From contig CAIZGX010000058.1 of assembly GCA_903932685.1 (NCBI GenBank), positions 634 through 64,633 of the forward strand: a stretch of DNA of 64,000 nt. Direction: 5' to 3'. Below the pieces are notes generated by a model, which was not told where the DNA came from, did not search any database, and saw only the letters and a list, made by a program, of their open reading frames with translations. Each line of letters opens with the position of its first letter. Within the stretch, counting starts at the first letter, position 1. A program made the translations under genes and the position numbers. The DNA comes from an uncultured Bacteroidota bacterium (GTDB lineage Bacteria; Bacteroidota; Bacteroidia; Flavobacteriales_D; Sanyastnellaceae). Below are positions 1 to 64,000 of this stretch, one piece after another.

Positions 1-1
1 G

Positions 2-205
2 TTTTTCGCATCTATTCCTTTCCTTTTCAACAGCCCAGATATTGTTGGAAAGGGTCTTTCGAAGCAACTCGACGAAGGAGGTATAGGCTTCATGCTCATA
101 CTGTTGTTGTTGTTGTCGTTCCTTTACCGAAGTGTTAAGGTTTTTCGAAATCAGTTCATTTAATTCGGTTAATAACTCGCGGTTCGATTTTTTAGCTTGA
201 ATCAT
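2..205 (-). CDS. hypothetical protein, N-terminal part only (runs off the window start)
   Basis: ATG (complement of 203-205) opens a minus-strand frame, MIQAKKSNRELLTELNELISKNL...QQQQQYEHEAY..., that stays open to position 2. It is divergent from the PhoH-like gene. No recognisable motif. Confidence 0.3.
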   Translation of the reverse strand, partial: MIQAKKSNRELLTELNELISKNLNTSVKERQQQQQYEHEAYTSFVELLRKTLSNNIWAVEKERNRCEK

Positions 206-238
206 TGAAGAAGATATATTCGTTAAAACCAAACGAAC

Positions 239-1576
239 ATGGCTCCTCGCAAACAAAGAAAAATTTATGTGCTAGACACTTCTGTTCTTCTGCACGACCA
301 CAACAGTATTAACAGTTTCGAAGACAACTATGTTGCTATTCCCATAACTGTTTTAGAGGAGTTAGATAAGTTCAAAGTTGGAAATGAAAATAAAAATTTC
401 GAAGCACGTGAAACCATTCGAATCATTGACAGATTGTCTTCAACACACACACTGAATGCTTGGGTTCCTTTAGGAAACGGACACGGAGGGAAATTCAAAA
501 TTATTTTAGATATAGACCTTTCAGCGAACGACGATGCTGAAGCGATCTTTCAATCAAAGAAAAACGATCATAAAATCTTGAATGCGGCTATAGTTCTTCA
601 GAAGCAAGAAAAGAATAGCAAGGTTGTGTTGGTTACGAAAGACATTAACCTTCGTATCAAGGGGAAGGCGTTAGATATAGTTGCTGAAGATTACAAAACC
701 GGAAAAGTTAAAGAAAGTGTTACGGCTTATCGAGGTTATAGTGTTTTGGAGAATGTTTCAGCTGAAGCCATTCGAAAGCTATACACAGCAGGTGAATTGA
801 AAGACGCAAAGATCTTAGGTAAAGAAAAGCATAACAATCATTTTTATGTTTTGAAGTCAGGGACTTCGAGTGCACTTGCTTTTCACGGTGGAATAGAAAA
901 GAAAATTGAGCGTATAGATAAAGTTTATGCCATGGGCATTAAACCCAAGAATGCGGAACAAGCTTTCGCGCTTCATGCCATTATGAATCCTGAAATTAAA
1001 TTAATCACAATTTCGGGTGTTGCGGGAACAGGAAAAACCTTACTTGCATTAGCGGGTTCTTTGGAAATGAGAAATGGATTCGATCAATTGATTTTAGCGC
1101 GACCGATTATTCCACTTTCAAACAGAGATATTGGTTTCCTTCCAGGAGATGCCGAGGAAAAGGTTTCCCCCTATATGCAACCTTTATTCGATAATTTGAA
1201 TTTTATTAAGAAACAATATTCTGAGAATGAAAAAAAGCGTAAAGTAATCGACGAAATGCAAGCCGATGGAAGAATTATGATTACGCCGTTAGCGTTCATT
1301 CGCGGAAGAAGTCTTTCCAATTGTGTGTTTATTATAGATGAGGCCCAGAACTTGACTCCACACGAAGTGAAGACAATTATTACGCGAGCGGGGGAAAACA
1401 CGAAAGTTATTTTAACCGGAGATGTTCGTCAGATTGACACTCCTTATTTAGATGAGCAATCGAACGGTTTGTCATACGTAATGGATAGATTGAAAGGACA
1501 AGATTTATATTGTCACATTACACTCGAAAAAGGAGAAAGAAGCGAGCTAGCGAACCTAGCGAATGAGATGCTTTAG
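239..1576 (+). CDS. PhoH-like ATPase with N-terminal PIN domain (PhoH2/YlaK type)
   Basis: 445-aa ORF with a PIN-like N-terminus (IYVLDTSVLLHD), Walker A (GVAGTGKT) and Walker B (FIIDEAQN). Confidence 0.85.
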   Translation: MAPRKQRKIYVLDTSVLLHDHNSINSFEDNYVAIPITVLEELDKFKVGNENKNFEARETIRIIDRLSSTHTLNAWVPLGNGHGGKFKIILDIDLSANDDAEAIFQSKKNDHKILNAAIVLQKQEKNSKVVLVTKDINLRIKGKALDIVAEDYKTGKVKESVTAYRGYSVLENVSAEAIRKLYTAGELKDAKILGKEKHNNHFYVLKSGTSSALAFHGGIEKKIERIDKVYAMGIKPKNAEQAFALHAIMNPEIKLITISGVAGTGKTLLALAGSLEMRNGFDQLILARPIIPLSNRDIGFLPGDAEEKVSPYMQPLFDNLNFIKKQYSENEKKRKVIDEMQADGRIMITPLAFIRGRSLSNCVFIIDEAQNLTPHEVKTIITRAGENTKVILTGDVRQIDTPYLDEQSNGLSYVMDRLKGQDLYCHITLEKGERSELANLANEML

Positions 1577-1848
1577 GAAATCTCTTCAATATTGGAAAGA
1601 ACAACAATTTGTTCTTTCCCTTTCTTCGTTACGTTGTAACCAAGACCGCCTTTATTTACAATAAACCCTTCAAGGTACAACTTCGTTACACGCTCTCCGA
1701 GTTGCGTGCTATGAGTTTGGTGGGCAGCGTCGCGTTGAATACGCGTCCAGAAATTAGCCTCTAATTGATTGAGTTTAATGTATTGACTTTTGTTGTTTTT
1801 ACGGAAAGTCTGAATGATGTCTAAGATTACGAAATCGTATTTATCCAT
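1573..1848 (-). CDS. small hypothetical protein (91 aa)
   Basis: ORF only. It overlaps the PhoH-like gene tail-to-tail by 4 nt. No motif recognised. Confidence 0.4.
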   Translation of the reverse strand: MDKYDFVILDIIQTFRKNNKSQYIKLNQLEANFWTRIQRDAAHQTHSTQLGERVTKLYLEGFIVNKGGLGYNVTKKGKEQIVVLSNIEEIS

Positions 1849-1985
1849 GTTTTAAATCTCCAAAAGTTTTGTTTAAGCTTCTCAACGAATGTACTCTGCT
1901 AACTTGGGCATGTGACAAGCTTGTCGAAATTTTTGCTCACAACATATTAACTAAATTTTATACCTTCGTATTCAACCTTAATGAA

Positions 1986-3035
1986 ATGAAAAAACTGTTA
2001 CTCAGCGTTTTGATTGTAGCGCCTTTATGTTTGAGCGCACAAATTACTATAACCAAAAATAATTTGCCACTAGGTGGAGATATTCTTGCTCAAGAGAATG
2101 CAACTTATGTCGGAACATTCGATGAAGGAGATACAGGTCCGAATCACGTTTGGAATTTCGACGAAACGAATCTTACGTTAACTGGGAATATTCAGCAAAC
2201 GGAGTGTATAGATATTTCCTCAACACCTTTCACATACCAAATATTTTTCAATAGCCCTTTTGATTCTGAACACAATTCAGATTTTGCCGTAGGCCTGGCT
2301 TCAATAGGTGGAAGCACGCAAGGACTTCCTGTTACGTTGGAAGATATTTACTCGTATTACCAAAACAACAACAGCCGTTACGCTATTGTGGGAGTAGGCG
2401 CTACGGTAAGCGGTATTCCAATTCCGCAACAAGCGAGTCCTGTAGATGTTGTCTACGATTATCCAGTTGCTTTCGGAGACTTGCATACAAGCGTTTCAGA
2501 GCAGGTGATTCAAATTCCTACATTGGGATATAGAAAGACCAATCAGACGCGTGTAAATGAAGTAGACGGTTGGGGTACGGTGAATTACTTCGGAACCTCT
2601 TACGATGTAATTCGTGTTAAAACAACAATCAATGCTGCAGACTCGATTTATGTAGATCTGTTGGGTTTTGGATTTCAGTTCGATCGCCCCGAAACGATTG
2701 AGTATAAATTTTTAGTACAGGAGTTTATGGTTCCTCTGGTTCAAGTGAATTATACCGCGGGAGCGAATTCAGGTGTGTTGGTGGCATCTCAACCCATTGG
2801 TGTTATCGAGTCTAGCGCGCCACAAGTGGCAGTTTTTCCTAATCCAACAACAGATTACCTAACGGTTCAATGGAAAAACGCGAATAATGTCGCTTATGCT
2901 ATTTTCAATATGGAAGGGAAACGTGTTTTAGAGGGAAGCCTTTCAGACAATTCTCAAATTGAAGTGAACGCACTTGCAAACGGGTTGTATTTTTTGAAGA
3001 CAGCATCAAGTGAAACCTATTTCTTAAAGAAATAA
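1986..3035 (+). CDS. secreted protein with T9SS C-terminal sorting domain
   Basis: The internal ATG at 1986 gives the signal peptide MKKLLLSVLIVAPLCLSAQ. The C-terminal ~80 aa (VFPNPTTDYLTVQW...GLYFLKT) is typical of Por/T9SS CTDs. The longer ORF from 1869 has no signal peptide. Confidence 0.7.
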   Translation: MKKLLLSVLIVAPLCLSAQITITKNNLPLGGDILAQENATYVGTFDEGDTGPNHVWNFDETNLTLTGNIQQTECIDISSTPFTYQIFFNSPFDSEHNSDFAVGLASIGGSTQGLPVTLEDIYSYYQNNNSRYAIVGVGATVSGIPIPQQASPVDVVYDYPVAFGDLHTSVSEQVIQIPTLGYRKTNQTRVNEVDGWGTVNYFGTSYDVIRVKTTINAADSIYVDLLGFGFQFDRPETIEYKFLVQEFMVPLVQVNYTAGANSGVLVASQPIGVIESSAPQVAVFPNPTTDYLTVQWKNANNVAYAIFNMEGKRVLEGSLSDNSQIEVNALANGLYFLKTASSETYFLKK

Positions 3036-3053
3036 TAGAAGTTTATTGAAATG

Positions 3054-3081
3054 AAAAAGGGAGCAGGCTGCTCCCTTTTTT
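3054..3081. terminator. bidirectional rho-independent terminator
   Basis: Stem GGGAGCA (3059-3065) pairs with TGCTCCC (3069-3075). It is flanked by an A-run (3054-3058) and a T-run (3076-3081) and lies between convergent genes. Confidence 0.6.
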
Positions 3082-3096
3082 AATACTCGAAAATTC

Positions 3097-4233
3097 TTAA
3101 TAGCAAGTGAATTCCGTATTACTCGGATTCGGATCGCAGAAGTTTAAATCAAATGTGTAGATGCCGTTCATTAGCGCATTAATGTTACTGGTTCCGTTAC
3201 CAGCCTCCAACGGAATGTTCAACACATATGCACTAGCACGTGAAGCGAATAGACCTAATCCACCTACAACATTCGTATAACTTGGACGCTCTTGAATAAT
3301 ACCGGTCACAGGGTTGTTCACGTTAATGTATGTCTTGAGCTCATCGTTAGCTAATCCCATGCGCAATTCGAAAGCACGGGTTTTATTTCCGTCGTATGTT
3401 CCCACTTCGCGACGAATGTGCGTGTCTGTTATGAGGTTCGTGCCTATATACGAGAAGAAAGGTTCAGCATTGAACGTGAGGTTGTAGTAACCTGAATTCA
3501 AATCAATGTCGTCTGCATTAAAGGTTCCTATTTTCCAGTCAATGAATTTGTCAGTTGAAGAGACCAATTGAGTTAATGCGTTATCTGAATATAGGTTTTC
3601 AGTGTAATAGAAGCGCAATGCCAAATCGTAAATCTCAGCATTGTCAATCGGAGTCCAACGTATGGAAACATTGTCGCGATAATCGATTGCTCCTGTTACG
3701 GTGTTTATCGAGGCGAACGACATCCCTAAATTGGTTTGTGGACTTTGGAAAAAGACATTGGCTGAAGGAATAACGTTCGTCCATGCGAATACATCAGGAC
3801 GAGAAACGAAATCGGCAACGAGTTTATAGGTAGCGTTGGGATTAAGTCCGGAAGGAGTCGCAAAGTAATAAACGGTTTGAGCCGGCCCGTAAAACATTCC
3901 GTTCACGTCTTTGTTGTTGACGGTAATTGGCGAAAGGTTATGTGTTGCAATTGGATTAGGATTGCCTGTAACGTACTCGTCAATGCGCAGAGAAGTAAAT
4001 TCTTCCCACTTGTATTCCGAACTGTCGCGAATCATGGCGTAATCGTTCAAATTGCCATCACCAAGAAAGGTCTTATTTACTTTAACAAATTGGGTGTCGG
4101 CCTGTGGATCTAGCAATCCGAAAACAATTGTAGTACTCGCGTATGGAGCGGTAAGGTCAACATCTGTTTCGCAAGAAGAAAAAACGGATAACGAAATTGC
4201 CGCAATTGCCGACAATGAAATAATCTTATTCAT
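3097..4233 (-). CDS. hypothetical lipoprotein
   Basis: 378-aa ORF with a lipoprotein-type signal (MNKIISLSAIAAISLSVFSSC). No catalytic motif recognised. Confidence 0.6.
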   Translation of the reverse strand: MNKIISLSAIAAISLSVFSSCETDVDLTAPYASTTIVFGLLDPQADTQFVKVNKTFLGDGNLNDYAMIRDSSEYKWEEFTSLRIDEYVTGNPNPIATHNLSPITVNNKDVNGMFYGPAQTVYYFATPSGLNPNATYKLVADFVSRPDVFAWTNVIPSANVFFQSPQTNLGMSFASINTVTGAIDYRDNVSIRWTPIDNAEIYDLALRFYYTENLYSDNALTQLVSSTDKFIDWKIGTFNADDIDLNSGYYNLTFNAEPFFSYIGTNLITDTHIRREVGTYDGNKTRAFELRMGLANDELKTYINVNNPVTGIIQERPSYTNVVGGLGLFASRASAYVLNIPLEAGNGTSNINALMNGIYTFDLNFCDPNPSNTEFTCY

Positions 4234-4285
4234 GGTTCAAATATAAGTCTTGTTTGAGGACTACAAATTCAATTCTTCGGAATTC

Positions 4286-5341
4286 TTACGCGTTCAGCGA
4301 CATTAAAAACTTGAGGGTATTAACATTATCAGCATAATCAGATAACGTTGGGCATTGACTGTTTCCGAAAGGAATAAACTCATTTCCAACAATACATTGA
4401 ATTTGATTTTCGAGGTTTTTCAGGTGTTGAAGCAGCGCTTCTTTGTTTTCGTAACGTTCATAGAACACAGACGCAACAGGCGATGCAATGTTTATGTCTT
4501 CCTTGAAAATAACAAATCCGTTTTCCAAAAGATCTTCGTTGTTCAATAACCACACGGCTTTGTTGTAGTCATAGTTGTTCGCGTATTTGTTGTGAGTGGC
4601 AATGCTTTGAAAGCTGAAAATGCCGTTGAAGATTCTGTCTAAATCGAAATCAGCGGGCATGTATAGTTTGGTCACATTGCGGCATCCCAATCCGAAGTAA
4701 TCGAAAAGATCGTTTCCTAATTTCTCCAATTGCTCGTCCGTTTCATTTCCATCGAGAATAGCAACACTGTTTCTATTTTGACGAATGATATGCGGATATT
4801 TCCCAAAGTAATTGTGGAAGTGAACAGCAGTCGAATTGCTACCTGTGGCAATAACGGCATCGAAATTCTCTAAATTTCCTTTCGAAAAAGAATAGTTCAA
4901 TTCGAAATCGTTTTCAAACTTGCCTGCAATTTTTAAAAGTGCAGGAATAAGTATAGGGTCGTCGGAACTAAGTTTTATCAGAAGCTTATGTCCTGAAACA
5001 AGAACAGAAAGAATATCGTGAAATGCTACAACAGGAATATTTCCAGCGCAGATAACAGCAATGGTTTTAGGTGAAGTGGCATAGAAGTGGTCGTTTGTCC
5101 AGGCAGTTAATTTTTCAGCGGTTAGCTCATTCGCCCAAGCCGAAAGGGCTTGACGAACATTAGCAGCCGTGAACCAACCGTTAAATGTAAACGCTGATTC
5201 AATGACGTTATTCACTCCGTTGAACTCCTCTTCGGTTAATCCGCAAGCATAGCCAGGCCAATCTTGCTTGGTCGAAAACAGCTGCAGAGCCTGTCCCAGT
5301 TGAACAAATGTTTGAATTCGCTGTTCTAATGTTGAATTCAT
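4286..5341 (-). CDS. acyl-CoA reductase-like protein (LuxC family)
   Basis: Overall resemblance to LuxC-type acyl-CoA reductases of Bacteroidota (ICAGNIPVVAFHD, GLGCRNVTK). I start it at the internal Met (MNSTLEQ, 5341), which removes the overlap with the divergent ferredoxin gene. Confidence 0.55.
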   Translation of the reverse strand: MNSTLEQRIQTFVQLGQALQLFSTKQDWPGYACGLTEEEFNGVNNVIESAFTFNGWFTAANVRQALSAWANELTAEKLTAWTNDHFYATSPKTIAVICAGNIPVVAFHDILSVLVSGHKLLIKLSSDDPILIPALLKIAGKFENDFELNYSFSKGNLENFDAVIATGSNSTAVHFHNYFGKYPHIIRQNRNSVAILDGNETDEQLEKLGNDLFDYFGLGCRNVTKLYMPADFDLDRIFNGIFSFQSIATHNKYANNYDYNKAVWLLNNEDLLENGFVIFKEDINIASPVASVFYERYENKEALLQHLKNLENQIQCIVGNEFIPFGNSQCPTLSDYADNVNTLKFLMSLNA

Positions 5342-5399
5342 CGTAGGTGTATTAAATTTGCATGCGAAATTAAGGTTGAATTCAGATAAATAGCAGAAT

Positions 5400-5750
5400 A
5401 TGGCAATAATGATTACAGACGAATGCATCAACTGCGGTGCATGCGAACCAGAGTGTCCGAACCACGCAATTTACGAAGGTGGAGCAGAGTGGAAGTACAG
5501 TGAAGGAACAGGTCTCCGTGGAATCATGAATCCATTGAATGGTGGAGGTGAATTAGATGCAGATGGTTTGCAAGAAGCAAAGAGCATGGATGTGTACTAT
5601 ATCGTTTCAGACAAATGCACGGAGTGTGTTGGATTTCACGACGAACCACAATGTGCCGCGGTTTGTCCGGTTGATTGCTGCGTAGACGATCCCGAATTTA
5701 GAGAGACTGAAGAATATTTGTTGAAGAAGAAAGAGTTCATGCATTTGTAA
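5400..5750 (+). CDS. 4Fe-4S dicluster ferredoxin
   Basis: Two cluster motifs, [12 protein letters not shown] and [18 protein letters not shown]. Confidence 0.85.
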
Positions 5751-5770
5751 ATGCATCAAATCAGAGAAAG

Positions 5771-5796
5771 AAAAAGGGGCCGTAGCCCCTTTTTTT
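5771..5796. terminator. bidirectional rho-independent terminator
   Basis: A-run, then stem GGGGC (5776-5780), loop CGTA, stem GCCCC (5785-5789), then a T-run (5790-5796). It lies between convergent genes. Confidence 0.6.
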
Positions 5797-6511
5797 ATTT
5801 GAATAAAGGAGCTCTTAAATCGAAGAGTAAAAAAATAGTAATTCCGGTTAGAAGAAATAAAAAGCTATTTATTCCAACTGTCCATGTGTCGGAAGATGTT
5901 TTCCGCTGCTGAACGAAGTAAACTGGAACGTACACAAGGCAAAGCAAGCCAACAGATGAAAGCATAAGTATGTTAGCAAAGGGCCAATGTTGCACCTTGA
6001 AAACTCCACCACAGGCGAACAATAGCACAATTAAACTTATGAGGGCGCTGAGTGATTTTTGCGTTTTTGAAATGGGATGATTGTGCATTCCAATGAGGGC
6101 TAAGGGAACCGCAGCAAAGAGCACAAGAGCCAAGCTGCTTACAATGAGCATAGCTGCTCCGGCCAAATGGAATATTTTGAAGATTGATCCAGTTACCAAT
6201 AGTATACTGGAAAATGCTAATACGTAGTTCAATGACTTTTTCATGTGTTTGAATTTTTGTTGGTGAATAAATTGAATGGTTTCCATTTCAATTTCATGTA
6301 AGTTGTCATGAAAAAAACGTGGAAGAATTGAATAAAAGAACGAGTGGAAGTCCTCGTTATCCGACATTTCATTTTCAATAATTGTACACATGTGATCTAT
6401 CAAATTAGCTTGCAGATCAGGCAAACTAATTCCATGTGATTCAATTTCTTTTCGAATGAAATCAACTTGTTCGTCAGTTAATGAGACCATGGCTCGTTCC
6501 TTTATTCGCAT
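5795..6511 (-). CDS. membrane protein co-transcribed with the PadR regulator
   Basis: 238-aa ORF with a soluble N-terminal ~90 aa followed by about 5 hydrophobic helices. It overlaps the PadR gene 3' end. An alternative start is the Met at 6490. Confidence 0.6.
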   Translation of the reverse strand: MRIKERAMVSLTDEQVDFIRKEIESHGISLPDLQANLIDHMCTIIENEMSDNEDFHSFFYSILPRFFHDNLHEIEMETIQFIHQQKFKHMKKSLNYVLAFSSILLVTGSIFKIFHLAGAAMLIVSSLALVLFAAVPLALIGMHNHPISKTQKSLSALISLIVLLFACGGVFKVQHWPFANILMLSSVGLLCLVYVPVYFVQQRKTSSDTWTVGINSFLFLLTGITIFLLFDLRAPLFK

Positions 6512-6842
6512 CCAAGAGAATATGAAGTGTCTCCATAAACTCTCGGAGTTCGTCTATTTTCTTTTTACTTGTTGCCTTACCTTGTTTTGTTAGGCGGTAG
6601 TATTTACGCTGACGCTTTCCAATGAATTCCACTTCGGTTTCCAAGTCCTCACTGGCTTCCAAAGCATGAAGCAGGGGGTACAAGGCTCCTTCCGTGATTT
6701 GTATTTTGTCGTCGGTAAGTTCCTTTACCCGTTGTGTTATTTCGTAACCATACATACGTCCGTTCTCTTTTAGCAGATTTAGAACAATGGTTCGAAGAGT
6801 GCCTTTAATTAGTTCTGATGAATACATAGGACAAATATACAT
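6474..6842 (-). CDS. PadR family transcriptional regulator
   Basis: Winged-helix PadR signature (LKGTLRTIVLNLL...MYGYEITQRV...EGALYPLLHALE). An alternative start is at 6827. Confidence 0.85.
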   Translation of the reverse strand: MYICPMYSSELIKGTLRTIVLNLLKENGRMYGYEITQRVKELTDDKIQITEGALYPLLHALEASEDLETEVEFIGKRQRKYYRLTKQGKATSKKKIDELREFMETLHILLDANKGTSHGLIN

Positions 6843-6878
6843 AAGAAACTTATGTATTTACTGTTTTATTGTTGAAAG

Positions 6879-6912
6879 CAAAAAAAAGGAGCGAATATTC
6901 GCTCCCTTTTTT
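6879..6912 (-). terminator. rho-independent terminator downstream of the S46 peptidase gene
   Basis: Perfect 18-nt palindrome GGAGCGAATATTCGCTCC (6888-6905), flanked by an A-run and a T-run. Confidence 0.6.
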
Positions 6913-6929
6913 CAAATATCTAATTTCAA

Positions 6930-9092
6930 TTAGTTTCGGGCTCCTCTCACAAACAACATTTCATCTACAATATTCTTACCGCCCATAAGCTCTTCAACAA
7001 TGAACAACACATAACGAATGTCAACTGCAATCGTCCGCTGCAAGGCCGGTTCGTATGCAATGTCTCCGCTCATAGCCTCCCAGTTGCCGTCGAAGGCAAT
7101 ACCAATCACGTTTCCGTTTGCATCCAATACAGGGCTTCCGCTGTTTCCACCGGTGATGTCAAGGTCTGCAATGAAACAAGAAGGCAATTCACCTTTCTCA
7201 TTTGCATAACGACCGAACTGTTTGTTCTGAATTTTTTGTGCCAATGCTTCTGGAACAACGAACTCTGGATTGCTGTTGTCACGCTTCTCCATAATACCTG
7301 TGGCAGTAGTGTAGAAATCATAATGAACAGCATCTGCTGGAGTGTAGTCTTTCACTTGTCCGTATGTGATACGCATGGTGCTGTTCGCATCTGGTGCGTA
7401 TTGTTTTTCCGGATTCATTTCACGAAGTCCTGCTACAAATTCACGCTGTCCTTTGCTCATCTTCTCGCGAGGAATTAGTTTTCCTAAAGCATCACCGAAT
7501 TCACCAGCGCTTTTCGCTGTTGCAACAGCAAGATCTTTTTCGAAAACCTTTTGATTTGGCTTCGCCAAGAAGTTCATCAATTTAGTTTTGTCAACGATAA
7601 CAGAAGTTGCGAAAAGTTTGTCAGCATAAGCCTGAACGTTTCCTTTGTATTTCGCATCAAGCACTGCGTGCCAAGATGGACGCGCGTTTGCTGCAATGCG
7701 AGTGCGATACAAGTTTGTTAATGCAACAAACACATCCTTGTCGGTTTGAATGTTGTATTCCACATAGAAAGCTTCAGCAGATGCTTTGAATCCATCAAGC
7801 ATCGCTTGTTTCTTCGTAGCGTCCGTTTCAGCAAAATATTTTTCGAAGGTGCGTTGGAATTCAGAAGCCAAGCCCATGAATTCTGCTCCACCCATTCCAG
7901 TTAAACGAGCATACAAAAATGCTTTTTGTGTTTCGTTGGTTGAAGAATAAAAGTCTTGCAACATCGGAAGTGACTTGCCGTATTTTTCGTTAGCTGCAGA
8001 ATTAGAAGTTAACCACTTCGTGAATCCAGCTTCAGTAGCAGCTTTCTTTCCTTCAACATCTAAACGCTTCAATCCGCGTGTTTGTCCAATGTAGTACTTC
8101 CAAGAGTTTGCAGTGCTTGCATACTTCGCAGCATACATCAAACGAACACCTTCGTTCGCATCCATGTTCTTCTTCCAAGTTTCTAATTTCAATCCGAAGC
8201 ATTCAACCAAAATTGGGTTCTGCACGTCAACCGCTTGCTCAACTCCGTAAGAGGTTAAGTAACGAGAAGTTCTTGCAGGATAACCCATGATCATTGCGAA
8301 ATCGCCTTGCTTCACACCACCCATGTTAATAGGGAAGAAGTGCTTAGGCTTCAAAGGCGTGTTGTCTTTGCTGTAATCTGCAGGCTTATTTTCAGCACCT
8401 GCATAAATACGCAACATGCTGAAGTCACCGGTGTGACGTGGCCACATCCAATTGTCTGTATCACCACCGAATTTACCAACGCTTTCAGGAGGATTACCAA
8501 CTAAGCGAATGTCGCGATACGTTTGATAAACGAATAAGTAAAATTCGTTTCCAGCGTAGAATGTTTTTACTTCAGAATTGTATAAACCGCTTTCGTTCGC
8601 AGCCTTCACCAATTCTTTGTTTCGAGCCATAATTGCAGCTTCACGTTCTGCTTCAGTCATGTTCGCATTCACAGCGCCCAATACGCTTGATGTTACATCT
8701 TCAACACGAACCAAAAAAGAAAGCGTTAAGCCTGGAATCGGAATTTCTTGATCCAATGACTTCGCACAAAATCCGTTTTGAAGAATGTTGTTTTCTAATG
8801 TTGAAGAAGACTGAATCGCATCGTATGCGCAGTGGTGATTCGTGAATACAAGGCCTTTGTCACTCACAATTTCTCCAGTGCAAAATCCTGCTCCGAAGCG
8901 AACAATAGCATCTTTCAAAGATGCTTGATTAATGTTGTAGATGTCGTCTTTGGAAAGTTTTAATCCAAGACCTTGCATTTCAGCTTCGTTAATTTTATTC
9001 AACATAGCCACCACCCACATGCCTTCCGTAGCGAACATTGCGCTTGGGACCATCATGAGCACCGTTAGTGCGAGAATGAGATTTTTTTTCAT
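6930..9092 (-). CDS. S46 family dipeptidyl-peptidase (DPP7/DPP11-like)
   Basis: 720 aa with a signal peptide, catalytic His context TNHHCAY and Ser context GGNSGSPV. Length is typical of peptidase S46. Confidence 0.85.
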   Translation of the reverse strand: MKKNLILALTVLMMVPSAMFATEGMWVVAMLNKINEAEMQGLGLKLSKDDIYNINQASLKDAIVRFGAGFCTGEIVSDKGLVFTNHHCAYDAIQSSSTLENNILQNGFCAKSLDQEIPIPGLTLSFLVRVEDVTSSVLGAVNANMTEAEREAAIMARNKELVKAANESGLYNSEVKTFYAGNEFYLFVYQTYRDIRLVGNPPESVGKFGGDTDNWMWPRHTGDFSMLRIYAGAENKPADYSKDNTPLKPKHFFPINMGGVKQGDFAMIMGYPARTSRYLTSYGVEQAVDVQNPILVECFGLKLETWKKNMDANEGVRLMYAAKYASTANSWKYYIGQTRGLKRLDVEGKKAATEAGFTKWLTSNSAANEKYGKSLPMLQDFYSSTNETQKAFLYARLTGMGGAEFMGLASEFQRTFEKYFAETDATKKQAMLDGFKASAEAFYVEYNIQTDKDVFVALTNLYRTRIAANARPSWHAVLDAKYKGNVQAYADKLFATSVIVDKTKLMNFLAKPNQKVFEKDLAVATAKSAGEFGDALGKLIPREKMSKGQREFVAGLREMNPEKQYAPDANSTMRITYGQVKDYTPADAVHYDFYTTATGIMEKRDNSNPEFVVPEALAQKIQNKQFGRYANEKGELPSCFIADLDITGGNSGSPVLDANGNVIGIAFDGNWEAMSGDIAYEPALQRTIAVDIRYVLFIVEELMGGKNIVDEMLFVRGARN

Positions 9093-9116
9093 TTGATTTA
9101 TTTGAGGTTTGACGTT

Positions 9117-11030
9117 TTACTTTTTCAATTTCTTTTTGTTGGCATCCAACTTCGCTTGCTGCGCCTTTTGCATTTCTTCAATGCGTGAAGCAAATCCACC
9201 TTTTTTCTTCGGTTTCTTTTTGTTCGATTCAATTTTCTCACGAATAGAATCTTCATTCACGAAGTACTTCTTTATCGCCCACATTTGACCAATAGAAATA
9301 ACGTTCGCTGTGAAGTAGTACAAGCTTAATCCAGATGGCATGCTGTTGAAGAAGAAGATCATCATGAATGAGAAGATGTTCATCATCACTTTCATGTTAG
9401 GCATTCCCGGTTGAGTCATCGTTGGCTGAGAGCCCATGCTCATCTTCGAATAAACAAACGTAGATGCAGCCATTAACAAAGTGAATCCACTCACGTGCGC
9501 TCCGTAGAACGGTACGTTGAAAGGAAGATTTAAAATGCTGTCATACGCCGCCAAATCTTCTGCCCACAAGAAACTCTTTCCACGCAAAACAATCTCTGCT
9601 GGGAAGAAGCGGAACATCGCATAAAGAATAGGCATTTGAAGCAATACAGGAATACAACCCGCAAAAGGATTCACACCAGTCTGACGGTAAAGCGCCATCG
9701 TAGCTTGTTGCTTTTCCATCGGATCTTTTCCTTCGAACTTCTTGTTAATCTCATCGATCTCAGGCTTCAAAACGCGCATCTTCGCACCGCTTAAGAAGTT
9801 CTTCCAAGTGATAGGGAAGAGGACCATCTTAATTATAATGGTCACAATTAAAATAATTAATCCGAAGGATACAATGTAATCTGAAAGGAACCAAAACAAT
9901 GGGCGAACAGCATACTTGTTTACATAGCCAATGATCCACCATCCGTAGTCAATGATGTTGGTGAACTCGGCTGCGCCGCTGGCTTCAAGCGCTTTATACT
10001 CATTCGGACCTAGGTAAAATTGGAACTCAGCTTTTGAAATTGAAGATGATTGAACGCCTTCCATGCTCTTCATTTCGAAAGTCTTTATCTTCAAAGGCAA
10101 TTCAGCGTAATATGATTTGGTGTGCTGCGAATCTGCAGGAACCATAATGCTTAGGTCTGCGTTTTTATCGAAGCCTTCGGCGCTAATAATTGCAGCAGTG
10201 AAATAATCTTGCTTCATCGCAACCCAATTCAATTCCTTCTCTGGACGCTTCTGATCGCCCGCTCCTTCGCTCAGGTAGTTACGATCTTCTTCCACTTCAC
10301 GATAGAAAATAGAAGACTTGCTACGCTCTGCTTGAATTCCTTTTTCATTTGCCAATCCGTTCAGCAACCAACGGAAAACCAGCGGCGATCCGAACATTTC
10401 ATTCTCCATCCCCTTCGCCTCGAAATTACATTTTACATTGTAAGAGTTTGGCTCAATTGAATACGTCCACTGCAATTGCGCGTTGTTGCTTCCGGTTGCT
10501 GTTAAAACCACAGTAGCAGCTCCATCTGTTGCATTTGCGTTGGTCGTTGAAGCAGTGAAATTCAATTCACTCGACAGCAAAACAGCGCCGCTGCCATTCT
10601 TCCAAGCAATGTCCATCTTGCTTTGAGCGGTATCCCAAAGCTGAACTTGATTGTCTGAATTGAATTTCTTGTAATCAGCTTCAAGTAATTCTGCTGAATG
10701 TAACAATCCTCCTTTCGAAGAAATCTTAACTCTGATTTTATTGTTGGAAAGAACCGTGTACGTCTCTAGCGCTGGCATGGCAGCTGCATCCATTGAACCG
10801 TAACGAGCTGTATTCAAAACTGCAACTTCGGTAGGTATTGAAATACCGTTGGAGGTAACAGCATTAGAGCTTTCAGGGGCCGGAGTGCTTTCGGTTTGAG
10901 CCGTTTGTTCGGTTTGTTTAGGCGCATTTGCTGCCGCTTCAGCTTTGTTCTTTGCAGAATACCAACTAAAGCCAACGGCAATAAGAAGCATTAACGAAAG
11001 TCCAATGACGGTGTTTTTATCGAATTTCAT
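9117..11030 (-). CDS. yidC: membrane protein insertase YidC (long Bacteroidota form)
   Basis: 637 aa with an N-terminal TM helix, a large periplasmic domain and the C-terminal conserved YidC core (GCIPVLLQMPILYAMF...). Confidence 0.9.
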   Translation of the reverse strand: MKFDKNTVIGLSLMLLIAVGFSWYSAKNKAEAAANAPKQTEQTAQTESTPAPESSNAVTSNGISIPTEVAVLNTARYGSMDAAAMPALETYTVLSNNKIRVKISSKGGLLHSAELLEADYKKFNSDNQVQLWDTAQSKMDIAWKNGSGAVLLSSELNFTASTTNANATDGAATVVLTATGSNNAQLQWTYSIEPNSYNVKCNFEAKGMENEMFGSPLVFRWLLNGLANEKGIQAERSKSSIFYREVEEDRNYLSEGAGDQKRPEKELNWVAMKQDYFTAAIISAEGFDKNADLSIMVPADSQHTKSYYAELPLKIKTFEMKSMEGVQSSSISKAEFQFYLGPNEYKALEASGAAEFTNIIDYGWWIIGYVNKYAVRPLFWFLSDYIVSFGLIILIVTIIIKMVLFPITWKNFLSGAKMRVLKPEIDEINKKFEGKDPMEKQQATMALYRQTGVNPFAGCIPVLLQMPILYAMFRFFPAEIVLRGKSFLWAEDLAAYDSILNLPFNVPFYGAHVSGFTLLMAASTFVYSKMSMGSQPTMTQPGMPNMKVMMNIFSFMMIFFFNSMPSGLSLYYFTANVISIGQMWAIKKYFVNEDSIREKIESNKKKPKKKGGFASRIEEMQKAQQAKLDANKKKLKK

Positions 11031-11123
11031 GTTTAGTAAATGAGGTGCAAAAGTCGGAAGTATTCATAAAACTTCCACTTTTTTTTGTGTTCACTTCAAT
11101 TAATCGTGAATTTTGCCGAAATC

Positions 11124-12122
11124 ATGAAGCTAACCCATTCAACAATAAAGTTTTTCGTTTTGCTACTATTGCTGATTGTGGTATGCCTAATCGCCCTCAT
11201 GTTGGGTAGCCAATATCTAACCTTGAATTCGTTGTTTGAAGTAAGTGAATCTCCCGCTGGTCGTGTCCTCTGGCAACACCGTCTGCCCCATGTGCTGGGT
11301 GCTTTAATTGTTGGAAGCTCACTCGCATTGAGCGGGAATTACATGCAAGTAATTTTCCGAAATCCACTTGCCGGACCTTCTGTTCTTGGTATCACCGGTG
11401 GAGCCTCATTGGCAATGGCTGTTATATTTTTAACATCTTGGGGGTTAAATTGGTTCCTCAATGCAGGAACATGGGCTTTATTTATTCCGGCTTTTGCAGG
11501 GGCAATGTTGGTTCTCTCGTTGTTACTCGTTATTCAACGAAAACTTCCCATGGCTTCAACACTGCTTGTGGTGGGTTTGCTCTTTTCGCACTTCACCGGC
11601 GCCATTGAAAGCATTCTGCAAAAAATGGCTGGAGCTAACAACGTTGCGCAGTTTGTGGTTTGGGGAATGGGTTCTTTGGATAATCTTACGTTGGCGCAAT
11701 TGCCCTGGTTGTTATTAGGAGCTTTCGTTCCCTTCATTCCGACCTTTTATTTTTTAAGGAAGTTGAACGCTTTCGCCATGGGCGAGCAGATCGCAGCCAC
11801 TTCGGGAGTAGATGTTGTGAAACTGCGCTGGGTGTTTTTGATTTCAGTTGGAATTTCCACAGCAACAATAACTGCCTTCTGTGGACCCATTGCCTTCATT
11901 GGACTCATGGCGCCGCATGTTGCCCGAATGTTCATTCGAACCTTCAATCAACTTCAACTTGTACTTTTTATTCCATTCGTCGGAGCGCTGTTGTTGGTCA
12001 TTGCCGACGCCCTTTCGCGCTATTACGCATTGCCGCTCAACGCAGTGACCGCTGCAATAGGCATTCCGTGCGTGTTTTACATTGTGTTCAACCCTAAACG
12101 AAGCGGCGTATGGATCAGCTAG
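11124..12122 (+). CDS. ABC transporter permease, FecCD/BtuC family
   Basis: Polytopic membrane protein with the FecCD family pattern (GPIAFIGLMAPHVAR). Start taken at MKLTHST (11124). Confidence 0.8.
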   Translation: MKLTHSTIKFFVLLLLLIVVCLIALMLGSQYLTLNSLFEVSESPAGRVLWQHRLPHVLGALIVGSSLALSGNYMQVIFRNPLAGPSVLGITGGASLAMAVIFLTSWGLNWFLNAGTWALFIPAFAGAMLVLSLLLVIQRKLPMASTLLVVGLLFSHFTGAIESILQKMAGANNVAQFVVWGMGSLDNLTLAQLPWLLLGAFVPFIPTFYFLRKLNAFAMGEQIAATSGVDVVKLRWVFLISVGISTATITAFCGPIAFIGLMAPHVARMFIRTFNQLQLVLFIPFVGALLLVIADALSRYYALPLNAVTAAIGIPCVFYIVFNPKRSGVWIS

Positions 12123-12724
12123 TGGTGAATGAAGTTAGCGTTGTTCGTGGAAAGAAAACAGTTCTTTCCAACTTGAACATGTCATTCTCTTTCGGAGAGT
12201 TAGTGGCCATTGAAGGAAACAACGGTTCAGGGAAATCTACTTTTTTAGATGCGCTAGCAGGAATAATTTCCCTGTCTGAAGGTAAAATTTTTATGGAAGG
12301 AAAACCACTTAGTCAGATGACTTATTCTGATCGTGCATCCTTTATTTCTTACGTCCCTTCACGGAAAACAACCGCTGCAGCTTTGGAGGTTACAACAGCG
12401 ATTGCAGTGGGAGATGTATTTGGAAAGAAGATGAGTCGGGTGGAAGAGGCCATACAGAAATTCAACTTGAATGAACTTCAAAACAATCTGCTCACTGAGT
12501 TAAGCGACGGCGAATACCAGCGTGTTCAACTCGCGCGTGCGTGGGTTCAAGACACGCCTATTGTGCTGCTAGATGAGCCTGCTGCGCATCTAGACGCCAC
12601 GTCCCGCGAGAATTTATTTGCTGAATTGTTGAAGTGGGCCGAAGGCGATAATAAATTAGTTATCGTATGTTCCCACGAATTGCATTTGAACAAGCAGTTC
12701 GCTTCAAGAATTATTCAATTCTAA
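12110..12724 (+). CDS. ABC transporter ATP-binding protein
   Basis: Walker A (GNNGSGKST), signature (LSDGEYQR) and Walker B (VLLDEP). It overlaps the permease gene by 13 nt. Confidence 0.8.
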   Translation: MDQLVVNEVSVVRGKKTVLSNLNMSFSFGELVAIEGNNGSGKSTFLDALAGIISLSEGKIFMEGKPLSQMTYSDRASFISYVPSRKTTAAALEVTTAIAVGDVFGKKMSRVEEAIQKFNLNELQNNLLTELSDGEYQRVQLARAWVQDTPIVLLDEPAAHLDATSRENLFAELLKWAEGDNKLVIVCSHELHLNKQFASRIIQF

Positions 12725-12791
12725 TATTGAGCAATATTTGAGGCTTGAATCTGTTTCACAAAGACTTATTTTTACAAAAAATTATTAGACC

Positions 12792-14414
12792 ATGAAAAGA
12801 AGGCTAACCCTTTTCTTCGCGCTTTGTGCGTTTGTTTCTTTCTCTCAATCGAAGAGCGTTACTGCTCCAATTACTGATGTAACATTATTCTTGAGCGGTG
12901 CGCAAGTGACGCACAGGGGTGATGTAAACCTGAGGAAGGGGGAGAATACCCTTGTTCTATCTGGACTTACAGCCGGCATGGATGTTAACTCTATTCAGAT
13001 TTTAGGAAATAAGGATTACACAATCCTAAGTGTGAAGCATCAGATGAATTACACCTCGAAGGTTTCAAATACCCGCGTGCGTGCCATTCAGGACAGCATT
13101 AAACTTTTGGGTTTCCAAACTTCTGAACGCGCAAGTTTACGCGCTGTGTATCAGGAAGAAAAAGCGTTCTTGCAAGCGAATCGCTCAATTAAAGGAGACA
13201 ATGCGTTGCTTATTCGCGAGGACCTTTCCGAAATGGCAGACTTCTACAGAAGCCGCATGAAGGAAATTGAATACAAGATTTTAGACTTGAATCAGACCGA
13301 TCGTGAGAACAACGAAAAGCTTCAGCATTTACAAACACAGCTTTCGCAACTGCAATCACAAAACGTAACCAATCCGGGTGAAATTGAATTTGTCGTAACC
13401 ACCGATGAAGACAAGAGAGCAGATGTGGTGATTATCTATTTGGCAACCAATGCGGGCTGGACGCCCTACTACGACTTGCGTGCTGAAGACATTGAGTCTG
13501 ATATCGAATTCACCTATCGCGCGAAAGTGTGGCAAGGCACAGGCGCAGATTGGAAGCGTGTGAACTTGACCATTTCAACGGGTAATCCGAATGTGGGTGC
13601 GCAAGTTCCAGCATTGAATCCGTGGTACTTGAACATTTACGCTCCTCAAGCCTACCGCGGTAGAGCGAAGGCCGATGCGTATGGGTATGACGATCTTCAA
13701 AAACCTGCGGCCATGGCATCCGGGTATTTTGCTGAAATGGACAAATCATCTCGGGCAATGAATAGCATGCAAACGTCTGCTTCTTTCACAACAATTACAT
13801 CTAATTCAGTGAGCACTGAATTTAAAATTTCCATTAAATACGACATCGCTAGTGACAACCAGCCGGTTGAAGTGGTGATGCAAAAGCAACGCTTGAAAGC
13901 CTCTTATAAATACGTCGCAATTCCTAAATTGGAAGCAGCTGCATACTTACAAGCTGACATTATCGATTGGATGCAGTACAGCTTATTAAGCGGTGAAAGT
14001 AACATTTACTTCAAAGGAACATTTGTTGGAAACGGATACATAGACCCAGCTTTGGCGAACGATACGCTTCAATTGTCATTGGGACGCGACAACGCCATTA
14101 CCGTGAAACGCGATCAAGTGAAAGACTTCTGCAAGACCAGTGTTTTCGGCGTGAAGAAATCTACCTCTAAGGCCTATGAAATTACCATCGTGAACACGAA
14201 GAAGAAAGCAATCAATATTGAAGTCTACGACCAAGTTCCACTTACACAGAATGCAGATTTGGAAGTGGCAGTGGAAGAGCTTTCAGGAGCTACGCAAGAC
14301 ATTGCCACTGGTAAAGTAACGTGGAAGATGACCGTTGAACCCGAGAAGACAGAGAAGCGTCAATTACGATTCACGGTGAAATATCCGAAGAAGAATCTGA
14401 TTCAGAACTTGTAA
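12792..14414 (+). CDS. secreted DUF4139-like protein (mucoidy-inhibitor MuiA-like family)
   Basis: 540 aa with a signal peptide. The N-terminal ITDVTLFLSGAQV and a central coiled coil resemble the DUF4140/DUF4139 architecture. Family assignment is from memory only. Confidence 0.5.
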   Translation: MKRRLTLFFALCAFVSFSQSKSVTAPITDVTLFLSGAQVTHRGDVNLRKGENTLVLSGLTAGMDVNSIQILGNKDYTILSVKHQMNYTSKVSNTRVRAIQDSIKLLGFQTSERASLRAVYQEEKAFLQANRSIKGDNALLIREDLSEMADFYRSRMKEIEYKILDLNQTDRENNEKLQHLQTQLSQLQSQNVTNPGEIEFVVTTDEDKRADVVIIYLATNAGWTPYYDLRAEDIESDIEFTYRAKVWQGTGADWKRVNLTISTGNPNVGAQVPALNPWYLNIYAPQAYRGRAKADAYGYDDLQKPAAMASGYFAEMDKSSRAMNSMQTSASFTTITSNSVSTEFKISIKYDIASDNQPVEVVMQKQRLKASYKYVAIPKLEAAAYLQADIIDWMQYSLLSGESNIYFKGTFVGNGYIDPALANDTLQLSLGRDNAITVKRDQVKDFCKTSVFGVKKSTSKAYEITIVNTKKKAINIEVYDQVPLTQNADLEVAVEELSGATQDIATGKVTWKMTVEPEKTEKRQLRFTVKYPKKNLIQNL

Positions 14415-14419
14415 AAGAA

Positions 14420-15298
14420 ATGAGTCGATTGTTGTTTTGGCTTTTCCTGAAGCCCTTGAGTTTGCTGCCTTATTTTATTCTTTATCGAATATCTGATTTG
14501 GCGTTCTTCATCTTGTGCGTGTGCATGGGCTATCGCAAGAAGGTGGTCATGTACAATCTGGAATTGGTTTTTCCAACCAAAACAAAAAAAGAACGTGAGC
14601 AAATTGCTTGGGATTTTTACCGCCATTTCTGCGATCTGATATTGGAGGTCATTAAGAATTTTTCGGTATCCGAAAAGCAATTGCGTAAACGCTTCGTGGT
14701 GCACAATTCAGATGTGCTGAAGGCCTATTCAGAAAAGGGACAGAGCGTAATTGTTTGTGGAGGTCACTACGCGAATTGGGAGATGTGGGCACTAGCAGCA
14801 CCAATTCAATGCAGCATGCCACTCGTGGCTATTTACAAGCGATTGAGCAATCCTTATTTCGATCGTAAGATGCGCGAATCGCGCAAGAAGTATGGAATGC
14901 AACTGGTTTCAACACGCGCAACAAAAGAGTACTTGGAAGAGCACCAGGGCGAGCTTATGGGAATGGTCTTCGCTGTTGATCAATCGCCTGCCGATCCGAA
15001 GAAATGTGTTTGGATTAACTTCTTGGGCATTGAGACACCGGCGTATTATGGCGCAGAGAAGTATGCGAAAGAATTGAACCTTCCCGTTGTGTTTGGGCAT
15101 CTGAATAAAATTCGAAGAGGATATTACGAATCGCACTTTGAAGTGCTGACAGAAAATCCACGCGAATTCGAGACAGGAGGACTTATTCAATTGGCGAACG
15201 ACCGTGTGGCCGAGGATATTTATAAGAAACCCTATTTGTGGTTATGGACCCACAAGCGTTGGAAACACAAGGACAAGAAGCCGAAAGAACAGCAGTAA
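14420..15298 (+). CDS. lysophospholipid/lipid A acyltransferase (LpxL/HtrB-like LPLAT)
   Basis: 292 aa with an N-terminal TM helix and the HX4E acyltransferase motif (GGHYANWE). Confidence 0.7.
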   Translation: MSRLLFWLFLKPLSLLPYFILYRISDLAFFILCVCMGYRKKVVMYNLELVFPTKTKKEREQIAWDFYRHFCDLILEVIKNFSVSEKQLRKRFVVHNSDVLKAYSEKGQSVIVCGGHYANWEMWALAAPIQCSMPLVAIYKRLSNPYFDRKMRESRKKYGMQLVSTRATKEYLEEHQGELMGMVFAVDQSPADPKKCVWINFLGIETPAYYGAEKYAKELNLPVVFGHLNKIRRGYYESHFEVLTENPREFETGGLIQLANDRVAEDIYKKPYLWLWTHKRWKHKDKKPKEQQ

Positions 15299-15342
15299 AA
15301 ATGGGACGTTCGAAGGGAAATCAAAAAAAAATCAACTCTCTC

Positions 15343-15372
15343 TTGTTCCTTTCAGAATAATGCATATATTTG
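15343..15372 (+). promoter_or_regulatory. putative Bacteroidota-type promoter of rplS
   Basis: TTG at 15343-15345, a 19-nt spacer, and TATATTTG (TAnnTTTG -7 box) at 15365-15372. It lies 35 nt upstream of the ATG. Confidence 0.35.
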
Positions 15373-15406
15373 CAGCCCTATTTTTAGGGACGAAAATCAG
15401 ACGACT

Positions 15407-15772
15407 ATGAACCGCATAAAGGAACTTGAAAGCAGAATTAACCCAATCGCAGAATACCCAAAATTCTCTGCAGGTGACACCATTTCTGTAACGTATAAAA
15501 TTATTGAAGGAGCGAAAGAGCGTCTTCAAACATTCTCTGGAGTAGTAATCCAAAGAAGAGGAACAGGTTCAACAGAAACCTTTACCGTTCGCAAAATGTC
15601 GAACAGTGTGGGTGTTGAGCGTATCTTCCCAATTGCTTCACCTTTTATTGATAAAATTGAAGTGAACAAACGCGGAAAGGTGCGTCGTGCACGTATCTTC
15701 TACTTGCGCAGCCTTACTGGTAAAGCAAGTCGTATCCAAGAAAGAAAGTACTTCGGCCCAGTGTCGAAATAA
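15407..15772 (+). CDS. rplS: 50S ribosomal protein L19
   Basis: 121 aa with the strong bL19 pattern (FSAGDTISV...[15 protein letters not shown]...TFTVRK). Confidence 0.95.
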
Positions 15773-15797
15773 AAACACTTTGATAGAGTATAGATTA

Positions 15798-15819
15798 GGG
15801 TTCTTCGGAACCCTTTTTT
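15798..15819 (+). terminator. rho-independent terminator after rplS
   Basis: GGGTTC-TTCG-GAACCC hairpin (15798-15813) followed by TTTTTT. Confidence 0.65.
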
Positions 15820-15986
15820 ATTTACTAGAAATCAAAAACGCCCTTCCGTTGAAGAGCGTTTTCGATTCCTTAACCAAAACCTACACCCGATTGGGTGAAC
15901 CTTACTGCGCTAACGAATTCCTACTTTGTTAAATTGTGTGAATAAGAAAAAATAATCTTTCGAGTGCATTGAATTATTTTCGAAGC

Positions 15987-16394
15987 ATGAATAATGAAAA
16001 AAATCCATCGCTTTCGCACCTTATTGGATGTGTGGAAGAATTTCACAATGCATTCCGAATTCCCGTACGTAAAACACCAACAGGTGAATTGGAAGAACGT
16101 GAATACACCCTGCGTTTCAATTTAATGAAGGAAGAGAACGAAGAGTATTTGGAAGCTGCTCAGAATGGCGATATCGTTGAAATAGCCGATGCTTTAGGCG
16201 ACATGCTTTATATCCTATGCGGTACCATGAACGCGCACGGTCTGCACCAGCAAATGGGAGAGATCTTCGCAGAGATTCAGCGAAGCAACATGAGTAAGCT
16301 CGACGATAATGGCGAGCCTATCTATCGCGAAGACGGAAAGGTGATGAAGAGCAGTAATTATTTCAAACCGAATATTGCAAAGTTCTTAAAATAG
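15987..16394 (+). CDS. MazG-like nucleotide pyrophosphohydrolase family protein
   Basis: All-helical small protein with EEnEEYLEA and EIADALGDMLYI motifs, typical of MazG/HisE-like NTP pyrophosphohydrolases. Start taken at the ATG at 15987. Confidence 0.6.
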   Translation: MNNEKNPSLSHLIGCVEEFHNAFRIPVRKTPTGELEEREYTLRFNLMKEENEEYLEAAQNGDIVEIADALGDMLYILCGTMNAHGLHQQMGEIFAEIQRSNMSKLDDNGEPIYREDGKVMKSSNYFKPNIAKFLK

Positions 16395-16411
16395 AATAGC
16401 CCCGTTGTTGC

Positions 16412-16419
16412 TATCTTTG
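16412..16419 (+). promoter_or_regulatory. putative -7 box upstream of thrS
   Basis: TATCTTTG matches TAnnTTTG and lies 17 nt upstream of the thrS ATG. No clear -33 element. Confidence 0.3.
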
Positions 16420-16435
16420 CACCTCATTTTTCACT

Positions 16436-18376
16436 ATGTTAAACATCTCTTTACCCGATGGTAGCGTTCGCTCTGTAGAAGAAGGTACTTCTGCAATGCA
16501 ATTGGCTGCTCAAATTAGCGAAGGTCTTGCACGTAATGTGCTTGCTGCAGAAGTCAACGGAGTAGTTGTAGACGCTTCGCGTCCGCTTCCCGATAATGCT
16601 GCGGTAAAGTTGCTCACGTGGAATGACGAAAACGGAAAGTCCACCATGTGGCACAGCTCTGCTCACCTGATGGCTGAAGCGCTGGAAGTGCTTTATCCCG
16701 GTGTGAAATTGGCCATTGGTCCTCCGATTGAAAACGGATTTTACTACGATGTAGATTTCGAAGGAAAGCCGTTCACGCAAGAAGATTTTTCGAAGGTGGA
16801 AAAATTAATGTTGGAATTGGCGCGTCAGAAGAACGAATTCGTTCGCAAGGAAGTGTCTAAGGCCGATGCAATTTCTTACTTCACAGCGAAGGGAGATCAG
16901 TATAAATTAGAATTGATAGAAGGTCTTCAAGACGGAGAAATCACGTTCTACACCCAAGGTAATTTCACAGACTTATGTCGCGGTCCTCATATTCCAAACA
17001 CGGGATTCATTAAAGCCGCGAAGCTTATGAATGTTGCCGGTGCCTATTGGAGAGGCGACGAAAAAAATAAAATGTTAACGCGTGTTTACGCAATCACTTT
17101 TCCAAAAGCAGCTGAACTTGAAGAATATTTGGTTCAGGTGGAAGAAGCGAAGAAACGCGACCACAGAAAGCTTGGAAAGGAAATGGGCTTGTTCCATTTT
17201 TCTCAACGAGTAGGAAGCGGTTTGCCACTTTGGTTGCCGAAGGGAACCGACTTGCGCACACGTCTGCAGAACTTCTTGACTGTTGCGCAAAAGAAGGCCG
17301 GGTATCAACCGGTCATTACTCCGCACATAGGTTCGAAAGAATTGTATGAAACCAGCGGTCACTGGGCGAAATACGGTGCAGATAGTTTTCAACCCATACA
17401 CACTCCGCAAGAGGGAGAGATGTATATGTTGAAACCGATGAACTGTCCGCATCACTGCGAAATATACAATGCAGAACCACGCAGTTACAAAGATTTGCCA
17501 CTTCGCTTTTCTGAATTCGGAACGGTTTATCGTTACGAGCAAACAGGAGAGTTACACGGATTGACTCGTGTTCGTGGATTTACCCAAGACGATGCGCACA
17601 TCTTCTGCACGCCCGACCAGGTGAAGGAAGAAATTGGAAAAGTGATTGACTTGGTTCTTTACATTTTCAAGACCTTGAATTTCCATGATTTCTTGGCTCA
17701 AGTTTCGCTTCGCGATCCGATTAACCGTGAGAAATACATTGGTACGGATGAGAATTGGGAGAAAGCTGAATTGGCTATTCAGGAAGTAGCGAATGAGAAA
17801 GGACTTCGTACGGTGGTTGAATACGGTGAAGCTGCATTCTACGGGCCGAAGCTTGACTTCATGGTTCGCGATGCCATTGGAAGAAAATGGCAATTGGGTA
17901 CTGTTCAGTTGGATTACAATCTTCCGGAACGTTTCCAATTGGAATATACCGGATCGGACAATCAGAAGCACAGACCTGTCATGATCCATCGCGCACCTTT
18001 CGGAAGTATGGAGCGTTTTGTAGCAATTTTAATTGAGCACTGTGCTGGACAGTTTCCGTTGTGGTTATCGCCAGAGCAAGTGAGAATTTTGCCCGTTAGC
18101 GAGAAATACAACGATTACGCAAAAAAAGTAGCAAATACGCTAGAAATTTCCGATATTCGCGCCCTCGTTGACGATACTAACGAGAAAGTGGGAAAGAAAA
18201 TACGTGAAGCGGAGCTTGCAAAAGTGACCTACATGTTGGTGGTTGGTGAGACGGAAATGCTAGCAAACTCAGTGTCTGCACGTAAAAAAGGCGATGGAGA
18301 TTTGGGTGTGTTTAGTGTTGAAGACTTTGCCAATATGGTGAATGATGAAGTGGCTAACATGTTGAAAGAAATTTAA
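16436..18376 (+). CDS. thrS: threonine--tRNA ligase
   Basis: 646 aa with an N-terminal TGS domain, an editing domain, class II motifs ([11 protein letters not shown]) and an anticodon-binding C-terminus. Confidence 0.97.
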
Positions 18377-18407
18377 TAAACAAGGAGGAAATATCATAAA
18401 GCGCGAG

Positions 18408-18935
18408 ATGAGAGGCAGACGCATCTTTGAACCAGAACACAAAATTAACGATCGCATTAGCGCAGCCGAGGTACGCTTGGTAGGTGAGAATGTAGAAGTT
18501 GGAGTGTATTCTAGAGAAAAAGCATTAAAACTGGCTCAAGATTTAGAGGCAGATCTCGTAGAGATTTCCCCAAATGCCGTTCCACCGGTTTGTAGAATCA
18601 TTGACTACCGCAAGTTTCTTTACGATCAAAAGAAGAAGCAGAAGGAAATGAAGGCGAAGCAGGTGAACGTAACTGTAAAAGAAATTCGTTTCGGTCCTAA
18701 CACGGATGATCATGATTTTCAATTTAAGTTGAAGCACGCGCAAGAGTTCTTGAAAGAGGGAAGTAAGGTAAGAGCTTACGTTTTCTTTAAAGGTCGCTCT
18801 ATTGTTTTTAAAGAGAGAGGAGAAATATTGTTGTTGAAATTCGTTCAAGAACTTGCAGAGTTAGGAACTCCAGAGTTGTTGCCGAAATTGGAAGGGAAGA
18901 AAATGTTTGTTGTGATTAACCCAAAAAAGAAATAA
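18408..18935 (+). CDS. infC: translation initiation factor IF-3
   Basis: [14 protein letters not shown]...[17 protein letters not shown]...[14 protein letters not shown]. Coordinates use the ATG at 18408. The true start may be ATA at 18396 (see findings). Confidence 0.95.
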
Positions 18936-18953
18936 TTCTAACACCTAAATAAA

Positions 18954-19151
18954 ATGCCAAAAGCGAAAACAAAATCCGGCGCTAAGAAGCGTTTCCAGGT
19001 AACTGGATCCGGTAAGATTAAGCGTAAGAAGGCGTTCAAGAGACACATCTTAACCAAGAAGGGCACTAAGCAAAAGCGCAACTTGACAAAGACTGGTCTT
19101 GTACACCCATCTGACGAGAAATCGATCAAGGCGCAGTTGCTTGTAGCCTAA
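18954..19151 (+). CDS. rpmI: 50S ribosomal protein L35
   Basis: 65 aa, [14 protein letters not shown]..., in the conserved infC-rpmI-rplT order. Confidence 0.95.
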
Positions 19152-19239
19152 TGTTCACTCATTAAAGAAGCAAGGTAAAGTTTAACCCGGTAAAAGGTCT
19201 TAAGTTCGAAAGAACACCTTAGCCTAAAAACAAAAAGTT

Positions 19240-19587
19240 ATGCCACGCAGTAAAAACGCAGTCGCCAGTAGAGCCAGAAGAAGAAAAGTTCTTAAAATGG
19301 CAAAAGGTTATTTCGGTTCACGTAAAAACGTTTGGACAGTAGCCAAAAACTCAGTAGAAAAAGCATTATGCTATGCTTACATCGGACGTAAACTTCGCAA
19401 GCGCGATTTCCGTTCTTTGTGGATTGCTCGTATCAACGCCGGTGCTCGTCAGCACGGAATGTCATACAGCGCATTCATGGGTCAAATTCACGCACATGGA
19501 GTTGAATTGAATCGTAAGGTTCTTGCAGACTTAGCAATGAATCACCCAGAAGCGTTCAAAGCAGTAGCAGAGCGTGTAAAAAAATAA
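19240..19587 (+). CDS. rplT: 50S ribosomal protein L20
   Basis: 115 aa, [26 protein letters not shown].... Confidence 0.95.
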
Positions 19588-19610
19588 TTTCTAGCAATAG
19601 AAATAAGAAA

Positions 19611-19636
19611 AGCCCTCTTCGGAGGGCTTTTTTTTG
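19611..19636 (+). terminator. rho-independent terminator after rplT
   Basis: AGCCCTC-TTCG-GAGGGCT hairpin (19611-19628) followed by a T-run. Confidence 0.7.
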
Positions 19637-19644
19637 CTTCGCAA

Positions 19645-19752
19645 AAATGTCTGCGACTAATGTGCAAGCACGAATGCCGATGGCTAATGTCTACGACGAA
19701 TGTCTGCGACTAATGTGCAAGCACGAATGCCGTTGGCGAATGTCTTTCAGAC
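19645..19752 (+). repeat. mini-hairpin string, NAAT-linker family (8 hairpins, 53-bp higher-order repeat)
   Basis: The sequence reads GTC-TGC-GAC TAAT GTGC-AA-GCAC GAAT GCC-GAT-GGC TAAT GTC-TAC-GAC GAAT, then the block restarts at 19702 and ends with GTCT-TTC-AGAC at 19742-19752. Confidence 0.8.
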
Positions 19753-19825
19753 TATACGTCTTTTGACGAATAATGCATAACTCATTTGGAAGCTTCAGTG
19801 TGGTATGTATATATTTATTTATTGA

Positions 19826-20488
19826 ATGAAAAACACTTTTCTCTTTATGTCGCTGATGCTTTTTTCCACATTCGGATTTGCGCAGGACACCCTTCAAACA
19901 CCTTTGGAATTCGTTCAGGAAATGCCAACATACCCTGGAGGGCAAGATGCTATGTTTGAAGTGATCTTTGATCACTTAGTCTACCCAGAATATGAGAAAT
20001 CGATGAACATTGAGGGCACCGTTTTAATTCAATTTATTATTGAAAAAGATGGTACACCAACGAACTTCAAGGTTTTTCGTGGTGTTACGGATGGCTCGGG
20101 ATTGGACAGTGCGGCGCTTATGGCATGTAAACAACTGGGGAAGTTTAACCCGGGAAAACAGGACGATATTCCTCAACGAGTTTATTCTGGAATGCCAATA
20201 AAGTTTTCTTTGGCCGACGACGAAGAGCCAACGGAGGAAAGATTGAGTAAAGCAGATTTGAAAGAGATAAAAAAAGATGCGAAATACATCTGCGATATGA
20301 TGTCTCAAATAGAGGAAGCGCGAAGAGCCAACGACCAACTTAAAATTGATAGTTTAACTGCAGAGTTTGACGCAGTAGCAGCAGTCCTTCAAAAGAAATA
20401 CCCTAAAAACAGCGTTAGAGAAGATTATCTCGAAGACCTAGTTAAACCTTGCCTTGAAGAAGCCAGGAAAGCCGCAATGGGGCAGTAG
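19826..20488 (+). CDS. secreted TonB C-terminal domain protein with one C-terminal two-Cys helical module
   Basis: Signal peptide plus a TonB_C-like domain (PTYPGGQDAMFEVIFDHLVYPEYEKSMNIEGTVLIQFIIEKDGT). The C-terminal module is LKEIKKDAKYIC...KKYPKNS...LVKPCLEEA. Confidence 0.7.
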   Translation: MKNTFLFMSLMLFSTFGFAQDTLQTPLEFVQEMPTYPGGQDAMFEVIFDHLVYPEYEKSMNIEGTVLIQFIIEKDGTPTNFKVFRGVTDGSGLDSAALMACKQLGKFNPGKQDDIPQRVYSGMPIKFSLADDEEPTEERLSKADLKEIKKDAKYICDMMSQIEEARRANDQLKIDSLTAEFDAVAAVLQKKYPKNSVREDYLEDLVKPCLEEARKAAMGQ

Positions 20489-20509
20489 TTCTTTTCAAAA
20501 AAAAAACAT

Positions 20510-21457
20510 ATGATTAAAAGGACTTTTCTGTTTGTTGCTTTTGTAGCGATTCAAATGCTTTCCGCTGCGCAGGCCGACACCGCAATGTTTCCGCTTCCAA
20601 AGGATTATCCAAAATATCCAGCAGGAAAAGAAGCCTTGAATGCCTTCATTCAACAAAACATCGTCTACCCCGAATACGAAAAATCAATGGGCATTGAAGG
20701 GACGGTAGTTGTTTACTGCGATGTAGAATTAGATGGTACACTGAGTAATTTTAGAATAGGGTCAACAGTTGAAGGTTCGGTTGGGTTTGATGCCGAGGCC
20801 ATTCGTGTCTGTCAGAAATTAGGCAAGTTTACTCCGTGCATGCGAAACGGTAAGCCACTTTGCTTCATAATTGATATCGATGTGAAATTCGATTTGAATA
20901 ATGGAGACGAGATGGAAATGGCCATAGCGAAATTGAGCAATCAGGAGTTAAAGGAAATTGAGAAAGATGCAAAATGGTTTTGTGATTATTTAGCGAAAAC
21001 TACAGAGCCCCGAAGAGTTGGCGATGAAGATAAATTAGCGAAATTAACGAGCAAGTATCAGAAAGAATTAGATGTTTTAGAAGATAAATACCCAGGGAAA
21101 AGCCCGAAGAGCGTTCAATTTGAAAGATTGACCAAGCCCTGCATGGATGACATGTTCAAAAGAATGGGCATCGTGGATACCGACGGTGATGGTCTCTTTA
21201 CAAAAGAAGAAGCAGAATTGACTGCAAAGGAGCTTAAGCAAATAGAGAAAGATGCGAAGTATTTCTGCTCCTTGTTTAACGAAACAATAAGTGCGAAATT
21301 TAATGGCGATACGAAAAAAGTCGAAAGACTAAAAAAAGACTTAGAAATGAAGACCGCTGCGTTGCAAAAGAAATATCCAAAGGGTAGTAAAGCGGAAAAA
21401 AAGTTTGAAGACCTAGTCTTGCCCTGCCTCAAAGAGGCGATGAATCGCTCAAAATAA
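20510..21457 (+). CDS. secreted TonB C-terminal domain protein with two C-terminal two-Cys helical modules (paralog of the previous gene)
   Basis: Signal peptide plus a TonB_C-like domain (YPKYPAGKEALNAFIQQNIVYPEYEKSMGIEGTVVVYCDVELDGT). The module LKEIEKDAKWFC...KYPGKS...LTKPCMDD occurs twice. Confidence 0.7.
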   Translation: MIKRTFLFVAFVAIQMLSAAQADTAMFPLPKDYPKYPAGKEALNAFIQQNIVYPEYEKSMGIEGTVVVYCDVELDGTLSNFRIGSTVEGSVGFDAEAIRVCQKLGKFTPCMRNGKPLCFIIDIDVKFDLNNGDEMEMAIAKLSNQELKEIEKDAKWFCDYLAKTTEPRRVGDEDKLAKLTSKYQKELDVLEDKYPGKSPKSVQFERLTKPCMDDMFKRMGIVDTDGDGLFTKEEAELTAKELKQIEKDAKYFCSLFNETISAKFNGDTKKVERLKKDLEMKTAALQKKYPKGSKAEKKFEDLVLPCLKEAMNRSK

Positions 21458-21474
21458 ATAAATAATCGCTTTCA

Positions 21475-21596
21475 TTCATCCTTCAAAGAAGGTCATCACG
21501 AAGTGTCATCACAATGTGTTGTGTCATCACGACCTGTCGTGTCATCGGCTACGCCGTCATCCAGCTTCGCTGGTAATCACAACTTGTTGTGTAGTT
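21475..21596 (+). repeat. mini-hairpin string, TCAT-linker (GTCATC core) family, array A
   Basis: Perfect GTCATC at 21492, 21505, 21523, 21541 and 21556. Degenerate copies are TTCATC (21475), GTAATC (21573) and GTAGTT (21591). All 7 intervening words are self-complementary. Confidence 0.85.
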
Positions 21597-23847
21597 ATTC
21601 AATAACTATTTCATCACAAAACAACCAACTCGGTTCGCCTACGGCGTCGTGCCATTCCGGACATGGGCCGTTGTTTACTCCAATGACCTTGATGTATCGG
21701 GCCAATTGAACTTGACCTATACCGTGGCTGAATTGATCAATAAGCTCTCCTGAAGTTTGCTCTTCAATGTTCGGATTTATCGTAGCCACTTTGTCCCATA
21801 AATTTCCGTCGAAGCTCTTGTAAATCTCCACGGCTTTCGGACGGAAGATCCACGCATTCGCGTAATGAAACCAGCGCGTGGTCACATGCTCGAACGGCTT
21901 CACATCGCCCAAGTCAATCACCACTTCCATGTTCTTGCCTTGAACGCCTTGCCAAATACCGTCTCTGAAATTCGCAGTGCCAATTCTTCCATCGACCAAT
22001 GCGTTCTCACCACCACCCGGATAATACACACTCGGCGTATAGGCAAGCGTTACCTTTTTACCTGTCGCCATGTTCGAAGTGTATACGCGTGATTCGTAGA
22101 AAACTCCTGTGCTCCAAGGAAAGTAATATTCAAAGTTTAGCGTGGTGTAGCGTTCACTTACAATGATAGGTTTGGTGTAGGTTTGTCTGGTTTCTTCTTC
22201 GTTTTTTCTGTAGTTAACAATGATTAAACTGTTCGTACTTGTCACTGCTCGAACCTCAACCTCACCAGTAGGCAATACCTGTGAACGGAAATTCAAAGGG
22301 ACGTCTGGAAATCCGTATTTAATGTTCAACTTAACCAAGCGTTCGTAGTTCTTATAAACCCGAGCAGCAAAGGCTTCGTAATCGCGTTTCTTAGGTGCTG
22401 TCCACAAGACTTCACTCAACGCCAACAACCTTGGAAATACTTTGCTATCGACAAGCTCTTGCGGTGCTCTTTCGGTCCACATATTTCCTTCCGCACCGCG
22501 AATGTATTTTCCTTCTTCCGGGCTTAACTCAGCAGGCATTGGATTGAAGCTGTAGACCTTTTCCATGTTAATGTTATCGAGGCCGTAGTCTAAATAACAA
22601 TGCGAGGTCGGACTCATAACCACACCGTGCTTTTGCTTCGCTGCGGCAATTCCTCCTTCCATGCCTCGCCAGCTCTGAATCATAGCGTCTGCAGGAATTC
22701 CTCCTTCCAGAATTTCATCCCATCCAATAATCTGTCTTCCTTTCGTGTTGAGGTACTTCGCCATTTCTTCAATGAGCCACGTCTGCAACTGCGCTTCGTT
22801 TTTCAATCCGTGATCATGAATCCTCTTCTGACATTTATCGCAATGCTCCCAACGGAATTTCGGTGCTTCGTCTCCGCCAATGTGAATGTACTTACTCGGG
22901 AAAAGTGCGCAGACTTCGTCCATCACGTCTTTCAAAAACTGAACAGTGCTGTCGTTCCCTGCGCAATAAATGTCCTTGAACACGCCCCATTCCGTTTCAA
23001 CAGGAATACTCTCTCCTGTGCAGCTGAGCCACGGATAAGCACTAATAGCAGCCACCGAATGACCGGGCATTTCTATTTCCGGAATAATGGTAATGTGCCT
23101 GGCCTGAGCATAGGCAACAATGTCTTTGATTTGCTCTTGCGTGTAATAGCCTTCGCTCACATGATTCCCGAATTTATCCATTCGATAAGAACCAAGACGT
23201 GCAAGCTCTGGATATTTTTTTATTTCAATGCGCCAGCCTTGGTCTTCAGTTAAGTGCCAATGCAAGACATTCATTTTGTAAAACGCCAAAGCGTCTATGT
23301 ACTTCTTCACGGTAGGGACATCCATGAAATGTCTTCCGCAGTCGAGCAGCATTCCGCGATGCGGATAAACTGGCGCATCTGAAATGTCCATGCTTGGAAT
23401 TTCAAATTCAGCGAACGTTTCGTTCGTCTTGAAATACTTCGGTAACAATTGCTTCAAAGTCTGCATGCCCCGTGAAATGCCTTCTTCCGTGGCCGATGTT
23501 AAACGGATTTCATTTTCGCGAACGGTTAAATAGTAGGCTTCGGTATTGGAAGGAATGTTTTTCGTGAGTTGGAAAATGACTTTTTTGGGTTGACGTTTTT
23601 CCTCGCCTTGGTTGGAAACTTCAATAACCAAATCGGGTTCGTTCTCCTTCAGCCACGAATTGAAAAGTTCAACTTCTTGCTGACACATTCCAAGCCCTTC
23701 TGCTTGTGTGCCTGCCGTACATAGAAATCCTTTTCCGTGAACATACGCAATGCTAGTCGGCATTGGAATTAGGGTTTCTACTTGCGCGAACGTTGAAATG
23801 CCTTTCAACATAAATACAACAAGAAGTGATTTGAAAATAGGTTTCAT
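21595..23847 (-). CDS. beta-N-acetylhexosaminidase (GH20) with C-terminal F5/8 type C (discoidin) domain
   Basis: 750 aa with a signal peptide and a GH20 catalytic region (HWHLTEDQGWRIEIKKYPEL, IHIGGDEA). The C-terminal ~150 aa is discoidin-like. Confidence 0.85.
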   Translation of the reverse strand: MKPIFKSLLVVFMLKGISTFAQVETLIPMPTSIAYVHGKGFLCTAGTQAEGLGMCQQEVELFNSWLKENEPDLVIEVSNQGEEKRQPKKVIFQLTKNIPSNTEAYYLTVRENEIRLTSATEEGISRGMQTLKQLLPKYFKTNETFAEFEIPSMDISDAPVYPHRGMLLDCGRHFMDVPTVKKYIDALAFYKMNVLHWHLTEDQGWRIEIKKYPELARLGSYRMDKFGNHVSEGYYTQEQIKDIVAYAQARHITIIPEIEMPGHSVAAISAYPWLSCTGESIPVETEWGVFKDIYCAGNDSTVQFLKDVMDEVCALFPSKYIHIGGDEAPKFRWEHCDKCQKRIHDHGLKNEAQLQTWLIEEMAKYLNTKGRQIIGWDEILEGGIPADAMIQSWRGMEGGIAAAKQKHGVVMSPTSHCYLDYGLDNINMEKVYSFNPMPAELSPEEGKYIRGAEGNMWTERAPQELVDSKVFPRLLALSEVLWTAPKKRDYEAFAARVYKNYERLVKLNIKYGFPDVPLNFRSQVLPTGEVEVRAVTSTNSLIIVNYRKNEEETRQTYTKPIIVSERYTTLNFEYYFPWSTGVFYESRVYTSNMATGKKVTLAYTPSVYYPGGGENALVDGRIGTANFRDGIWQGVQGKNMEVVIDLGDVKPFEHVTTRWFHYANAWIFRPKAVEIYKSFDGNLWDKVATINPNIEEQTSGELIDQFSHGIGQVQLARYIKVIGVNNGPCPEWHDAVGEPSWLFCDEIVIE

Positions 23848-23856
23848 AAAAGAAGT

Positions 23857-24540
23857 TTATCGTTCGAAATATTCATGCGCTGCAACAATTGCTTTCAGCG
23901 CTGCGGTTTCAGTTCTTAATCGGTTTGTCCCCAAGGAAAGGGCAGGAGCATCGTTCGCCAATGCAATTTCATTTTTCGAAAAGTCTCCTTCCGGTCCAAT
24001 GAAAATAGATAGGCTCGCATGCTTTTCTTTCCATGTTGAAAGTTGAATCTTCGGGCCGTCTTCGCAGTGCGCAAGCAATTTCATTCCAGCTGCATTTTTC
24101 CATGCATCTTGAAATTTCACATCGAAATGCAATTCGGGTAATGAATATTGAAGGCTCTGCTTCAAAGCGGAAATGGCCACGCGCTCAATGCGCTCGGGTT
24201 TCATGCGAACACGTTCCGAGTGTTCGCAAACCAAAAAGGTTATGCTTCGAATGCCTATTTCAACGGCCTTTTCAACCAGCCATTCAATGCGATCGGCATT
24301 CTTCGTGGGGGCTACAAAAAGGTGTAAATGGGGATTCGTGTTTTCAATGGTTTTTCTCGAAAGCGTTGTTAACGTGCAATGCTTGTCGACCTTGTCTAGA
24401 GCGGCTTCTATGCGTTCGCCCTTGCCGTTGGTGAAGGTCAATTTCTCCCCTTCATGCAGGCGCAAAACTTTAATGTGACGGCTTTCTTCTTCGTTCAATT
24501 TCCAACTGCCGTCTTGTATTTCAGATGAAAAGAATAACAT
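23857..24540 (-). CDS. rsmE: 16S rRNA (uracil1498-N3)-methyltransferase
   Basis: 227 aa with the RsmE pattern (ESRHIKVLRL...) and a C-terminal SPOUT region (IFIGPEGDFS..E). Confidence 0.85.
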   Translation of the reverse strand: MLFFSSEIQDGSWKLNEEESRHIKVLRLHEGEKLTFTNGKGERIEAALDKVDKHCTLTTLSRKTIENTNPHLHLFVAPTKNADRIEWLVEKAVEIGIRSITFLVCEHSERVRMKPERIERVAISALKQSLQYSLPELHFDVKFQDAWKNAAGMKLLAHCEDGPKIQLSTWKEKHASLSIFIGPEGDFSKNEIALANDAPALSLGTNRLRTETAALKAIVAAHEYFER

Positions 24541-24602
24541 TGGAGCAAGTTAAGAAGGAAGCCGACAGGAATTGCCTAATTTTGCCGAGCAAATTTATTT
24601 CT

Positions 24603-25802
24603 ATGCCAAACATTTCATCGAAAGCGGTGGCTATGCCATCTTCTCCAATTCGCAAGCTGGTACCTTTTTCAGAGGCCGCTAAAGCTGCGGGAAAGACTGT
24701 TTATCACTTGAACATTGGTCAGCCCGACATTGAAACGCCAGAGATTGTGCGTGAGAAAATGAAGGCGCTTGACATTAAGGTTATTGAATACAGCAATTCA
24801 GACGGAATTGGTTCATACAAGAAAGGTTTAACGGGCTATTACGCTTCGAAGGATATTACCCTAACTCCGCAACAACTCATGATCACCACAGGTGGTTCAG
24901 AGGCATTGATTTTCACGTTCATGACGTGCATGAATCCAGGAGACGAAGTAATTATACCAGAACCGTTCTACGCGAACTACAACGGATTCGCGGTAATGGC
25001 CGGAGTGAACGTGGTTCCTGTTACTTCATACATTGAAACTGGATTCGCACTTCCTCCAATTTCTTCTTTTGAAGAAAAAATTACTCCGAATACGAAAGCG
25101 ATTTTGATTTGCAATCCTGGCAATCCAACCGGATATTTATATTCGAAGGAAGAGCTTGAGCAATTGCGCGATTTGGTTATTAAGCACGATTTGTTCTTGA
25201 TTGCAGATGAGGTTTATCGCGAGTTCATGTATGACGGAGCCGTTCCGCATTCAGTTATGAATTTGGAAGGGCTAGACAATCACGCCATCATGATTGACAG
25301 CGTGAGCAAGCGTTACAGCATGTGCGGTGCGCGCATTGGTGCACTCGTTACCCGCAACGCAGAGGTCATGGCCATGGCCATGAAGTTCGCGCAAGCAAGA
25401 CTTTCACCACCAACATTCGGACAGATTGCTTCAGAAGCGGCTTTGGATACTCCGCAAGAATATTTCGATGGAGTAGTTGCAGAGTACGTGAAGCGCAGAG
25501 ATATTTTAGTGAGCGGATTGAACGCCATTCCTGGCGTTATGTGTCCAAATCCAAAGGGTGCATTTTATTGCATTGCTCGTCTTCCAATTGACAACGCAGA
25601 TAAATTCTGCCAATGGATGTTGGAAGATTTTTCACACAACAATCAAACAGTGATGATGGCTCCAGCAACTGGATTCTACGCTACACCAGGGGCTGGAACC
25701 AATGAAGTGCGCTTGGCTTATGTGTTGAATGAAGATGCGCTTCGCAATGCGGTTGAATGTTTGAAAGTGGCTCTTGAGCAGTATCCGGGAAGAACGCACT
25801 AA
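24603..25802 (+). CDS. pyridoxal phosphate-dependent aminotransferase, class I (aspartate aminotransferase-like)
   Basis: SPIRKL near the N-terminus, NPGNPTG, and the PLP-lysine motif SVSKRYSMCGARIG. Start taken at the ATG at 24603, which removes the overlap with rsmE. Confidence 0.85.
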   Translation: MPNISSKAVAMPSSPIRKLVPFSEAAKAAGKTVYHLNIGQPDIETPEIVREKMKALDIKVIEYSNSDGIGSYKKGLTGYYASKDITLTPQQLMITTGGSEALIFTFMTCMNPGDEVIIPEPFYANYNGFAVMAGVNVVPVTSYIETGFALPPISSFEEKITPNTKAILICNPGNPTGYLYSKEELEQLRDLVIKHDLFLIADEVYREFMYDGAVPHSVMNLEGLDNHAIMIDSVSKRYSMCGARIGALVTRNAEVMAMAMKFAQARLSPPTFGQIASEAALDTPQEYFDGVVAEYVKRRDILVSGLNAIPGVMCPNPKGAFYCIARLPIDNADKFCQWMLEDFSHNNQTVMMAPATGFYATPGAGTNEVRLAYVLNEDALRNAVECLKVALEQYPGRTH

Positions 25803-25819
25803 ACAGAAATTGATACCAT

Positions 25820-25851
25820 AAAAAAAGGTGTTCATCTGAACACCTTTTTTG
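25820..25851. terminator. bidirectional rho-independent terminator
   Basis: A-run, then GGTGTTCA (25827-25834), loop TC, TGAACACC (25837-25844), then a T-run. It lies between convergent genes. Confidence 0.65.
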
Positions 25852-25853
25852 TT

Positions 25854-27830
25854 TTAAAGAACTCTGAAAACCGTTCTTCTGTTTTTTGCTTTTCCTTCCG
25901 GAGTGGCATTCGAATCAATCGGTTGGGTTTCGCCGTATCCTTCCGATTCAATGCGCGTTGCGGCAATGCCTTTCGACTCTAAATATGTTTTAACGCTGAG
26001 GGCTCTAGCTTGAGAAAGTTTCAAGTTGGCCGATTCATCGCCGTCGCTATCGGTGTGTCCTTCAATACGAATACGCATGGTTTGATTTTTCACAAGAAGC
26101 TCGATCAACTTGGCTAATTCAATGTGCGATTCAGTTTCTAAATTCGAACTGTTGGTTTTGAAGAAAATGTTTTCAAGCACAATAGATGCACCTGAATCCA
26201 TTTTCTGTAATGGCGCATCTTTGCGATACGGTCTAGATGGAGTGAAATCGCGCAACGAGAAATTTGAAGAATAGAAGAGGTAACTGTTCGCGCTAACATT
26301 CAATGCGTAGTCGTTTCCTGCTGGAAGACAAACCAAGAAGTAACCGTCTCTGCTTTTGTTAGAAAACGTTTCAGCTACGATTTCTCCGTTGCTCAAATTC
26401 AACAATTGTAATTTTCCGTCTAACGGTGCATTCGTTTTGCTGTCGAACACAAACCCTTCCACATAACTCACATAGCGAGGTCTTACGCTTTCAGGTAACT
26501 CGAAAGAGTAAAGATCCAATCCGCCTTTTCCGCCTTCGCGGTTACTTGCCATGAGCGCAATGTCTCCTTGTGCGGTAACTTGAATGGAGTTCTCATTCGC
26601 TGCGGTGTTGATCGGATATCCCAAATTCACAGGCTTACTCCATGATCCGTCTTGTTGCAAGCGACTTACGAAAATGTCTAGTCCGCCCATGCCCGGATGT
26701 CCGTCTGAAGAGAAGTACAGAGTCTGTCCATCTGGATGAACGAACACGCTTTCTTCTCTTCCTTTGGTGTTAATGAATCCGGGAACCTTCGCTGGTTCGC
26801 TCCATTCGCCGGCTTCGTTGATTTGACTGAAGTAAATATTCGGATCTTCCACGGCTCCGCCTTTTCCTTTCTTTCCTCGAATGAAATACAACGTTGCACC
26901 ATCGGCAGTTAAGCTCGGTTGTGTTTCCCAATAACTTGAATTGATTCCAACTCCGAAGTTTTCAGCAGCGGTCCATCCGTTTGCCGTGCGAAGCGAATAA
27001 AACAAATCGCAACTTCCAAGACCGGTGAGGGTTTCGCCGTATTCATATCCAGGAAGTTCGCAGGCGGTGAACACGATTGTTTGTCCGTCGGCGCTTAATG
27101 TTGGCGCCCCTTCGTTGTAGAGTGTGTTGATTGATTTTACGGGAAGAGATGCGTTCCAACCTTCATTGAAGTTTTTCGTTTCCGTTCTTTCACTCATGAA
27201 GAAGTCTTCGTGTTTGCCTTCGAATGCACGCTTGTCGTTTAATAATCGTGTGAACAGAAGTGTCTTCGTGTCGGCTGTGATGCAGGGAAAGTATTCGTCG
27301 TTTTCGGTGTTGATTTTATCTCCGAGGTTAATGGGGTTGAAGGGTACGGGATATTTGATGCTTTGCTTGGAGAAGACACAACTTTCAAGAATGAGCTGCG
27401 CGCGGTAATGCACGTTTGGGTTGGGCTTTGGCATCTTCGTGTATGTGGTTATCGCTTGCTCGGCTTTGTCGTATTCGGCAACACTGAAATAGCATTCGCC
27501 CAACATGTAATAGCCCATGGGGAAAATGGTAGCGTTGATCGAAAGTCCTTTCTCGAGCGGAGCTATTGCTTTCTGCATTTCATTTTTTTCTGCGTAGATC
27601 TGTCCCATGAGAAAATATGCTTCAGCGAATTGATCTTCACTTTGAAGCAAGTCTTCAAGAATAACAAGCGCGAGGCTGGAATTGTATTGTCCGTATGCCG
27701 TAATGGCTTCTTCGTATTTCGAAATGGCGCGCTTGTTTTTAATGCTGTATTCCTTGTGCGGCTGGGCCAAGCATGAATTCAACATAAATAGGAATGTCAA
27801 AGAAACAAGCGAAGTAATAATTCTATTCAT
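25854..27830 (-). CDS. OmpA family protein with N-terminal TPR and TolB-like beta-propeller repeats
   Basis: 658 aa with a signal peptide, TPR-like helices, repeated WD40-like/TolB motifs (PSLTADGATLYF, VHPDGQTLYFSSD) and a C-terminal OmpA domain (IEGHTDSDGD...NRRTVF). Confidence 0.8.
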   Translation of the reverse strand: MNRIITSLVSLTFLFMLNSCLAQPHKEYSIKNKRAISKYEEAITAYGQYNSSLALVILEDLLQSEDQFAEAYFLMGQIYAEKNEMQKAIAPLEKGLSINATIFPMGYYMLGECYFSVAEYDKAEQAITTYTKMPKPNPNVHYRAQLILESCVFSKQSIKYPVPFNPINLGDKINTENDEYFPCITADTKTLLFTRLLNDKRAFEGKHEDFFMSERTETKNFNEGWNASLPVKSINTLYNEGAPTLSADGQTIVFTACELPGYEYGETLTGLGSCDLFYSLRTANGWTAAENFGVGINSSYWETQPSLTADGATLYFIRGKKGKGGAVEDPNIYFSQINEAGEWSEPAKVPGFINTKGREESVFVHPDGQTLYFSSDGHPGMGGLDIFVSRLQQDGSWSKPVNLGYPINTAANENSIQVTAQGDIALMASNREGGKGGLDLYSFELPESVRPRYVSYVEGFVFDSKTNAPLDGKLQLLNLSNGEIVAETFSNKSRDGYFLVCLPAGNDYALNVSANSYLFYSSNFSLRDFTPSRPYRKDAPLQKMDSGASIVLENIFFKTNSSNLETESHIELAKLIELLVKNQTMRIRIEGHTDSDGDESANLKLSQARALSVKTYLESKGIAATRIESEGYGETQPIDSNATPEGKAKNRRTVFRVL

Positions 27831-27914
27831 AATCGTTTTGAGCGTTCTGTTCGTTGTTACGAAATTCTTTGAATTAATGGGTTAACCGCAGTTGGTTCGA
27901 ATTATTTTTGAACA

Positions 27915-28433
27915 ATGCAAATTGTTTTACTTTCCGACACGCACGGTTACTTCGACGACCGATTACAAGAACACTGCCGAAATGCCGATGAGATTTGGCA
28001 TGCGGGAGACATTGGGTCGGAAGAGATCGTGACTCAATTGGAATCGATGGGGAAGGTCACTCGAATTGTCTATGGAAATATCGACGATGCGCGTGTTCGT
28101 TCCATGACGAAAGAAGACTTGATTTTCGAAGTAGATGGGGTGCGTGTTTTTATGACGCACATTGGTGGAAGGCCGCCGTCTTATCCGGCGCGTGTTTCGA
28201 AAATAATTCAAGATGAAAAAATAGATGTGTTCATTTGCGGACACTCGCACATTTGTTTAGCAGGAAAAAATCAGAGACAGGGAAATCTTCACCTCAATCC
28301 TGGAGCCGCTGGTACGCATGGCTTTCACAAGGTGCGCACGCTCATGCGTTTTCAAATTCAAAAAGGAAAAATCACGAATTTGGAAGTGGTGGAATTGGGT
28401 CCACGTGCGGTTCGAATCTCAGACGAGATTTAA
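27915..28433 (+). CDS. metallophosphoesterase (YfcE/MJ0936 family)
   Basis: Motifs LLSDTHG, HAGD and CGHSH. Confidence 0.8.
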   Translation: MQIVLLSDTHGYFDDRLQEHCRNADEIWHAGDIGSEEIVTQLESMGKVTRIVYGNIDDARVRSMTKEDLIFEVDGVRVFMTHIGGRPPSYPARVSKIIQDEKIDVFICGHSHICLAGKNQRQGNLHLNPGAAGTHGFHKVRTLMRFQIQKGKITNLEVVELGPRAVRISDEI

Positions 28434-28720
28434 TTTTTTATTTTGAAGACGTACACGTCTTCGTTCGGCTTCTTCATGAAATATTCTTCACGCGCCAATT
28501 TTTCGAGTTCGAAGTTTTTCGCGTTAATCGCTTGAAGTTGTTCCTTGGCGCGTTGATTTTCTTTTTCAACTTGAACGGCTTGGTCGCGCAGTTTGTGCAA
28601 CTCCCAACGAGATGAGATAATGAAAGGAATGTCGATGTTGTTTATGAAAAGATTGTAAACCACGAACAAGGCTAGGGTGAGTAGGTAGCGATTTTTGAAG
28701 ACGAGCAAGATCTTTTTCAT
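28430..28720 (-). CDS. septum formation initiator family protein (FtsB/DivIC-like)
   Basis: 96 aa with a single N-terminal TM helix followed by a coiled coil (LRDQAVQVEKENQRAKEQLQAI). Confidence 0.6.
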   Translation of the reverse strand: MKKILLVFKNRYLLTLALFVVYNLFINNIDIPFIISSRWELHKLRDQAVQVEKENQRAKEQLQAINAKNFELEKLAREEYFMKKPNEDVYVFKIKN

Positions 28721-28802
28721 GAGTCTAATTTCGTGAATTTGTTGGAATCATTCGCATTCAATTCGGCATGTTTCACACAGGACGGTGTTATTTTAGCGGC
28801 CC

Positions 28803-30899
28803 ATGAGGTATTTCAACGAGCAACTGGTAACAGATCTTGAGTTTCAAGAGATTCGCAATGTGCTGTCTTCGTTCGCGAAGCAGCCCACTGCTGCTGCTGC
28901 ATTGTTGGAACTTTCGCCTTATGGAAATTTCGATTTGTGGAAATGGACCCTTGAGATCACACATGAACTCAAGACCCTTTTGCAAAACGACATTGCTATT
29001 CCGGCTTTGGATTTCAAAGAGTTCGGTGAAGAGTTGAAATTGCTTCGAGTGAAAGATGCGGTGCTGGCGGAAGAGAGCTTCGCTAAAATTCTTCAGGGTA
29101 TTCGCATTATTGGTTTGTTGAAGAACATTCCTGAAGAAGTGCGCTTATCGGTTCCGTGCTTGAACGAATTGATTCAAACCTGCGAATACACCGATGAGAT
29201 AGAGATTGAAATCTTGAAAATCTTCGATGCGAAGTGGTTGGTGCGCGACGAAGCGTCTCATGAACTTTCTGTTATTAGACACGAAATTGTTGCCACCCGA
29301 AGGGAAATCTCTAAGAACTTTTTGAGAGTCATGAAAGACTGTCAAGGCAAAGGATTCTTGGGAGATACCGGAGAAGCTTATTTGTTAGACCGAAGAGTAT
29401 TGAGCGTGTTGAGTGTATACAAGCGAAAGGTGCCCGGGAATGTCTTGGGGACGAGCAAGACGGGAGTTTTAACATACATAGAGCCGGGAGTGAATACACT
29501 TTTGAATTCACAAATGGAAATGCTTTTCGGCGATGAACGCGCTGAAATTCGGAAGATTCTTCAACGACTCACACGTTACTTATCCGGACACGCAGTTATG
29601 TTGAAGTCGGTATTGGATACCCTTCTTCAACTCGATAATATTCAGGCACGTGTGCGCTTGGCTGTGCTCATGAGTGCTCAGAAGGTTCAGTTTGTTTCAG
29701 AGCCAACTGTGAAACTCAACAAAGCTTTTCATCCGCTCTTGCTTTTGAAAAATGCAGAGCGAGGAAAAAAGACTATTCCGCAATCGTTGGAACTAAACAG
29801 TGAGCAGCGCATGATGGTTATCTCCGGTCCGAATGCAGGAGGAAAAAGTATAACGTTGAAGACAGTTGGACTTATACAACTTATGTGGGAATGCGCATTG
29901 CTTGTGCCTGCTGAAGAGTCGAGTGTGTTAAGTCGATTCGATTGCATACTCACCGACATTGGCGACAATCAGAGTATAGAGAATCAGCTGTCAACGTATT
30001 CGTATCGGTTGAAGCGCATGAAGTTTTTCTTGGATTCAGCGAATAGAAGATCACTGATTTTGTTAGATGAATTTGGAACGGGATCAGACCCGGAATTGGG
30101 TGGCGCCTTGGCCGAAGTTTTTTTCGAAGAGTTATATGCGCGAAAATCGTTTGGAGTGATAACCACGCACTTTTCCCCCATTAAAATTAAAGCTTCGCAA
30201 TTGCGTAATGCGGTGAATGGATGTATGCTTTTCAATACAGCAACTTTGGAGCCGACATACATCCTCAGTGTTGGCGAACCGGGCTCTTCGTTCACTTTCG
30301 AAGTGGCGAAGATGAATGGAATTCCGGAAGATTTATTGGATCGTGCGAAGAAGAAATTAAGCAAGCAGAAAATTGAAATGGATAGTTTGCTTTCCGATTT
30401 ACAACGACAGAAATCTGAGTTGGAGACGGGTATATCGGCCGCCAGAAAACAAGAGGCGAGCGCAAGAAAAGAGGAGCAAACTTTTCAATCTAAATTGGAA
30501 AAACTTCAAGATAAATTAGACAAGCAGCAAGTGACTTCCGAAAGAAATAACAAGTATATTATTTTAGGAAAGAAGGCAGATCAACTGGTAGAGAAATTCA
30601 ATCTTCGCGCGAAGAATAAAGATGTACTAGAAGAGCTAAAGAAATTTGTTGCGGTGGAAAAGACAGAGCGCGAAGAATCTCGAAAAAAGAAGAGGGTTCT
30701 TACAGAATCTAAAGTTAAGACTGCGACCAAAGAAAAGGTTATTCAAGATCGAAAGAAAATGATTGCGGGAGCTACTGTTCGATTGGAAAAGACGCAACAG
30801 ATAGGTGAAATTCTCGAAGTCATTGGCGAAACAGCTACGGTAGCTTTCGGAGTGTTTAAGACAAAAGTTGAATTAGGAAAACTTCTCTTAATCCGTTAG
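28803..30899 (+). CDS. mutS2: MutS2-family protein lacking the C-terminal Smr domain
   Basis: MutS domain V ATPase (SGPNAGGKS, LLDEFGTGSDP), a long coiled coil and a KOW-like C-terminus. The ORF ends without an Smr domain. Confidence 0.8.
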   Translation: MRYFNEQLVTDLEFQEIRNVLSSFAKQPTAAAALLELSPYGNFDLWKWTLEITHELKTLLQNDIAIPALDFKEFGEELKLLRVKDAVLAEESFAKILQGIRIIGLLKNIPEEVRLSVPCLNELIQTCEYTDEIEIEILKIFDAKWLVRDEASHELSVIRHEIVATRREISKNFLRVMKDCQGKGFLGDTGEAYLLDRRVLSVLSVYKRKVPGNVLGTSKTGVLTYIEPGVNTLLNSQMEMLFGDERAEIRKILQRLTRYLSGHAVMLKSVLDTLLQLDNIQARVRLAVLMSAQKVQFVSEPTVKLNKAFHPLLLLKNAERGKKTIPQSLELNSEQRMMVISGPNAGGKSITLKTVGLIQLMWECALLVPAEESSVLSRFDCILTDIGDNQSIENQLSTYSYRLKRMKFFLDSANRRSLILLDEFGTGSDPELGGALAEVFFEELYARKSFGVITTHFSPIKIKASQLRNAVNGCMLFNTATLEPTYILSVGEPGSSFTFEVAKMNGIPEDLLDRAKKKLSKQKIEMDSLLSDLQRQKSELETGISAARKQEASARKEEQTFQSKLEKLQDKLDKQQVTSERNNKYIILGKKADQLVEKFNLRAKNKDVLEELKKFVAVEKTEREESRKKKRVLTESKVKTATKEKVIQDRKKMIAGATVRLEKTQQIGEILEVIGETATVAFGVFKTKVELGKLLLIR

Positions 30900-32332
30900 T
30901 TCTTCGGAGTAAGGTTTAGGGCTTTTCCAAGCTCAATCATGTGAGCGAAAGCTTCTTCGAAATTATTCTGAATCTTTCCGTCGAGAATAGCGTCTTTAAT
31001 TGCATTTTTTATTTCGCCAACCTCTTTACAAGGTGTTAAATTGAAGGTTTCCATGACTAGTTCACCGCTGATAGGGGGTTGGAAATTTCGAACACGATCC
31101 TTCTCTTCAAGCTCTACCAATTTCAACTTTACCTTTTCGTAATTCGCTAAATAGCGTTTCACTTTCGTTTCGTTTTTCGAGGTAATGTCTGCTTGACAAA
31201 GCAACATCAAATCATCAATATCATCGCCCGCCTCAAATAACAATCTGCGAACCGCCGAATCTGAAATCTCATCTTTCGTTAGCGCAATTGGCCTAAGGTG
31301 AAGAGCCACTAGTTTTTGCACAAACTTCATTTGATGATCCAACGGAAGCTTTAAGCGCTGGAAAATCTTCGGCACCCATCGCGCTCCAATATCTTCGTGA
31401 CCATGAAAGGTCCAGCCAATGCCGTCTTCAAATCTTTTCGTATGTGGCTTAGCAATATCGTGCAGCACTGCTCCCCAAAGCAACCAAAGGTTGTTTGTAT
31501 TCGCGCGCAGATTGTCGACCACTTCTAGCGTGTGATAAAAATTGTCTTTATGAGCGTAGTTGTTTTTCTTCTCAACACCATGAAGCTTCACCATTTCGGG
31601 AAAGAACTGGTGAAGCAAATCTGTATCGAAGAGAAGCTTTAATCCCACCGAAGGCTTTTTGGAAAGAAGAATCTTGTTGAATTCAACCATGGTTCTTTCA
31701 ACACTTACTATTTCCAGTCTTGCAGCATTTTCTTTAATTGCCTGAAGACTTCTTTCTTCAATGGTGAAGTTAAGTTGAGCAGCAAAACGAATGGCGCGCA
31801 TCATGCGCAATGGATCGTCGCTGTAGGTTATGGCGGGTTCTAAAGGTGTGCGGAGAATTTTATTTTCTAAATCCAATAGCCCATTAAACGGATCAACAAG
31901 TTCTCCGAAGTTCTCTTCTTGCAGTGAGAGTGCCATAGCATTCACGGTGAAGTCTCTGCGCATTTGGTCGTCTTCTAAACTTCCCTTTTCAACATCGGGT
32001 TTTCTGCTTGCTGCACGATAGGATTCTTTTCGGGCAGAAACGAATTCTACCTCGCTTCCTTTGTACACGAAATGTGCGGTTCCGAAGTTTGCAAAGATTG
32101 ACACGCGCTTCACGTTAAGTAGTTCAGCCGTTCTATTAGCTAATGCAGGCCCGTCGCCACTGGTAACAATGTCAATATCTTTATTGAGCCTCTTCAACAT
32201 AAGATCTCTGACGTATCCGCCAATAACAAATGCTTCAGCATGCTGCTCAGAGGCCGCTTGTTGAACGGCTCGAAAGACTGTTTTTTTTAGATGACGACTA
32301 AAGTTCATTTGCGGCGCAAAGGTACTTTTCAA
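30896..32332 (-). CDS. tRNA nucleotidyltransferase / poly(A) polymerase family protein with HD domain
   Basis: GGYVRDLML...DIDIV nucleotidyltransferase motif and an HD region (LHDIAKP, HGHEDIG). Confidence 0.8.
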   Translation of the reverse strand: MKSTFAPQMNFSRHLKKTVFRAVQQAASEQHAEAFVIGGYVRDLMLKRLNKDIDIVTSGDGPALANRTAELLNVKRVSIFANFGTAHFVYKGSEVEFVSARKESYRAASRKPDVEKGSLEDDQMRRDFTVNAMALSLQEENFGELVDPFNGLLDLENKILRTPLEPAITYSDDPLRMMRAIRFAAQLNFTIEERSLQAIKENAARLEIVSVERTMVEFNKILLSKKPSVGLKLLFDTDLLHQFFPEMVKLHGVEKKNNYAHKDNFYHTLEVVDNLRANTNNLWLLWGAVLHDIAKPHTKRFEDGIGWTFHGHEDIGARWVPKIFQRLKLPLDHQMKFVQKLVALHLRPIALTKDEISDSAVRRLLFEAGDDIDDLMLLCQADITSKNETKVKRYLANYEKVKLKLVELEEKDRVRNFQPPISGELVMETFNLTPCKEVGEIKNAIKDAILDGKIQNNFEEAFAHMIELGKALNLTPKN

Positions 32333-32436
32333 AACTAGGAATCAGAAATATTTGTTTTGGAGGTTAAAAACGACTGGAAGAGCAACTTCTTGAAGCTTAT
32401 TTCAGTCATATATTGCGTACGCTAAACCATAATAAA

Positions 32437-32826
32437 ATGAAAAAAGTCCTAGCCTTATTCTTGTTTGTGTTTTTTTGCGGCGCCTGTGTTTATGCACAGA
32501 ATGCCCAAGTTACTTTTGGATCAACCACAAATTTCTCAATTGTTGAAGATGGATTTCATCCAGTGAAATTCCAGTTGACTGAAGGATCCAATGCAAACGT
32601 AGAAGGACTTTTGCAATATGTTCAGAACAATCCTAAATACTTCAAGGTGCAAGTTGATGGAAACGAACTGACTTTAAATTTTGTAGAGGGTGTGCACTGG
32701 GGTGTTTGGATGAAAGTCTTCGGAGCCATGGAGGTTTCGCAAATTGAAATTCGGGAAGCCAATCAGAATATAGTTGTTGATCCTCGTGGTTTTTTGGATC
32801 ACTTCAATTTATTGACAACTCACTAA
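32437..32826 (+). CDS. small secreted hypothetical protein
   Basis: Signal peptide MKKVLALFLFVFFCGACVYAQ from the internal ATG at 32437. No motif recognised. Confidence 0.5.
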   Translation: MKKVLALFLFVFFCGACVYAQNAQVTFGSTTNFSIVEDGFHPVKFQLTEGSNANVEGLLQYVQNNPKYFKVQVDGNELTLNFVEGVHWGVWMKVFGAMEVSQIEIREANQNIVVDPRGFLDHFNLLTTH

Positions 32827-33761
32827 GCCGAAGCGCGTTTCAACTTGTCGTTGATTGCGCGACCTAGATTTTCATCGGGAAGAAATTCCGCAAGGATAAC
32901 ATCGATATTCATCTGGTCGAGTTCTCTCAGGTATGCGAAGAGATTCGAAGCTGCTTCTGTGAAATTCCCCGTTCGACTTAATATGCGTTGCGATTCAACC
33001 TTAAAATCTTCCTTGAAACTAAGCACACCAATTTTCTGTGATGAGAAGGAATGCATCAGTTCGCGAATGTTTCCAACATAAATAGGTTTTCTAGGAGCGT
33101 AATGACTTGAGAGCATTCCTGGCGAAGCGGGCGAGCTAGATGAATGTTGTTGAATGTGAATGTTGGAAGTGAAACGTTGAAGGTCTTCCACCGAGATTCC
33201 ACCTAAACGAAGAATTTCTAACTCGTTGTGTTGAACTCGCAAAACAGTCGATTCAATTCCCACAGCACATTTCCCGCCGTTGAGTATGTAAGAAATTTTT
33301 TCGCCAAGTTGGTCTTCCACATGCTCGGCACTTGTAGGGCTGATGTATCCGAAAGGATTCGCACTAGGCGCTGCCAGCGGAAAGGGAAGACTTTTTAAAA
33401 GTTCAAGCGTAATCGGATGATTCGGAATTCGAATTCCAACTTCCTGCAATCCGGAAGTGGTTAAGTCCGGAATGCATGTTTTTTTTGGAAGTAGCACCGT
33501 TAATGGACCTGGCCAAAAGTTTTCCATCAGATTGAACGCCAATTCAGGAATTTCTTCCACATATAATTCAACATCGGATACTTGTCCAACATGAACAATT
33601 AAGGGATCGAAATGCGGCCTATTCTTCGCCTCGAAAATCTTTGAAACCGCCATTTCACTCAAGGCGTTTCCAGCCAAACCATAGACAGTTTCCGTGGGAA
33701 TAGCAACCACTTCATTTTGAAGAAGAAAATCTCGAGCTATTTTTATTTCATTGCCAATCAT
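32823..33761 (-). CDS. tsaC: L-threonylcarbamoyladenylate synthase (Sua5/YwlC/TsaC family, long form)
   Basis: YrdC domain (VAIPTETVYGLAGNA, SANPFG) plus a Sua5 C-terminal domain. Start taken at MIGNEIK (33761). Confidence 0.85.
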   Translation of the reverse strand: MIGNEIKIARDFLLQNEVVAIPTETVYGLAGNALSEMAVSKIFEAKNRPHFDPLIVHVGQVSDVELYVEEIPELAFNLMENFWPGPLTVLLPKKTCIPDLTTSGLQEVGIRIPNHPITLELLKSLPFPLAAPSANPFGYISPTSAEHVEDQLGEKISYILNGGKCAVGIESTVLRVQHNELEILRLGGISVEDLQRFTSNIHIQQHSSSSPASPGMLSSHYAPRKPIYVGNIRELMHSFSSQKIGVLSFKEDFKVESQRILSRTGNFTEAASNLFAYLRELDQMNIDVILAEFLPDENLGRAINDKLKRASA

Positions 33762-33807
33762 GAATTGCAAAAGTAGGGAATTCAATTTTCTCCTATATTT
33801 GCATCCG

Positions 33808-34347
33808 ATGGCAAAAAAAATCACCTTGATCAATGGCGGACTGCTGAATATGATCATTCAAAGGTTGTGTCGTCAATTAATCGAAAATCACAAGGACTTT
33901 TCTTCAACCATACTTATCGGACTTCAGCCGCGGGGCGTGTTTTTTTCTGAGCGAATTGTTGAGGAGTTAGCAAAATCGGGACACCAAGTGAAATGGGGAA
34001 TTGTAGACCCAACTTTTTATCGCGACGATTTTAGAATTCACGACAAGCCCCTCCTAGCCAAGTCTACAGATATGAAGCACAGTGTTGAAGGAATGAATGT
34101 GGTTTTAATCGACGATGTGTTATTTACAGGTAGAACTATTCGAGCGGGTATGGAAGGACTTATGGAGTACGGAAGACCCAAATCAGTCGAATTGTTGGTG
34201 CTCATAGACCGAAAGAAGGGAAGAGAAGTGCCTATTGAAGCCACTTATATCGGAAAAGAAGTAGAGAGTTTCGACAATCAACGTGTAAGAGTTATGTGGA
34301 AGAGTGAAGGGGAAAAGGAAGATCATGTAATTTTTTTGAACGACTAA
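33808..34347 (+). CDS. pyrR: bifunctional pyr operon regulator / uracil phosphoribosyltransferase PyrR
   Basis: PRPP-binding motif VVLIDDVLFTGRTIRA. It lies immediately upstream of pyrB. Start taken at the ATG at 33808. Confidence 0.9.
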   Translation: MAKKITLINGGLLNMIIQRLCRQLIENHKDFSSTILIGLQPRGVFFSERIVEELAKSGHQVKWGIVDPTFYRDDFRIHDKPLLAKSTDMKHSVEGMNVVLIDDVLFTGRTIRAGMEGLMEYGRPKSVELLVLIDRKKGREVPIEATYIGKEVESFDNQRVRVMWKSEGEKEDHVIFLND

Positions 34348-34348
34348 C

Positions 34349-35287
34349 ATGAAGCTAAGCACCAAACACCTCATTGCCATTGAGCCGCTGAAAAAAGCGG
34401 ACATTGACTTGATTTTTTCGCAAGCCGACGAGTTCAAAGAAGTGTTAAACAGACCCATTAAGAAGGTTCCTTCTTTAAGAGACATTACAGTAGCCAATTT
34501 GTTTTTTGAAAATTCAACCCGCACACGTTTGAGTTTTGAGTTGGCCGAGAAAAGACTCGGTGCAGATGTGGTTAATTTTTCCGCATCAACATCTTCAGTG
34601 AAGAAAGGAGAAACCCTAATCGACACGGTCAACAATATCCTGGCTATGAAAGTAGACATGGTGGTTATGCGTCACGCTTCGCCTGGTGCTTGCCAATTTT
34701 TATCGGAAAGAACGAATGCGGTAGTTGTTAATGCAGGAGACGGTACTCACGAGCACCCAACACAGGGATTGCTCGACGCCTTTTCAATCAGAGAAAAATT
34801 AGGGAAGGTCGAAGGGAAAAAAGTAGTTATTGTTGGAGACATTACCCACAGCAGGGTAGCCCTTAGTAATATTTATTGTTTACAGAAATTAGGCGCAGAA
34901 GTAATGGTATGTGGTCCAACCACATTAATTCCGAAACACATCGAATCCTTAGGAGTAAAGGTAGAGCACAATCTTCAGCGCGCCCTTGAATGGTGCGATG
35001 TAGCGAACATGCTGCGCATTCAATTGGAAAGACAAGATGCAGGAATCCCATATTTCCCAAGTCTTCGCGAGTATACTGACTTGTTCGGCTTGACACAAGA
35101 TCGTTTGAATTCTCTTGGAAAAGAAATCGTTATCATGCACCCAGGACCGATTAACCGCGGAGTTGAAATTTCGAGTGAAGTTGCCGACGGCCGAAACAGC
35201 ATTATTTTGAATCAAGTTGAAAACGGAGTTGCTATTCGAATGGCAACGATTTTCCTTCTCGCGCAAGGAATAAAAAGAGTGAGCTAA
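34349..35287 (+). CDS. pyrB: aspartate carbamoyltransferase catalytic subunit
   Basis: Motifs FFENSTRTRLSFE, HPTQGLLD and HPGP. Confidence 0.95.
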   Translation: MKLSTKHLIAIEPLKKADIDLIFSQADEFKEVLNRPIKKVPSLRDITVANLFFENSTRTRLSFELAEKRLGADVVNFSASTSSVKKGETLIDTVNNILAMKVDMVVMRHASPGACQFLSERTNAVVVNAGDGTHEHPTQGLLDAFSIREKLGKVEGKKVVIVGDITHSRVALSNIYCLQKLGAEVMVCGPTTLIPKHIESLGVKVEHNLQRALEWCDVANMLRIQLERQDAGIPYFPSLREYTDLFGLTQDRLNSLGKEIVIMHPGPINRGVEISSEVADGRNSIILNQVENGVAIRMATIFLLAQGIKRVS

Positions 35288-35354
35288 TACGTCAATTATT
35301 TTTTTTTTGTTTTTCTTCCCATAAAATTGGCTAATTTTGAGAAAATAGTATTTT

Positions 35355-35717
35355 ATGAATTTCGTTTCTGATCAAAAAGAAAAGTTAGTGTATATCACCT
35401 CGAACGTAGAGAAGCTCGATGCCATTTATGCACCAGAGCTTAAATCGGAGTTGGTCCTTCAAAATCGAAACACTCAACGCAACATTATTGTTGATCTTTC
35501 TGCAACGAAATACATTGACTCTTCTGGATTGTCTGCATTACTTGTTGGTCAGCGCTTGTGTCGCGAGGCAATTGGCACATTCGTAGTATGCGGACTACAA
35601 GAAACGGTCAAGAAATTAATTTCCATATCTCAGTTGGACTCTGTATTTAAAATTACGCCAACGTTAAGCGAGGCCATTGATTTGGTATACATGGAAGAAG
35701 TTGAACGTGAAATCTAA
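35355..35717 (+). CDS. STAS domain protein (anti-sigma factor antagonist-like)
   Basis: 120 aa with a SpoIIAA-like pattern (DLSATKYIDSSGLSALLV). Confidence 0.7.
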   Translation: MNFVSDQKEKLVYITSNVEKLDAIYAPELKSELVLQNRNTQRNIIVDLSATKYIDSSGLSALLVGQRLCREAIGTFVVCGLQETVKKLISISQLDSVFKITPTLSEAIDLVYMEEVEREI

Positions 35718-35726
35718 ACCCTCAAT

Positions 35727-36527
35727 ATGAAAAAACAATTACTTACTCTTTTAGCTTTCGCAGCTCTTTCATTGCCTGCAGCTGCGCAATGTAATTCCGC
35801 CGACTATGATTGGGCTGGACAAACTTTCGGTGTTAGCCCAAATCCAGCTTTGGGAGAAAACTTCGCTCCAGGTCTTCAAGGTCAGCCTTATGCGGATGTT
35901 CTTTACGTAAGAACTCCAACAACTGCAGCTGATATTGATCCTACCTATCCAGCGTTGATTAGCATTAACTCCATTCATTTAGATGCTGTGTTTTACGGAA
36001 TCGTTTCTGCTGTTGATACAACCTGGGCAGATCTTGCAGGTCTAGGTTTGTCAATCTCTTGTAACAACAACGGTGAAAATGCAGATCCTTGCATGTTCGA
36101 CGCAGGTGCGGGATATTGCGGAGACATCGCAGGTACACCGAACCAAACAGGTATTTTCCCGGTGAAGATTGTAGTTACTGCAAACTTGCTTCTGTTAGGA
36201 GATGTTCCCTACGAGTTTACTGGTTATACCCTCGACTTTTCTGGAAACAGCGTAACTGAAGGTGTTACTTTCAACGATGTTGTTAAGGTTTCTCCAAACC
36301 CGGCAAACGAATTCACTTTGGTTACCTTCCCAATGGGAACGAATGACCAAGCTGAAGTTTCTGTATACAACACCATGGGTCAATTGGTATTCTCTGAGAA
36401 AACTATGACTACGCCTGGTGCTAACACTTATCGTTTAAACACTTCGAACTTTCCAGTAGGAAACTACGTGGCTCGTTTGGTTTCAGGAAAGAATGTTGCA
36501 GAGAAGTTGATTCAAGTTCAACACTAA
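35727..36527 (+). CDS. secreted protein with T9SS C-terminal sorting domain
   Basis: Signal peptide plus a C-terminal CTD (VSPNPANEFTLVTF...VYNTMGQLVF...GNYVARLV). Confidence 0.7.
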   Translation: MKKQLLTLLAFAALSLPAAAQCNSADYDWAGQTFGVSPNPALGENFAPGLQGQPYADVLYVRTPTTAADIDPTYPALISINSIHLDAVFYGIVSAVDTTWADLAGLGLSISCNNNGENADPCMFDAGAGYCGDIAGTPNQTGIFPVKIVVTANLLLLGDVPYEFTGYTLDFSGNSVTEGVTFNDVVKVSPNPANEFTLVTFPMGTNDQAEVSVYNTMGQLVFSEKTMTTPGANTYRLNTSNFPVGNYVARLVSGKNVAEKLIQVQH

Positions 36528-36550
36528 TACGAATTATTCACGACCTTTGA

Positions 36551-36586
36551 AGCCGTCTCGTGTTGAACGAGGCGGCTTTCTTTTTT
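36551..36586 (+). terminator. rho-independent terminator after the T9SS-CTD gene
   Basis: Stem AGCCGTCTCG (36551-36560) pairs with CGAGGCGGCT (36568-36577) with one G:T pair, followed by a T-rich run. Confidence 0.55.
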
Positions 36587-37495
36587 ATGCTTTTTCAAGT
36601 TACCATACTCGGATGTGGCGCTGCAACGCCAACCTCGCGCCACAAACCAACGGCGCAGGTGGTGAATGTCCACGACAAGTATTTTCTTATTGATTGTGGG
36701 GAAGGAACCCAAATGCAATTACGGAAGTATAAGGTGAAGATGCAACGTATTCAAGCCATCTTCATTTCACATCTTCATGGCGATCATTTCTTCGGACTTA
36801 TTGGCTTGTTGAGCACTTATAATTTATTAGGAAGGAAAACCCCATTGACGATATACGGTCCTCCAGGATTGGAAGATGTAATTCGACTTCAATTCAAAGT
36901 TTCGGAATCATATTTCGACTACGAATTGGTTTTTGAGGAAACCCAAGACAAAGAGAAACAACTCATTTTTGAAGACGATACCGTTCGTGTTTTTTCTTTT
37001 CCATTGAAACACCGCGTGCCTTGTACCGGATTCGTTTTTGAGGAAAAAGAACGAAAGCTGAACATAGAAAAGTGGGCGATTGTTGAATACAAACTTCAGC
37101 CTTCAGAAATTTTGTTGTTGAAGAAGGGAATCGATGTGGAACGGGAAAATGAAGTCATTCCATTTGGAAAAGTAACTAGCCCTTCAGCGCCCATTCGCAG
37201 ATATGCCTATTGTTCAGACACGGCTTACGACGAACGCATAGTTCCGAATATTCAGAATTCAGATATGGTTTATCATGAAACCACATTCTTACAAGAGGAT
37301 TTAGAGCGAGCCAAGAAGACCTTTCATTCTACCACCATTCAAGCGGCTACAATAGCGAAAATGTCGGGTGCGAAGAAGTTGGTAGTCGGACACTACAGCA
37401 GCAGATACAGCGACGATGAGCTTTTTAAAACAGAGGCCATGACTGTATTTCCGAATACCGAAATAGCCAACGAGGGAGTTATTTTCGATCTTTAA
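36587..37495 (+). CDS. rnz: ribonuclease Z
   Basis: Metallo-beta-lactamase motif SHLHGDH. N-terminal LGCGAATPT. Start taken at the ATG at 36587, downstream of the terminator. Confidence 0.85.
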   Translation: MLFQVTILGCGAATPTSRHKPTAQVVNVHDKYFLIDCGEGTQMQLRKYKVKMQRIQAIFISHLHGDHFFGLIGLLSTYNLLGRKTPLTIYGPPGLEDVIRLQFKVSESYFDYELVFEETQDKEKQLIFEDDTVRVFSFPLKHRVPCTGFVFEEKERKLNIEKWAIVEYKLQPSEILLLKKGIDVERENEVIPFGKVTSPSAPIRRYAYCSDTAYDERIVPNIQNSDMVYHETTFLQEDLERAKKTFHSTTIQAATIAKMSGAKKLVVGHYSSRYSDDELFKTEAMTVFPNTEIANEGVIFDL

Positions 37496-37547
37496 AAATC
37501 TTTTCTGCGAGTGAGTGTATTTGGTACACTTTCTATATCTTGCAGGT

Positions 37548-38879
37548 ATGAATAAGCAACGATTAAGTTTTTGGCAAATCTGGAACATGAGCTTTGGGTT
37601 CATGGGAATTCAATTCGGTTGGGCGCTGCAGATGGCCAACATGAGTTCTATCTATGAATTCTTAGGAGCTAAATCTGGAGAAATCCCCTTGCTTTGGTTA
37701 GCTGCGCCGTTAACTGGATTCATCGTTCAGCCCATCATAGGCTACCTCAGTGATCGCACCTGGCATCCGAAATTCGGAAGAAGAAGACCTTATTTCATGA
37801 TAGGAGCTATCTTAAGTTCTATTGCTTTGGTACTCATGCCCAATTGCAGTGAATTGTGGATGGCTGCTGGATTGTTGTGGATTCTAGACTCTTCCATAAA
37901 TATTTCTATGGAGCCGTTCCGTGCCTTTGTCGCGGATAACCTTCCTGAAGAGCAACGCACCTTCGGATTTAGCATGCAATCTCTTTTTATAGGATTAGGG
38001 TCGGTGGTAGCGAGCGCTTTGCCATGGATCTTCACCAATTGGGTTGGAATGAAAGATGAAATTGGTCACGTCGGAATTCCATCGAATGTCAAATGGAGCT
38101 TTTACATTGGCGCAGCGGCATTTTTCTTTTTTGTGCTATATACGGTTATCACCTCAAAAGAGTATCCACCTGAAGAGAATAAAGCTGGAACTCCAGTTGA
38201 AAAAAAGAAGGGTGGACTGATGCACGGATTGAATGAAATATTCGATGCTATTTTGAATATGCCGAAACGGATGAAGCAATTGGCATTGGTGCAATTTCTA
38301 ACATGGCCTGGATTATTCTTAATGTGGTTTTATTACACCCCTGCAGTTGGTGTAGATATTTTTGGCGGAAGCGCCGATAGCACGGATCCGGCTATAAAGG
38401 AATTGTATAAGCAAGGAACTGAATTGGCAGGATTGACCTATTCCTTTCAAAATTTAATCACATTTTCATTTGCAATGCTTCTTCCGTTGTTGGTGAAACC
38501 GTTGGGACAGAAAATAACCCATCAATTGTGCTTGAGCATAGGTGGCGCGGGGCTAATAGCACTCTCGTTTATTCATGGTGCAGAGAATCAAATTTATTTG
38601 TTTGCGGTCATGGGTGCAGTTGGAATAGCCTGGGCGAGCATACTTTCAATGCCTTATGCCATGCTTGCAGATTGCTTGCCTTCAGACAAGATTGGAGTTT
38701 ACATGGGGATATTTAATTTCTTCATCGTTCTTCCCGAAATTATTGCGGCTCTGTCTTTCGGTTGGGTAATGGATACATTCCTCGATAACAATAGACTATT
38801 AGCCGTCTCAATTGGCGGAGGCCTGTTAATTTTAGCTGGAATTTTAACCATGCGCATTAGCGAGACGAAGAACTCTTAG
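37548..38879 (+). CDS. MFS transporter, GPH/SLC45 (sucrose-H+ symporter-like) family
   Basis: About 12 TM helices and the RxGRR-type motif (DRTWHPKFGRRRPYF). Confidence 0.75.
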   Translation: MNKQRLSFWQIWNMSFGFMGIQFGWALQMANMSSIYEFLGAKSGEIPLLWLAAPLTGFIVQPIIGYLSDRTWHPKFGRRRPYFMIGAILSSIALVLMPNCSELWMAAGLLWILDSSINISMEPFRAFVADNLPEEQRTFGFSMQSLFIGLGSVVASALPWIFTNWVGMKDEIGHVGIPSNVKWSFYIGAAAFFFFVLYTVITSKEYPPEENKAGTPVEKKKGGLMHGLNEIFDAILNMPKRMKQLALVQFLTWPGLFLMWFYYTPAVGVDIFGGSADSTDPAIKELYKQGTELAGLTYSFQNLITFSFAMLLPLLVKPLGQKITHQLCLSIGGAGLIALSFIHGAENQIYLFAVMGAVGIAWASILSMPYAMLADCLPSDKIGVYMGIFNFFIVLPEIIAALSFGWVMDTFLDNNRLLAVSIGGGLLILAGILTMRISETKNS

Positions 38880-38911
38880 AACTATCTTTGAAGTTCTAAT
38901 TCGAAACGATA

Positions 38912-39484
38912 GTGGAGCTTGTATCAACTTTTCTTCCAACCCAATACGGCGACTTTAAAATTAAGGCGTTCGATAGCGGCAATGCCGAACTTCCGAACTT
39001 GGCTTTAATACACCCCGAGTGCGATAAATCGTTACCTGTTGTTGTGCGTATTCATTCAGAATGCATGACCGGAGATGTCTTCGGATCACGCAAATGCGAT
39101 TGTGGCGATCAGCTGCACGAGGCACTAAAACAATGCGGAGAAGAAAGAGGTGTTTTAATATACTTGCGCCAGGAGGGAAGAGGAATCGGATTAGTGAATA
39201 AACTGAAGGCCTACCAACTGCAAGAGAAAGGCATGGATACCGTTGAAGCGAACGAAGCACTTGGCTTCGATGCTGATTTAAGAACGTTTGATCAAGCAGT
39301 GGAAATATTATTGGAGTTGGAAATTCGACAAGTAAAATTGTTGACGAACAATCCGCTGAAGATGGAAGCTCTTCAAGGCATAGGTTTTGTGAGCGTTGAA
39401 CGCGTTCCGTTGCACGGAGTAGAATTCGATTCGAATAAAAATTATTTGAACACGAAGCGCGAAAAAATGGGACATCAACTTTGA
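38912..39484 (+). CDS. ribA: GTP cyclohydrolase II
   Basis: GTG start. Zinc and active-site region is VRIHSECMTGDVFGSRKCDCGDQL, followed by YLRQEGRGIGL. Confidence 0.85.
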   Translation: MELVSTFLPTQYGDFKIKAFDSGNAELPNLALIHPECDKSLPVVVRIHSECMTGDVFGSRKCDCGDQLHEALKQCGEERGVLIYLRQEGRGIGLVNKLKAYQLQEKGMDTVEANEALGFDADLRTFDQAVEILLELEIRQVKLLTNNPLKMEALQGIGFVSVERVPLHGVEFDSNKNYLNTKREKMGHQL

Positions 39485-39494
39485 TTCTTTCAAC

Positions 39495-41528
39495 ATGAAT
39501 AAAGGCTTATTCATTTTCTTAATTTTCTTTTGTTCCTTGGGAATGCTACATGCCCAAAATTGCGATTACACACCAACGAAGAATATTCAGAAACTATTGG
39601 ATAAGGCAGCGGATGGAAAAAAGTATTCCAGCGATGAACGTATAGTATTTCTGGAACAAGCATTAGAGCAAGACGCGGAATGTCTTCCGTGTATGCTACA
39701 ATTGGGGGAAATGAAATTCCTTCGAGCAAAACGTCAGGGCTCAGGTTTCGAGGAGACCATTCGTCTGTATGAAGAATTAAAAACGAAGTGCGAAGAGTAT
39801 CATTCGGAAATGTATTATTTCTTAGGAGCCATGCACTACGCCAATCAAGCCTATGATGAAGCCGCTGAGTCTTTCGAAAAGTTTTTGCGCTTCCCTGATG
39901 GTAATCCTTCTAAATTTAATTCCAACTACGATAAAAAATACAAAGAGGTTGAAGAGGCTTTGGTTTCAGTGAAAGCCTACAACAAGATTTTCAACGGAAA
40001 TAAAAATTACGTTTTCAAACCGAAAAAAGTAACAGGTGTTTCTACACCGAGCGATGAATACCTTCCCATGATTTCTCCCGATGGTGAAATTTTGTTCTTC
40101 ACACGTTTGCTTATCAAACAAGCCAAAGGAGATTTCACAAGTAAAGAAGTGGAAGAATTCACATGGAGCAAGCGCGTTGATATCAATGCGCAATTCGACA
40201 ACGGATTGGCGCTTCCTCCACCTTTCAACAAAGGCGGTTCATACGGTGGAGCAACGCTTTCAATCGACAACAAAGAACTCATTATTGCGAAGTCTAATCC
40301 GAACGCAAAAAACGCAAACAACATCGATTTGTTTTCAACCCGATTCGAACGCATTACCAAAGATGACGGAAGCATTGGTTATGTATGGAGTGATTGGGTG
40401 AGTTTGGGCGAAGGGGTGAATACACCTGACGGATGGGAAGCGCAGCCTTCATTGAGTGGTGACGGACAAACACTCATCTTCGCTGCCGTGCGTCCGGAAT
40501 GCATGAAAGACAATTCAGGAAATTTCAGTCACGATTTATTCATGTCGCGAAAACAATCTGACGGAACTTGGGGAAAATGCTCAGCACTTCCGACTTCGAT
40601 AAATACAAAGGGACAAGAGAAGGCGCCTTTCATTCATAGCGACAGTCACACCATTTATTTTTCGAGCGATGGGCATTTAGGAGTAGGAGGAATGGATTTC
40701 TTCTACGCGAAAATAAACGTTGACGGAACCTTCAGTGAAGTAGAAAATATTGGAGCTCCCATTAACGATGAAAATGATCAGATTGGAATTATTGTAAGCA
40801 GCGACGGTGAGTTGGCGTACTTCGGAGCCGATCGTTATTTGGGTGAAAAGAGTTACGATATTTTTCAATTCAACATGCCCGAAAAAGCAAAGCCAGAGCG
40901 TGTTGCAATTATTAAAGGGGAAGTAAAAGGCGACGATGGAACCCCTGCACAGAATGCTTCCGTAACTATTCAATACGCTCAGTCGGGTAGTGAAGAGCAA
41001 GTGAAGGTGAACAACGACGACGGTTCATACGCGGCTATTGTTCGCACGAACAAGAAAGAAGATGTGGTGTTGAAGGTGGAAGGAGAAAACATTGCGTTCA
41101 ATGCGCACGTCATTTCGAAAAAAGAAAACAGCGATCCCGCTGCAATCTTGAAGTTGAATTTAGAAACCTCTGTTGTTGCAGAGAACAAACCGTTTGTCAT
41201 TAACGACATTTATTATTCAACCAGTTCGACTTCCATCAATGAAGAATCGAAGTTGATTTTAACTCAGTTTGCAGATTATTTGAAAGAACATGCGTCTTGG
41301 ATCATTGAAATTCGCGGACATACCGATAACATTGGAGACGATAAATCGAATGAAGCACTATCTTTAGGAAGAGCAAATCAAGTCAAAGACTTTTTGGTTT
41401 CGAATGGTGTGAAGGTCGAGCAGTTATCTGCAAAGGGATTCGGGAAAGCGAAGCCTGTTGCATCGAACGACACGGAGTCGGGTAGAGCGAAAAACAGAAG
41501 AACAGAATTTGTAATTAAAAAACTCTAG
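39495..41528 (+). CDS. OmpA family protein with TPR and TolB-like beta-propeller repeats (paralog of 25854-27830)
   Basis: 677 aa with the same architecture as its paralog. C-terminal OmpA domain is [11 protein letters not shown]...NRRTEF. Confidence 0.8.
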
Positions 41529-41529
41529 C

Positions 41530-42201
41530 ATGCGAATAGATATTCTTACCATTCTGCCTCGCTTGCTCGACGGGCCTTTTGCAGATTCAATCTTGAATCG
41601 CGCGCAGAAGAACGGCCTGTGTGAAATTCACATCCACAACATTCGTGATTACTCAACAGATAAGCACAAGAGTGTAGACGATTATCAGTTTGGCGGTGGA
41701 GCGGGCATGGTGATGCTTATTCAACCCATTGCAGATTGCATAGATAAGTTAAAGGCCGAGCGCGAATACGACGAGATTATTTATTTGACTCCGGATGGAG
41801 ATAGACTAAACCAAAGCATGTGCAACACCTTCTCGTTGGGAAAGAATTTGCTCATGATTTGCGGACATTACAAAGGCATTGATCAGCGTTTACGCGACCA
41901 CTATGTGACGCGCGAAATTTCAATTGGAGATTATGTATTGAGTGGAGGAGAATTAGCTGCTGCTGTTTTGGTAGATGCGATCGTGCGATTAATCCCTGGC
42001 GTGATGAACGATGAAACAAGTGCGTTGACCGATTCGTTTCAAGATAATTTATTGGCTCCTCCCGTATACACGAGACCTGCAGAGTATAACGGTTGGAAGG
42101 TTCCAGATGTTTTGACTTCAGGAAATTTCAAAGTCATTGAAGAGTGGCGCATGCAACAAGCTTTTGAAAAAACGAAAACGCGAAGACCCGACTTGCTATG
42201 A
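41530..42201 (+). CDS. trmD: tRNA (guanine37-N1)-methyltransferase
   Basis: [10 protein letters not shown]... and the SPOUT knot region [14 protein letters not shown]. Confidence 0.93.
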
Positions 42202-43463
42202 GCACGCCACTTGCGGAAAGAATGCGTCCGAAGACATTCGATGAATACGTTGGACAATCGCATTTGATTGGCAAGGGCGCTGTGTTGCGCAGTATTATTG
42301 AAAGCGGACATATACCAAGCATGATTTTCTGGGGCCCTCCGGGTGTTGGGAAAACAACGTTAGCAAATATCATTGCGCAAACACAACAACGTCCTTTCTT
42401 TTCGCTTTCTGCCATCAATAGCGGAGTGAAAGAAATTCGTGAAGTGTTAGATCAAGCCGGAAAGGGCGGACTGTTTCAGAAGAGTGCTATTTTATTCATC
42501 GACGAGATTCATCGCTTTTCAAAGAGCCAGCAAGATTCATTACTCGGTGCGGTTGAGAAGGGAGTTGTAACTCTTATTGGCGCGACAACAGAAAACCCTT
42601 CATTCGAAGTGAACGGCGCCTTGTTGTCGCGCTCGCAGGTATACACCCTGAATGCGCTCACCAAAGATGAACTCAATCAGTTATTGGAAGACGTCATTGT
42701 TCGCGATGAAGCGCTTCGCGCTAGGAATATTCAATTAGAGGAAACGCAATCCTTATTGAAATACAGCGGCGGCGATGCCCGCCGATTGCTAAATGTACTT
42801 GAGTTAGTTGTTGAATCCATTTCAGAGACGCCTTGCGTCATTAAAAACGAATCAGTAGAGAACGTCATTCAAACAAATGCTGCACGTTACGACAAGACCG
42901 GTGAAATGCATTACGATGTCATCTCAGCGTTTATTAAAAGCGTTCGCGGAAGTCATGCGCAAGCAGCAACATATTATCTAGCGCGCATGATTAAAGGCGG
43001 AGAAGACCCGCTATTTATAGCGCGAAGATTGGTCATATTGGCTTCAGAAGACATTGGATTAGCGAATCCGAATGCGCTATTGATTTCGGAAGCAACCTTT
43101 CGCGCTGTTCAAAATATAGGCTGGCCTGAAGCGCGCATTCCACTAAGTATGTGCACAGTGTATTTGGCAACCAGCGCGAAAAGCAATTCTGTCTATACCG
43201 CCATTGACGCCGCTTTGGCGTTGGTGGAACAAACGGGAGATTTGCCTGTGCCTATGCATCTTCGCAATGCTCCAACGAAATTAATGAAGGAGTTGGGATA
43301 CGGAAAGAACTACGAATACGCGCATGCGCACGAAGGGAATTTTGTTCGTCAAGAATTTCTTCCAGAAGAAATTGCATCGTCAGAATTCTACACGCCAGGA
43401 AACAATCCGAAGGAAGCGGCTATTCTAAAATGGCTTCAAGAACGTTGGGGAACGAATGAATAA
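42198..43463 (+). CDS. rarA: replication-associated recombination protein A (AAA+ ATPase)
   Basis: LAERMRP...[20 protein letters not shown] and a MgsA C-terminal domain. Confidence 0.9.
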
Positions 43464-44532
43464 TAACACGACACGAAACTTTGGACTCGATTTATTTCGA
43501 GCGTTGGCCATTGTGTTGGTTGTGTTGTCTCACGGAAAATTTTTGTTGAATGGAACGGTTCTAGAGAATTTTCCGTTCGTGAAAATGCTCGACGGCGTTG
43601 ATTTGTTTTTCGTGTTAAGCGGATTTTTAATTGGCGGAATTTTATTGAAGTCCTCTTCTGAAGGATTGAATTGGCGAGGCATTGCGCACTTTTGGAAGAG
43701 AAGATGGTTGCGCACTTTGCCGAATTATTATTTGATCTTGTTCTTGAATTTCATTTTCATTTCTTGTGGAATTATTTCCGGAGACTTAACTGTTTTCGGT
43801 TGGAAGTTTATTGTATTCCTTCAAAATTTCACAAAGCCGCTCATTGGATTTTTCTGGGAGTCGTGGAGCTTGGCAGTTGAGGAGTGGTTCTACATTTTTA
43901 CTCCAGTTATGCTTTGGGGACTACTGAAAGTGTTTCGATTGAAATGGGCTTATCTCATTGCAACGCTTGTAATGATTGCTGTTCCCTTGATCTATCGCGC
44001 TTATTCCTTTGATTCGAAGCTCGACGATTTCTGGTTCGATGTGCAGGTCCGAAAGATTGTGGTCTTTCGACTCGATGCTATTGCATTCGGATTGTTGCTC
44101 GCCTGGATTTGTTCTTTCCATAAAGATCTTTGGGACAAGTGGAAAAACGTAGGGCTTGTTTTGGGTTTGGCAATAGTTTTATTCTTGTTGAATAACAGCG
44201 CTTCCAACGCAACTTTTTATCGTCAAGTATTTTATTTCAGCATAACACCTTTCGCTATAGCACTTATCCTTCCTTGGTTTGAAGGGATTACTTCTTCATG
44301 GAAGCGCTTGGTAAGTGCCGTGACGCACATCAGTAAGATTTCGTATTCGATGTATTTAATTAACCTTGCGCTCGTTGCCCAAGTCATCGGATTGAATTTT
44401 CCTGTTCAAGGAAATGCAGATGGGATAATGAAGTACGTTGCCTATTGGTTTATTGTGATTACAGTCTCTTCGGCGCTTTACTACTTTGTGGAAAGACCGA
44501 TTCTTCGGTGGAGAGATGACGCTTCGCGATGA
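43456..44532 (+). CDS. acyltransferase family 3 membrane protein (OafA-like)
   Basis: N-terminal GLDLFRALAIVLVVLSH and about 10 TM helices. The last five codons and the stop lie inside hairpin array B. Confidence 0.75.
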   Translation: MNNNTTRNFGLDLFRALAIVLVVLSHGKFLLNGTVLENFPFVKMLDGVDLFFVLSGFLIGGILLKSSSEGLNWRGIAHFWKRRWLRTLPNYYLILFLNFIFISCGIISGDLTVFGWKFIVFLQNFTKPLIGFFWESWSLAVEEWFYIFTPVMLWGLLKVFRLKWAYLIATLVMIAVPLIYRAYSFDSKLDDFWFDVQVRKIVVFRLDAIAFGLLLAWICSFHKDLWDKWKNVGLVLGLAIVLFLLNNSASNATFYRQVFYFSITPFAIALILPWFEGITSSWKRLVSAVTHISKISYSMYLINLALVAQVIGLNFPVQGNADGIMKYVAYWFIVITVSSALYYFVERPILRWRDDASR

Positions 44533-44631
44533 CGCAACGCGTTGCGATGACACAACACGACGTGATGACAATCTGCGATTGATGACCACTTCGTGGATGA
44601 CGGCGAAGCCGATGACCGCGCAGCGGATTAA
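44515..44631 (-). repeat. mini-hairpin string, GTCATC family, array B (inverted orientation)
   Basis: GATGAC on the + strand at 44515, 44528, 44546, 44564, 44581, 44596 and 44611, with a degenerate GATTAA at 44626. Six of 7 words are self-complementary. Confidence 0.85.
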
Positions 44632-45647
44632 TGAATGTGGTTTGCGATGTTACGTGCGATGGAAGGACCTTCGTAGATGAAGCCCGTGTATACTTGAACA
44701 AGGGAAGCACCTGCATCTATTTTTTCTTGCGCATTTTGTGAAGTGTGAATTCCTCCAACGCCAATGATTGGAAATGCGCCGTTCGATTTTGAATGCAAAT
44801 AGCGAATCACATCGGTTGAACGCGCACGCACAGGAGCTCCGCTCAATCCGCCCATTCCAATGCTTTGAATGGTTTGTGTACTCGTTTGCAAATTCTCTCT
44901 TGAAATGGTTGTGTTCGTTGCAATGACTCCCGCAATTTTTGTTTGAAGAACAATTTCAACAATGTCATTCAATTGATCGTCTGTTAAATCCGGAGCAATT
45001 TTTAAAAAGATTGGACGCGGTTTTGGGAAGGTGTTATTTGTTTCAGCAAGAGCAGAAAGAATTTTCATTAATGGCTCTTTCTCTTGCAACTCGCGTAAAC
45101 CCGGTGTATTCGGAGAGCTTACATTCACCACGAAATAATCTACACAATCGTGAAGGGCATTCAAACAAATTAAATAATCACTCAACGCATCTTCATTCGG
45201 AGTGATTTTATTCTTTCCGATATTTCCTCCAACAATAATATTTGATTTTCGTTTTCTCAAGCGTACTGCAGCGTCTTCAACCCCACCGTTATTAAATCCC
45301 ATGCGATTAATCAACCCATTATCTAACGGAAGTCTGAATAATCGTGGTTTGTCATTTCCAGGTTGTGCCTTCGGAGTAAGCGTTCCGATTTCCACATGTC
45401 CGAATCCTAACAATGCCAACTCATCTATCCAACGCGCATCCTTATCAAACCCAGCAGCCAATCCCACCTTATTGGGAAATTCAATTCCTGCTACAACAAT
45501 CTTGTTTTCTTTCGCTTTGAAAATTGATTTTAAAATCATTTTTCCTCCAGGCATTCTTGAAGAAAATTTCAATAAATCCATGGCCAAGTAATGCGCCTTC
45601 TCCGGAGAAAAAAGAAAAAAGAAAGGTTTAATCAGAAGCTTATACAT
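44628..45647 (-). CDS. pyrD: dihydroorotate dehydrogenase (quinone), class 2
   Basis: [18 protein letters not shown] and GVGGI motifs. Start taken at [11 protein letters not shown] (45647). Confidence 0.9.
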
Positions 45648-45661
45648 GCTGCAAAAATACA

Positions 45662-45892
45662 GCATCTCATCCATCAATCGTAGATTGTCATCACCTTCGG
45701 TGTCATCCGCTCCGCGGTCATCGGCTTCGCCGTCATCAATCGCAGATTGTCATCACCTTCGGTGTCATCCGCTCCGCGGTCATCGGCTTCGCCGTCATCA
45801 ATCGCAGATTGTCATCACCTTCGGTGTCATCGCAACGCGTTGCGTCATCGCGAAGCGTCATCCGCTCCGCGGTCATCCACGAAGTGGTAATG
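45662..45892 (+). repeat. mini-hairpin string, GTCATC family, array C (largest, with a 62-bp higher-order repeat)
   Basis: 13 perfect GTCATC cores between 45687 and 45877. The 14 intervening or flanking words are all self-complementary. Blocks 45687-45748 and 45749-45810 are identical. Confidence 0.9.
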
Positions 45893-45995
45893 GTGAATAA
45901 CTCTGTTGATATGTGTGAATTTCACTTTCGTCGCAAGGCTTCGTATGCCGTTTATTTTTGATAAAATCGAAAGGTTAACAAAATAGTAAAGGCAT

Positions 45996-46547
45996 ATGAT
46001 TACATTTTTTGGAAAAAAGAAAATCTCAGCAGAACGCGCAGCAACGCTGTTCGTGAATACACTGTTGGATTCAGTGGAAGGTGGTTTTTCGGAAGTTGCT
46101 GGATTTATCCGCGATACGCCTGAGCTAGTTAGTACTCCGAAAATTAGTGATGAGGAATACGGTAAATTCTTAATGATTGCCATTGTAGGAAACTTCAATT
46201 ACTTAAATGAGCATTTCCGCGATGGTGAAGGCGATTTAATTGTTCAGCATTGTATAGATCAGTTCGCACCTGTTTTCGATTTGTCTCCAATTGCCTTCCA
46301 AGCCAAATTGAACGACTACAAGAAGTTCATGGCTCATGTTAATTTCCCTTCGAAGAATATTTTGTACAGCATGTCTAAGGCTGTATTCTTCAAATATGAA
46401 TTGAATCAATACCAAGACGAGTATTTCAGAAGCATGAATACGCCGAATCCAATTTTCTTGAAGAGCTTGGATGAAGTGATGCGTAATTTCATTTGGGACT
46501 GGGAAGCATTCTGCGACAAATACAAGGTTCAGTTAGGCGGAGCCTAA
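45996..46547 (+). CDS. hypothetical cytoplasmic protein (183 aa)
   Basis: ORF only, apparently helical, with no signal peptide or motif recognised. It is bracketed by arrays C and D. Confidence 0.5.
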   Translation: MITFFGKKKISAERAATLFVNTLLDSVEGGFSEVAGFIRDTPELVSTPKISDEEYGKFLMIAIVGNFNYLNEHFRDGEGDLIVQHCIDQFAPVFDLSPIAFQAKLNDYKKFMAHVNFPSKNILYSMSKAVFFKYELNQYQDEYFRSMNTPNPIFLKSLDEVMRNFIWDWEAFCDKYKVQLGGA

Positions 46548-46656
46548 CACGCGTGGCGATGACAATCTTCGATTGATGACGGCAAGGCCGATGACACAAC
46601 ACGTTGTGATGACACTTTCAGTGATGACCTCTTCGCGTATGACACTTCGTGATTAA
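46548..46656 (-). repeat. mini-hairpin string, GTCATC family, array D (inverted orientation)
   Basis: Opens with the palindrome CACGCGTG (46548-46555). GATGAC at 46558, 46575, 46590, 46608 and 46623, then TATGAC (46638) and GATTAA (46651). Confidence 0.8.
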
Positions 46657-48147
46657 TTAATTTTGAATGAAGTATTCTAAGACGGTATCTTTTCCAGATT
46701 TCAAATCTTCTAAACTTTGTTCCAAAGGAATGTTTGGAAGTATGGGCGTTCGCGAATAACTGAACGTGTTTTTATAGTTGTATCGAATGGTCGGAACCGA
46801 ATAGGAAATTCCAGATTCTGAAAGTTGAACGGTGGTGGCGTTACCCCAGGTGCCGTTGGTAGTGGCGTTGCAAGGAGTTCCAATAAGTATTGCTCGATGA
46901 TTGCTTTGAAGCAATTGCGCGAAATCGCAAGCCGCAGAGACTGTATTTCCATTCATAAAAACGGCCATCTTTCCTGTGTAGACATGTTCTTTGCGCTGAC
47001 GCTGAGGGATACTGAAAAATGCGGTGTCTGATTCTTCCAAGGGCGTTTGACTCAACAAGTAGTATTGGTACATATCTTCACTCCGCTTGAATCGTTTCTC
47101 TGTGAATTCTGGGAAATGTTTCATTCTGAAATTTGAAACAATCTGATACGAATAGTCACTCGCTTTCCAGATAATATTACTCGGTGTGTTCAGTCCGGAT
47201 GGAGTTAAAAAGGAGCAGAGGTATTCAACCATTGAACTAGATCCGCCGGGGTTGTCACGAACGTCAATAGCAATATGAAGGATACCTAACTCTCTCGCCG
47301 CTTGAAAGAACTTTCTGATTTTCTTGACGTCGTTTTGAAAAGGTCGTGAAGAAAAGGAGCGAACGGTTAAAACAGCTTTGTCTTCATTCAAATAAAAAGT
47401 AGCTTCAATGTTTTTTTTATTTGGTTTGAAATGTTCGCGTCTAATTTTTTGAAGTTGCTTTATATCTACCAATTGCACTTCAACGCTGTCTATTTTATTG
47501 TCAACGCGGAAAACAATAGTCTCAACATCCCAATCGTTTTGCAAAGGATTTGCAAAAAAATGTGCTGGCGTGTAATAATAGGCTGCGGCTTCGTCGCTGG
47601 CATTCATAGCATTTCCCTCGTCGACGCTCCATTCTTTCGCAAGCTTGTGCAATTCAGTCATGGAAAGTTTTCCAACAGAAAGTATTTCACTTCCAAAAGG
47701 AGGACCACCAATTTGAGTTTCTTCAACATAAAATTTTCCGTCAATGGGTTGAATGAACAAAGGCAAAAAGCCAGAGTCGTATCCACATGATTCGAACAAC
47801 AGGCGATACACGTGTGTCTGCAAATGCGAGTCTTCAACAACACGAATAAATCGATTTAAATTTTGAGCATGTTGAATCATTGTTCTGTCTTCAGAATAAT
47901 AGTTAAAAGCTTTTTTGTACGCTTCGCCAAATGCCTCCTTGCCGCAATAGGCATATGGATCTGGATGAACAGTAAGAAGTTTTTCTTCAAGCTCAATCAG
48001 ATCGTCAATTAAATGGTCAGCGCAAATGCGTTCAATACTTCGTTCGCAGCGATAATACGCTTTTGAATTCGGATCGAAGCACGTGTCGGATTGAGCAGAT
48101 ACTTGAATAGCTGCCAAAGTAAAAAGTAACAAAAGAAGTATACGCAC
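46657..48147 (-). CDS. peptidase S41 family protein
   Basis: 496 aa with a GTG start and a signal peptide. Carries the S41-type motif IDVRDNPGGS. Confidence 0.65.
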   Translation of the reverse strand: MRILLLLLFTLAAIQVSAQSDTCFDPNSKAYYRCERSIERICADHLIDDLIELEEKLLTVHPDPYAYCGKEAFGEAYKKAFNYYSEDRTMIQHAQNLNRFIRVVEDSHLQTHVYRLLFESCGYDSGFLPLFIQPIDGKFYVEETQIGGPPFGSEILSVGKLSMTELHKLAKEWSVDEGNAMNASDEAAAYYYTPAHFFANPLQNDWDVETIVFRVDNKIDSVEVQLVDIKQLQKIRREHFKPNKKNIEATFYLNEDKAVLTVRSFSSRPFQNDVKKIRKFFQAARELGILHIAIDVRDNPGGSSSMVEYLCSFLTPSGLNTPSNIIWKASDYSYQIVSNFRMKHFPEFTEKRFKRSEDMYQYYLLSQTPLEESDTAFFSIPQRQRKEHVYTGKMAVFMNGNTVSAACDFAQLLQSNHRAILIGTPCNATTNGTWGNATTVQLSESGISYSVPTIRYNYKNTFSYSRTPILPNIPLEQSLEDLKSGKDTVLEYFIQN

Positions 48148-50193
48148 TTATTCGTCGTTGCGTTTTTTAACCATGGTTAAGATCGTCGCTAACGCCACAG
48201 TCTCTCCAGTTTCGTCGTAAACGTCAACCAAGAACTTCACAATTCCTTTTGGAATATCGTCTTCGCTTCGTTTCTCTTGCGCAATTTTTTCCTTCACGGT
48301 AAAGCGAACGGCAATGGTCATTCCCGGATATACGGGTTTTGTAAAGCGCGCTTCGTCTATTCCATAATTCAACAAGACTGGACCTTTCTTCGGGTCAACG
48401 AACAATCCTGCAGCTTTCGATAAAACGAAATATCCGTGAGCCACGCGGCGCTCGAAGATGGTTCCTTCCAAAGAGGTAGCGTCCATGTGCGCGTAGAAAT
48501 TATCTCCACTCACATTCGCGAAGTTCACAATGTCGGCTTCAGATACAGTGTGCTTGTGTGTGAAGACAGTGTCTCCAACAACAAGGTCTTCGAAATGCTG
48601 ACGGAACAAGTGGGGTTGTGCTTCGGCTTGTTCGCCGCCTTGCTGATAAACACCAGTAATGGCAGTCAACATAGTTGGCGATCCTTGAATAGCCGTGCGT
48701 TGCAAGTAATGCATAACACCGCGCTTTCCACCCATCTCTTCTCCACCTCCGGCACGACCCGGTCCGCCGTGAACAAGCATAGGCATTGGGCTTCCGTGAC
48801 CGGTGCTTTCTTTCGCGCTAGCTCTGTTCAATACTAAAATTCTTCCGTGATGCGTTGCTGCATTCAAAACGAAATCGCGAGCAATGGCTGTGTCGTTCGT
48901 GGTAATGCTACACACCAAACTTCCTTTTCCTAATTTCGAAATAGCAACAGCCTCTTCAGTTGTTGAATAAGGCATAAGGGTAGCGATAGGGCCGAAGGCT
49001 TCCACGCTGTGCGAGCTTAATCTTTCGAAAGGTTTGTCGTTGAGCAATAGCGTTGGCGACATGAAGGCTCCCTTCGTGCCATCCGCTTCAATAAGATTTA
49101 TGGTATCGTTTCCGAATACAACTTCACTTTCTTTTTTCAATTCGTTCAAGGCAGCAACAACGTCTTCGCGCTGAGCCATTCCAGCTAAAGATCCCATGCG
49201 AACTTTTTCGTTGCGCGGATCTCCAATAGAGGTTTGTCCAAGTGCTTTCACAAGCGCTTCTTGAACGTCTGACAAGTATTTTTCAGGAACTAAAATTCTT
49301 CTTACTGCGGTACATTTTTGTCCGCACTTCACTGTAATTTCTTTGCGAACTTCCTTCACGAATAAATCGAATTCTTCGGTGCCAGGCGCTGCGTCGAGTC
49401 CGAGTATAGCGGCGTTCAGCGAGTCGGCTTCCATGGTGAAGGGTATGGATTGGTCTACCAATCGGGGATGTGACTTCAACATTTTTCCGGTTGAAGCAGA
49501 GCCGGTGAAGGTTACCACGTCTTGCATTTCCAAATGATCGAAAATACCGTTGGCACTTCCGCAAATCAATTGCAAGGCGCCTTCCGGAAGAATTCCTGAA
49601 GCGTGAATATCGCGAACAACCACTTCTGTTACATACGAGGTCAATGTTGCAGGCTTCACCACAGCAGGAACACCCGCTAATAGGTTCACCGCAATCTTTT
49701 CCAACATTCCCCATACCGGGAAATTGAATGCGTTAATATGAAGCGCAACACCTTCCTTCGGAACCATAATGTGGTGACCAATGAAGGTTCCTTCTTTCGA
49801 AAGTTTGGCCAATTCTCCGTCAACATAAAACGAAGAATTTGGGAACTGCTTACGCAAAGAGGCGTAAGCAAAGAGGTTTCCGATTCCACCGTCAATGTCA
49901 ATCCAAGAGTCAATCTTAGTAGCCCCCGTCTTCACGCTCACAGCGTAATACGCGGCTTTGCGCTCGGTTAAATAGAGGGCCAATGCCTTCAACATTCTAC
50001 CGCGTTCTTGGAAGGTCATCTTGCGAAGTGCTGGACCGCCTGTCTCGCGACCGTAGTTCAGCATAGCGCCGAAATCCAATCCGGAACTGTCAGCTACCGC
50101 TACCAATTCTCCATTTACTGCATCGAAAAGTTCGGTTCCTTTTCCGCTGCCGGAAATCCATTGCCCAAGGGCGAAATTTTGAAGTTGTTGCAT
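48148..50193 (-). CDS. paaZ: bifunctional aldehyde dehydrogenase / MaoC-type hydratase (PaaZ-like)
   Basis: 681 aa with an N-terminal ALDH domain (catalytic Cys context CGQKCTAVRR) and a C-terminal hot-dog MaoC domain. This is the same architecture and length class as PaaZ. Confidence 0.75.
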   Translation of the reverse strand: MQQLQNFALGQWISGSGKGTELFDAVNGELVAVADSSGLDFGAMLNYGRETGGPALRKMTFQERGRMLKALALYLTERKAAYYAVSVKTGATKIDSWIDIDGGIGNLFAYASLRKQFPNSSFYVDGELAKLSKEGTFIGHHIMVPKEGVALHINAFNFPVWGMLEKIAVNLLAGVPAVVKPATLTSYVTEVVVRDIHASGILPEGALQLICGSANGIFDHLEMQDVVTFTGSASTGKMLKSHPRLVDQSIPFTMEADSLNAAILGLDAAPGTEEFDLFVKEVRKEITVKCGQKCTAVRRILVPEKYLSDVQEALVKALGQTSIGDPRNEKVRMGSLAGMAQREDVVAALNELKKESEVVFGNDTINLIEADGTKGAFMSPTLLLNDKPFERLSSHSVEAFGPIATLMPYSTTEEAVAISKLGKGSLVCSITTNDTAIARDFVLNAATHHGRILVLNRASAKESTGHGSPMPMLVHGGPGRAGGGEEMGGKRGVMHYLQRTAIQGSPTMLTAITGVYQQGGEQAEAQPHLFRQHFEDLVVGDTVFTHKHTVSEADIVNFANVSGDNFYAHMDATSLEGTIFERRVAHGYFVLSKAAGLFVDPKKGPVLLNYGIDEARFTKPVYPGMTIAVRFTVKEKIAQEKRSEDDIPKGIVKFLVDVYDETGETVALATILTMVKKRNDE

Positions 50194-50263
50194 CTGATTT
50201 TTCTCTTGTTGCGAAGTTAATCGGAAAGTGCCGCACTTGGAATGATTGATGTATTTTTACAAC

Positions 50264-51313
50264 ATGAATAAGGTTACGCATTTAATTACCGGCGGTTGTG
50301 GTTTTGTGGGAAGAAACATGGTGAAGAGACTCTTCAACACCACCGAGGCGCAGTTGATTTTCATCGATGATTTATCGGTTGGAACACACCCCGACACTTG
50401 GCTCAATGCCACGAAAACGAACTACGGCGAAGGCTTCACAGTTTACAACGGAAGATTGCTATTCATTCATGCCGATGCGTTGAAGGTGATGCGCGCGTTT
50501 TCAGAAGACGAGAAATACTTTGGAAAGAATTTTCAGTTTGAAATAGATCGCATCAACGATGTCTTCCATTTCGCAGCTATTGTAGGTGGAAGAACGAAGA
50601 TAGACGGAGATCCGATGGCCGTTGCATTAGACCTTGCTATTGATGCGGAAATGTTTTACTGGGCCTGCAGATACAAGCCGGAAAGGCTCATGTATCCAAG
50701 CTCTTCAGCCGCTTATCCAATCGATCTTCAGACAATAGACGGAGCTATAGCATTGAAAGAGTCTGACATTGATTTCAAGCGAATGGGCGAACCCGATATG
50801 ACTTACGGATGGAGCAAACTAACAGGTGAGTTCCTTGCGAAAATTGCAGCCTCACATTACGGTTTGAAGGTGACGTGCATTCGTCCGTTTAGCGGATACG
50901 GTGAAGATCAAGATTTGACTTATCCCGTTCCCGCTATTGCAGCCCGCGCAGCGAAGAAAGAAGATCCATTTGAAGTTTGGGGAAGTGGTAATCAAGGCAG
51001 AGACTTCGTTCACATCGACGATGTAATCGACTGCATCTTGTTGGCCATGGATCACATTCACGACGGAACAGCCATTAATATTGGAATGGGAAAACTCACT
51101 TCCTTCAATGAAATTATTCGCGTGTTCTGTGGATATGCAGGATACGAGCCTACCATCAAGCCTTTGTTGGACAAGCCGGTGGGCGTGCATTCGCGCTATT
51201 GCGACATGACCTACGTTCAAGAGAAGTTGGGATGGACAGCAAAGATTTCCATTGAAGAAGGAATGAAGCGCGTGTACGATGCGGCCGTGAAAAAATTAGC
51301 AGCGCAGCAGTAG
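50264..51313 (+). CDS. NAD-dependent epimerase/dehydratase (SDR family)
   Basis: Rossmann motif ITGGCGFVGRN and YGWSK (YxxxK). Confidence 0.8.
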   Translation: MNKVTHLITGGCGFVGRNMVKRLFNTTEAQLIFIDDLSVGTHPDTWLNATKTNYGEGFTVYNGRLLFIHADALKVMRAFSEDEKYFGKNFQFEIDRINDVFHFAAIVGGRTKIDGDPMAVALDLAIDAEMFYWACRYKPERLMYPSSSAAYPIDLQTIDGAIALKESDIDFKRMGEPDMTYGWSKLTGEFLAKIAASHYGLKVTCIRPFSGYGEDQDLTYPVPAIAARAAKKEDPFEVWGSGNQGRDFVHIDDVIDCILLAMDHIHDGTAINIGMGKLTSFNEIIRVFCGYAGYEPTIKPLLDKPVGVHSRYCDMTYVQEKLGWTAKISIEEGMKRVYDAAVKKLAAQQ

Positions 51314-52588
51314 ATGAAGAATAGAACAATTGTTTGCTTCGGTCCAGGTCCGCGCTTCAAAGGCGGAATGCAGAACTACAACACTTCGTTGGCGTTGGCA
51401 TTGGACAAGGAAGAGCGAAACAATGTTCACATTGTTAGTTGGACGCAGCAGTATCCGGCTATCATTCCCAGAGAATTCGTAGACAAAAGCAGCACAACAG
51501 ATTTGTTGGAAGGAAGTCGCGTGAAAGTGACTTACTTGACGAATTACAACAATCCGTTTAGTTGGATTGAAACAGCCAATTACATTATTTCACTGAAACC
51601 AGAAATGGTCACCATTCAGTGGAGCATAGCCCTACAAGGATTACCCATGGCTTTCATTGCAAAGCGCTTGCGCAAGGCGGGGATTCATGTGGTGTTCGAT
51701 ATTCACTTTGTAATTCAAAAGGAGCACAGCTCATTAGATAAGTTTTTGACGAAGTATGCCTTAAAACACGCCTCATCTTTTGTGGTTCACGCTTTGCATA
51801 CGTTTGAAGAATTGAAAACAGTTTTCCCCGAACGTTCGTTCGGTTTGGTAGATCAGTTGGATATTCATGAAAAGGCATTCACATCGGTTGTGAAGTTATA
51901 TCATCCGATTTACGACTTGTACAAGCCCATTCCGAATTTCAATGTTGAAGAAGAAAAAGCGAAGTTGGGCTTGAAGAAACACGTCTTTTTGTATTTCGGA
52001 TTCATTCGGAAGTACAAAGGGCTAGACTTGGCCATTCAAGCATTTGCTGAATTGTGTAAGGAAAGGGACGATGTTTCGTTTTTGATTTGCGGAGAGTCTT
52101 TTTGGAAGACACTCGATGATTCGAAGTGGAGCACGAAGGTGAAACAAATGCTATTCGGTTGGGCGAAGAAGATTGTGCTGCGCAAATCAGACGACGAGCG
52201 TGAAGACAATCCGTTGGAATGGATAGAAAAAATGAGTATTCAAGAAAACTGCGTGGTGTTCAATCGATTCATTTCGAACGAAGAATTGCCCAAGTTTTTT
52301 CAAGTGTCCGATGCGGCAGTGTTGTTCTACAGAACGGCAACACCCAGCGGAATTGAGTCGTTGAGTTATAATTTCAAGATGCCTATTTTGGCGACTAAAG
52401 TTGGACATTTTCCGGAAACAATAGTAGACGGATTCAACGGCTATTTAGCCGAAGCAGAAGATATTCAAAGCATGAAAAATCAGATGCTTCGCATTTTAGA
52501 ATCTCCTGTAGACAGAGAGAATGTTGCGAAGGCAACAGAGAACATGAGTTGGACCAATTACGCAAAAGCCATTTGCAATTATGAGTAA
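51314..52588 (+). CDS. glycosyltransferase, GT4 (GT-B) family
   Basis: 424 aa with a C-terminal GT1/GT4 pattern (PSGIESLSYNFKMPILATKVGHFPETIVDGFNGYL). Confidence 0.75.
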   Translation: MKNRTIVCFGPGPRFKGGMQNYNTSLALALDKEERNNVHIVSWTQQYPAIIPREFVDKSSTTDLLEGSRVKVTYLTNYNNPFSWIETANYIISLKPEMVTIQWSIALQGLPMAFIAKRLRKAGIHVVFDIHFVIQKEHSSLDKFLTKYALKHASSFVVHALHTFEELKTVFPERSFGLVDQLDIHEKAFTSVVKLYHPIYDLYKPIPNFNVEEEKAKLGLKKHVFLYFGFIRKYKGLDLAIQAFAELCKERDDVSFLICGESFWKTLDDSKWSTKVKQMLFGWAKKIVLRKSDDEREDNPLEWIEKMSIQENCVVFNRFISNEELPKFFQVSDAAVLFYRTATPSGIESLSYNFKMPILATKVGHFPETIVDGFNGYLAEAEDIQSMKNQMLRILESPVDRENVAKATENMSWTNYAKAICNYE

Positions 52589-53213
52589 CATTGTACACCA
52601 CAGAAAGAGCTATGAAAAACATAGCTTAGAGGTAGAAGATTTGAAAGCCACTCCGCATGAAATGTTGGAGTTTTGGTTAAGTGAAGTAGAGGAGTTGCAT
52701 GATTTTAATGCCATGGTCGTTAGTAGCGTTGATGCTTCCGGACAGCCGCATTCGCGTGTGGTTTTGCTTCGCGGGGTTAATGAAGATGGATTGAAGTTCT
52801 ACACGAATTACTCCTCTAACAAAGGACAAGAGCTTGAGCTAAACAACAAAGTCGCTTTAAATTTTTTCTGGCCAACTGTTGAACGTCAAGTTCGGGTGGA
52901 AGGTGAATTACACAAATTGAGTGACGCCGAGAGCGACGCTTATTTCAATAGTCGTCCGCGTGAAAGTCAAATAGGAGCGTGGGTTTCACCGCAGAGTGCT
53001 ACTATAGATTCGCGAGAAGTGTTGAACGAGCGCTTCAGAGAGTTTACAAATAAATTTGAAGGTCATCCGGTGCCTCGTCCTGCCCATTGGGGCGGATACA
53101 TCATTCGTCCGAAGTATTTCGAGTTTTGGCAGGGAAGACCGAATCGTTTGCACGATCGATTGACCTATTCTTTGGTTGAAGGAAATTGGTCAATTGGAAG
53201 AATGGCACCGTGA
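52581..53213 (+). CDS. pdxH: pyridoxamine 5'-phosphate oxidase
   Basis: RVVLLRG, RQVRVEG, and a C-terminal FWQGRPNRLHDR. Confidence 0.9.
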   Translation: MSNIVHHRKSYEKHSLEVEDLKATPHEMLEFWLSEVEELHDFNAMVVSSVDASGQPHSRVVLLRGVNEDGLKFYTNYSSNKGQELELNNKVALNFFWPTVERQVRVEGELHKLSDAESDAYFNSRPRESQIGAWVSPQSATIDSREVLNERFREFTNKFEGHPVPRPAHWGGYIIRPKYFEFWQGRPNRLHDRLTYSLVEGNWSIGRMAP

Positions 53214-53279
53214 TTCCCTAGAAAAATAGTTGGATTAAATTTTTTATTATCTTTAATAAAAATTTATTTTCCTTAATAT

Positions 53280-54800
53280 ATGTATAAAGCAATTCGTGCC
53301 CTACTCGTTTTTTCTGTTGTAATATCCTGTTTGTGCGCATCCTCCCAAGTAGAAGTCGTTAAGCAAAAACGATTCGAACATAACGGTGCTGTCGCAACAA
53401 GCGTTACTCCAAGCAATAAGGTAATAACCTATTCCATTATTTCGGAAAAAGGAGAAGACGATCAGTTGGAAATTGTCGCCTATGATGAAAAATTAGAGGA
53501 AGAAGGAAGGTTTCAAGCGAAATGTTCAGAGCGAAATATTTTCAAGACGCACGCTCTTTCGGGAACAGGAGAGTATTATTTCTCTCTAATGATTGATAAG
53601 GGAAGAGAAATTCATTCCGTTGTTTTTAATACAAGCACTTTGGAAGGAACAGAACTTCGTGTACCGTTGGAGAGGAAATTCGAACCGAATGGAAATTTGG
53701 ATTTCTTCGGCGGATCTTCGACCACTTGTTTCAAGAATAAATTTTTCATTTTAGGTACTGTTAAAAATGTGCCCTGTATACTTGTGTACAACATGCAAAC
53801 AGGAACACAGCACATTACCTTCATTCCAGGTATGGACAAGAATAACCGCGTTTCCTTTTTAAGCACGGTGGAAGCAGCTCCTTCAATTCAAGTTATGTTT
53901 TTTCATTCCAAACCGAAGAAGATTGATGCGCAATACATTGTTTCAATCAATGAATTCGGAGAGATAGAAGGAAAGCCAGTTTCGATTATGGCGCAGAAAG
54001 AAAAATTGCTTATCGATGGGAATGTGACTTGGGTAGATGAGCACACTTCTCTTATTTGCGGAGCAACAGGTGAGAAATCGAGCATCGCAAAGGGTATGTA
54101 TATTTTGGAAATAAAAGATGGAGAAGTCGTTCGAAGAAACGATTACAATTTCAATGATTTCAAAGATTTTTATTCACTCTTGAGTGTAAAGACACAGAAT
54201 AAAATTGAAAAAAAGAAAAGCAAAAAGAAGAATTTCGAATCGCAGTGCTACATGGTTACTCACCCGGTCGCGTTCAGCGATAAAACATGGACGGTTGTAG
54301 GAGAGGTGTTTTATCCGACTTACCGCGCCGAGACCCAGACCTCTTATGTGAATGGGAAGACCGTTACGCGAACCGTAATGGTATTCGATGGATTCCAATA
54401 TACGCACGCGGTTGTCTTGCAGGTAAATGAAGAGTTAGAAAAGATCAATGACTTTACATTTGAATTAGAAATTTCGGAGAATCCTATGTTTCCGAAGAAA
54501 TACATTCGCACTGCTCAAATGGGATCTCAGTTGAATTTCTATTACGCGGATGTCTTTAATTTTGGACATGTTTCTCTTGAAGAAGGGGAATTGGAAGTTT
54601 CTCCATTGGTTGATATTGTTGATTCTGACAAGGATTTAAAGGATTCAGAGAAAGTGACCAACCTCATTAACTCGAATGTAAAATATTGGTACAAAGATTT
54701 TTATCTAATTACCGAAACATTTCGGGCAAAGGATAGTGATGAGTCACTTGGTAATAAGCGTAAAATGTTCGTTCAATTCAAAAAAATAAAAATTGAATAA
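53280..54800 (+). CDS. secreted hypothetical protein (506 aa)
   Basis: Signal peptide only. No motif recognised. Confidence 0.55.
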   Translation: MYKAIRALLVFSVVISCLCASSQVEVVKQKRFEHNGAVATSVTPSNKVITYSIISEKGEDDQLEIVAYDEKLEEEGRFQAKCSERNIFKTHALSGTGEYYFSLMIDKGREIHSVVFNTSTLEGTELRVPLERKFEPNGNLDFFGGSSTTCFKNKFFILGTVKNVPCILVYNMQTGTQHITFIPGMDKNNRVSFLSTVEAAPSIQVMFFHSKPKKIDAQYIVSINEFGEIEGKPVSIMAQKEKLLIDGNVTWVDEHTSLICGATGEKSSIAKGMYILEIKDGEVVRRNDYNFNDFKDFYSLLSVKTQNKIEKKKSKKKNFESQCYMVTHPVAFSDKTWTVVGEVFYPTYRAETQTSYVNGKTVTRTVMVFDGFQYTHAVVLQVNEELEKINDFTFELEISENPMFPKKYIRTAQMGSQLNFYYADVFNFGHVSLEEGELEVSPLVDIVDSDKDLKDSEKVTNLINSNVKYWYKDFYLITETFRAKDSDESLGNKRKMFVQFKKIKIE

Positions 54801-54802
54801 GT

Positions 54803-55636
54803 TTGAAAATTCGATTAACACTATGGGTTTGTCTATTATCAATGTCTGCGGATGCCCAGTATTTCGTTGATATTTTTTCGTTCAATAGACAGGCTTACAA
54901 CATCCCTTCAGGCGCCCAAACGAGTGACCTTTTTGTCAATGCGTTTATTCCAAAGGTTCTGAAAAACGGCAACACCGTTTTTGTTCGTGCACATTATGAA
55001 AAGCTTTCGATGCAAAGAGATTCATTGTCTGCCGATTATTCTTCGATCACACTTCCTATTGGCATGCAAGTTCAATTGAAGAATCCGAAATGGAAATTCA
55101 CAGGCTTGATTATTCCGAAAATAGCCGGTGCGGATTTGAGCGCGGCGTTTTCAGATGTTTTTCAAATTGGAGCGTATTCATTATTCACGGTAACAGAGTC
55201 TGAAAAATTTCGATACAAATTCGGATTGTATTACAATCGAGAATTCTTCGGGAATTTCTTTGTGCCGCTCGTTGGAGTTGATTGGAAGGTGTCTGATCGT
55301 TTTTCCGTATTCGGCACACTGCCTCAGAGCTTTAAGGCTTCCTATGCGATATTTCCTTCTCGCGTGAATGCAGGATTGGCCTTTCGCTCCATGACAAGAT
55401 CATTTCGTGGTGAAGACAACAACACTTTTGTTCGTTACAATGAATTGCAATTCAAAGCGTTTTTCGATTTTTATGTAACTCCAAAGAATGTAGTCTTTGT
55501 CGAAGGCGGATATTTCCTCGGGAAAACACCGCTACTTTATAACAATACCGACACCAAGAATCCTGTTAATTCTAATTTATTGAAGGAAGGGATAGCATTC
55601 CCTTTGATTAATGCTGGATGGGCGTTAAGATTCTAA
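54803..55636 (+). CDS. putative outer-membrane beta-barrel protein
   Basis: TTG start gives the signal peptide MKIRLTLWVCLLSMSADAQ. Alternating amphipathic strands, with a C-terminal aromatic residue (ALRF). Confidence 0.5.
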   Translation: MKIRLTLWVCLLSMSADAQYFVDIFSFNRQAYNIPSGAQTSDLFVNAFIPKVLKNGNTVFVRAHYEKLSMQRDSLSADYSSITLPIGMQVQLKNPKWKFTGLIIPKIAGADLSAAFSDVFQIGAYSLFTVTESEKFRYKFGLYYNREFFGNFFVPLVGVDWKVSDRFSVFGTLPQSFKASYAIFPSRVNAGLAFRSMTRSFRGEDNNTFVRYNELQFKAFFDFYVTPKNVVFVEGGYFLGKTPLLYNNTDTKNPVNSNLLKEGIAFPLINAGWALRF

Positions 55637-57921
55637 AAAAGTTCGGTTAAAATTCGAAGGGTTTCTTTCGACGCGTCTTTCGGATGCAACGCTGTGTCTG
55701 AAATACCCGAGATTACCCGTGTAACATCGTGGTCTATTTTTCCTTCAACAAACCAATCGGAACCTTTCGCAACTGTAATGTAAACCGAATAGTTGTGGTG
55801 CATGGTTCCAGGGCGTTCACCAATGATATGTAAGACACATTTTTTATTTGTTGAAATGGAATCGCCAAAGAGCTGTTCGCCGCAGCGGTAGCCCGCACGA
55901 ACTCTTCCATGTTGAATGAATAAATTGTTTTTGCTCAACGTGTATTTGTCCTTCAATAATACATTCAGTTCTTTAACATAAGGTTCCAAATGTCCTTGGT
56001 CAAGAATAGAAGAAACATTCAATCCGTCAGAAACTACAACCTGAATATCGGGAGTTTTATTCTTCCATTTCGATTTTAAAATTTCCAAAGCGTAGATGCT
56101 ATCGCGTGAAAGTTGTTCGCCCGATTGCGGATGGTAGATGTAATCTTTTCGGTTTGAAGAAAGAGTGGCCAGCGCTATTCCTTCAGTAAGTGATTTCTTA
56201 AAATTCGGAGGTGTTTCTTCCCAAAGACATTTCTTAGCATCTGCATAAAGTAGGCGAATTTCTTGCTCAAGGTCAGGATTCATTTCCCAATAATCCTTTC
56301 CGAATCCTTTCGCAATTGGAACACCTCGTTCTCGAACTCGTTCAATGCATGCAAGACCTTCCGAATAAATTTCGTCCATTGGCTGCGTATCACCTTTCAA
56401 TTTTCGATATTGGTAATACATCCAAACAGGATCTCCAAAGTGATTTGAAGGTTTGTTGTTTTCATCAATAATTTCCATCTGCTTGAAAAACGCCCACATG
56501 GCATCATTGATCTTGTATCCAAACTTTTCGCGAATGCGCAGGTGATCGCTAAACGATGTGGTTAAGTAACTCAACATAGGATCGTTCTTCGTTGGAAGAG
56601 CCATGAGATAACCCGGATTGGCTGGCATGATTTGATCAATGCACCAGTCTAAATCATCGAGTGAAACATCCATGTGCAGCGTGGTGCAAATGTCCAAGCC
56701 AATCATGAGTCCGTGTAATTTCCCCATCACTAAATCTTCCAAGCAACAACGAACCAATTGTTCTTTCGTTCTGAAAACTTCCGGACCAATGAATCCAGCA
56801 ACATCATTCAAATGCACCCAAGACTCTTCGTTGAGTTGTTGTTTTAATCCGCGCCACAGGCCGTATTTACGCGACTCGTGAATAAGCATGTCGAAGCCTT
56901 CTCCGTGCCCGTTCGTTTCATCAGCACCTTGTCCGGTTTCAGCATAGAGTCCGAATTTACCTTTGCGCTGTGAGGCGTATTTCTTAAGTTTTTCAATGGT
57001 TACATCGAAGGTCTGATTTGCTTTCACAGTGCCGGCAATACTCTGAAACCACATGCCGGTTTGACCGTTGTAAGTCTTTTCTACTTCAGCTTGAATATCG
57101 ATGTGCGCCAACACAGAATGTGAAAGCGTATTTTCTAGTTTGAAGGTGGTAAGCAAATCGTATAAAGCCATTTCAATTTTCGCAACCGATTCCGGATTGC
57201 TTGAAACAGGATTGTTACCTAGAACCAAATCACCAACACTGTAGCTCCACGCGTCGAACACCTGCCAAACAATGTCTTCAATGTTATCGGTGGGAGAGTT
57301 GGGTTGAACGCGAGCGCTCATGTATCCCTTCGAACCCATTTGAGTTCCGGGAAGCGGATGGAAAATTTTGCTGCTAATTGCGATGAGCTCTTGGTTCGAC
57401 ATGAGCTTCACAACACAAGCAATGATGTCGCTTGTTAAGTAGGGAAGTAGGTCATGAATCTCAGTTTCAGAGGACTTCAAGAGAAGTTCTTTAAAATCGT
57501 TCATGCGAAGTTTACCAATGGCTTTTCCAGATTCTGTTTCTTGAAAAGCGCGTGTAGATTGTTCAATGAATTCCGATTGTTCATCGGTGAAAACAGAATG
57601 TTTGCGAATGTTGTCAAGGCTGGTTTCAGCAAGAAGCATGCGTGCCTTCAACCGATCTTCATCGCTTGCGGCAGCTATTCCAGCAATTTCATCGCCTTCT
57701 TTGAATTCATTGGCAGCGCCAAGTAATTGTCGATACAGGGTAACGTCGAAACTTCCTTTTTGACGTTGAATGTATTGAAACAAATCTTCACCAACGAGGG
57801 GAGAAGGGACTTCAATTTTTTCGAAATGAAAATGATCAGACTCCCCGATAACTTTCCCTGAAACAAGTGTGTACGAGACTGTCGCCATTCCTAGTTTGCT
57901 TAAAAAATCGCGACGCTCCAT
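55633..57921 (-). CDS. eutBC: fused ethanolamine ammonia-lyase large and small subunits (EutB-EutC) with a twin-arginine-like N-terminal extension
   Basis: Residues ~45-500 align by eye to EutB (EGDEIAGIAAASDEDR, LYAETGQG, AGFIGPE, MGKLHGLMIGLD). Residues ~520-762 align to EutC (VVVSDGLN, HIIGERPG). The N-terminus is MERRDFLSKLG. Confidence 0.85.
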   Translation of the reverse strand: MERRDFLSKLGMATVSYTLVSGKVIGESDHFHFEKIEVPSPLVGEDLFQYIQRQKGSFDVTLYRQLLGAANEFKEGDEIAGIAAASDEDRLKARMLLAETSLDNIRKHSVFTDEQSEFIEQSTRAFQETESGKAIGKLRMNDFKELLLKSSETEIHDLLPYLTSDIIACVVKLMSNQELIAISSKIFHPLPGTQMGSKGYMSARVQPNSPTDNIEDIVWQVFDAWSYSVGDLVLGNNPVSSNPESVAKIEMALYDLLTTFKLENTLSHSVLAHIDIQAEVEKTYNGQTGMWFQSIAGTVKANQTFDVTIEKLKKYASQRKGKFGLYAETGQGADETNGHGEGFDMLIHESRKYGLWRGLKQQLNEESWVHLNDVAGFIGPEVFRTKEQLVRCCLEDLVMGKLHGLMIGLDICTTLHMDVSLDDLDWCIDQIMPANPGYLMALPTKNDPMLSYLTTSFSDHLRIREKFGYKINDAMWAFFKQMEIIDENNKPSNHFGDPVWMYYQYRKLKGDTQPMDEIYSEGLACIERVRERGVPIAKGFGKDYWEMNPDLEQEIRLLYADAKKCLWEETPPNFKKSLTEGIALATLSSNRKDYIYHPQSGEQLSRDSIYALEILKSKWKNKTPDIQVVVSDGLNVSSILDQGHLEPYVKELNVLLKDKYTLSKNNLFIQHGRVRAGYRCGEQLFGDSISTNKKCVLHIIGERPGTMHHNYSVYITVAKGSDWFVEGKIDHDVTRVISGISDTALHPKDASKETLRILTELF

Positions 57922-58048
57922 ACTTGCTTTGTTTCTCTAAATTTAAAAATTAATTTCTTCCCTCTCTTACCTCAGGTCGAAAGATATTTCGACCCTATAT
58001 CTTCCCCTCTCTTCCCTTTTATCAATGCAAATCTAACGAACTCTCGCC

Positions 58049-58196
58049 CTCATCACAACGTGTGGTGTCATCCGCTCCGCGGTCATCGGCTTCGCCGTCA
58101 TCAATCTCCGATTGTCATCACCTTCGGTGTCATCGGCTTTGCCGTCATCCACGAAGTGGTCATCAATCTCCGATTGTCATCCGCTCCGCGGTATTG
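58049..58196 (+). repeat. mini-hairpin string, GTCATC family, array E
   Basis: Perfect GTCATC at 58067, 58082, 58097, 58114, 58129, 58144, 58159 and 58176. Degenerate copies are CTCATC (58049) and GTATTG (58191). Eight of 9 words are self-complementary. Confidence 0.85.
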
Positions 58197-58210
58197 TGTA
58201 TTTTTGATCC

Positions 58211-58798
58211 ATGGAATTCAAAAAAGGAGATCACGTTCGTTTTTTAAACGATACCGGAGAGGGAGTAATCGTCGGTTTCCCTCAAGCCGATACCGCTACG
58301 GTAGAGGATAGCAGTGGCTTTCCATTCGATCACCCACTTCGAGAATTAGTAAAAATTGAAAATTCAAAACACGAGTTTTCACAATACAATCAAGTGCAGC
58401 CGAATACGCGCGAGATGCTCGATCGGAATTTGGACGCGCATGCAGTGAAAGCGGCATCGAAAGACTTCAAGAACAGATACAAAGAGCGCGCGGCGAATGA
58501 CTTTCCACACAACGCCGATTTGTTCGAGGTTGATTTGCACATTCATGAATTGCTCGACAATTATGAGCGCATGACGAACGGAGAAATCGTAACCATTCAA
58601 ATGGAACACTTCGAGCGTATGCTGGCCATTGCAGAAAAGAAAAAAGTTAAGAAGGTTATTTTCATTCATGGAGTGGGGCAGGGAGTCTTGCGCGCAGAGA
58701 TTCGTTCATTCATCAAAAGCTATTATCCACAATGTGAATTCCTCGATGGGAATTACCAGAAATACGGACACGGCGCAACAGAAGTTAGATTCAGATAA
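58211..58798 (+). CDS. Smr domain protein with KOW-like N-terminus
   Basis: C-terminal Smr pattern (VDLHIHEL...VIFIHGVGQGVLR). N-terminal FKKGDHVRFLNDTGEGVIVGF. Confidence 0.75.
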   Translation: MEFKKGDHVRFLNDTGEGVIVGFPQADTATVEDSSGFPFDHPLRELVKIENSKHEFSQYNQVQPNTREMLDRNLDAHAVKAASKDFKNRYKERAANDFPHNADLFEVDLHIHELLDNYERMTNGEIVTIQMEHFERMLAIAEKKKVKKVIFIHGVGQGVLRAEIRSFIKSYYPQCEFLDGNYQKYGHGATEVRFR

Positions 58799-58806
58799 CA
58801 TTCAAC

Positions 58807-60339
58807 ATGAAAAAAATATTCCTTTCATTTATCGCGATTGCATTCGTGCTGAGCGCATCGGCACAAAAGAAAAACGCAAAGCCTTTCGCAACGCAACTCA
58901 CCACTTTGGAAGCCAAGATGAACGAGGGCTTGTCGAAGTACAACGTTCCCGGTGGCGCCATTGCCATTGTCTACAACAACGAAATTATTTTGTCGAAAGG
59001 ATTCGGTTTGAAGGACGCTGCGACGAAAGAGCCTGTGACTGAAAACAGTTCCTTCGCGATAGCCAGTAACTCGAAGGCCTTCACCAGCGCGGCATTGGCA
59101 ATCTGTGTCGATCGAGGATTGTTGAAGTGGGACGATAAGGTTCAAGATTTTCTTCCAGAATTAAAATTATATGACCCGTATGTTTCGGCGAATTTGACGG
59201 TGCGCGATTTGCTTTCGCATCGACAAGGATTCGAGACATTCGCTGGAGATTTAATCTGGTACGGAACGAATCACTCTCGAAGTGAAATTTTGCGCAGATG
59301 GCAGTTCGTTGAACCGAAGTACGGTTTCCGCACAACCTATGGTTACTGCAATATTGCGTTTTTGGCGGCTGGACAAATCGTTGAGAAAGTAACCGGAAAA
59401 ACATGGGATGAATTTGTGAAGAATGAATTTTTTATTCCGTTGGGAATGAAAAACGCGAATACTTCAATCACTGCGTTTCAGCCAGGCGCCGACATTGCTT
59501 CTCCGCATAACACGGTGAAGGAAAAAAACATTCCCATTCCTTATGTGAATTGGGACAACGTTGGCCCTGCGGGAAGTATTAATGCCTGTGTGAATGAACT
59601 GAGCCAATGGATGATGTTGCAGTTGAACAAAGGAACATTAGGAGGAAAGAAATACTGGGACGAAAAGCGCACCTACGAAATGTGGGAGTACAACATTAAC
59701 AAGCCGGTGAGTAAGTGGCAGCGCGAGAATATGCCTTCGCGTCATGCGAACGGATACGGCATGGGTTGGGAGCTTATGGAATACGGCGGACACAAGATTG
59801 TGAGTCACGGCGGTGGTTATGACGGAATGATTTCGAAAACGATTTTGATTCCCGATATGAATTTAGGATTTGTAATTTTAACGAACAGCAACAACTCGTT
59901 GCCGAGCGCCATGGGGTTTGAGTTCTTGGATTTGTTTTTAGGAGTGAAAGGAGGAAAAGATTGGGTGACTGAATTCGCTCCAAAGGCAGAAGAGCCTGAA
60001 TTATTATCTCCACCTACGGGGGAGGCTTATGAATGGATTTTTCCGGTTACATCGGAGATAGAAGGGGTTTATCGCAGTGAGATGTATGGAGACGTTGAAG
60101 TGATAAAGAAAGATGATGGGTATAAAATCGATTTCAAGCCAACAGAGTTGTTTAAGGGTGATCTCATTCACAGAGATAACAATGTATTCACTTTGCATTG
60201 GTCAACGCAAATGATGCTTCCGAGCGGCAAGGTGCAGTTTATAGCGAATATGGAAGGCGAGATTGAAGAGATGCGCGTGTTTGTTGAGAATCCGGATTTT
60301 GATTTTTCTGAATTGAAGTTATTTAGGGTGAAAGAATAG
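58807..60339 (+). CDS. serine hydrolase, beta-lactamase (class C/PBP-like) family
   Basis: Signal peptide, SxxK motif (ASNSKAFT), a YxN-like motif (YCNIAF), and an extra C-terminal beta-rich domain. Confidence 0.8.
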   Translation: MKKIFLSFIAIAFVLSASAQKKNAKPFATQLTTLEAKMNEGLSKYNVPGGAIAIVYNNEIILSKGFGLKDAATKEPVTENSSFAIASNSKAFTSAALAICVDRGLLKWDDKVQDFLPELKLYDPYVSANLTVRDLLSHRQGFETFAGDLIWYGTNHSRSEILRRWQFVEPKYGFRTTYGYCNIAFLAAGQIVEKVTGKTWDEFVKNEFFIPLGMKNANTSITAFQPGADIASPHNTVKEKNIPIPYVNWDNVGPAGSINACVNELSQWMMLQLNKGTLGGKKYWDEKRTYEMWEYNINKPVSKWQRENMPSRHANGYGMGWELMEYGGHKIVSHGGGYDGMISKTILIPDMNLGFVILTNSNNSLPSAMGFEFLDLFLGVKGGKDWVTEFAPKAEEPELLSPPTGEAYEWIFPVTSEIEGVYRSEMYGDVEVIKKDDGYKIDFKPTELFKGDLIHRDNNVFTLHWSTQMMLPSGKVQFIANMEGEIEEMRVFVENPDFDFSELKLFRVKE

Positions 60340-60382
60340 GTTAGGATGTAAGGGTTTAGCCTTCAAAAAAATGATTGAATCA

Positions 60383-60412
60383 TTGGTAAGTTAGAGTAAT
60401 TGCTTATATTTG
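60383..60412 (+). promoter_or_regulatory. putative promoter of tRNA-Arg
   Basis: TTG at 60383-60385, a 19-nt spacer, and TATATTTG at 60405-60412. It lies 18 nt upstream of the tRNA 5' end. Confidence 0.4.
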
Positions 60413-60430
60413 CACCCGCTTAACAGCAAT

Positions 60431-60507
60431 GGCATTGTAGCTCAACTGGATAGAGCATCGCACTACGGATGCGAAGGTTTGGGGTTCGAATCCCTACAGT
60501 GTCACCA
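60431..60507 (+). tRNA. tRNA-Arg (anticodon ACG)
   Basis: Hand-folded cloverleaf. Acceptor GGCATTG/CAGTGTC, D arm GCTC/GAGC, anticodon stem TCGCA/TGCGA with loop CTACGGA, T arm TGGGG-TTCGAAT-CCCTA, and an encoded CCA. 77 nt. Confidence 0.9.
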
Positions 60508-60521
60508 TCAAGCAACCAAAT

Positions 60522-60545
60522 CCCCGACGACAGTTGGGGGTTTTT
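60522..60545 (+). terminator. rho-independent terminator after tRNA-Arg
   Basis: CCCCGAC-GACA-GTTGGGG hairpin followed by GTTTTT. Confidence 0.55.
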
Positions 60546-60557
60546 GGTTTAAGGAAT

Positions 60558-60668
60558 GTCTCATTCTCATTCTGTTTCTCTAACTCATTCAGATTCTCTT
60601 TCCCATTCTGTTTCTCATACTCATTCAGATTCTCTTTCCCATTCTGTTTCTCATACTCATTCTGAATT
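60558..60668. repeat. 36-bp tandem repeat (2 full copies plus partial copies on both sides)
   Basis: ACTCATTCAGATTCTCTTTCCCATTCTGTTTCTCAT at 60583-60618 is repeated exactly at 60619-60654. There are partial copies at 60558-60582 and 60655-60668. Confidence 0.85.
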
Positions 60669-60733
60669 TTTGGTAACTACCCTAGATGCTTTCAAATGCC
60701 TTCATTCGATAGAAATTCGGAGGCTTTAATTTA

Positions 60734-60760
60734 TTTGTACGGAATTTTACCGTACATTTG
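60734..60760 (+). promoter_or_regulatory. putative promoter and operator of the toxin-antitoxin operon
   Basis: Inverted repeat TGTACGG (60736-60742) / CCGTACA (60750-60756) overlaps a TACATTTG -7 box (60753-60760). It lies 6 nt upstream of the antitoxin ATG. Confidence 0.4.
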
Positions 60761-60765
60761 TAATT

Positions 60766-61059
60766 ATGAAAATGGAGAAGAATCTTTCGTCACGAATTGA
60801 AGTGCGCCTCACATCTGAGCAAAAGGAGCTGTTCGAAAACGCTGCACAACTTGCTGGGCATAGAAGCCTAAGTGATTTTATTGTACAAACCATTCAGGCT
60901 AAGGCTTCCGAAGTGGTAAATCAACAAGCTGCAATAACGTTAAGCAAAAGAGACGCTGTAATGTTTGTCGATTTAATCACCAACGCGCCAAAGCCAAACG
61001 CTAAGCTCAAGAAAGCTTATGCTAACTACCGAAAACTTTCTATGGTGGCTGAGAAGTAA
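60766..61059 (+). CDS. DUF1778 (RHH, TacA-like) type II antitoxin
   Basis: 97 aa with the typical DUF1778 N-terminus (RIEVRLTSEQKELFENAAQLAGHRSLSDFIV). Its stop overlaps the start of the GNAT gene (TAATG). Confidence 0.8.
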   Translation: MKMEKNLSSRIEVRLTSEQKELFENAAQLAGHRSLSDFIVQTIQAKASEVVNQQAAITLSKRDAVMFVDLITNAPKPNAKLKKAYANYRKLSMVAEK

Positions 61060-61553
61060 TGGAGATTCTTGACAAGAAAAAACACGCGATTGAAAAATTC
61101 AATTGTGGAAATGAAGCACTGAATCGCTATCTAACTGTTCAAGCTGGACAGGATATGCGAAAGAAATTGTCGGTGTGTTTTGTTTTGAACGATGACTATA
61201 CGCGCGATTTAATCGGTTATTATACGCTCTCTTCATTCGCAATTAATGCCGATGCAATTCCAAATACAATTAAGGTGAGCGCTCCACGGAATTATTCTAA
61301 AATTCCTGCTACTCTACTTGGACGTTTGGCTATTGACTTGAAATTTCAGGGAAAAGGGTTAGGTGAATTTGTTTTAATGAATGCGCTTGAGCGTGCGCAT
61401 GATGCGAGTTTAAAGATTGGATCCTTGGCTGTAATTGTTGATCCTATTGACAAGGCGGCTGAAGATTTTTATTCTCAATACGGATTTGTAAAGTGTAAGG
61501 ATGGTCATCAAATGATGTTGGCAATGAAGACTATTGCTACCTTGTTAAACTAA
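61059..61553 (+). CDS. GNAT family acetyltransferase toxin (TacT/AtaT-like)
   Basis: 164 aa. FNCGNEALNRYL...QD near the N-terminus and the acetyl-CoA motif GRLAIDLKFQGKGLGEFVL. Translationally coupled to the DUF1778 gene. Confidence 0.8.
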   Translation: MEILDKKKHAIEKFNCGNEALNRYLTVQAGQDMRKKLSVCFVLNDDYTRDLIGYYTLSSFAINADAIPNTIKVSAPRNYSKIPATLLGRLAIDLKFQGKGLGEFVLMNALERAHDASLKIGSLAVIVDPIDKAAEDFYSQYGFVKCKDGHQMMLAMKTIATLLN

Positions 61554-61580
61554 TTCCCTTTTTGTTTCACTAACCCAAAC

Positions 61581-61588
61581 TATCTTTG
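61581..61588 (+). promoter_or_regulatory. putative -7 box upstream of the T9SS-CTD gene
   Basis: TATCTTTG matches TAnnTTTG and lies 22 nt upstream of the ATG at 61611. Confidence 0.3.
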
Positions 61589-61610
61589 GTTGGTAATAAT
61601 TCGAAACCAT

Positions 61611-63524
61611 ATGATTCAGAGAAGTCTTTTTTTATTCATCGCAGTATTCTTAACGTTTGCTCACAGTCATGCTTTCAACGTGACATTCCAGGTAAATATG
61701 CAAAACGTATTTTTTGGATTCTCTACCCCTGAAGTAAACGGGACATTCAATAGCTGGTGTGGTGGATGTAATCCAATGACAGACGCAGATGGAGATGATA
61801 TTTGGGAAGTAACCATACCATTTGAAGCAGGTTCATACGAATACTTATTCGCTTACGATAATTGGTCAGGCTCAGAACAACTAACTGCTGGCTCTGAATG
61901 CACAGTTACAAACGTCGGTTACACCAACCGTGTTTTAAACGTAGATGCAGATTTAACTCTTCCTGTAGTTTGTTGGGCAAGTTGTACAAATTGTATAGAT
62001 ATCCCGACCTCTGGCGTAACTTTCCAAGTAGATATGACCGGTCAAACTGTTAGCCCAACCGGTGTGCACATTGCTGGAAGTTTCGCAGATGCTAACAGTG
62101 ACGGTACTATCGATAATCCCTATCCCAATTGGGATCCGAGTGTACTTGCTTTGACAAACGCAGGAAATGGAATATGGTCGATAACGTTAGATTTGGCTGC
62201 GGGTTCGTATGAATACAAATTCATCAATGGAAATGTGTGGGACATAACCGAGTTTTTTGCTGCCGATGCTGTTTGCGTGCAAGGATTTTTCGGTAACCGC
62301 TCGGTAACCGTAGGAAGCGCAAATCAAATTCTTCCGGTTGTTTGCTGGAATGAATGTGTTTCTTGTGATTTGGTCGGTTCGGGTTGCATGGATGCTGCCG
62401 CCTGCAACTACGATCCTAATGCGATTATTGAAGGTCTGTGTGTTTATCCAAATGTAATTCCAGAAATCATCGTTGAGCCTTTTGGTGGTAATTGCTACAA
62501 TAACGGGGTTAATATTTATCCGTCGGCGGGAAATTTTATTCAGTACAGTTGGGGCTCTGGTTGGGCGAATAACATAAGTCCTTTCAGCTATGAAGATACG
62601 CTTGTGTTAAATTTCTCAATGGAAAACCTCTATTTTACAGCAACTGATGATACGGGGTGTGCGTTTACTTTAGGACCCATTTCTGTGAGTACCATTCCAT
62701 TGCCAAATGTATTTATGTGTATGGTAACCGTGAATGAAACCACAGGTAAAAATCAGATTGTTTGGGATCCTTTCCCTTCAGATGTTCATGAAACAGTTGT
62801 TGTATTCAAAGAGTCGAATGTTCAAGGCGTTTATGAGGAAATTGGAACAGCACCTTATGACGGAATCGGAGTTTTTGAAGATTTGAATTCCAATCCAATA
62901 ATTCAGGCAAATAGATACGCAATTGGAACAAGAGATTCCTGCGGTTTTCAAACTGCTTCTGTGGCGGCTTTGAATCATAAAACAATACATTTAACTGCAA
63001 ATCAGGGTATTGGAAACAACATTAATTTGATTTGGACTGCCTACGAAGCGAACACAATTGAAGGGCCAATGCAAATTTCGAGTTATAATATTTACAGAGG
63101 CGCTTCAGCATCGAGTTTAAGTTTGATTGCAACTGTAGCGGGAAATGTTTTGTCCTACACAGACATCGCACCGCCTGCTACTGAGTTTTTATATGTCATT
63201 GAAGTAGCAGGATTGGGATGCGATCCAAGCAGAGAAATGATGTCCTCGCGTTCGAATGTCATGAACTTGTTGGCTTCGAACATTACTGAAGAGATGAATT
63301 CGACTCTTCAAATTTTTCCGAATCCAGCTTCAACAAGCATTACCATTCAAATAAATGAAAGTGAATTAGGTATGCCTGTATTCATCTTCAATGCACTTGG
63401 ACAAGAAGTATTCAGCGAGAGAATCACTTCGGTGAATCAATTGTTGAACATTGAAAAACTAACAGAAGGATTTTATTTTCTAAAAATTGAAGGACGTGTA
63501 GTCCGACTTCAAATAGTAAAATAA
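61611..63524 (+). CDS. secreted protein with two CBM-like repeats and a T9SS C-terminal sorting domain
   Basis: Signal peptide from the ATG at 61611. Duplicated ~100-aa module (TFQVNM...GSYEYLFAYDNW and TFQVDM...GSYEYKFINGNVW). CTD is IFPNPASTSITIQ...GFYFLKI. Confidence 0.75.
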   Translation: MIQRSLFLFIAVFLTFAHSHAFNVTFQVNMQNVFFGFSTPEVNGTFNSWCGGCNPMTDADGDDIWEVTIPFEAGSYEYLFAYDNWSGSEQLTAGSECTVTNVGYTNRVLNVDADLTLPVVCWASCTNCIDIPTSGVTFQVDMTGQTVSPTGVHIAGSFADANSDGTIDNPYPNWDPSVLALTNAGNGIWSITLDLAAGSYEYKFINGNVWDITEFFAADAVCVQGFFGNRSVTVGSANQILPVVCWNECVSCDLVGSGCMDAAACNYDPNAIIEGLCVYPNVIPEIIVEPFGGNCYNNGVNIYPSAGNFIQYSWGSGWANNISPFSYEDTLVLNFSMENLYFTATDDTGCAFTLGPISVSTIPLPNVFMCMVTVNETTGKNQIVWDPFPSDVHETVVVFKESNVQGVYEEIGTAPYDGIGVFEDLNSNPIIQANRYAIGTRDSCGFQTASVAALNHKTIHLTANQGIGNNINLIWTAYEANTIEGPMQISSYNIYRGASASSLSLIATVAGNVLSYTDIAPPATEFLYVIEVAGLGCDPSREMMSSRSNVMNLLASNITEEMNSTLQIFPNPASTSITIQINESELGMPVFIFNALGQEVFSERITSVNQLLNIEKLTEGFYFLKIEGRVVRLQIVK

Positions 63525-63536
63525 AGATGGAAGGAC

Positions 63537-63995
63537 CTACGGTCTTGGATTATTAAAAGGTACTTTCTGTCCGTCTACAAACGGTGCGATGTCTATTATT
63601 GGCGAGTACTTCCATTTTCCATTCTCTAACACATACCCGTCGTAGCTTCCGTCTGGACCATACTCGGGAAAGAAGCCTTCGTAGATAGCTTCACGCGGAG
63701 ATAAATGGTCAACGACTATGGTCTTTTGTTTTTCGTAATATCGAAGTGAGCATGTCACTTGATCGCTGTATTCAAATACCACTCGTTTGGGATTACGATC
63801 TTCAAATTCGAAAAAGTTCCCACCGAATTTACATCCGTCCTTGCTTAACGTAATGACCTCAATCATTTTATTATTCGATAAATTGTCCTTCGCCTCGAAT
63901 CCCAATAAAGCGTAACTGTTTCCACCTTTCTTTCCTTTGCTCATGGGAACAATGGAATAATACAATGCGCCGGGCCATTTCCCTTCGTCAAACAC
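63537..63995 (-). CDS. hypothetical protein (possibly N-terminally longer, since the window ends 5 nt upstream)
   Basis: 152-aa ORF convergent with the T9SS gene. No motif recognised. Confidence 0.45.
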   Translation of the reverse strand: MFDEGKWPGALYYSIVPMSKGKKGGNSYALLGFEAKDNLSNNKMIEVITLSKDGCKFGGNFFEFEDRNPKRVVFEYSDQVTCSLRYYEKQKTIVVDHLSPREAIYEGFFPEYGPDGSYDGYVLENGKWKYSPIIDIAPFVDGQKVPFNNPRP

Positions 63996-64000
63996 TTTGT

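Follow-up and report, generated by a model that had tools for sequence, protein, structure and literature searches.

Behind the rplT gene of an uncultured Bacteroidota bacterium, in a 64,000-nucleotide stretch of DNA that we refer to as the window, lies a run of very short hairpins joined by a recurring tetranucleotide. Is this run a local accident of one genome or one array of a family of repeats, and what could keep its hairpins intact? We re-read the letters from 19645 to 19752 and confirmed the arrangement put forward in the original prediction, namely eight mini-hairpins, each clamped by G...C, with TAAT or GAAT as linkers. The tag before every one of the eight units is AAAT, TAAT or GAAT (the KAAT family). 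The chance expectation for such an array is zero; the two-unit pattern gave 6 matches in the window versus 0.00 expected from 100 shuffles.

The KAAT string behind rplT

The features of this region are as follows.

19605..19634, + strand: rplT intrinsic terminator, AAAAGCCCTC-TTCG-GAGGGCTTTTTTTT, an inverted repeat that the scan marked as a terminator-like site, conserved in L001-L010
19634..19648, + strand: leading unit, a T...A-clamped hairpin TTGCTTCGCAA (19634-19644) with an AAAT tag
19645..19752, + strand: KAAT string of 8 mini-hairpins (9-11 nt; 3-4-bp stem, 2-4-nt loop)
19649-19657: unit 1, GTCTGCGAC
19662-19671: unit 2, GTGCAAGCAC
19676-19684: unit 3, GCCGATGGC
19689-19697: unit 4, GTCTACGAC
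19702-19710: unit 5, GTCTGCGAC again
19715-19724: unit 6, GTGCAAGCAC again
19729-19737: unit 7, GCCGTTGGC
19742-19752: unit 8, GTCTTTCAGAC
19646-19698 and 19699-19751, + strand: 53-bp higher-order tandem repeat, a strain-specific block duplication
19753..19772, + strand: degenerate string tail, TATA, CGTCTTTTGACG and AATA, the end conserved in L009 and L010
19826-20488: TonB_C gene downstream of the string

The whole string is somewhat longer than first described, with the TTGCTTCGCAA hairpin in front and the degenerate tail behind; the leading word is also present in a TTGA-family string of L012. The string begins at the T-run of the rplT terminator, a canonical one, and its first position lies 47 nt past the rplT stop. 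Each of the six distinct words is also found in KAAT strings of other genomes. The 53-bp higher-order repeat proposed earlier is real: 19646-19692 and 19699-19745 are 96% identical over 47 nt, and identity falls to 46/53 over the full unit because unit 4 is not the same in both copies. The window string is found again in an independent assembly (L001), and variant strings in L009 and L010 lack the 53-bp duplication in the window's form. The 53-bp repeat is an ordinary strain-specific tandem duplication within an older string.

RNA nearest-neighbour energies of the window hairpins are weak, from -0.7 to -2.8 kcal/mol. The fold of the whole region was better than that of shuffles (z = -3.7 on the + strand and -4.2 on the - strand), which says little about the mini-hairpins because the predicted structure pairs the repeated blocks with each other. 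The energy contrast between the strands gave nothing useful in nearest-neighbour models, which have no special triloop terms. With Rfam 15 at the gathering score, a tRNA was the sole match in the whole window, and an E-value search of 19550-19850 returned sub-threshold matches that all fell on the rplT terminator. Little read-through into the string is expected because the canonical terminator precedes it. Since the string lies behind this strong terminator and ahead of the likely promoter of the next gene, it is probably a tolerated passenger and not an element needed for rplT expression.

Families of strings, their spread and their position

The window contains one KAAT string and five TCAT (GTCATC) strings. 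The suggestion that the KAAT string is a second family built like the GTCATC arrays was borne out: both consist of 13-17-nt units strung directly, with a constant 4-nt linker and closing pair and with a higher-order repeat, and the likeness extends to the near-perfect stems and strand-dependent loops described below. The other features of interest in the window are listed here.

21476..21580, + strand: TCAT string between the converging 3' ends of a second TonB_C gene and a GH20 gene
44516..44626, - strand: TCAT string (GATGAC on the + strand) that abuts the 3' end of the inverted DHODH (dihydroorotate dehydrogenase) gene; left inversion boundary
44546..45722, no strand assigned: segment with the DHODH gene, inverted relative to congeners (blastn against L273, L274, L275 and L277)
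45675..45887, + strand: TCAT string of 14 units with a 62-bp higher-order repeat; right inversion boundary
46548..46627, - strand: TCAT string between a converging 183-aa gene and S41 peptidase gene
58050..58191, + strand: TCAT string between the divergent EutBC and Smr genes
60559..60664, - strand: GAATG-linked purine-rich non-hairpin units (CATTC on the + strand), just past a tRNA and its terminator

Strings occupy 6 of the roughly 10 large intergenic gaps in the window, beside unrelated housekeeping genes, and no common function was apparent among their window neighbours. An apparent gap at 33857-34349 proved to be a phosphoribosyltransferase-like (PyrR-like) ORF missed by a crude gene caller. 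Terminator-like and sigma-70 promoter sites in our scans did not exceed shuffle expectation, and the canonical terminator scan gave no terminator-like site at or next to the TCAT strings. Three congeners were free of strings over the 10 kb upstream of the window. GAATG-linked purine-rich non-hairpin units also occur upstream of strings in other genomes.

A de novo search for 4-nt tags in 411 kb of lineage DNA retrieved only GAAT (35 strings, 128 units), TCAT (15 strings, 78 units) and TTGA (3 strings, 9 units), and 411 kb of shuffled lineage DNA gave no string of three or more units with any 4-nt linker. The lineage uses at least six tags (KAAT, TCAT, TTGA, GGAAT, CCAAC and GAGG), and a seventh, CYTC, is found in a more distant relative. 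The tags beyond the two families first described are therefore TTGA, the longer GGAAT, CCAAC and GAGG, and CYTC. A scan with the two-unit KAAT pattern, which covered one genome per species, detected at least 117 loci. Among the matches listed, 33 loci hold strings of at least three perfect hairpins, all but 2 of them from freshwater Flavobacteriales, Crocinitomicaceae or Bacteroidota MAGs, and, again among the matches listed, a single MAG has up to 7 KAAT-string contigs. The vocabulary of words is common to many genomes: GTGCAAGCAC was seen at least 17 times and, like GTCTGCGAC, GCCGATGGC and others, turns up in numerous freshwater Flavobacteriales MAGs at loci that are not related to each other. 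Dozens of unrelated loci in several genera have one tag and one vocabulary in common. KAAT and GTCATC pattern scans of IMG/VR viral contigs yielded only monotonous tandem or coding repeats and no mixed-word strings. The 3' flank of DHODH in another genus also holds a hairpin string, with a different tag.

These data bear directly on the simplest alternative, that the array is a mere local tandem duplication of a chance hairpin-rich stretch, or an assembly artefact. The 53-bp block is indeed a simple local duplication, as in the refuting case named with the original prediction, and the 64-kb window has only one KAAT string; the other half of that case, that such arrays would be absent elsewhere, did not hold, for KAAT strings recur at many unrelated loci in many related genomes. 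The same words form strings at dozens of loci in independent MAGs and samples, the identical string is present in L001 with variants in L009 and L010, and shuffled DNA has none. We regard this alternative as hardly credible and as refuted by the congener strings and the pattern scan across genomes. The strings are apparently an undescribed repeat family located just 3' of genes in an uncultured group of freshwater Flavobacteriales.

The KAAT strings fall into 15 convergent, 21 co-directional (16 sense, 5 antisense) and 1 divergent intergenic regions, against a baseline of 46 convergent, 139 co-directional and 44 divergent (p ~0.002), where some loci are orthologous and the independent cases are fewer than the raw counts. 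Of the 15 convergent strings, 13 directly adjoin the stop codon of the neighbouring gene that is read in the same sense. Most strings either overlap the stop codon of the upstream gene or begin within 0-16 nt of it, with linkers of 4 nt, and a TAATG or TGAATG at the stop codon is often where the first unit falls. The TCAT string at 46548..46627, for example, is sense to the S41 peptidase gene and begins at its stop codon. The orientation is not absolute, given the 5 antisense KAAT strings in co-directional gaps and, for TCAT, two window strings in divergent gaps and one antisense string in L273/L274. These results show that strings are mostly found in the 3' flanks of genes, usually sense to the upstream gene and starting at or over its stop codon; the positional bias, which the earlier reading had asked about, is the same in both families.

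Perfect stems, drifting loops and change between strains

Each unit consists of an unpaired 4-nt tag and a perfect palindrome of 9-15 nt, for a whole unit of 13-17 nt (13, 14, 15 or 17 nt). The closing pair of the palindrome is fixed (G...C), and the loop is usually 3 nt long. We collected 93 distinct KAAT words and 45 distinct TCAT words. Watson-Crick pairs were found at 366 of 374 stem positions in the KAAT words, with G-U pairs at none of the 374, and at 190 of 194 positions in the TCAT words. Selected RNA helices without G-U pairs are unusual. The KAAT covariation score was 0.60 compared with 0.215 in shuffles (none of 500 as high), and stem changes were two-sided in 28 cases and one-sided in none. 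Some words with a single mismatch are intermediates between two observed words, as GCCCGAAGGAC is between GCCCGAAGGGC and GTCCGAAGGAC.

The loops behave in another way and are strand-specific. In KAAT words, TGC was counted 15 times versus 1 for GCA, GTT 14 versus 0 for AAC, GGA 12 versus 0 for TCC, and CAAG 21 versus 0 for CTTG; in TCAT words, GAA was counted 10 times versus 2 for TTC. By our own tally of loop counts, about 47% of triloops are G-N-A or its complement closed by C-G, versus 12.5% at random. The resulting C(GNA)G motif is present in words such as CGCGAAGCG, CGGCGAAGCCG and CCGCGGAGCGG, and is missing from many others, e.g. GTGCAAGCAC and GCCGTTGGC. A terminal unit, GTCTTCGAC, is conserved in about 20 of 45 strings. 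In addition, a six-word string recurs at a non-homologous locus with 95% identity, and 5 of the 5 differences are in loops, for which we estimate a chance of ~4e-4 if differences were evenly spread. Within the words compared, stems are thus shown to be held in Watson-Crick pairing by changes on both sides, and loops to drift.

The site after rplT varies widely among ten congeners: some have a KAAT string of 4-12 units there, others a TCAT string of 4-13 units, and others almost nothing. In L009, the words GTCCGAAGGAC and GTGCTTCGCAC appear where the window has none, and no adjacent source is present. A filled site (L025, L032 and L080) could be compared with its empty counterpart (L028), and the difference is a fuzzy swap of 15 nt for ~125 nt with no target duplication. 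In L080, a block that includes the rare TAAT tag has been copied from one string to another, and copy number and block duplications vary among close strains. Three-word runs shared between strings were at about the chance level for a small vocabulary, except in the L025/L028 case. Taken together, the comparisons of orthologous and unrelated sites show change by tandem block duplication, block copying between loci, and gain or loss of whole strings.

Inversion is a further outcome. Both ends of the DHODH inversion, as read from the junction sequences, fall inside the two oppositely oriented TCAT strings at 44516..44626 and 45675..45887. On this sequence evidence, oppositely oriented strings are shown to recombine, and in the window such TCAT strings bound an inverted DHODH gene. 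The 183-aa protein encoded beside the DHODH strings had no Pfam hit and is not related to the RayT-like protein discussed below.

Known repeats and possible explanations

We compared the strings with known systems. REPs are tagged palindromes that mostly occupy the 3' side of genes, in gaps where the neighbouring ORFs are unidirectional or convergent, and transcription of many of them is plausible (PMC3733652). The strings have several traits in common with REP/BIME elements (PMC3733652): the units are palindromes outside genes and carry an unpaired tetranucleotide tag at one end, several families can be present in one genome, and both are substrates for recombination and differ between strains; they also share the position downstream of genes with unidirectional or convergent ORFs (p ~0.002). 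Unlike the 20-40-bp imperfect palindromes of REPs, the strings are made of 13-17-nt units with perfect 9-15-nt palindromes; their stems are heterogeneous (93 KAAT words) where REP stems follow a family-specific consensus; and their tags are KAAT, TCAT, TTGA and others instead of GTAG or CGTC. They run head-to-tail for up to 14 units, whereas REPs form head-to-head or tail-to-tail dimers and alternate in BIMEs. REP/BIME elements typically accompany a RAYT gene flanked by repeats, and at the loci covered we found no such flanked gene for the strings.

Other systems match in single respects. Hairpin clusters near stop codons have been proposed as intrinsic terminators (Gupta and Pal 2021, PMC8355165), and, like the strings, their hairpins are <15 nt apart, lie near the stop codon (within ~80 nt) and require no U-tract (PMC8355165). 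Such clusters usually comprise two hairpins and not up to 14, however, and have no constant linker, shared vocabulary or dispersed family; termination at the strings is only putative. C(GNA)G DNA mini-hairpins, of the d(GCGNAGC) type, are unusually stable, exceeding their RNA counterparts, and ~47% of string triloops fit them (PMC13037366), but the motif describes how isolated hairpins behave physically (phage origins, the N4 promoter) and is not a dispersed tandem repeat. The repeated hairpins of MAEB, and likewise of CsrB, have been proposed to be protein-binding RNA; MAEB and CsrB/RsmZ resemble the strings in having a variable number of consecutive similar hairpins, there with a protein that is proposed or known to bind once to every unit (PMC1950547). 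These RNAs conserve the hairpin sequence or a loop motif and lie in 5' regions or separate sRNA genes, whereas the strings conserve the linker, lie 3' of genes and have no Rfam match. TAACTGA heptamer repeats are intergenic in cyanobacteria, Beggiatoaceae and some Bacteroidetes, and, like the strings, are lineage-restricted, abundant, short tandem repeats beside coding regions (PMC4679880); unlike the strings, they have no hairpin units and lie mostly just upstream of start codons. A simple VNTR or minisatellite has near-identical units head-to-tail and a copy number that depends on the strain; copy number and block duplications do vary in the strings, while the units within a string are different words that recur at unrelated loci. 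We rejected a CRISPR/TIGR-type guide array, as the constant part is 4-6 nt (not at least 23), the variable part is a 9-15-nt palindrome from a shared vocabulary and the neighbours are housekeeping genes. An iteron-like or coding-repeat reading was rejected on unit size, variable unit length and neighbouring genes. An IS200/IS605-derived or MITE-like element fits poorly, as the filled and empty sites show neither a clean insertion nor a duplication and no Y1 transposase lies near strings in the ~1 Mb searched.

The reading that we favour, at about even confidence, is that the window string is a local array of a lineage-wide, REP/BIME-like repeat that is miniature, head-to-tail and divided by tag into several families. 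The constraint would then act on a folding single strand, either the transcribed 3' flank or single-stranded DNA. In an RNA version, the hairpin cluster could serve termination or 3'-end protection, as proposed for REPs; the weak hairpin energies, the lack of G-U pairs and the position of the window string past a canonical terminator argue against an RNA role. A single-stranded-DNA version is possible too, given how many words have the form of the C(GNA)G mini-hairpin DNA motif. Local growth may proceed through slippage on the microhomology of tag plus clamp, and spread to new loci would require some copying mechanism.

We searched for an enzyme that could mobilise the strings. A phmmer search with IS200 TnpA and E. 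coli YafM as queries, run on every ORF of the cellular loci studied, gave no Y1 protein in the neighbourhood of the strings, which is weak evidence because the loci amount to only ~1 Mb. Some congeners (L280) encode a RayT-like Y1 protein that scored 27.6 bits against Pfam Y1_Tnp, above the cut-off of 23, and 60 bits against NCBIfam REP_Tyr_transpos, below the cut-off of 80. Its gene occupies one fixed locus, where it has no flanking strings, and is missing there in the window, L278 and L279. Homologues with 50% identity outside the genus lie inside type I or type IIG restriction-modification operons, with no strings nearby. On the loci covered, we rejected a link between the RayT-like gene and the strings. 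The original prediction had envisaged a general mechanism with at least two specificities and asked about two paralogous proteins that recognise hairpins; the sole candidate that came to light is this Y1 protein, unflanked by strings, and neither idea gained support.

Could the units themselves be mobile? Tag-hairpin units or short blocks might be cut and pasted as single-stranded DNA by an HUH/Y1 (RAYT- or IS200-like) enzyme, and insertion beside a unit's own tag would build head-to-tail, mixed-word strings, with tags as specificities. A tag next to a hairpin with a fixed closing pair resembles the substrates of Y1 enzymes and REPs (PMC3733652), and this reading is consistent with words common genome-wide and across genera, the L009 words without an adjacent source, the L080 block copied with its rare TAAT tag, first units on TAATG or TGAATG at stop codons, C(GNA)G mini-hairpins in many loops and the presence of a RayT-like Y1 protein in the genus. 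That protein's gene is unflanked and missing from the window site, though, its homologues are embedded in restriction-modification operons, and no Y1 protein turned up in ~1 Mb around strings. Moreover, the filled and empty sites differ by a fuzzy replacement instead of a clean insertion behind a tag, in many cases a block has simply been duplicated next to itself, and three-word runs are shared near chance. We think unit mobility rather unlikely. Its strongest form, in which a tag-hairpin unit or short block is the smallest known insertable DNA module, copied as single-stranded DNA and placed beside its own tag, we hold distinctly unlikely. There the tag would be both address and part of the cargo, strings would assemble themselves at TAATG or TGAATG seeds that resemble stop codons, and each tag (KAAT, TCAT, TTGA, GAGG and others) would define its own specificity, with either a dedicated hairpin-binding enzyme or IS608-like, DNA-guided recognition as the reader. 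Alternatively, the strings may be a neutral, self-propagating minisatellite without function or enzyme, in which short hairpins between direct repeats promote replication slippage and so the duplication of units, templated quasi-palindrome correction (snap-back copying) keeps stems perfect and selection merely clears strings from where they are harmful (coding regions, promoters). Templated correction of this kind predicts perfect stems, no G-T pairs and only two-sided changes, and the intermediate GCCCGAAGGAC, the copy-number and block differences among close strains, the many arbitrary tags side by side, the orthologous sites without strings at no visible cost and the strings in 6 of ~10 large window gaps beside unrelated housekeeping genes all agree with it. 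It leaves unexplained one tag and vocabulary at dozens of unrelated loci in several genera, the sense polarity and attachment to one particular gene's stop codon, the conserved terminal unit, the strand-specific loops and the 5 of 5 inter-locus differences in loops; we rate it as unlikely. A purely RNA-level element appears very improbable. Here the string would be a 3'-UTR platform that, like CsrB, RsmZ or MAEB, shows a single-stranded tag (GAAU, UCAU or UUGA) to an RNA-binding protein or RNase, a different protein for each tag. Sense orientation with onset at the stop codon, conserved tags beside freely varying hairpins, GAATG tags that also link non-hairpin purine-rich units (60559-60664, and upstream of strings elsewhere), the DHODH 3' flank that keeps a hairpin string under another tag in another genus, and the proposed protein binding of repeated hairpins (PMC1950547) point this way. 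They are set against C-G-closed G-N-A triloops, a DNA signature whose RNA versions are much less stable (PMC13037366), and against the absence of G-U pairs and Rfam matches, the orthologous sites that do without strings, the window string behind a terminator and flanking genes with no common function.

If the favoured reading of a lineage-wide repeat is true, most of the larger intergenic gaps in an abundant group of lake bacteria are due to a kind of repeat not described before. The strings would be a clean natural case of stems kept by two-sided changes without G-U pairs, and would allow the upkeep of a short palindromic repeat to be tested, whether through RNA, single-stranded DNA or templated correction. 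To our knowledge, the same question is still unsettled for REPs, forty years on. The strings could also serve as hypervariable markers for strain discrimination. As recombination substrates they invert genes, and they flank a variable set of TonB_C genes. Some strings sit near MAG contig ends, which suggests that strings break short-read assemblies. Gene callers are misled as well: DHODH was called at lengths from 339 to 401 aa, because its ORFs run on into the string.

The KAAT string behind rplT

Re-reading of the sequence confirmed the eight G...C palindromes split by AAAT, TAAT or GAAT that had been claimed at 19645-19752; we call such a head-to-tail series of mini-hairpins (words) joined by the tag TAAT or GAAT a KAAT string. 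The 53-bp repeat that had been described is real (19646-19692 versus 19699-19745, 96% identity); over the full 53 nt, 46 of 53 positions match, because the fourth unit differs between the copies. Repeat finders returned a 13-nt period together with the 53-bp higher-order repeat, and the two-unit KAAT pattern matched six times against 0.00 expected. The string is slightly longer than first described, being extended at both ends.

Features at the KAAT string of the window
19605-19634, intrinsic terminator of rplT, at whose T-run the string starts
19634-19648, leading unit, a T...A-clamped hairpin (TTGCTTCGCAA) followed by AAAT
19753-19772, degenerate tail (TATA, CGTCTTTTGACG, AATA)
19826-20488, TonB_C gene, about 55 nt before which the string stops

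The gene order upstream is thrS-infC-rpmI-rplT. An Rfam search at the string gave sub-threshold matches only, all of them on the terminator. Because the string sits behind a strong terminator, its location suggests a tolerated passenger.

The exact rplT protein was found on contigs of ten congeners (L001-L010, from lake metagenomes and MAGs) with a DNA identity to the window of 85-94%. The terminator is conserved among them, and the sequence directly 3' of it differs; some carry strings of the same design with the tag TCAT (GTCATC, which reads GATGAC in the opposite orientation).

Sequence after the rplT terminator in congeners
L001, KAAT string identical to that of the window
L009, longer KAAT string of about 11-12 units with the extra words GTCCGAAGGAC and GTGCTTCGCAC
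L010, shorter KAAT string with GTCTATGAC
L003, L004, L005, L006 and L008, 3-4 GATGAC units, then 4-13 GTCATC units, with 46-bp block duplications
L002 and L007, a single GATGAC...GTCATC pair only

The 3' end of the KAAT string at this site (GCCGTTGGC, GTCTTTCAGAC and the tail) is kept, whereas its 5' and middle portions differ between strains. From rplT to GH20, each strain has zero to four TonB_C-like genes (window 19826-21457; L001-L010, about 10350-13700), and both ends of this variable block carry strings; next to rplT these are KAAT or GATGAC/GTCATC, and next to GH20 they are TCAT or TTGA. TTGA is a third tag, found with T...A-clamped hairpins in the distal string of L001 and L003.

Tag families, dispersal and hairpin anatomy

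In a scan of a single genome from each species, at least 117 loci had two KAAT units in a row. Among the matches listed, 33 of 117 loci had strings of at least three perfect hairpins. Freshwater MAGs accounted for 31 of these 33; their labels were Flavobacteriales, Crocinitomicaceae or Bacteroidota, and a few bear plainly wrong species names. Up to seven string contigs came from a single MAG. The two exceptional loci are plain tandem repeats. None of the listed loci was homologous to the window, and all six words of the window string were found again in their strings. The commonest word overall among the listed matches was GTGCAAGCAC, with 17 occurrences in an unfiltered count. Such strings are thus dispersed.

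To judge by the names that its close homologues bear, the window belongs to an uncultured lineage of freshwater Flavobacteriales. We searched 411 kb of DNA from this lineage de novo, with any 4-nt linker allowed.

Tags recovered de novo
GAAT, 35 strings, 128 units
TCAT, 15 strings, 78 units
TTGA, 3 strings, 9 units
GAGG (strand pair GAGG/CCTC), 1 string, 4 units

Shuffled DNA gave no strings and no units with any linker. The core of the original interpretation, several families under one shared design, was borne out. Further, longer tags were GGAAT, CCAAC and GAGG, the first joined to T...A hairpins, the second to AACGNAGTT and the third to G...C hairpins. At 5010-5100 of L275, a more distant relative (74% identity in dihydroorotate dehydrogenase, DHODH), the 3' flank of the DHODH gene carries a CYTC-tagged string (CCTC or CTTC, then GTAACGTAGTTAC, GTTTCAAAGAAAC and GCAAAGCCTTTTGC); this flank thus retains a hairpin string though the tag family switches. 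Just after a tRNA terminator, at 60559-60664 of the window (minus strand), GAATG links purine-rich non-hairpin units (GAGTATGAGAAACA, GGGAAAGAGAATCT), so the tag is not tied to hairpins alone. Repeats of the GGTAAGAGAAGG type lie upstream of KAAT strings in L022, L060, L089, L092 and L098. The viral contigs scanned held monotonous repeats only.

The stems of the words are under constraint. Of the 374 stem positions predicted in 93 distinct KAAT words, 366 were Watson-Crick; no mismatch was G-T and five were A-C. Among the 11-nt words (33 distinct ones), 97.7% of cells were paired, the covariation score was 0.60 versus 0.215 in shuffles (reached by 0 of 500), and all 28 varying cells had changed on both sides. 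TCAT words behaved as KAAT words did (190 of 194 stem positions Watson-Crick). We infer that it is a folded single strand that is constrained, be this single-stranded DNA or RNA from the 3' flank. All five transition-type mismatches were C-A on the KAAT strand (G-T on the complement) and none was G-T on the KAAT strand, an asymmetry that speaks for the complementary strand or for biased mutation, although the sample is too small for a conclusion.

Loops are mostly 3 nt long, and their sequence is strand-specific: in KAAT words TGC occurred 15 times versus once for GCA, GTT 14 versus 0 for AAC, GGA 12 versus 0 for TCC and CAAG 21 versus 0 for CTTG, and in TCAT words GAA occurred 10 times versus twice for TTC. 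By a tally of loop counts, nearly half of the triloops were G-N-A or its complement, closed by C-G, the 'mini-hairpin DNA' motif whose DNA form is far stabler than RNA (PMC13037366). In standard energy models the window hairpins were weak (-0.7 to -2.8 kcal/mol). A terminal unit, GAAT-GTCTTCGAC, was common to about 20 of 45 KAAT strings. In other genera the order of modules in the 3' flank is fixed (L013 7187-7420, L055 4027-4190, L088 6067-6270, L098 3590-3760): a KAAT string ending in GTCTTCGAC, then AACAACGNAGTTCC and/or AATTAYGNAGTAGG units, and last, usually, a terminator-like hairpin, AAAACCGAAGGTTTT.

Position relative to genes and modes of change

The strings are biased in position. 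KAAT strings lay in 15 convergent, 21 co-directional and 1 divergent intergenic regions versus 46, 139 and 44 baseline regions of the same loci (p ~0.002). Of the strings in co-directional gaps, 16 were sense and 5 antisense (p = 0.027), and in 13 of the 15 convergent gaps the string adjoined the stop codon of its sense gene (p = 0.007). Some of the loci counted are orthologous, which leaves fewer independent cases than these figures show. Two strings in one convergent gap, as found in L070, face each other. This pairing and the sense bias argue that polarity tracks the adjacent gene, not the direction of replication. Exceptions were two TCAT strings of the window in divergent gaps and one antisense string in L273/L274. 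In the window, strings occupied 6 of about 10 intergenic gaps longer than 90 nt, next to unrelated housekeeping genes.

The stop codon is where a string starts. It may serve as the first tag (TAATG or TGAATG), lie within the first hairpin's loop (GTCC-TAAA-GGAC, GTTG-AATAA-CAAC) or, in other cases, supply the closing G. Attachment to stop codons and sense polarity speak for RNA, or else for seeding at tags that resemble stop codons, whereas the DNA-type triloops and the missing G-U pairs speak for DNA.

Gene callers ran the N-terminus of DHODH into the adjacent string (window 45600-45700; proteins P0001-P0011 and P0121-P0161), the product being called at 339-401 aa in close relatives, whereas distant homologues have about 337-340 aa. 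Contigs of some MAGs, L080 for example, stop inside or near strings.

Strings change by local block duplication; examples are the 53-bp repeat of the window KAAT string, one of 62 bp at 45675-45887, and blocks of 46 bp in both L004 and L008. They are also gained or lost. A KAAT string lies between two convergent genes in L025, L032 and L080, its first unit replacing the last codons of the upstream gene and providing the stop codon; L028 has only 6 nt at this site, though it is 92.6% identical to L080 over 2.3 kb. Finally, they are copied between loci. The six words of this same string recur at a non-homologous locus in L028 with 95% identity over 95 nt, above that of the flanking genes (84-87%), and all five differences between the copies fall in loops; L080 likewise has two strings with a common three-word block that includes a rare TAAT tag. 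Local growth may occur by slippage on tag-plus-clamp microhomology, and some copying process would spread the strings.

Compared with L273, L274 and L275, the last of them more distant, window segment 44546-45722 with the DHODH gene is inverted and its flanks are collinear; L277 has the arrangement of the window. The inversion ends inside two oppositely oriented TCAT strings (44516-44626 and 45675-45887), and thus strings serve as inverted repeats for recombination.

Known systems and the search for a protein partner

A literature search found no description of such tag-plus-hairpin strings. The closest known things are REP/BIME elements, tagged palindromes downstream of genes, between unidirectional and convergent ORFs; they are plausibly transcribed, and a genome has several families of them (PMC3733652). 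Also close are clusters of hairpins that have been proposed to be terminators (PMC8355165). However, the strings differ from REP in unit size, and they have no conserved stem sequence, head-to-head or tail-to-tail pairing, GTAG/CGTC tags or flanked RAYT gene. Because these defining features are missing, the strings are probably new, REP-like in working but not members of REP.

In one congener, a 183-aa protein encoded between S46 peptidase and PadR genes (L280 16661-17212) passed Pfam Y1_Tnp (27.6 bits versus a cut-off of 23), and its best NCBIfam match was 'REP-associated tyrosine transposase', with 60 bits where the cut-off is 80. Close copies of this RayT-like Y1 (HUH) gene were always at this one locus (L280 and L281-L286), from which the gene is absent in the window (6842-6930), L278 and L279. 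The flanks of the gene that we inspected held no strings, and a direct search of the cellular loci analysed found no IS200- or RAYT-like proteins; thus, no enzyme could be linked to the strings. Relatives with 50% identity in other taxa, which had no strings nearby, belong to restriction-modification operons of types I and IIG, where they lie between hsdS and hsdR or overlap the final part of a gene for an MmeI/Eco57I-like enzyme. The RayT-like gene itself belongs to a segment of about 0.8 kb that some strains have and others lack, and that stands in place of the terminator of the S46 peptidase gene.

What the first reader, a model, noticed from the sequence alone, without database searches (positions are those of the whole stretch)
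21475..21596. Array A: a GTCATC-family array built from locus-specific words that are all palindromic, the clearest evidence for selection on structure
Cores occur at 21492, 21505, 21523, 21541 and 21556. Degenerate copies are TTCATC (21475), GTAATC (21573) and GTAGTT (21591). The words are CTTC-AAA-GAAG, AC-GAA-GT, ACAA-TGTG-TTGT, ACGAC-CT-GTCGT, GGC-TAC-GCC, CAGC-TTC-GCTG and ACAAC-TT-GTTGT. Most of these do not occur in arrays B to E, yet all seven are perfectly self-complementary. The array fills the gap between the convergent TonB-like gene (stop at 21455-21457) and the GH20 gene. The GH20 stop (complement of 21595-21597) lies inside the last degenerate core.
Basis: seen in the sequence. 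Interest (0 to 1): 0.65.

Follow-up and report, generated by a model that had tools for sequence, protein, structure and literature searches.

The report
Intergenic arrays of tiny DNA hairpins
The spacer between two convergent genes is filled by a real, fast-changing string of seven tiny hairpins joined by the hexamer GTCATC, one of five such arrays in this window, and it belongs to an apparently undescribed REP-like repeat family found only in a group of freshwater Flavobacteriales.

Summary
At 21475-21596, five exact and three degenerate GTCATC cores separate seven short inverted repeats. Chance probability is about 1e-15.

The words are not locus-specific. They are variants of a vocabulary shared by four other arrays in the window and by arrays in related freshwater Flavobacteriales/Crocinitomicaceae MAGs.

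Across 23 non-redundant arrays:
- 124 of 129 words are clean stem-loops, built on 27 different stems.
- 44 of 48 distinct triloop words close with 5'C-G3'.
- 32 of 48 have a GNA loop or its complement, the signature of the very stable d(GCGNAGC) DNA mini-hairpin.

Arrays are always intergenic (convergent, co-directional or divergent) and lie in either orientation. No transposase, Cas or Tas gene lies nearby. They gain and lose whole units between near-identical strains and share multi-unit blocks between loci. The same GH20 3' spacer in relatives carries other words, another core (GATTGATC, CATAAC) or no array.

Best reading: a REP/BIME-like family of tandem mini-hairpins, spread and homogenised by recombination at the core. 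Because it fills terminator-less convergent spacers, it probably acts as a bidirectional 3'-end hairpin cluster.

The function, and whether a dedicated enzyme exists, remain untested. I rate it a new variant of a known kind, of moderate to high interest.

The parts
21475..21596 (+). Array A: 8 cores (5 exact GTCATC, 3 degenerate) alternating with 7 mini-hairpin words. It fills the whole spacer between the TonB_C-domain gene (stop 21455-21457) and the GH20 gene (stop at complement of 21595-21597).
   Evidence: The DNA minimum-free-energy fold is seven separate hairpins, z = -4.81. RNA folds give z = -3.96 (+ strand) and -2.49 (- strand).
21481..21491 (+). Word 1, CTTCAAAGAAG: 4 bp stem, AAA loop.
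21498..21504 (+). Word 2, ACGAAGT: 2 bp stem (3 with the flanking C/G), C-GAA-G triloop.
   Evidence: The strains in runs X8 and X10 lack 21492-21522, which is this unit plus the next.
21511..21522 (+). Word 3, ACAATGTGTTGT: 4 bp stem, TGTG loop. A variant of ACAACGTGTTGT, which is found in 5 genomes.
21529..21540 (+). Word 4, ACGACCTGTCGT: doubly compensated stem variant of the ACAAC..GTTGT word.
   Evidence: The same word stands at the orthologous locus in L133.
21547..21555 (+). Word 5, GGCTACGCC: 3 bp stem. The TAC loop is the complement of the GTA (GNA) loop.
21562..21572 (+). Word 6, CAGCTTCGCTG: 4 bp stem. The TTC loop is the complement of GAA.
   Evidence: Also present in L100.
21579..21590 (+). 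Word 7, ACAACTTGTTGT: the terminal unit next to the GH20 stop. It is conserved in all relatives with GTCATC-type arrays and differs only in the loop.
   Evidence: The SNP at 21585 T>C is in the loop.
44515..44631 (-). Array B: 7 exact cores, lying between the convergent acyltransferase gene and pyrD. The last codons and stop of the acyltransferase ORF (43456-44532) lie inside the array.
45670..45892 (+). Array C: 13 exact cores in the divergent spacer between pyrD and a 183-aa ORF. It contains an exact 62-bp four-unit block repeated twice.
   Evidence: A 31-bp two-unit indel at 45826-45856 is seen in run X22.
46548..46656 (-). Array D: 5 exact cores plus degenerate ones. It fills the convergent spacer between the 183-aa ORF and the S41 peptidase gene.
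58049..58196 (+). Array E: 8 exact cores in the divergent spacer between eutBC and an Smr-domain gene. It ends 15 nt before that gene's ATG.

Best explanation
Array A is one copy of a lineage-specific, non-coding repeat family that resembles REP/BIME elements.

**Anatomy (shown).** Head-to-tail units consist of a 7-13 nt mini-hairpin plus the invariant hexamer GTCATC. The effective linker is TCAT. The stems are always complementary, and the loops are mostly C-GNA-G or its complement.

**Propagation (inferred).**
- Arrays grow, shrink and exchange multi-unit blocks by slippage, unequal recombination or gene conversion. These events are seeded at the identical cores.
- This keeps interior cores perfect while the array edges decay.
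- Stems stay perfect through selection for hairpin formation, through hairpin-templated correction, or both.
- No element-encoded enzyme is needed in cis.

**Function (inferred).**
- At convergent gene ends such as TonB-like/GH20, the array is the only structured element and fills the entire spacer.
- Both transcripts must therefore run into it.
- There the string of hairpins most likely acts as a bidirectional hairpin-cluster terminator or a barrier to 3'-exonucleases, as REPs do in enterobacteria.
- Copies in divergent spacers would be tolerated passengers.
For: **Family and structure.**
- Five arrays lie in 64 kb.
All other hits were coding Asp-rich repeats.
- 124 of 129 words are clean stem-loops on 27 different stems.
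- 44 of 48 triloop words have C-G closure, and 32 of 48 have GNA or TNC loops. These match the extraordinarily stable d(GCGNAGC) mini-hairpins (PMC13037366).

**Turnover in unit register.**
- 31-bp two-unit indels occur at 21492-21522 and 45826-45856 in other populations.
- Array C contains an exact 62-bp tandem block. Arrays C/E and C/B share 39-40 nt multi-unit blocks, with B inverted relative to C.
- In L073, whose flanks are about 88% identical in nucleotides, arrays C and D sit at the same loci with conserved end units but reshuffled interiors.
- The GH20 3' spacer of relatives at 89-93% amino-acid identity carries 2-6 GTCATC units with other words, or a GATTGATC-core array. One partial match (L144, 95% over residues 383-750) has none. 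A relative at 63% identity carries a CATAAC-core array.

**Context.**
- Arrays are always intergenic, in any gene arrangement and either orientation.
- The window holds only housekeeping genes, with no transposase, HUH, Cas or Nop gene.
- Targeted scans of viral contigs found no arrays.

**3'-end role.**
- No hairpin-plus-T-run terminator exists at junctions A, B or D, although the organism uses them elsewhere.
- The arrays abut both stop codons within 35 nt or less.
- RNA-library contigs run from the TonB-like gene to 21542 (100% identical to the window) and from GH20 to 21521.
- Hairpin clusters have been proposed as terminators (PMC8355165).
Against: - The RNA evidence consists of unstranded assembled contigs from libraries that may contain DNA. 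No 3' ends were mapped.
- Three of 18 arrays with a determined context, including C and E in this window, lie in divergent spacers where a terminator role makes no sense.
- Orientation relative to transcription is not fixed.
- The GNA/C-G loop signature is a DNA-stability signature. It points at least as much to a single-stranded-DNA role as to an RNA role.
- Perfect conservation of 38 interior cores beside very diverse words could instead mean that the core is a protein recognition or cleavage site.
- Only about 5% of any one genome was seen, so a dedicated enzyme elsewhere in the genome is not excluded.
Confidence: 0.5

Rival explanations
1. The units are mobilised on single-stranded DNA by a hairpin-specific enzyme encoded elsewhere in the genome, such as a RAYT-like Y1/HUH transposase. 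It would recognise the mini-hairpin and cut or join in the GTCATC tag. Each insertion regenerates the target, so arrays grow by self-targeting.
For: - Interior cores are invariant while the words are diverse.
- Loops are those of ultra-stable DNA mini-hairpins on one strand or the other.
- The same stem occurs with both loop orientations, for example ACCTTCGGT and ACCGAAGGT.
- Identical multi-unit blocks occur in arrays of opposite chromosomal orientation, B versus C.
- Back-to-back inverted array pairs are always (-) then (+) in four cases. This recalls REP dimers and clusters, which are attributed to RAYTs (PMC3733652).
Against: - No such gene lies in the 64-kb window.
- The tag is neither GTAG nor CGTC.
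- Stems of 3-6 bp are shorter than those of most described REPs.
- Unit-register indels flanked by the core are equally expected from slippage.
Confidence: 0.2
2. The arrays are functionless by-products of replication. Slippage between 6-bp cores creates and deletes units, and intrastrand template switching turns imperfect inverted repeats into perfect ones. The arrays persist where they do no harm.
For: - Turnover is very fast compared with flanking substitutions. The arrays also show presence/absence and change of type at one locus.
- Arrays occur only in intergenic DNA, enriched where there are no promoters: 7 of 18 are convergent.
- Array edges are degenerate.
Against: - The same vocabulary and exact core persist across genomes whose flanks are about 88% identical in nucleotides, and across several MAGs.
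- Arrays C and D are retained at the same loci in two such genomes.
- Three different array types occupy the same GH20 3' spacer in diverged lineages.
- The strong bias to C-G closure and GNA loops is not predicted by template switching alone.
Confidence: 0.2
3. The arrays are binding platforms on double-stranded DNA, like iterons or a nucleoid-protein array. A protein would recognise the repeated GTCATC, and the hairpin words would be spacers.
For: - The core is conserved exactly.
- Two arrays lie in divergent promoter regions. Array E ends 15 nt before a start codon.
Against: - Core spacing varies from 13 to 19 bp, so sites are not in helical phase (word lengths).
- This model gives no reason for the spacers to be palindromic.
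- Most arrays lie at gene 3' ends.
- Relatives replace the core by GATTGATC or CATAAC while keeping the hairpin architecture.
Confidence: 0.07
4. The arrays encode a functional structured RNA, either a guide-RNA array (TIGR/CRISPR-like) or a protein-sponge sRNA with many hairpins.
For: - The regular repeat/variable layout fits an array-type RNA.
- TIGR 'stem-loop arrays' also have variable but consistently palindromic segments (PMC12045711).
- On the minus strand the core contains GAUGA, which gives weak C/D-box snoRNA matches.
Against: - All Rfam matches have E > 1 and score far below gathering thresholds.
- There are no non-palindromic spacers. The variable parts come from a small shared vocabulary and therefore carry no target information.
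- Five dispersed arrays lie in either orientation, with no Tas/Nop or Cas gene in the window.
- Loops are not conserved.
Confidence: 0.03

Closest known systems
REP/BIME elements (GTAG- and CGTC-tagged repetitive extragenic palindromes; REPINs) of Proteobacteria and others
   Same: - Short extragenic stem-loops carrying a conserved short tag at one end.
- Many dispersed copies, often clustered head-to-tail or inverted.
- Located mostly at gene 3' ends and sometimes overlapping stop codons.
- Copy number varies between strains.
- Proposed roles in termination and mRNA 3' protection (PMC3733652).
   Different: - The tag is GTCATC, not GTAG or CGTC.
- Stems are only 3-6 bp, against 5-13 bp in REPs.
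- Many different stems share one tag, instead of one consensus palindrome.
- Arrays are strictly tandem with a fixed 4-nt linker and reach 13 units.
- No RAYT gene was seen.
- The lineage is Flavobacteriales.
DNA mini-hairpins d(GCGNAGC)/d(GCGAAGC) (Hirao and co-workers)
   Same: - C-GNA-G triloops closed by a C-G pair dominate the words. GCGAAGC itself occurs as a word in arrays B and C.
- Such hairpins are unusually stable, nuclease-resistant and not bound by SSB, and they occur at phage and plasmid priming sites (PMC13037366).
   Different: - The known natural examples are single hairpins in replication origins or promoters, not dispersed tandem arrays.
- Half of the loops here carry the motif on the opposite strand.
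- No link to priming has been shown here.
Hairpin-cluster intrinsic terminators (Gupta and Pal 2021)
   Same: Several adjacent hairpins lie within 80 nt or less of a stop codon, without a U-tract, at operon ends (PMC8355165).
   Different: - Those clusters are not a repeat family and have no conserved linker.
- They are not hypervariable.
- They are not found in divergent spacers.
TIGR stem-loop arrays (Tas/Nop-domain RNA-guided systems)
   Same: Tandem units contain variable but consistently palindromic segments between short conserved motifs (PMC12045711).
   Different: - TIGR units carry two non-palindromic 8-12 nt spacers flanked by box C/D motifs and lie beside a Tas gene.
- Here there are no such spacers and no Tas gene.
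- Here there are many loci per genome.
TAACTGA and STRR-type tandem heptamers of Beggiatoaceae, Cyanobacteria and some Bacteroidetes
   Same: Lineage-restricted short intergenic repeat arrays of unknown mechanism, some in Bacteroidetes (PMC4679880).
   Different: Those are pure tandem heptamers, without interspersed palindromes and without a hairpin architecture.

Membership tests
REP/BIME (RAYT-associated extragenic palindromes) | Extragenic location, high copy number, and potential to form a stem-loop | tested here: met
   Five arrays with 38 exact cores lie in 64 kb, all intergenic. 124 of 129 words are stem-loops.
REP/BIME (RAYT-associated extragenic palindromes) | Conserved GTAG or CGTC tetranucleotide tag at one end of the palindrome | tested here: not met
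   The tag is GTCATC. GTAG appears only in one degenerate terminal core, at 21591. CGTC arises only when a word happens to end in C.
REP/BIME (RAYT-associated extragenic palindromes) | One consensus palindrome of about 20-40 nt per family, with stems of 5-13 bp | tested here: not met
   There are 27 different stems of 2-5 bp (3-6 with the core's C/G), and words are 7-13 nt long.
REP/BIME (RAYT-associated extragenic palindromes) | A RAYT (Y1 transposase) gene in the genome, typically flanked by the repeats | not testable with these tools
   None is present in the window's 54 ORFs. Only about 64 kb plus scattered 2-10 kb pieces of related genomes could be read.
TIGR-Tas arrays | Adjacent Tas (Nop-domain) gene | tested here: not met
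   No Nop-domain protein was found among the window ORFs.
TIGR-Tas arrays | [quoted passage not shown] | tested here: not met
   Every variable segment is itself a palindrome drawn from a shared vocabulary. C/D-box matches have E > 1.
CRISPR | Repeats of 24-48 nt separated by unique spacers of similar length, with cas genes | tested here: not met
   The repeat is 6 nt. The 'spacers' are 7-13 nt and recur between loci and between genomes. No cas genes are present.
Canonical intrinsic terminator | GC-rich hairpin followed by a T/U run | tested here: not met
   No such site was found in 21300-21750 or 44400-46750. Such sites do exist elsewhere in the window.
Any Rfam RNA family | Covariance-model score at or above the gathering threshold | tested here: not met
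   Only tRNA-Arg at 60431 passes. In E-value mode only chance hits appear.

The most novel reading that the evidence does not exclude
The arrays could be the trace of an unknown recombination or transposition system that acts on single-stranded DNA. In it the mobile unit would be a 7-13 nt GNA mini-hairpin plus a hexamer joining site, which would make it the smallest 'cut/copy-and-paste' unit known. Such a system would write hypervariable hairpin strings into intergenic DNA, and different sub-lineages would use different joining sites (GTCATC, GATTGATC, CATAAC).
Probability: 0.15. Interest if true: 0.8.

Novelty: new variant of a known kind. Interest (0 to 1): 0.6.

Why it matters
- It would extend REP-like 'structured junk' to Flavobacteriales in an unusual form, with one constant hexamer and many interchangeable mini-hairpins.
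- It offers a natural case in which the ultra-stable GNA DNA mini-hairpin, so far known from a few origins and from oligonucleotide chemistry, is used hundreds of times in a genome.
- The arrays change between strains that are otherwise almost identical, so they could serve as fine-scale strain markers for abundant freshwater bacteria.
- They break short-read assemblies: many contig ends fall inside them.
- If they act as bidirectional terminators, they would help explain how genes without classical terminators end in this group.

Tried and rejected
1. **Avoidance of GTCATC outside arrays.** A dinucleotide shuffle suggested 12 observed against 29 expected. With order 2-4 Markov models the expectation is 14-16, so there is no depletion.
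2. **Phage origin.** Three viral-contig scans were run, one generic pattern and two specific two-core words. They gave only coding repeats or nothing.
3. **Known RNA family.** Rfam gathering and E-value modes gave nothing real.
4. **TIGR/CRISPR-type guide arrays.** Rejected on architecture and on the absence of effector genes (and the Pfam scans).
5. **TAACTGA-type repeats.** These have a different architecture.
6. **The 183-aa ORF between arrays C and D as an associated enzyme.** It has no Pfam match, and it is simply syntenic in L073 (95% amino-acid identity) between ordinary genes. It was not pursued further.
7. **Mapping transcript ends.** Only assembled, unstranded contigs were available. 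Three RNA runs that contain the very same strain gave no coverage at arrays B-E.
8. **Literature.** Five full-text searches for the core sequence, hairpin arrays, and REPs in Flavobacteria found no description of this family.
9. **Genome-collection scan.** The taxonomic range found (seven loci from six Flavobacteriales/Crocinitomicaceae MAGs) is therefore a lower bound.

Full report
**1. Observation**

The sequence at 21475-21596 reads: TTCATC-CTTCAAAGAAG-GTCATC-ACGAAGT-GTCATC-ACAATGTGTTGT-GTCATC-ACGACCTGTCGT-GTCATC-GGCTACGCC-GTCATC-CAGCTTCGCTG-GTAATC-ACAACTTGTTGT-GTAGTT.

- The array fills the spacer between the stop of a 315-aa TonB_C-domain ORF (21455-21457) and the stop of a 750-aa GH20 hexosaminidase ORF on the other strand (21595-21597). 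The GH20 stop lies in the last degenerate core.
- The words are stem-loops, with stems of 2-5 bp and centres of 2-4 nt, rather than perfect palindromes.
- The last C and first G of the flanking cores add one base pair to every stem. The true single-stranded linker is therefore TCAT.

*Shuffling test.* Per-word probabilities are 0.0018-0.057 and their product is 4e-16. A second null, the frequency of equally good stems in all same-length k-mers of the window, gives about 7e-16.

*Folding.* The minimum-energy fold of the + strand as DNA is exactly seven separate hairpins (z = -4.81). As RNA, the z-scores are -3.96 (+ strand) and -2.49 (- strand).

*Not an artefact.* The array is identical on three independent metagenome contigs.

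**2. A family, not a single locus**

GTCATC occurs 50 times in the window against 29.8 +/- 4.1 in shuffles. Thirty-eight of these lie in five arrays:

| Array | Cores (coordinates) | Strand |
|---|---|---|
| A | 21492-21561 | + |
| B | 44515-44616 | - |
| C | 45687-45877 | + |
| D | 46558-46628 | - |
| E | 58067-58181 | + |

A four-core pattern scan of one genome per prokaryotic species returned mostly coding Asp-rich tandem repeats, because GATGAC encodes Asp-Asp. A few other hits (L017, L117) had palindromic-looking words, but these were monotonous repeats of a single word. The window's own sequence is widespread in lake, river and estuary metagenomes.

I pooled 23 non-redundant arrays, giving 129 words of which 64 are distinct.
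- 124 word instances (59 distinct words) are clean stem-loops.
- The five exceptions are single-substitution derivatives of clean words.
- There are 27 different stems.
- The same stem carries up to seven different loops.

The vocabulary is shared between genomes. CGCTCCGCG is found in four sources, ACAACGTGTTGT in five and ACCTTCGGT in four. 'Locus-specific words' is therefore not correct for array A. Its words are loop or compensated-stem variants of the common ones, and three of them recur elsewhere: ACGAAGT, CAGCTTCGCTG and ACGACCTGTCGT.

**3. Loop signature**

Of 48 distinct triloop words, 44 are closed by 5'C-G3' (nominal P = 2e-22). Thirty-two have a GNA loop (23) or its complement TNC (9), against 1/8 expected (nominal P = 4e-18).

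- C-GNA-G is the motif of the 'extraordinarily stable' DNA mini-hairpins d(GCGNAGC), with Tm of 70-76 degrees C. These are exonuclease-resistant, not bound by SSB, and present at G4 and ssiA priming sites (PMC13037366).
- GCGAAGC itself is a word in arrays B and C.
- The reverse complement of C-TNC-G is C-GNA-G, so nearly every unit offers this hairpin on one strand or the other.
- The same stem occurs with both loop orientations: ACCTTCGGT here, ACCGAAGGT in L006 and L033.

This is a DNA-stability signature. It does not exclude an RNA role.

**4. Context**

All arrays are intergenic. Among 18 non-redundant arrays with a determined context, 7 lie between convergent genes, 8 between co-directional genes and 3 between divergent genes. 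They lie in either orientation relative to neighbours.

- In the window, A, B and D are convergent, and C and E are divergent.
- Four back-to-back pairs of oppositely oriented arrays were seen in relatives, always (-) then (+).
- In convergent spacers the arrays abut both stop codons within 35 nt or less, and they sometimes contain a stop: GH20 in array A, and the acyltransferase ORF in array B.
- No hairpin-plus-T-run terminator exists at junctions A, B or D, although convincing ones exist elsewhere in the window, for example near 1594, 5771, 15797 and 36549.
- All 54 ORFs of the window are ordinary chromosomal genes, including ribosomal proteins, ThrRS, IF3, YidC, PyrD, EutBC and T9SS-tailed proteins. 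None is a transposase, HUH enzyme, integrase, Cas protein or Nop-domain protein.
- GC skew is positive throughout the window, and arrays lie 3:2 on the two strands. There is no sign of a replication-strand rule in this small sample.

**5. Dynamics**

- Contigs from two other lake populations match the locus at about 97-99% identity but lack exactly 21492-21522, which is two units (31 bp). Within the array, the only base difference they carry is 21585, a loop base.
- An RNA-library contig of another population lacks 45826-45856 in array C. This is again two units (31 bp), bounded by the core.
- Array C contains an exact 62-bp four-unit block twice.
- C and E share a 40-nt stretch and C and B a 39-nt stretch, each spanning several units. 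B is inverted on the chromosome relative to C.
- In L073 the neighbouring protein is 95% identical and the flanks about 88% identical in nucleotides. Arrays C and D occupy the same two spacers, and the terminal units are conserved, but the interior units differ in number, order and identity.

For locus A itself, I fetched 80 loci encoding GH20 relatives.
- Among full-length orthologues at 89-93% amino-acid identity, the spacer after the GH20 stop carries one of two things. It may hold two to six GTCATC units with other words, always ending in ACAAC-loop-GTTGT next to the stop. Or it may hold a second array type, with core GATTGATC, stems ATC...GAT of 5-7 bp, and a 1-2 nt linker. One partial match (L144, 95% over residues 383-750) carries no array.
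- An orthologue at 63% identity carries a third type with core CATAAC.
- More distant relatives, in the remainder of about 585 kb scanned, show no such arrays.
- Some relatives have a different left neighbour that ends in a classical terminator. There the GTCATC units lie between that terminator and the GH20 stop.

**6. Transcription**

Only assembled, unstranded contigs of RNA libraries were available.
- One 157-nt contig, 100% identical to the window, runs from inside the TonB-like gene (21386) through its stop to 21542.
- A 554-nt metatranscriptome contig of a related strain runs from GH20 into the array, to 21521.
- Array-like sequence is common at contig ends in these libraries.

This fits read-through of both convergent transcripts into the array. 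It does not map 3' ends, and DNA carry-over cannot be excluded.

**7. Interpretation**

*Shown:*
- A lineage-restricted, dispersed, non-coding repeat family with a constant hexamer and interchangeable mini-hairpins.
- Structure, not sequence, is conserved in the words.
- Gain and loss occur in unit register, and blocks are shared between loci.
- No enzyme is encoded in cis.

*Inferred:*
- The identical cores seed slippage, unequal exchange and gene conversion. This would also explain why interior cores are perfect while the edges decay (TTCATC, GTAATC, GTAGTT and similar).
- The arrays fill terminator-less convergent spacers, and three array types occupy the same GH20 3' spacer in diverged lineages. 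The most likely cellular effect is therefore a hairpin-cluster 3'-end element acting on both strands, as proposed for REPs and for hairpin clusters (PMC3733652, PMC8355165).
- Copies in divergent spacers argue that much of the family is simply tolerated.

*Main rivals:*
- A trans-acting ssDNA hairpin-specific enzyme (RAYT-like). This is favoured by the invariant core, the DNA-type loops, the loop flips and the inverted shared blocks.
- A purely mutational origin, combining slippage with templated correction of quasi-palindromes.

Neither rival can be separated from the favoured reading with the data reachable here.

**8. Comparison with known systems**

- *REP/BIME elements* are the closest kind. 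The general criteria are met: extragenic, repeated, hairpin-forming, clustered and variable between strains. The defining details are not: there is no GTAG or CGTC tag, no single consensus palindrome, the stems are much shorter, and RAYT presence is untestable. I therefore file it as 'works like a REP family', not as a member.
- *TIGR stem-loop arrays*, CRISPR, Rfam families, canonical terminators and TAACTGA/STRR repeats were each tested and not met.
- *Literature.* Five full-text searches found no description of GTCATC-linked hairpin arrays. The library is incomplete, so prior description cannot be excluded.

**9. Verdict**

- The feature is real and far beyond chance.
The 'locus-specific' point is wrong, and 'selection' is unproven.
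- I rate it a new variant of a known kind (REP-like), with interest 0.6.
- The most novel reading not excluded is a mini-hairpin mobile unit with its own enzyme, at about 0.15 probability.

Noticed in passing
L124, L125, L127, L130, L131, L192 (spacer just after the GH20 match end, e.g. L125:6243-6316): A second array type occupies the orthologous GH20 3' spacer in close relatives. Its hairpins have ATC...GAT stems of 5-7 bp with GNA/TNC loops, joined by 1-2 nt linkers (core GATTGATC). No such array occurs in the window.
   Followed up: partly
L135:6205-6330 (shown as reverse complement): A third array type lies at the same position in a GH20 orthologue of 63% identity. The core is CATAAC, alternating with AAC..GTT hairpins such as AACGCATCGCGTT.
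   Followed up: partly
window 45687-45810: An exact 62-bp block of four units (ACCTTCGGT, CGCTCCGCG, GGCTTCGCC, AATCGCAGATT, with their cores) is present twice in tandem. This implies a very recent duplication.
   Followed up: yes
L058:5801-6022, L107:3441-3573, L115:819-1049, L128:9323-9498: Pairs of oppositely oriented arrays lie back to back, always the GATGAC-reading array first and then the GTCATC-reading one. The arrangement is reminiscent of REP dimers.
   Followed up: no
window 44500-44532 and 21595-21597: Arrays reach into coding ends. The last codons (…RWRDDASR*) and stop of the acyltransferase ORF 43456-44532 are array sequence, and the GH20 stop lies in a degenerate core.
   Followed up: partly
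window 45996-46547 (+): A 183-aa ORF with no Pfam match is flanked by arrays C and D in inverted orientation. It is 95% identical and syntenic in L073. There is no sign that it is linked to the arrays beyond position.
   Followed up: partly
window 55633-57921 (-): Ethanolamine ammonia-lyase large and small subunits (EutB and EutC) are fused in one 762-aa ORF.
   Followed up: no
window 28803-30899 (+) and 58211-58798 (+): A MutS2-like protein (MutS_V plus the MSSS domain) lacks a detected Smr domain. A separate 195-aa Smr-domain protein is encoded directly downstream of array E.
   Followed up: no
window 19826-20488 and 20510-21457 (+): Two tandem TonB_C-domain paralogues. The second carries an internally repeated C-terminal module (…KEIEKDAK.FC… …KYP.KS…).
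   Followed up: no
window 21427-21535, 44556-44595, 45719-45790: Weak sub-threshold matches to C/D-box snoRNA models (E = 1.3-4.8). They arise because the minus-strand core contains GAUGA, and I judged them to be chance.
   Followed up: yes
window 46531-46549: A 7-bp hairpin, GTTAGGC-GGA-GCCTAAC, overlaps the stop codon of the 183-aa ORF just before array D.
   Followed up: no

Follow-up and report, generated by a model that had tools for sequence, protein, structure and literature searches.

The window analyzed here, a 64-kb stretch of DNA, contains an acyltransferase gene of the OafA/YrhL type (PF01757; 43456..44532, plus strand) that converges on pyrD (DHO_dh; 44628..45647, minus strand; 339 aa counted from MYKLL). 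Between them lies a repeat array, termed array B (44515..44631, plus strand), which consists of seven GATGAC cores starting at 44515, 44528, 44546, 44564, 44581, 44596 and 44611, a degenerate GATTAA core at 44626-44631, and seven mini-palindromes in between: GCTTCGC, GCAACGCGTTGC, ACAACACGACGT (imperfect), AATCTGCGATT, CACTTCGTG, GGCGAAGCC and CGCGCAGCG. The effective unit can be described as a C-stem-loop-stem-G hairpin followed by a 4-nt ATGA linker. A recount on the window agreed in every detail with the core positions, words and adjacency given in an earlier, sequence-only reading of this DNA, which had also noted, rightly, that the array fills the acyltransferase–pyrD gap with both stop codons inside it (TGA at 44530-44532; the pyrD stop, complement of 44628-44630, within the GATTAA terminal core). 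Both stops are overlapped because arrays expand as far as the reading frames and intrude slightly on them. Array B is not an artefact, as its sequence is base-for-base identical across three independent assemblies (L127, L128 and L129), and it is not coding, as its periods of 13, 15, 17 and 18 nt interrupt every reading frame. GATGAC/GTCATC sites number 50 in the window compared with 29.4 +/- 5.1 in shuffled sequences (0 of 100 shuffles reached 50), and 38 of these sites fall into five clusters with 13–18-nt spacing. Seven core copies per 102 nt, the density seen in array B, have a probability of ~1e-15 by a Poisson estimate from the background rate.

The overlap with the acyltransferase extends to its protein product, which ends in ...RWRDDASR. 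The D-A-S-R codons at its end and the TGA stop are supplied by array unit 1 and core 2, so that the enzyme now takes its final four codons and its stop from array sequence. Comparison of homologues bore out the suspicion that this C-terminus is repeat-derived: distant homologues end in ...LRDR or ...LRDKK, compared with RWRD[D/N/R/S][A/S](SR) in the close clade, in which the tail is encoded by core-GCTTCGC-core.

Array B is one of five GTCATC arrays (A–E) in the window, which also holds a sixth array with a different linker (KAAT). The arrays occupy 6 of 42 intergenic gaps, account for ~16% of the intergenic DNA and lie outside genes except for a few terminal codons. Array A (21475..21596, plus strand, GTCATC orientation) is located between the convergent TonB_C and GH20 genes. 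It was found in 9 of the 10 other assemblies checked (the anchor was not found in L331 and L333), its terminal word and stop-overlapping end being conserved across assemblies and its remaining words varying. Array C (45666..45892, plus strand), with 13 GTCATC cores, a degenerate left end (CTCATC/CATC) and a degenerate right end (GTAATG), contains the reverse complements of five array B words, including the adjacency GCAACGCGTTGC-GCGAAGC, and the two arrays do share one hairpin vocabulary in opposite orientation, as had been proposed. It includes a 62-nt four-word block present in 2.6 copies at 98% (TRF), the unit number of which varies among strains; TRF otherwise returned only fragmentary 13–18-nt periods with 66–86% matches on the arrays. 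Array D (46548..46656, plus strand, GATGAC orientation) separates the convergent orf183 and S41 peptidase genes. Array E (58049..58196, plus strand, GTCATC orientation), to which L255 and L321 carry orthologous arrays, occupies the divergent gap between eutBC and a Smr-domain gene, and its end directly adjoins a -7 box, TATTTTTG (58199-58206), followed by ATG at 58211. The second-type array (19645..19771, plus strand) is located shortly after the canonical rplT terminator (19611-19636) and is composed of G-stem-loop-stem-C hairpins (GTCTGCGAC, GTGCAAGCAC, GCCGATGGC and others) joined by a 4-nt TAAT/GAAT linker. Solo units or vocabulary words elsewhere in the window were chance matches inside genes only, and searches of the window with Rfam at the gathering threshold and with ARAGORN returned only tRNA and only tRNA-Arg, respectively.

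In order to define what is conserved in these arrays, we compiled 144 words from 27 arrays, 62 of them distinct. Perfect Watson-Crick palindromes make up 94% of the words, which are 7–13 nt long and give hairpin-plus-linker units of 13–18 nt. Triloops are GNA or TNC (that is, GNA on one or other strand) in 95 of 114 cases (83%, where 12.5% is expected), equally on both strands, and the loop is closed by a C-G pair in 104 of 135 (77%). The 28 distinct 9-nt words show pairing in 97.3% of cells, compared with 73.7% in shuffles, with 26 cells showing double changes and no pair changed on one side only (G-U type); the covariation score of 0.586 (0.137 in shuffles) was reached by 0 of 500 shuffles. 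The spacer, GTCATC, is asymmetric and invariant, and can equally be read as a 4-nt linker, TCAT, that joins hairpins with a C...G foot. All cores within one array share the same orientation, and head-to-head pairs of whole arrays occur. As a sequence motif, the words conform to the d(GCGNAGC) mini-hairpin (GNA triloop, C-G closure, short G/C stem), and exact examples include GCGAAGC, GGCGAAGCC, CGCGCAGCG and CGCGAAGCG. Nearest-neighbour DNA folding gave -2.3 to -4.5 kcal/mol per unit, although such models underestimate d(GCGNAGC) mini-hairpins, which have a Tm of 70–76 C and for which GNA loops alone work (PMC13037366). The strictly Watson-Crick stems and the GNA/TNC loops point to DNA rather than RNA as the relevant molecule. 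Together, these patterns show that conservation concerns the spacer and the capacity of either DNA strand to form a mini-hairpin, not the sequence of the words or their orientation relative to genes.

Comparison with related lineages shows that the convergent acyltransferase–pyrD layout is secondary and the product of an inversion of pyrD. The two genes are co-oriented in L121/L123, L124/L125 and L252, and pyrD is inverted in the window, L127-L129, L254, L255 and L070. In the sister lineages L121, L124 and L252, pyrD is found on the acyltransferase strand, flanked by two oppositely oriented arrays, one of which lies, in this ancestral layout, directly upstream of the pyrD -7 box; in the window this box (TATTTTTG, complement of 45652-45659, minus strand) has moved together with pyrD. 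The head of array B (44515..44580, plus strand) carries four words that are the first four, in order and orientation, of the acyltransferase–pyrD array of L121. Its tail (44581..44631, plus strand) is an inverted copy of the short array found 3' of the pyrD stop in sister lineages, which in L121 reads TTAATC CGCTCCGCG > GGCTCCGCC > CACGATGTG. Array B is a recombinant joint between the head of the ancestral upstream array and the inverted ancestral downstream array, its tail having moved to the present site along with pyrD. In array C, the complete ancestral upstream array is present in inverted form, joined to the tail of the downstream one. On both sides of pyrD lie the arms of a perfect 39-nt inverted repeat (100% complementary), with the left arm at 44515..44553, where it includes the last codons and the stop of the acyltransferase, and the right arm at 45824..45862, inside array C. 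The left arm is a candidate for the crossover site of the inversion.

Inverted repeats of 21–61 nt flank pyrD in all lineages but L254, and their sequences differ among lineages. For four of seven genes, the window has its nearest relative in L252, a lineage without the inversion, and the orientation of pyrD does not follow the gene tree. Recombination between the two pyrD-flanking arrays has inverted the gene, apparently more than once in this clade. The near-universal presence of inverted repeats and the discordance with the gene tree are also what would be seen if the pyrD segment were a programmed invertible switch, with arrays B and C as the sites of a site-specific recombinase. We regard such a switch as highly improbable: assemblies from one lineage all agree in the orientation of pyrD, no recombinase gene is located nearby, the repeats themselves are not the same from lineage to lineage, and, with pyrD keeping its own -7 box and the acyltransferase end preserved, no change of expression is predicted.

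The position of array B between two convergent 3' ends had led the sequence-only reading to propose a bidirectional 3'-end or RNA-stabilising element for the acyltransferase and pyrD transcripts, whether as exonuclease barrier or as terminator, like the REPs of enterobacteria. Some of our results are in line with this. Array B fills its gap and has no T run, no intrinsic terminator (G+C-rich stem of >=5 bp plus T run) was found in 44533-44627 or in arrays C–E, three of the five GTCATC arrays of the window are in convergent gaps, and array B folded as RNA in the pyrD sense (minus strand) better than shuffles (z = -2.46). In the acyltransferase sense, however, it folded no better than shuffles (z = -0.94), and single units reach only -2.2 to -4.8 kcal/mol as RNA. 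G-U pairs are almost absent, and the equal presence of GNA/TNC loops on both strands likewise speaks against an RNA role. The convergent arrangement is secondary to the inversion, and arrays are also found upstream of promoters: overall, they were placed in 15 tandem gaps, 7 convergent gaps and 7 divergent promoter gaps, in either orientation. The junction of array D can do without it, since in the sister species L121, which lacks this array, both convergent genes simply overlap; the remaining convergent gene pairs of the window either overlap or have 12–61 nt between them, without structure. Where a terminator is needed, as after rplT, the genome has a canonical one. Together, these results lend no support to a dedicated role of array B as a REP-like RNA element or bidirectional terminator, which we consider improbable, and a dedicated transcript-terminating role of the arrays in general seems to be absent; a generic effect as a 3' hairpin barrier is possible. 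Taken as a whole, the earlier interpretation stands as to the shared vocabulary, the filling of the gap, the repeat-derived tail and the missing T-run terminator, and finds no support as to the convergent 3'-end or RNA role. A scan for sigma-70 and terminator consensus sequences gave counts not above those in shuffles, the promoters of Bacteroidetes lying outside that consensus, and the idea that arrays supply a -33 promoter element was dropped on account of inconsistent spacings.

The arrays gain, lose and swap units between strains. In array C, L128 is missing one 62-nt block and L127 has other words at that place, and a three-word block 3' of rplT is present in one, two, three and four copies in L333, L335, L334 and L338, respectively. 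For array D, the count rises from none in L121/L123 through two words in L124 and L255 to six to seven in the window and L254. Next to rplT, arrays border a region of 0–4 variable genes (the TonB_C region) and are fused when that region is empty, as in L336. Units behave like cassettes, with duplication, loss and exchange taking place at the boundaries of cores. Cores, for their part, are 100% conserved, and arrays are kept at orthologous sites in lineages with ~58–69% four-fold-degenerate identity, a conservation and persistence that could reflect a selected function and not concerted evolution of selfish DNA.

One such function would be to bind, as double-stranded DNA, a GTCATC-reading protein specific to the lineage; the arrays would then be platforms for a nucleoid-associated protein or a regulator, or would act as boundary or insulator elements. 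The perfect conservation of the 6-mer across lineages with saturated synonymous sites is consistent with this, as are the arrays that abut the -7 promoter boxes of pyrD and the Smr gene. However, the irregular core spacing of 13–18 bp places the sites out of helical phase, the perfect-palindrome spacers with their GNA/TNC loops are left unexplained, and close relatives gain and lose arrays freely with neighbouring genes unchanged. We therefore think such platforms very unlikely.

We also investigated the distribution of the arrays. A genome-collection scan for four spaced GTCATC cores retrieved, among the matches listed, mostly coding Asp-Asp repeats of unrelated phyla; true hairpin arrays were present at 7 of 120 loci, again among the matches listed. 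Within this set, the family is limited to related freshwater Flavobacteriales/Crocinitomicaceae, and its taxonomic range is at least this wide, as the scan gives only the matches listed. In >70 Flavobacteriales loci at <=68% protein identity, a detector of hairpin chains that makes no assumption about the core gave no arrays, whatever the linker. No hairpin arrays were found in a viral collection by two scans, the first covering the matches listed and the second, which was more specific, complete with 97 stretches. We found no description of GTCATC hairpin arrays, or of Crocinitomicaceae repeats of this kind, in the literature.

Considering all of this evidence, our best explanation, which we believe has about an even chance of being correct, is that array B belongs to a new, lineage-specific family of DNA-level extragenic repeats that are probably selfish and promote recombination, without a dedicated terminator role. 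Each array is a head-to-tail string of 7–13-nt perfectly palindromic words, mostly of the form stem, GNA-or-TNC triloop, stem, with C-G closure. Unusually stable mini-hairpins in single-stranded DNA, together with the cores acting as direct repeats, would promote replication slippage and ectopic gene conversion, and oppositely oriented arrays act as inverted repeats, as they did in the inversion of pyrD. The arrays would owe their maintenance chiefly to being selfish or structural DNA. By themselves, slippage and conversion account neither for the seeding of new sites, as in array D, nor for a vocabulary common to several species, and some additional process would have to seed new loci.

It is at this propagation step only that a different proposal competes, namely that the arrays are the cognate repeats of an HUH single-strand-DNA enzyme, in a REPtron-like arrangement. 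A RAYT/TnpA(Y1)-type nuclease would read the C...G-footed mini-hairpin and its 4-nt TCAT foot, and would cut hairpin-plus-linker units and paste them beside existing TCAT sites to yield arrays of uniform orientation, with a second enzyme serving the KAAT family. By analogy, an invariant foot of 4–6 nt next to a hairpin conserved only in structure corresponds to the recognition logic of IS200/IS605 TnpA and RAYT. The proposal would explain the uniform orientation within arrays, the differing neighbouring words, the vocabulary shared across loci and species, the seeding of new sites, the narrow clade distribution and the coexistence of two linker families; moreover, RAYT subclass 2.6 is largely Bacteroidetes-specific, with a member in Fluviicola of the Crocinitomicaceae (PMC6006769). 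Nevertheless, the Fluviicola repeats listed there are conventional GTAG or 22–28-nt hairpins and not GTCATC arrays, and a regex motif scan for a mobilising enzyme found no ORF with HUH and Y motifs in the window or the related loci (~250 kb in total). No solo units were found in the window, a unit of 13–18 nt is far below the size of any known mobilised element, and the occurrence of both orientations within 1.3 kb argues against an obvious replication-strand bias. We consider this origin rather unlikely. Somewhat more doubtful still is the bolder idea that the hairpin-plus-linker units, at 13–18 nt, rank as the smallest known DNA cassettes that move or are copied in trans, by way of a single-strand-specific enzyme (HUH/RAYT of the Bacteroidetes type or other) that reads the 4-nt foot and the GNA fold, and that the host has in the arrays recombination sites that flip pyrD and swap cassettes in the TonB_C region.

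If lineage-specific recombinogenic repeats are indeed what these arrays represent, they would add a new architecture to the bacterial extragenic repeats, in which a constant short spacer alternates with many perfect mini-palindromes, and the DNA mini-hairpin d(GCGNAGC), known from textbooks, would be found in nature as a building block used throughout a genome. Repeats with units of <20 nt would drive gene inversion, changes in gene content and the capture of protein C-termini in an abundant uncultured freshwater lineage, which would offer a natural system in which to ask about hairpin formation in vivo and its effects on replication, recombination and single-strand DNA enzymes. In practical terms, arrays are likely points of breakage or mis-joining in metagenome assemblies of this clade, and variation in unit number could be used to mark strains in lake time series.

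Of the known systems, REP, BIME and REPIN-RAYT elements resemble the arrays in being extragenic hairpin repeats that are clustered, lineage-specific, abundant in intergenic DNA, variable in copy number among strains and substrates for rearrangement, and REPs also have a conserved short foot beside a hairpin whose structure outweighs its sequence. The extragenic location and manifold repetition of REPs are found here as well (6 of 42 gaps in the window). However, REPs are imperfect 20–40-nt palindromes that carry a GT[AG]G foot and fall into a single sequence family or a few, with orientation alternating in BIMEs (PMC6006769, PMC3116915), whereas the array words are short, almost all perfect and highly diverse, their foot or linker reads (G)TCAT(C) in one family and KAAT in the other, the cores are uniform in orientation, and the motif scan found no RAYT gene among ~250 kb of the window and related loci. 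Also comparable are the repeats of RAYT subclass 2.6 (Bertels group 5), which come from the same phylum and are described as atypical, weakly structured and without GTAG, most of those tabulated being triloop hairpins. Each published example is a single hairpin of 13–32 nt (122 nt in one case) that flanks a RAYT gene, and constant-linker tandem arrays and GTCATC are absent there (PMC6006769). CRISPR arrays likewise combine a constant repeat with variable spacers and add units over time, but their repeats measure 23–50 nt compared with 6 nt here, where the spacers are palindromes common to loci and species, and where many small arrays per genome lie without a leader, among annotated neighbours that are housekeeping genes, with no cas among the annotated window genes. 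Intrinsic (Rho-independent) terminators differ from array B in their stem followed by a T run. Tiny repeats such as SDRs form another class for comparison, and Elhai et al. reportedly proposed in 2008 that SDRs are mobile though shorter than 30 nt. The SDR, STRR and TAACTGA (PMC4679880) repeats of cyanobacteria and others, some of them in Bacteroidetes, are similar to our arrays as tiny, lineage-specific intergenic arrays, but they consist either of one unit in direct repetition or of lone 21–27-nt elements, none of which alternates a constant spacer with variable palindromes; TAACTGA repeats, being plain direct heptamers, were rejected as an identity for array B. The d(GCGNAGC)/d(GCGAAGC) mini-hairpins of Hirao and co-workers (PMC13037366) are known in nature as single hairpins, in phage and plasmid single-strand origins and phage N4 promoters, and not as genome-wide tandem arrays such as those described here from sequence. 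Their rule of a GNA triloop with C-G closure is nevertheless the rule of the arrays, and the four exact words named above, together with CCGAAGG within ACCGAAGGT, are identical to them.

Array B occupies positions 44515-44631 and consists of seven GATGAC cores at intervals of 13-18 nt with a degenerate GATTAA at the end, exactly as described in the sequence-only reading. The words between the cores are GCTTCGC, GCAACGCGTTGC, ACAACACGACGT, AATCTGCGATT, CACTTCGTG, GGCGAAGCC and CGCGCAGCG; five of them recur reverse-complemented in array C, where the adjacency GCAACGCGTTGC-GCGAAGC is kept. Both stop codons were also found where that reading had placed them: the acyltransferase ORF (43456-44532) terminates within the array as RWRDDASR-TGA, and the pyrD stop (complement of 44628-44630) is part of GATTAA. 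The array is the same in three independent public assemblies and is therefore not an artefact, and a coding repeat was ruled out by the irregular periods. GTCATC/GATGAC occurs 50 times on both strands of the window compared with 29.4 ± 5.1 in shuffles, with 38 of the 50 copies grouped in five tight clusters, A (21492-21561), B (44515-44616), C (45687-45877), D (46558-46628) and E (58067-58181). TRF returned the arrays as weak fragments only, the exception being a 62-nt block in array C. A tandem repeat unrelated to the hairpin arrays (60559-60664; period 36 or 18, ~2.9 copies, 94% matches) sits in a gap of 551 nt that follows tRNA-Arg (60431-60507).

The G at the start of the core and the C at its end add one C-G pair to the stem of each word, and a core-agnostic detector resolved the arrays into chains in which C-stem-loop-stem-G hairpins alternate with a 4-nt linker, TCAT on one strand and ATGA on the other. 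Word statistics were compiled from 144 words in 27 arrays of the window and related loci; since orthologous arrays do not form an independent sample, these figures overcount shared ancestry, and an analysis of distinct words agrees with them. Perfect palindromes of 7, 9, 11, 12 or 13 nt made up 94% of the 144 words, none of which began with T. GNA or TNC accounted for 95 of 114 triloops (12.5% expected), in near-equal numbers relative to core orientation (52 against 43), and C-G for 104 of 135 loop-closing pairs. Among 28 distinct 9-nt words, hairpin pairing was 97.3% (shuffles, 73.7%; slid controls, 24-52%). Changes were double-sided in 26 cases and never one-sided (G-U type), and covariation scored 0.586 (against 0.137), which none of 500 shuffles reached. 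A DNA palindrome would be predicted to show just such strict Watson-Crick symmetry with wobble near-absent, whereas selection on RNA would tolerate G-U. Many words are exact d(GCGNAGC) mini-hairpin sequences, including GCGAAGC itself in arrays B and C, and further words of this type are GGCGAAGCC, CGCGCAGCG, CGCGGAGCG, CGCGAAGCG and CCGAAGG. Such DNA mini-hairpins are extraordinarily stable, with a Tm of 70-76 °C and a loop that must be GNA (PMC13037366), a definition that the array words satisfy at the level of sequence. The arrays are unlikely to be double-stranded protein-binding platforms, a reading that would leave the palindromes without explanation and sits poorly with the irregular phase of the cores.

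The proposal that array B acts as a dedicated transcript-end element was not borne out, since arrays, in either orientation, are spread over tandem (15), convergent (7) and divergent (7) gaps. Array E separates two divergent genes and immediately precedes a -7 box, a position where transcription is not required; array D can be dispensed with, as its convergent junction in L121/L123 shows, and the window's remaining convergent pairs either overlap or are 12-61 nt apart without structure. A canonical intrinsic terminator follows rplT (19611-19636; AGCCCTC-TTCG-GAGGGCT + T8) and is kept in 10 of 10 related assemblies, so the lineage uses ordinary terminators. As RNA, single units are predicted to fold at only -2.2 to -4.8 kcal/mol, and folding of array B relative to shuffles gave z = -0.94 for the acyltransferase-sense strand, -2.46 for the pyrD-sense strand and -2.5 as DNA. 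A non-specific exonuclease barrier acting on read-through transcripts is possible. Terminator and CRISPR array were rejected as identities of the array, and a plain tandem repeat is unlikely.

Array sequence has been captured by coding ends. Comparison of acyltransferase C-termini, suggested in the sequence-only reading as a check on whether the native end had been replaced, showed that distant homologues (50-56% identity) end otherwise, in ...LRDR, ...LRDKK... or ...NWRDRR, while the close clade ends in RWRD + D/N/R/S + A/S + optional SR, tail residues encoded by GATGAC-GCTTCGC-GATGAC or decayed versions of it. In the related lineage L254 the array has been lost and the tail DRASR-TAG kept; the native end was thus swapped for array sequence in the ancestor of the clade, and the tail now evolves as coding sequence. 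Degenerate cores at other array ends supply or overlap stops (TTAATC after pyrD, GTAGTTA at the GH20 gene), and at the peptidase end GATTAA adjoins TTA, the complement of the peptidase stop. The final three codons of orf183, which has no Pfam match, form the vocabulary word GGCGGAGCC adjoining array D in the window (46536-46547; GGC GGA GCC, then TAA), and the same end reads GGCGCAGTC, GGAACAGTG or GGGACGGTG in relatives. Array-like palindromes may originate in, or spread into, coding ends.

Gene order in sister lineages revealed an inversion of pyrD mediated by inverted repeats. In L121/L123 (acyltransferase 91% identical), L124/L125 (87%) and L252, pyrD is co-stranded with the acyltransferase gene, the order being acyltransferase, upstream array, pyrD, short downstream array, conserved leader and orf183. 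The upstream array has GATGAC orientation and 7-12 words and stops just before the pyrD -7 box TATTTTTG and ATG; the downstream array has GTCATC orientation, reading TTAATC CGCTCCGCG > GGCTCCGCC > CACGATGTG GTAATG in L121. pyrD is inverted in the window, in at least five independent assemblies with identical acyltransferase, and in L254, L255 and L070. Read word by word, array B opens with words 1-4 of the upstream array in its L121 form and continues as the inverted downstream array, its tail being CACTTCGTG < GGCGAAGCC < CGCGCAGCG GATTAA before the pyrD stop. On the array C side, the pyrD promoter is followed by the inverted complete upstream array and the downstream-array tail (CGCTCCGCG > CACGAAGTG GTAATG). 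Array B is the joint of the inversion. pyrD is bracketed by a perfect inverted repeat of 39 nt (44515-44553 and 45824-45862) that includes the adjacency shared by arrays B and C; one crossover within it would turn an L252-like layout into that of the window, leaving the last acyltransferase codons and pyrD's own -7 box intact. Inverted repeats of 21-61 nt, 85-100% complementary, flank pyrD in all lineages but L254, where the left array was lost.

At rarA, pyrD, aldh and the epimerase gene the window is closest to non-inverted L252 (nucleotide identity 91-93%), and inverted L254 and L255 are further away at these genes (88-89%). The orientation of pyrD therefore switched more than once or alleles were swapped, two routes not fully separable because the gene trees are incongruent. 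All assemblies of any one lineage have a single orientation, which, together with the lack of any predicted expression consequence, makes a programmed invertase switch unlikely; the inversion is evolutionary flipping rather than a fast switch. The nearest relative changes by gene across 42198-52588 in comparison with L121, L124, L252, L254 and L255 (L252 for pyrD, L255 for orf183), indicating frequent homologous recombination among these co-occurring freshwater lineages. Bacteroidetes-type -7 boxes (TAnnTTTG, here TATTTTTG) lie at 45652-45659 (complement) and 58199-58206, 4 nt ahead of the ATG in both pyrD and the Smr-domain gene, with arrays ending 2-16 nt upstream of the box; this distance would imply near-leaderless transcripts of both genes.

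Units were gained, lost and exchanged like cassettes, and cores form the boundary of every array indel. Among strains with identical acyltransferase, array C lacks one 62-nt four-word block in L128 and has other words in L127. The size of array D ranges from nothing in L121/L123, whose two convergent genes overlap, through two words (L124, L255) to six or seven (window, L254); the extra words are non-identical and drawn from the common vocabulary. The first four words of array E are common to the window and L255, the remainder being reshuffled, also in L321. One 762-aa ORF with EutB and EutC domains (55633-57921, minus strand) appears to be a fused ethanolamine ammonia-lyase. Orthologous words differ by loop only (CGCGGAGCG, CGCGGTGCG, CGCGCAGCG), by fully compensated stems (ATTCTTCGAAT vs AATCTTCGATT; CGC..GCG, GGC..GCC, ACC..GGT) or by wholesale replacement, and identical stems carry complementary loops (GAA/TTC, GGA/TCC, AAA/TTT), as expected for loop flips in DNA hairpins. 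Cores and array positions are kept though four-fold sites of the flanking genes are 58-69% identical; the non-array orf183 leader (45893-45995) is also conserved (~95% identical across lineages with four-fold sites at ~60%), so intergenic conservation alone is not array-specific. This leader, which contains a small GGC...GCC hairpin and then GTTTATTTTTG, is a candidate for a conserved promoter, terminator or RNA element.

Arrays are also associated with variable gene content. The gap 3' of the rplT terminator is a hot spot with three alternative contents: KAAT arrays of varying length, head-to-head GATGAC/GTCATC arrays with a three-word block present one, two, three or four times, or a two-core minimal remnant. 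In the window, a second-type array (19645-19771) has G...C-footed hairpins (GTCTGCGAC, GTGCAAGCAC, GCCGATGGC, GTCTACGAC, GCCGTTGGC, GTCTTTCAGAC; block present ~2 times) and a TAAT/GAAT linker; its unit number varies in L339 and L340, and GTCATC-type arrays occupy the site in other strains. Between rplT and the GH20 hexosaminidase gene (19826-21457; L331-L340) there are 0-4 genes, mostly TonB_C-domain, despite identical L20. This region is flanked on both sides by the rplT-gap arrays and array A, which are fused in L336, a locus with no genes in the region. The six arrays of the window sit in 6 of its 42 intergenic gaps and make up ~16% of its 5 kb of intergenic DNA.

Among the matches listed in a noisy scan of species-representative genomes, seven were true hairpin arrays, all in freshwater Flavobacteriales/Crocinitomicaceae MAGs with a host G+C of 41.5-44% and the same vocabulary as the window; GCA_947491445.1 is close to the window, not identical. 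Across 80 metagenomic loci with relatives of a window glycosyltransferase, arrays were confined to those with at least 93% protein identity, and none with any linker occurred in >70 loci at ≤68%. No array was found in the viral contigs searched, Rfam gave no match to the arrays, and our literature search found no description of this element.

The most likely reading, in which we place roughly even confidence, takes the arrays for selfish or structural DNA. Mini-hairpins that are very stable as single strands and lie between direct-repeat cores would drive replication slippage and thereby block duplication and deletion, and shared cores and words would drive ectopic conversion and crossover, resulting in concerted evolution, shuffling, inversions and deletions. 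Slippage and conversion alone leave aside the seeding of new sites, the perfect conservation of a specific foot, the coexistence of two linker families and the restriction to one clade, all of which fit the main rival for the propagation step, recognition of units by a single-strand-DNA enzyme (RAYT-like HUH). Its closest precedent is RAYT subclass 2.6, which is largely Bacteroidetes-specific, has a member in Fluviicola and is linked to atypical, weakly structured repeats without GTAG, mostly triloop hairpins (PMC6006769). A motif scan of the window and related loci (about 250 kb) detected no HUH ORF, and we consider such an enzyme a tentative, distinctly less probable explanation than selfish or structural DNA.

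The element is an extragenic palindromic repeat in which a constant 4-6-nt linker alternates with many different perfect mini-palindromes, an architecture for which our literature search gave no description. Proof that the units are mobilised in trans would make the element categorically new. The arrays are similar to REP, BIME and REPIN sequences in genomic behaviour but differ from them in their defining traits, namely unit size, the GTAG foot and alternating orientation.
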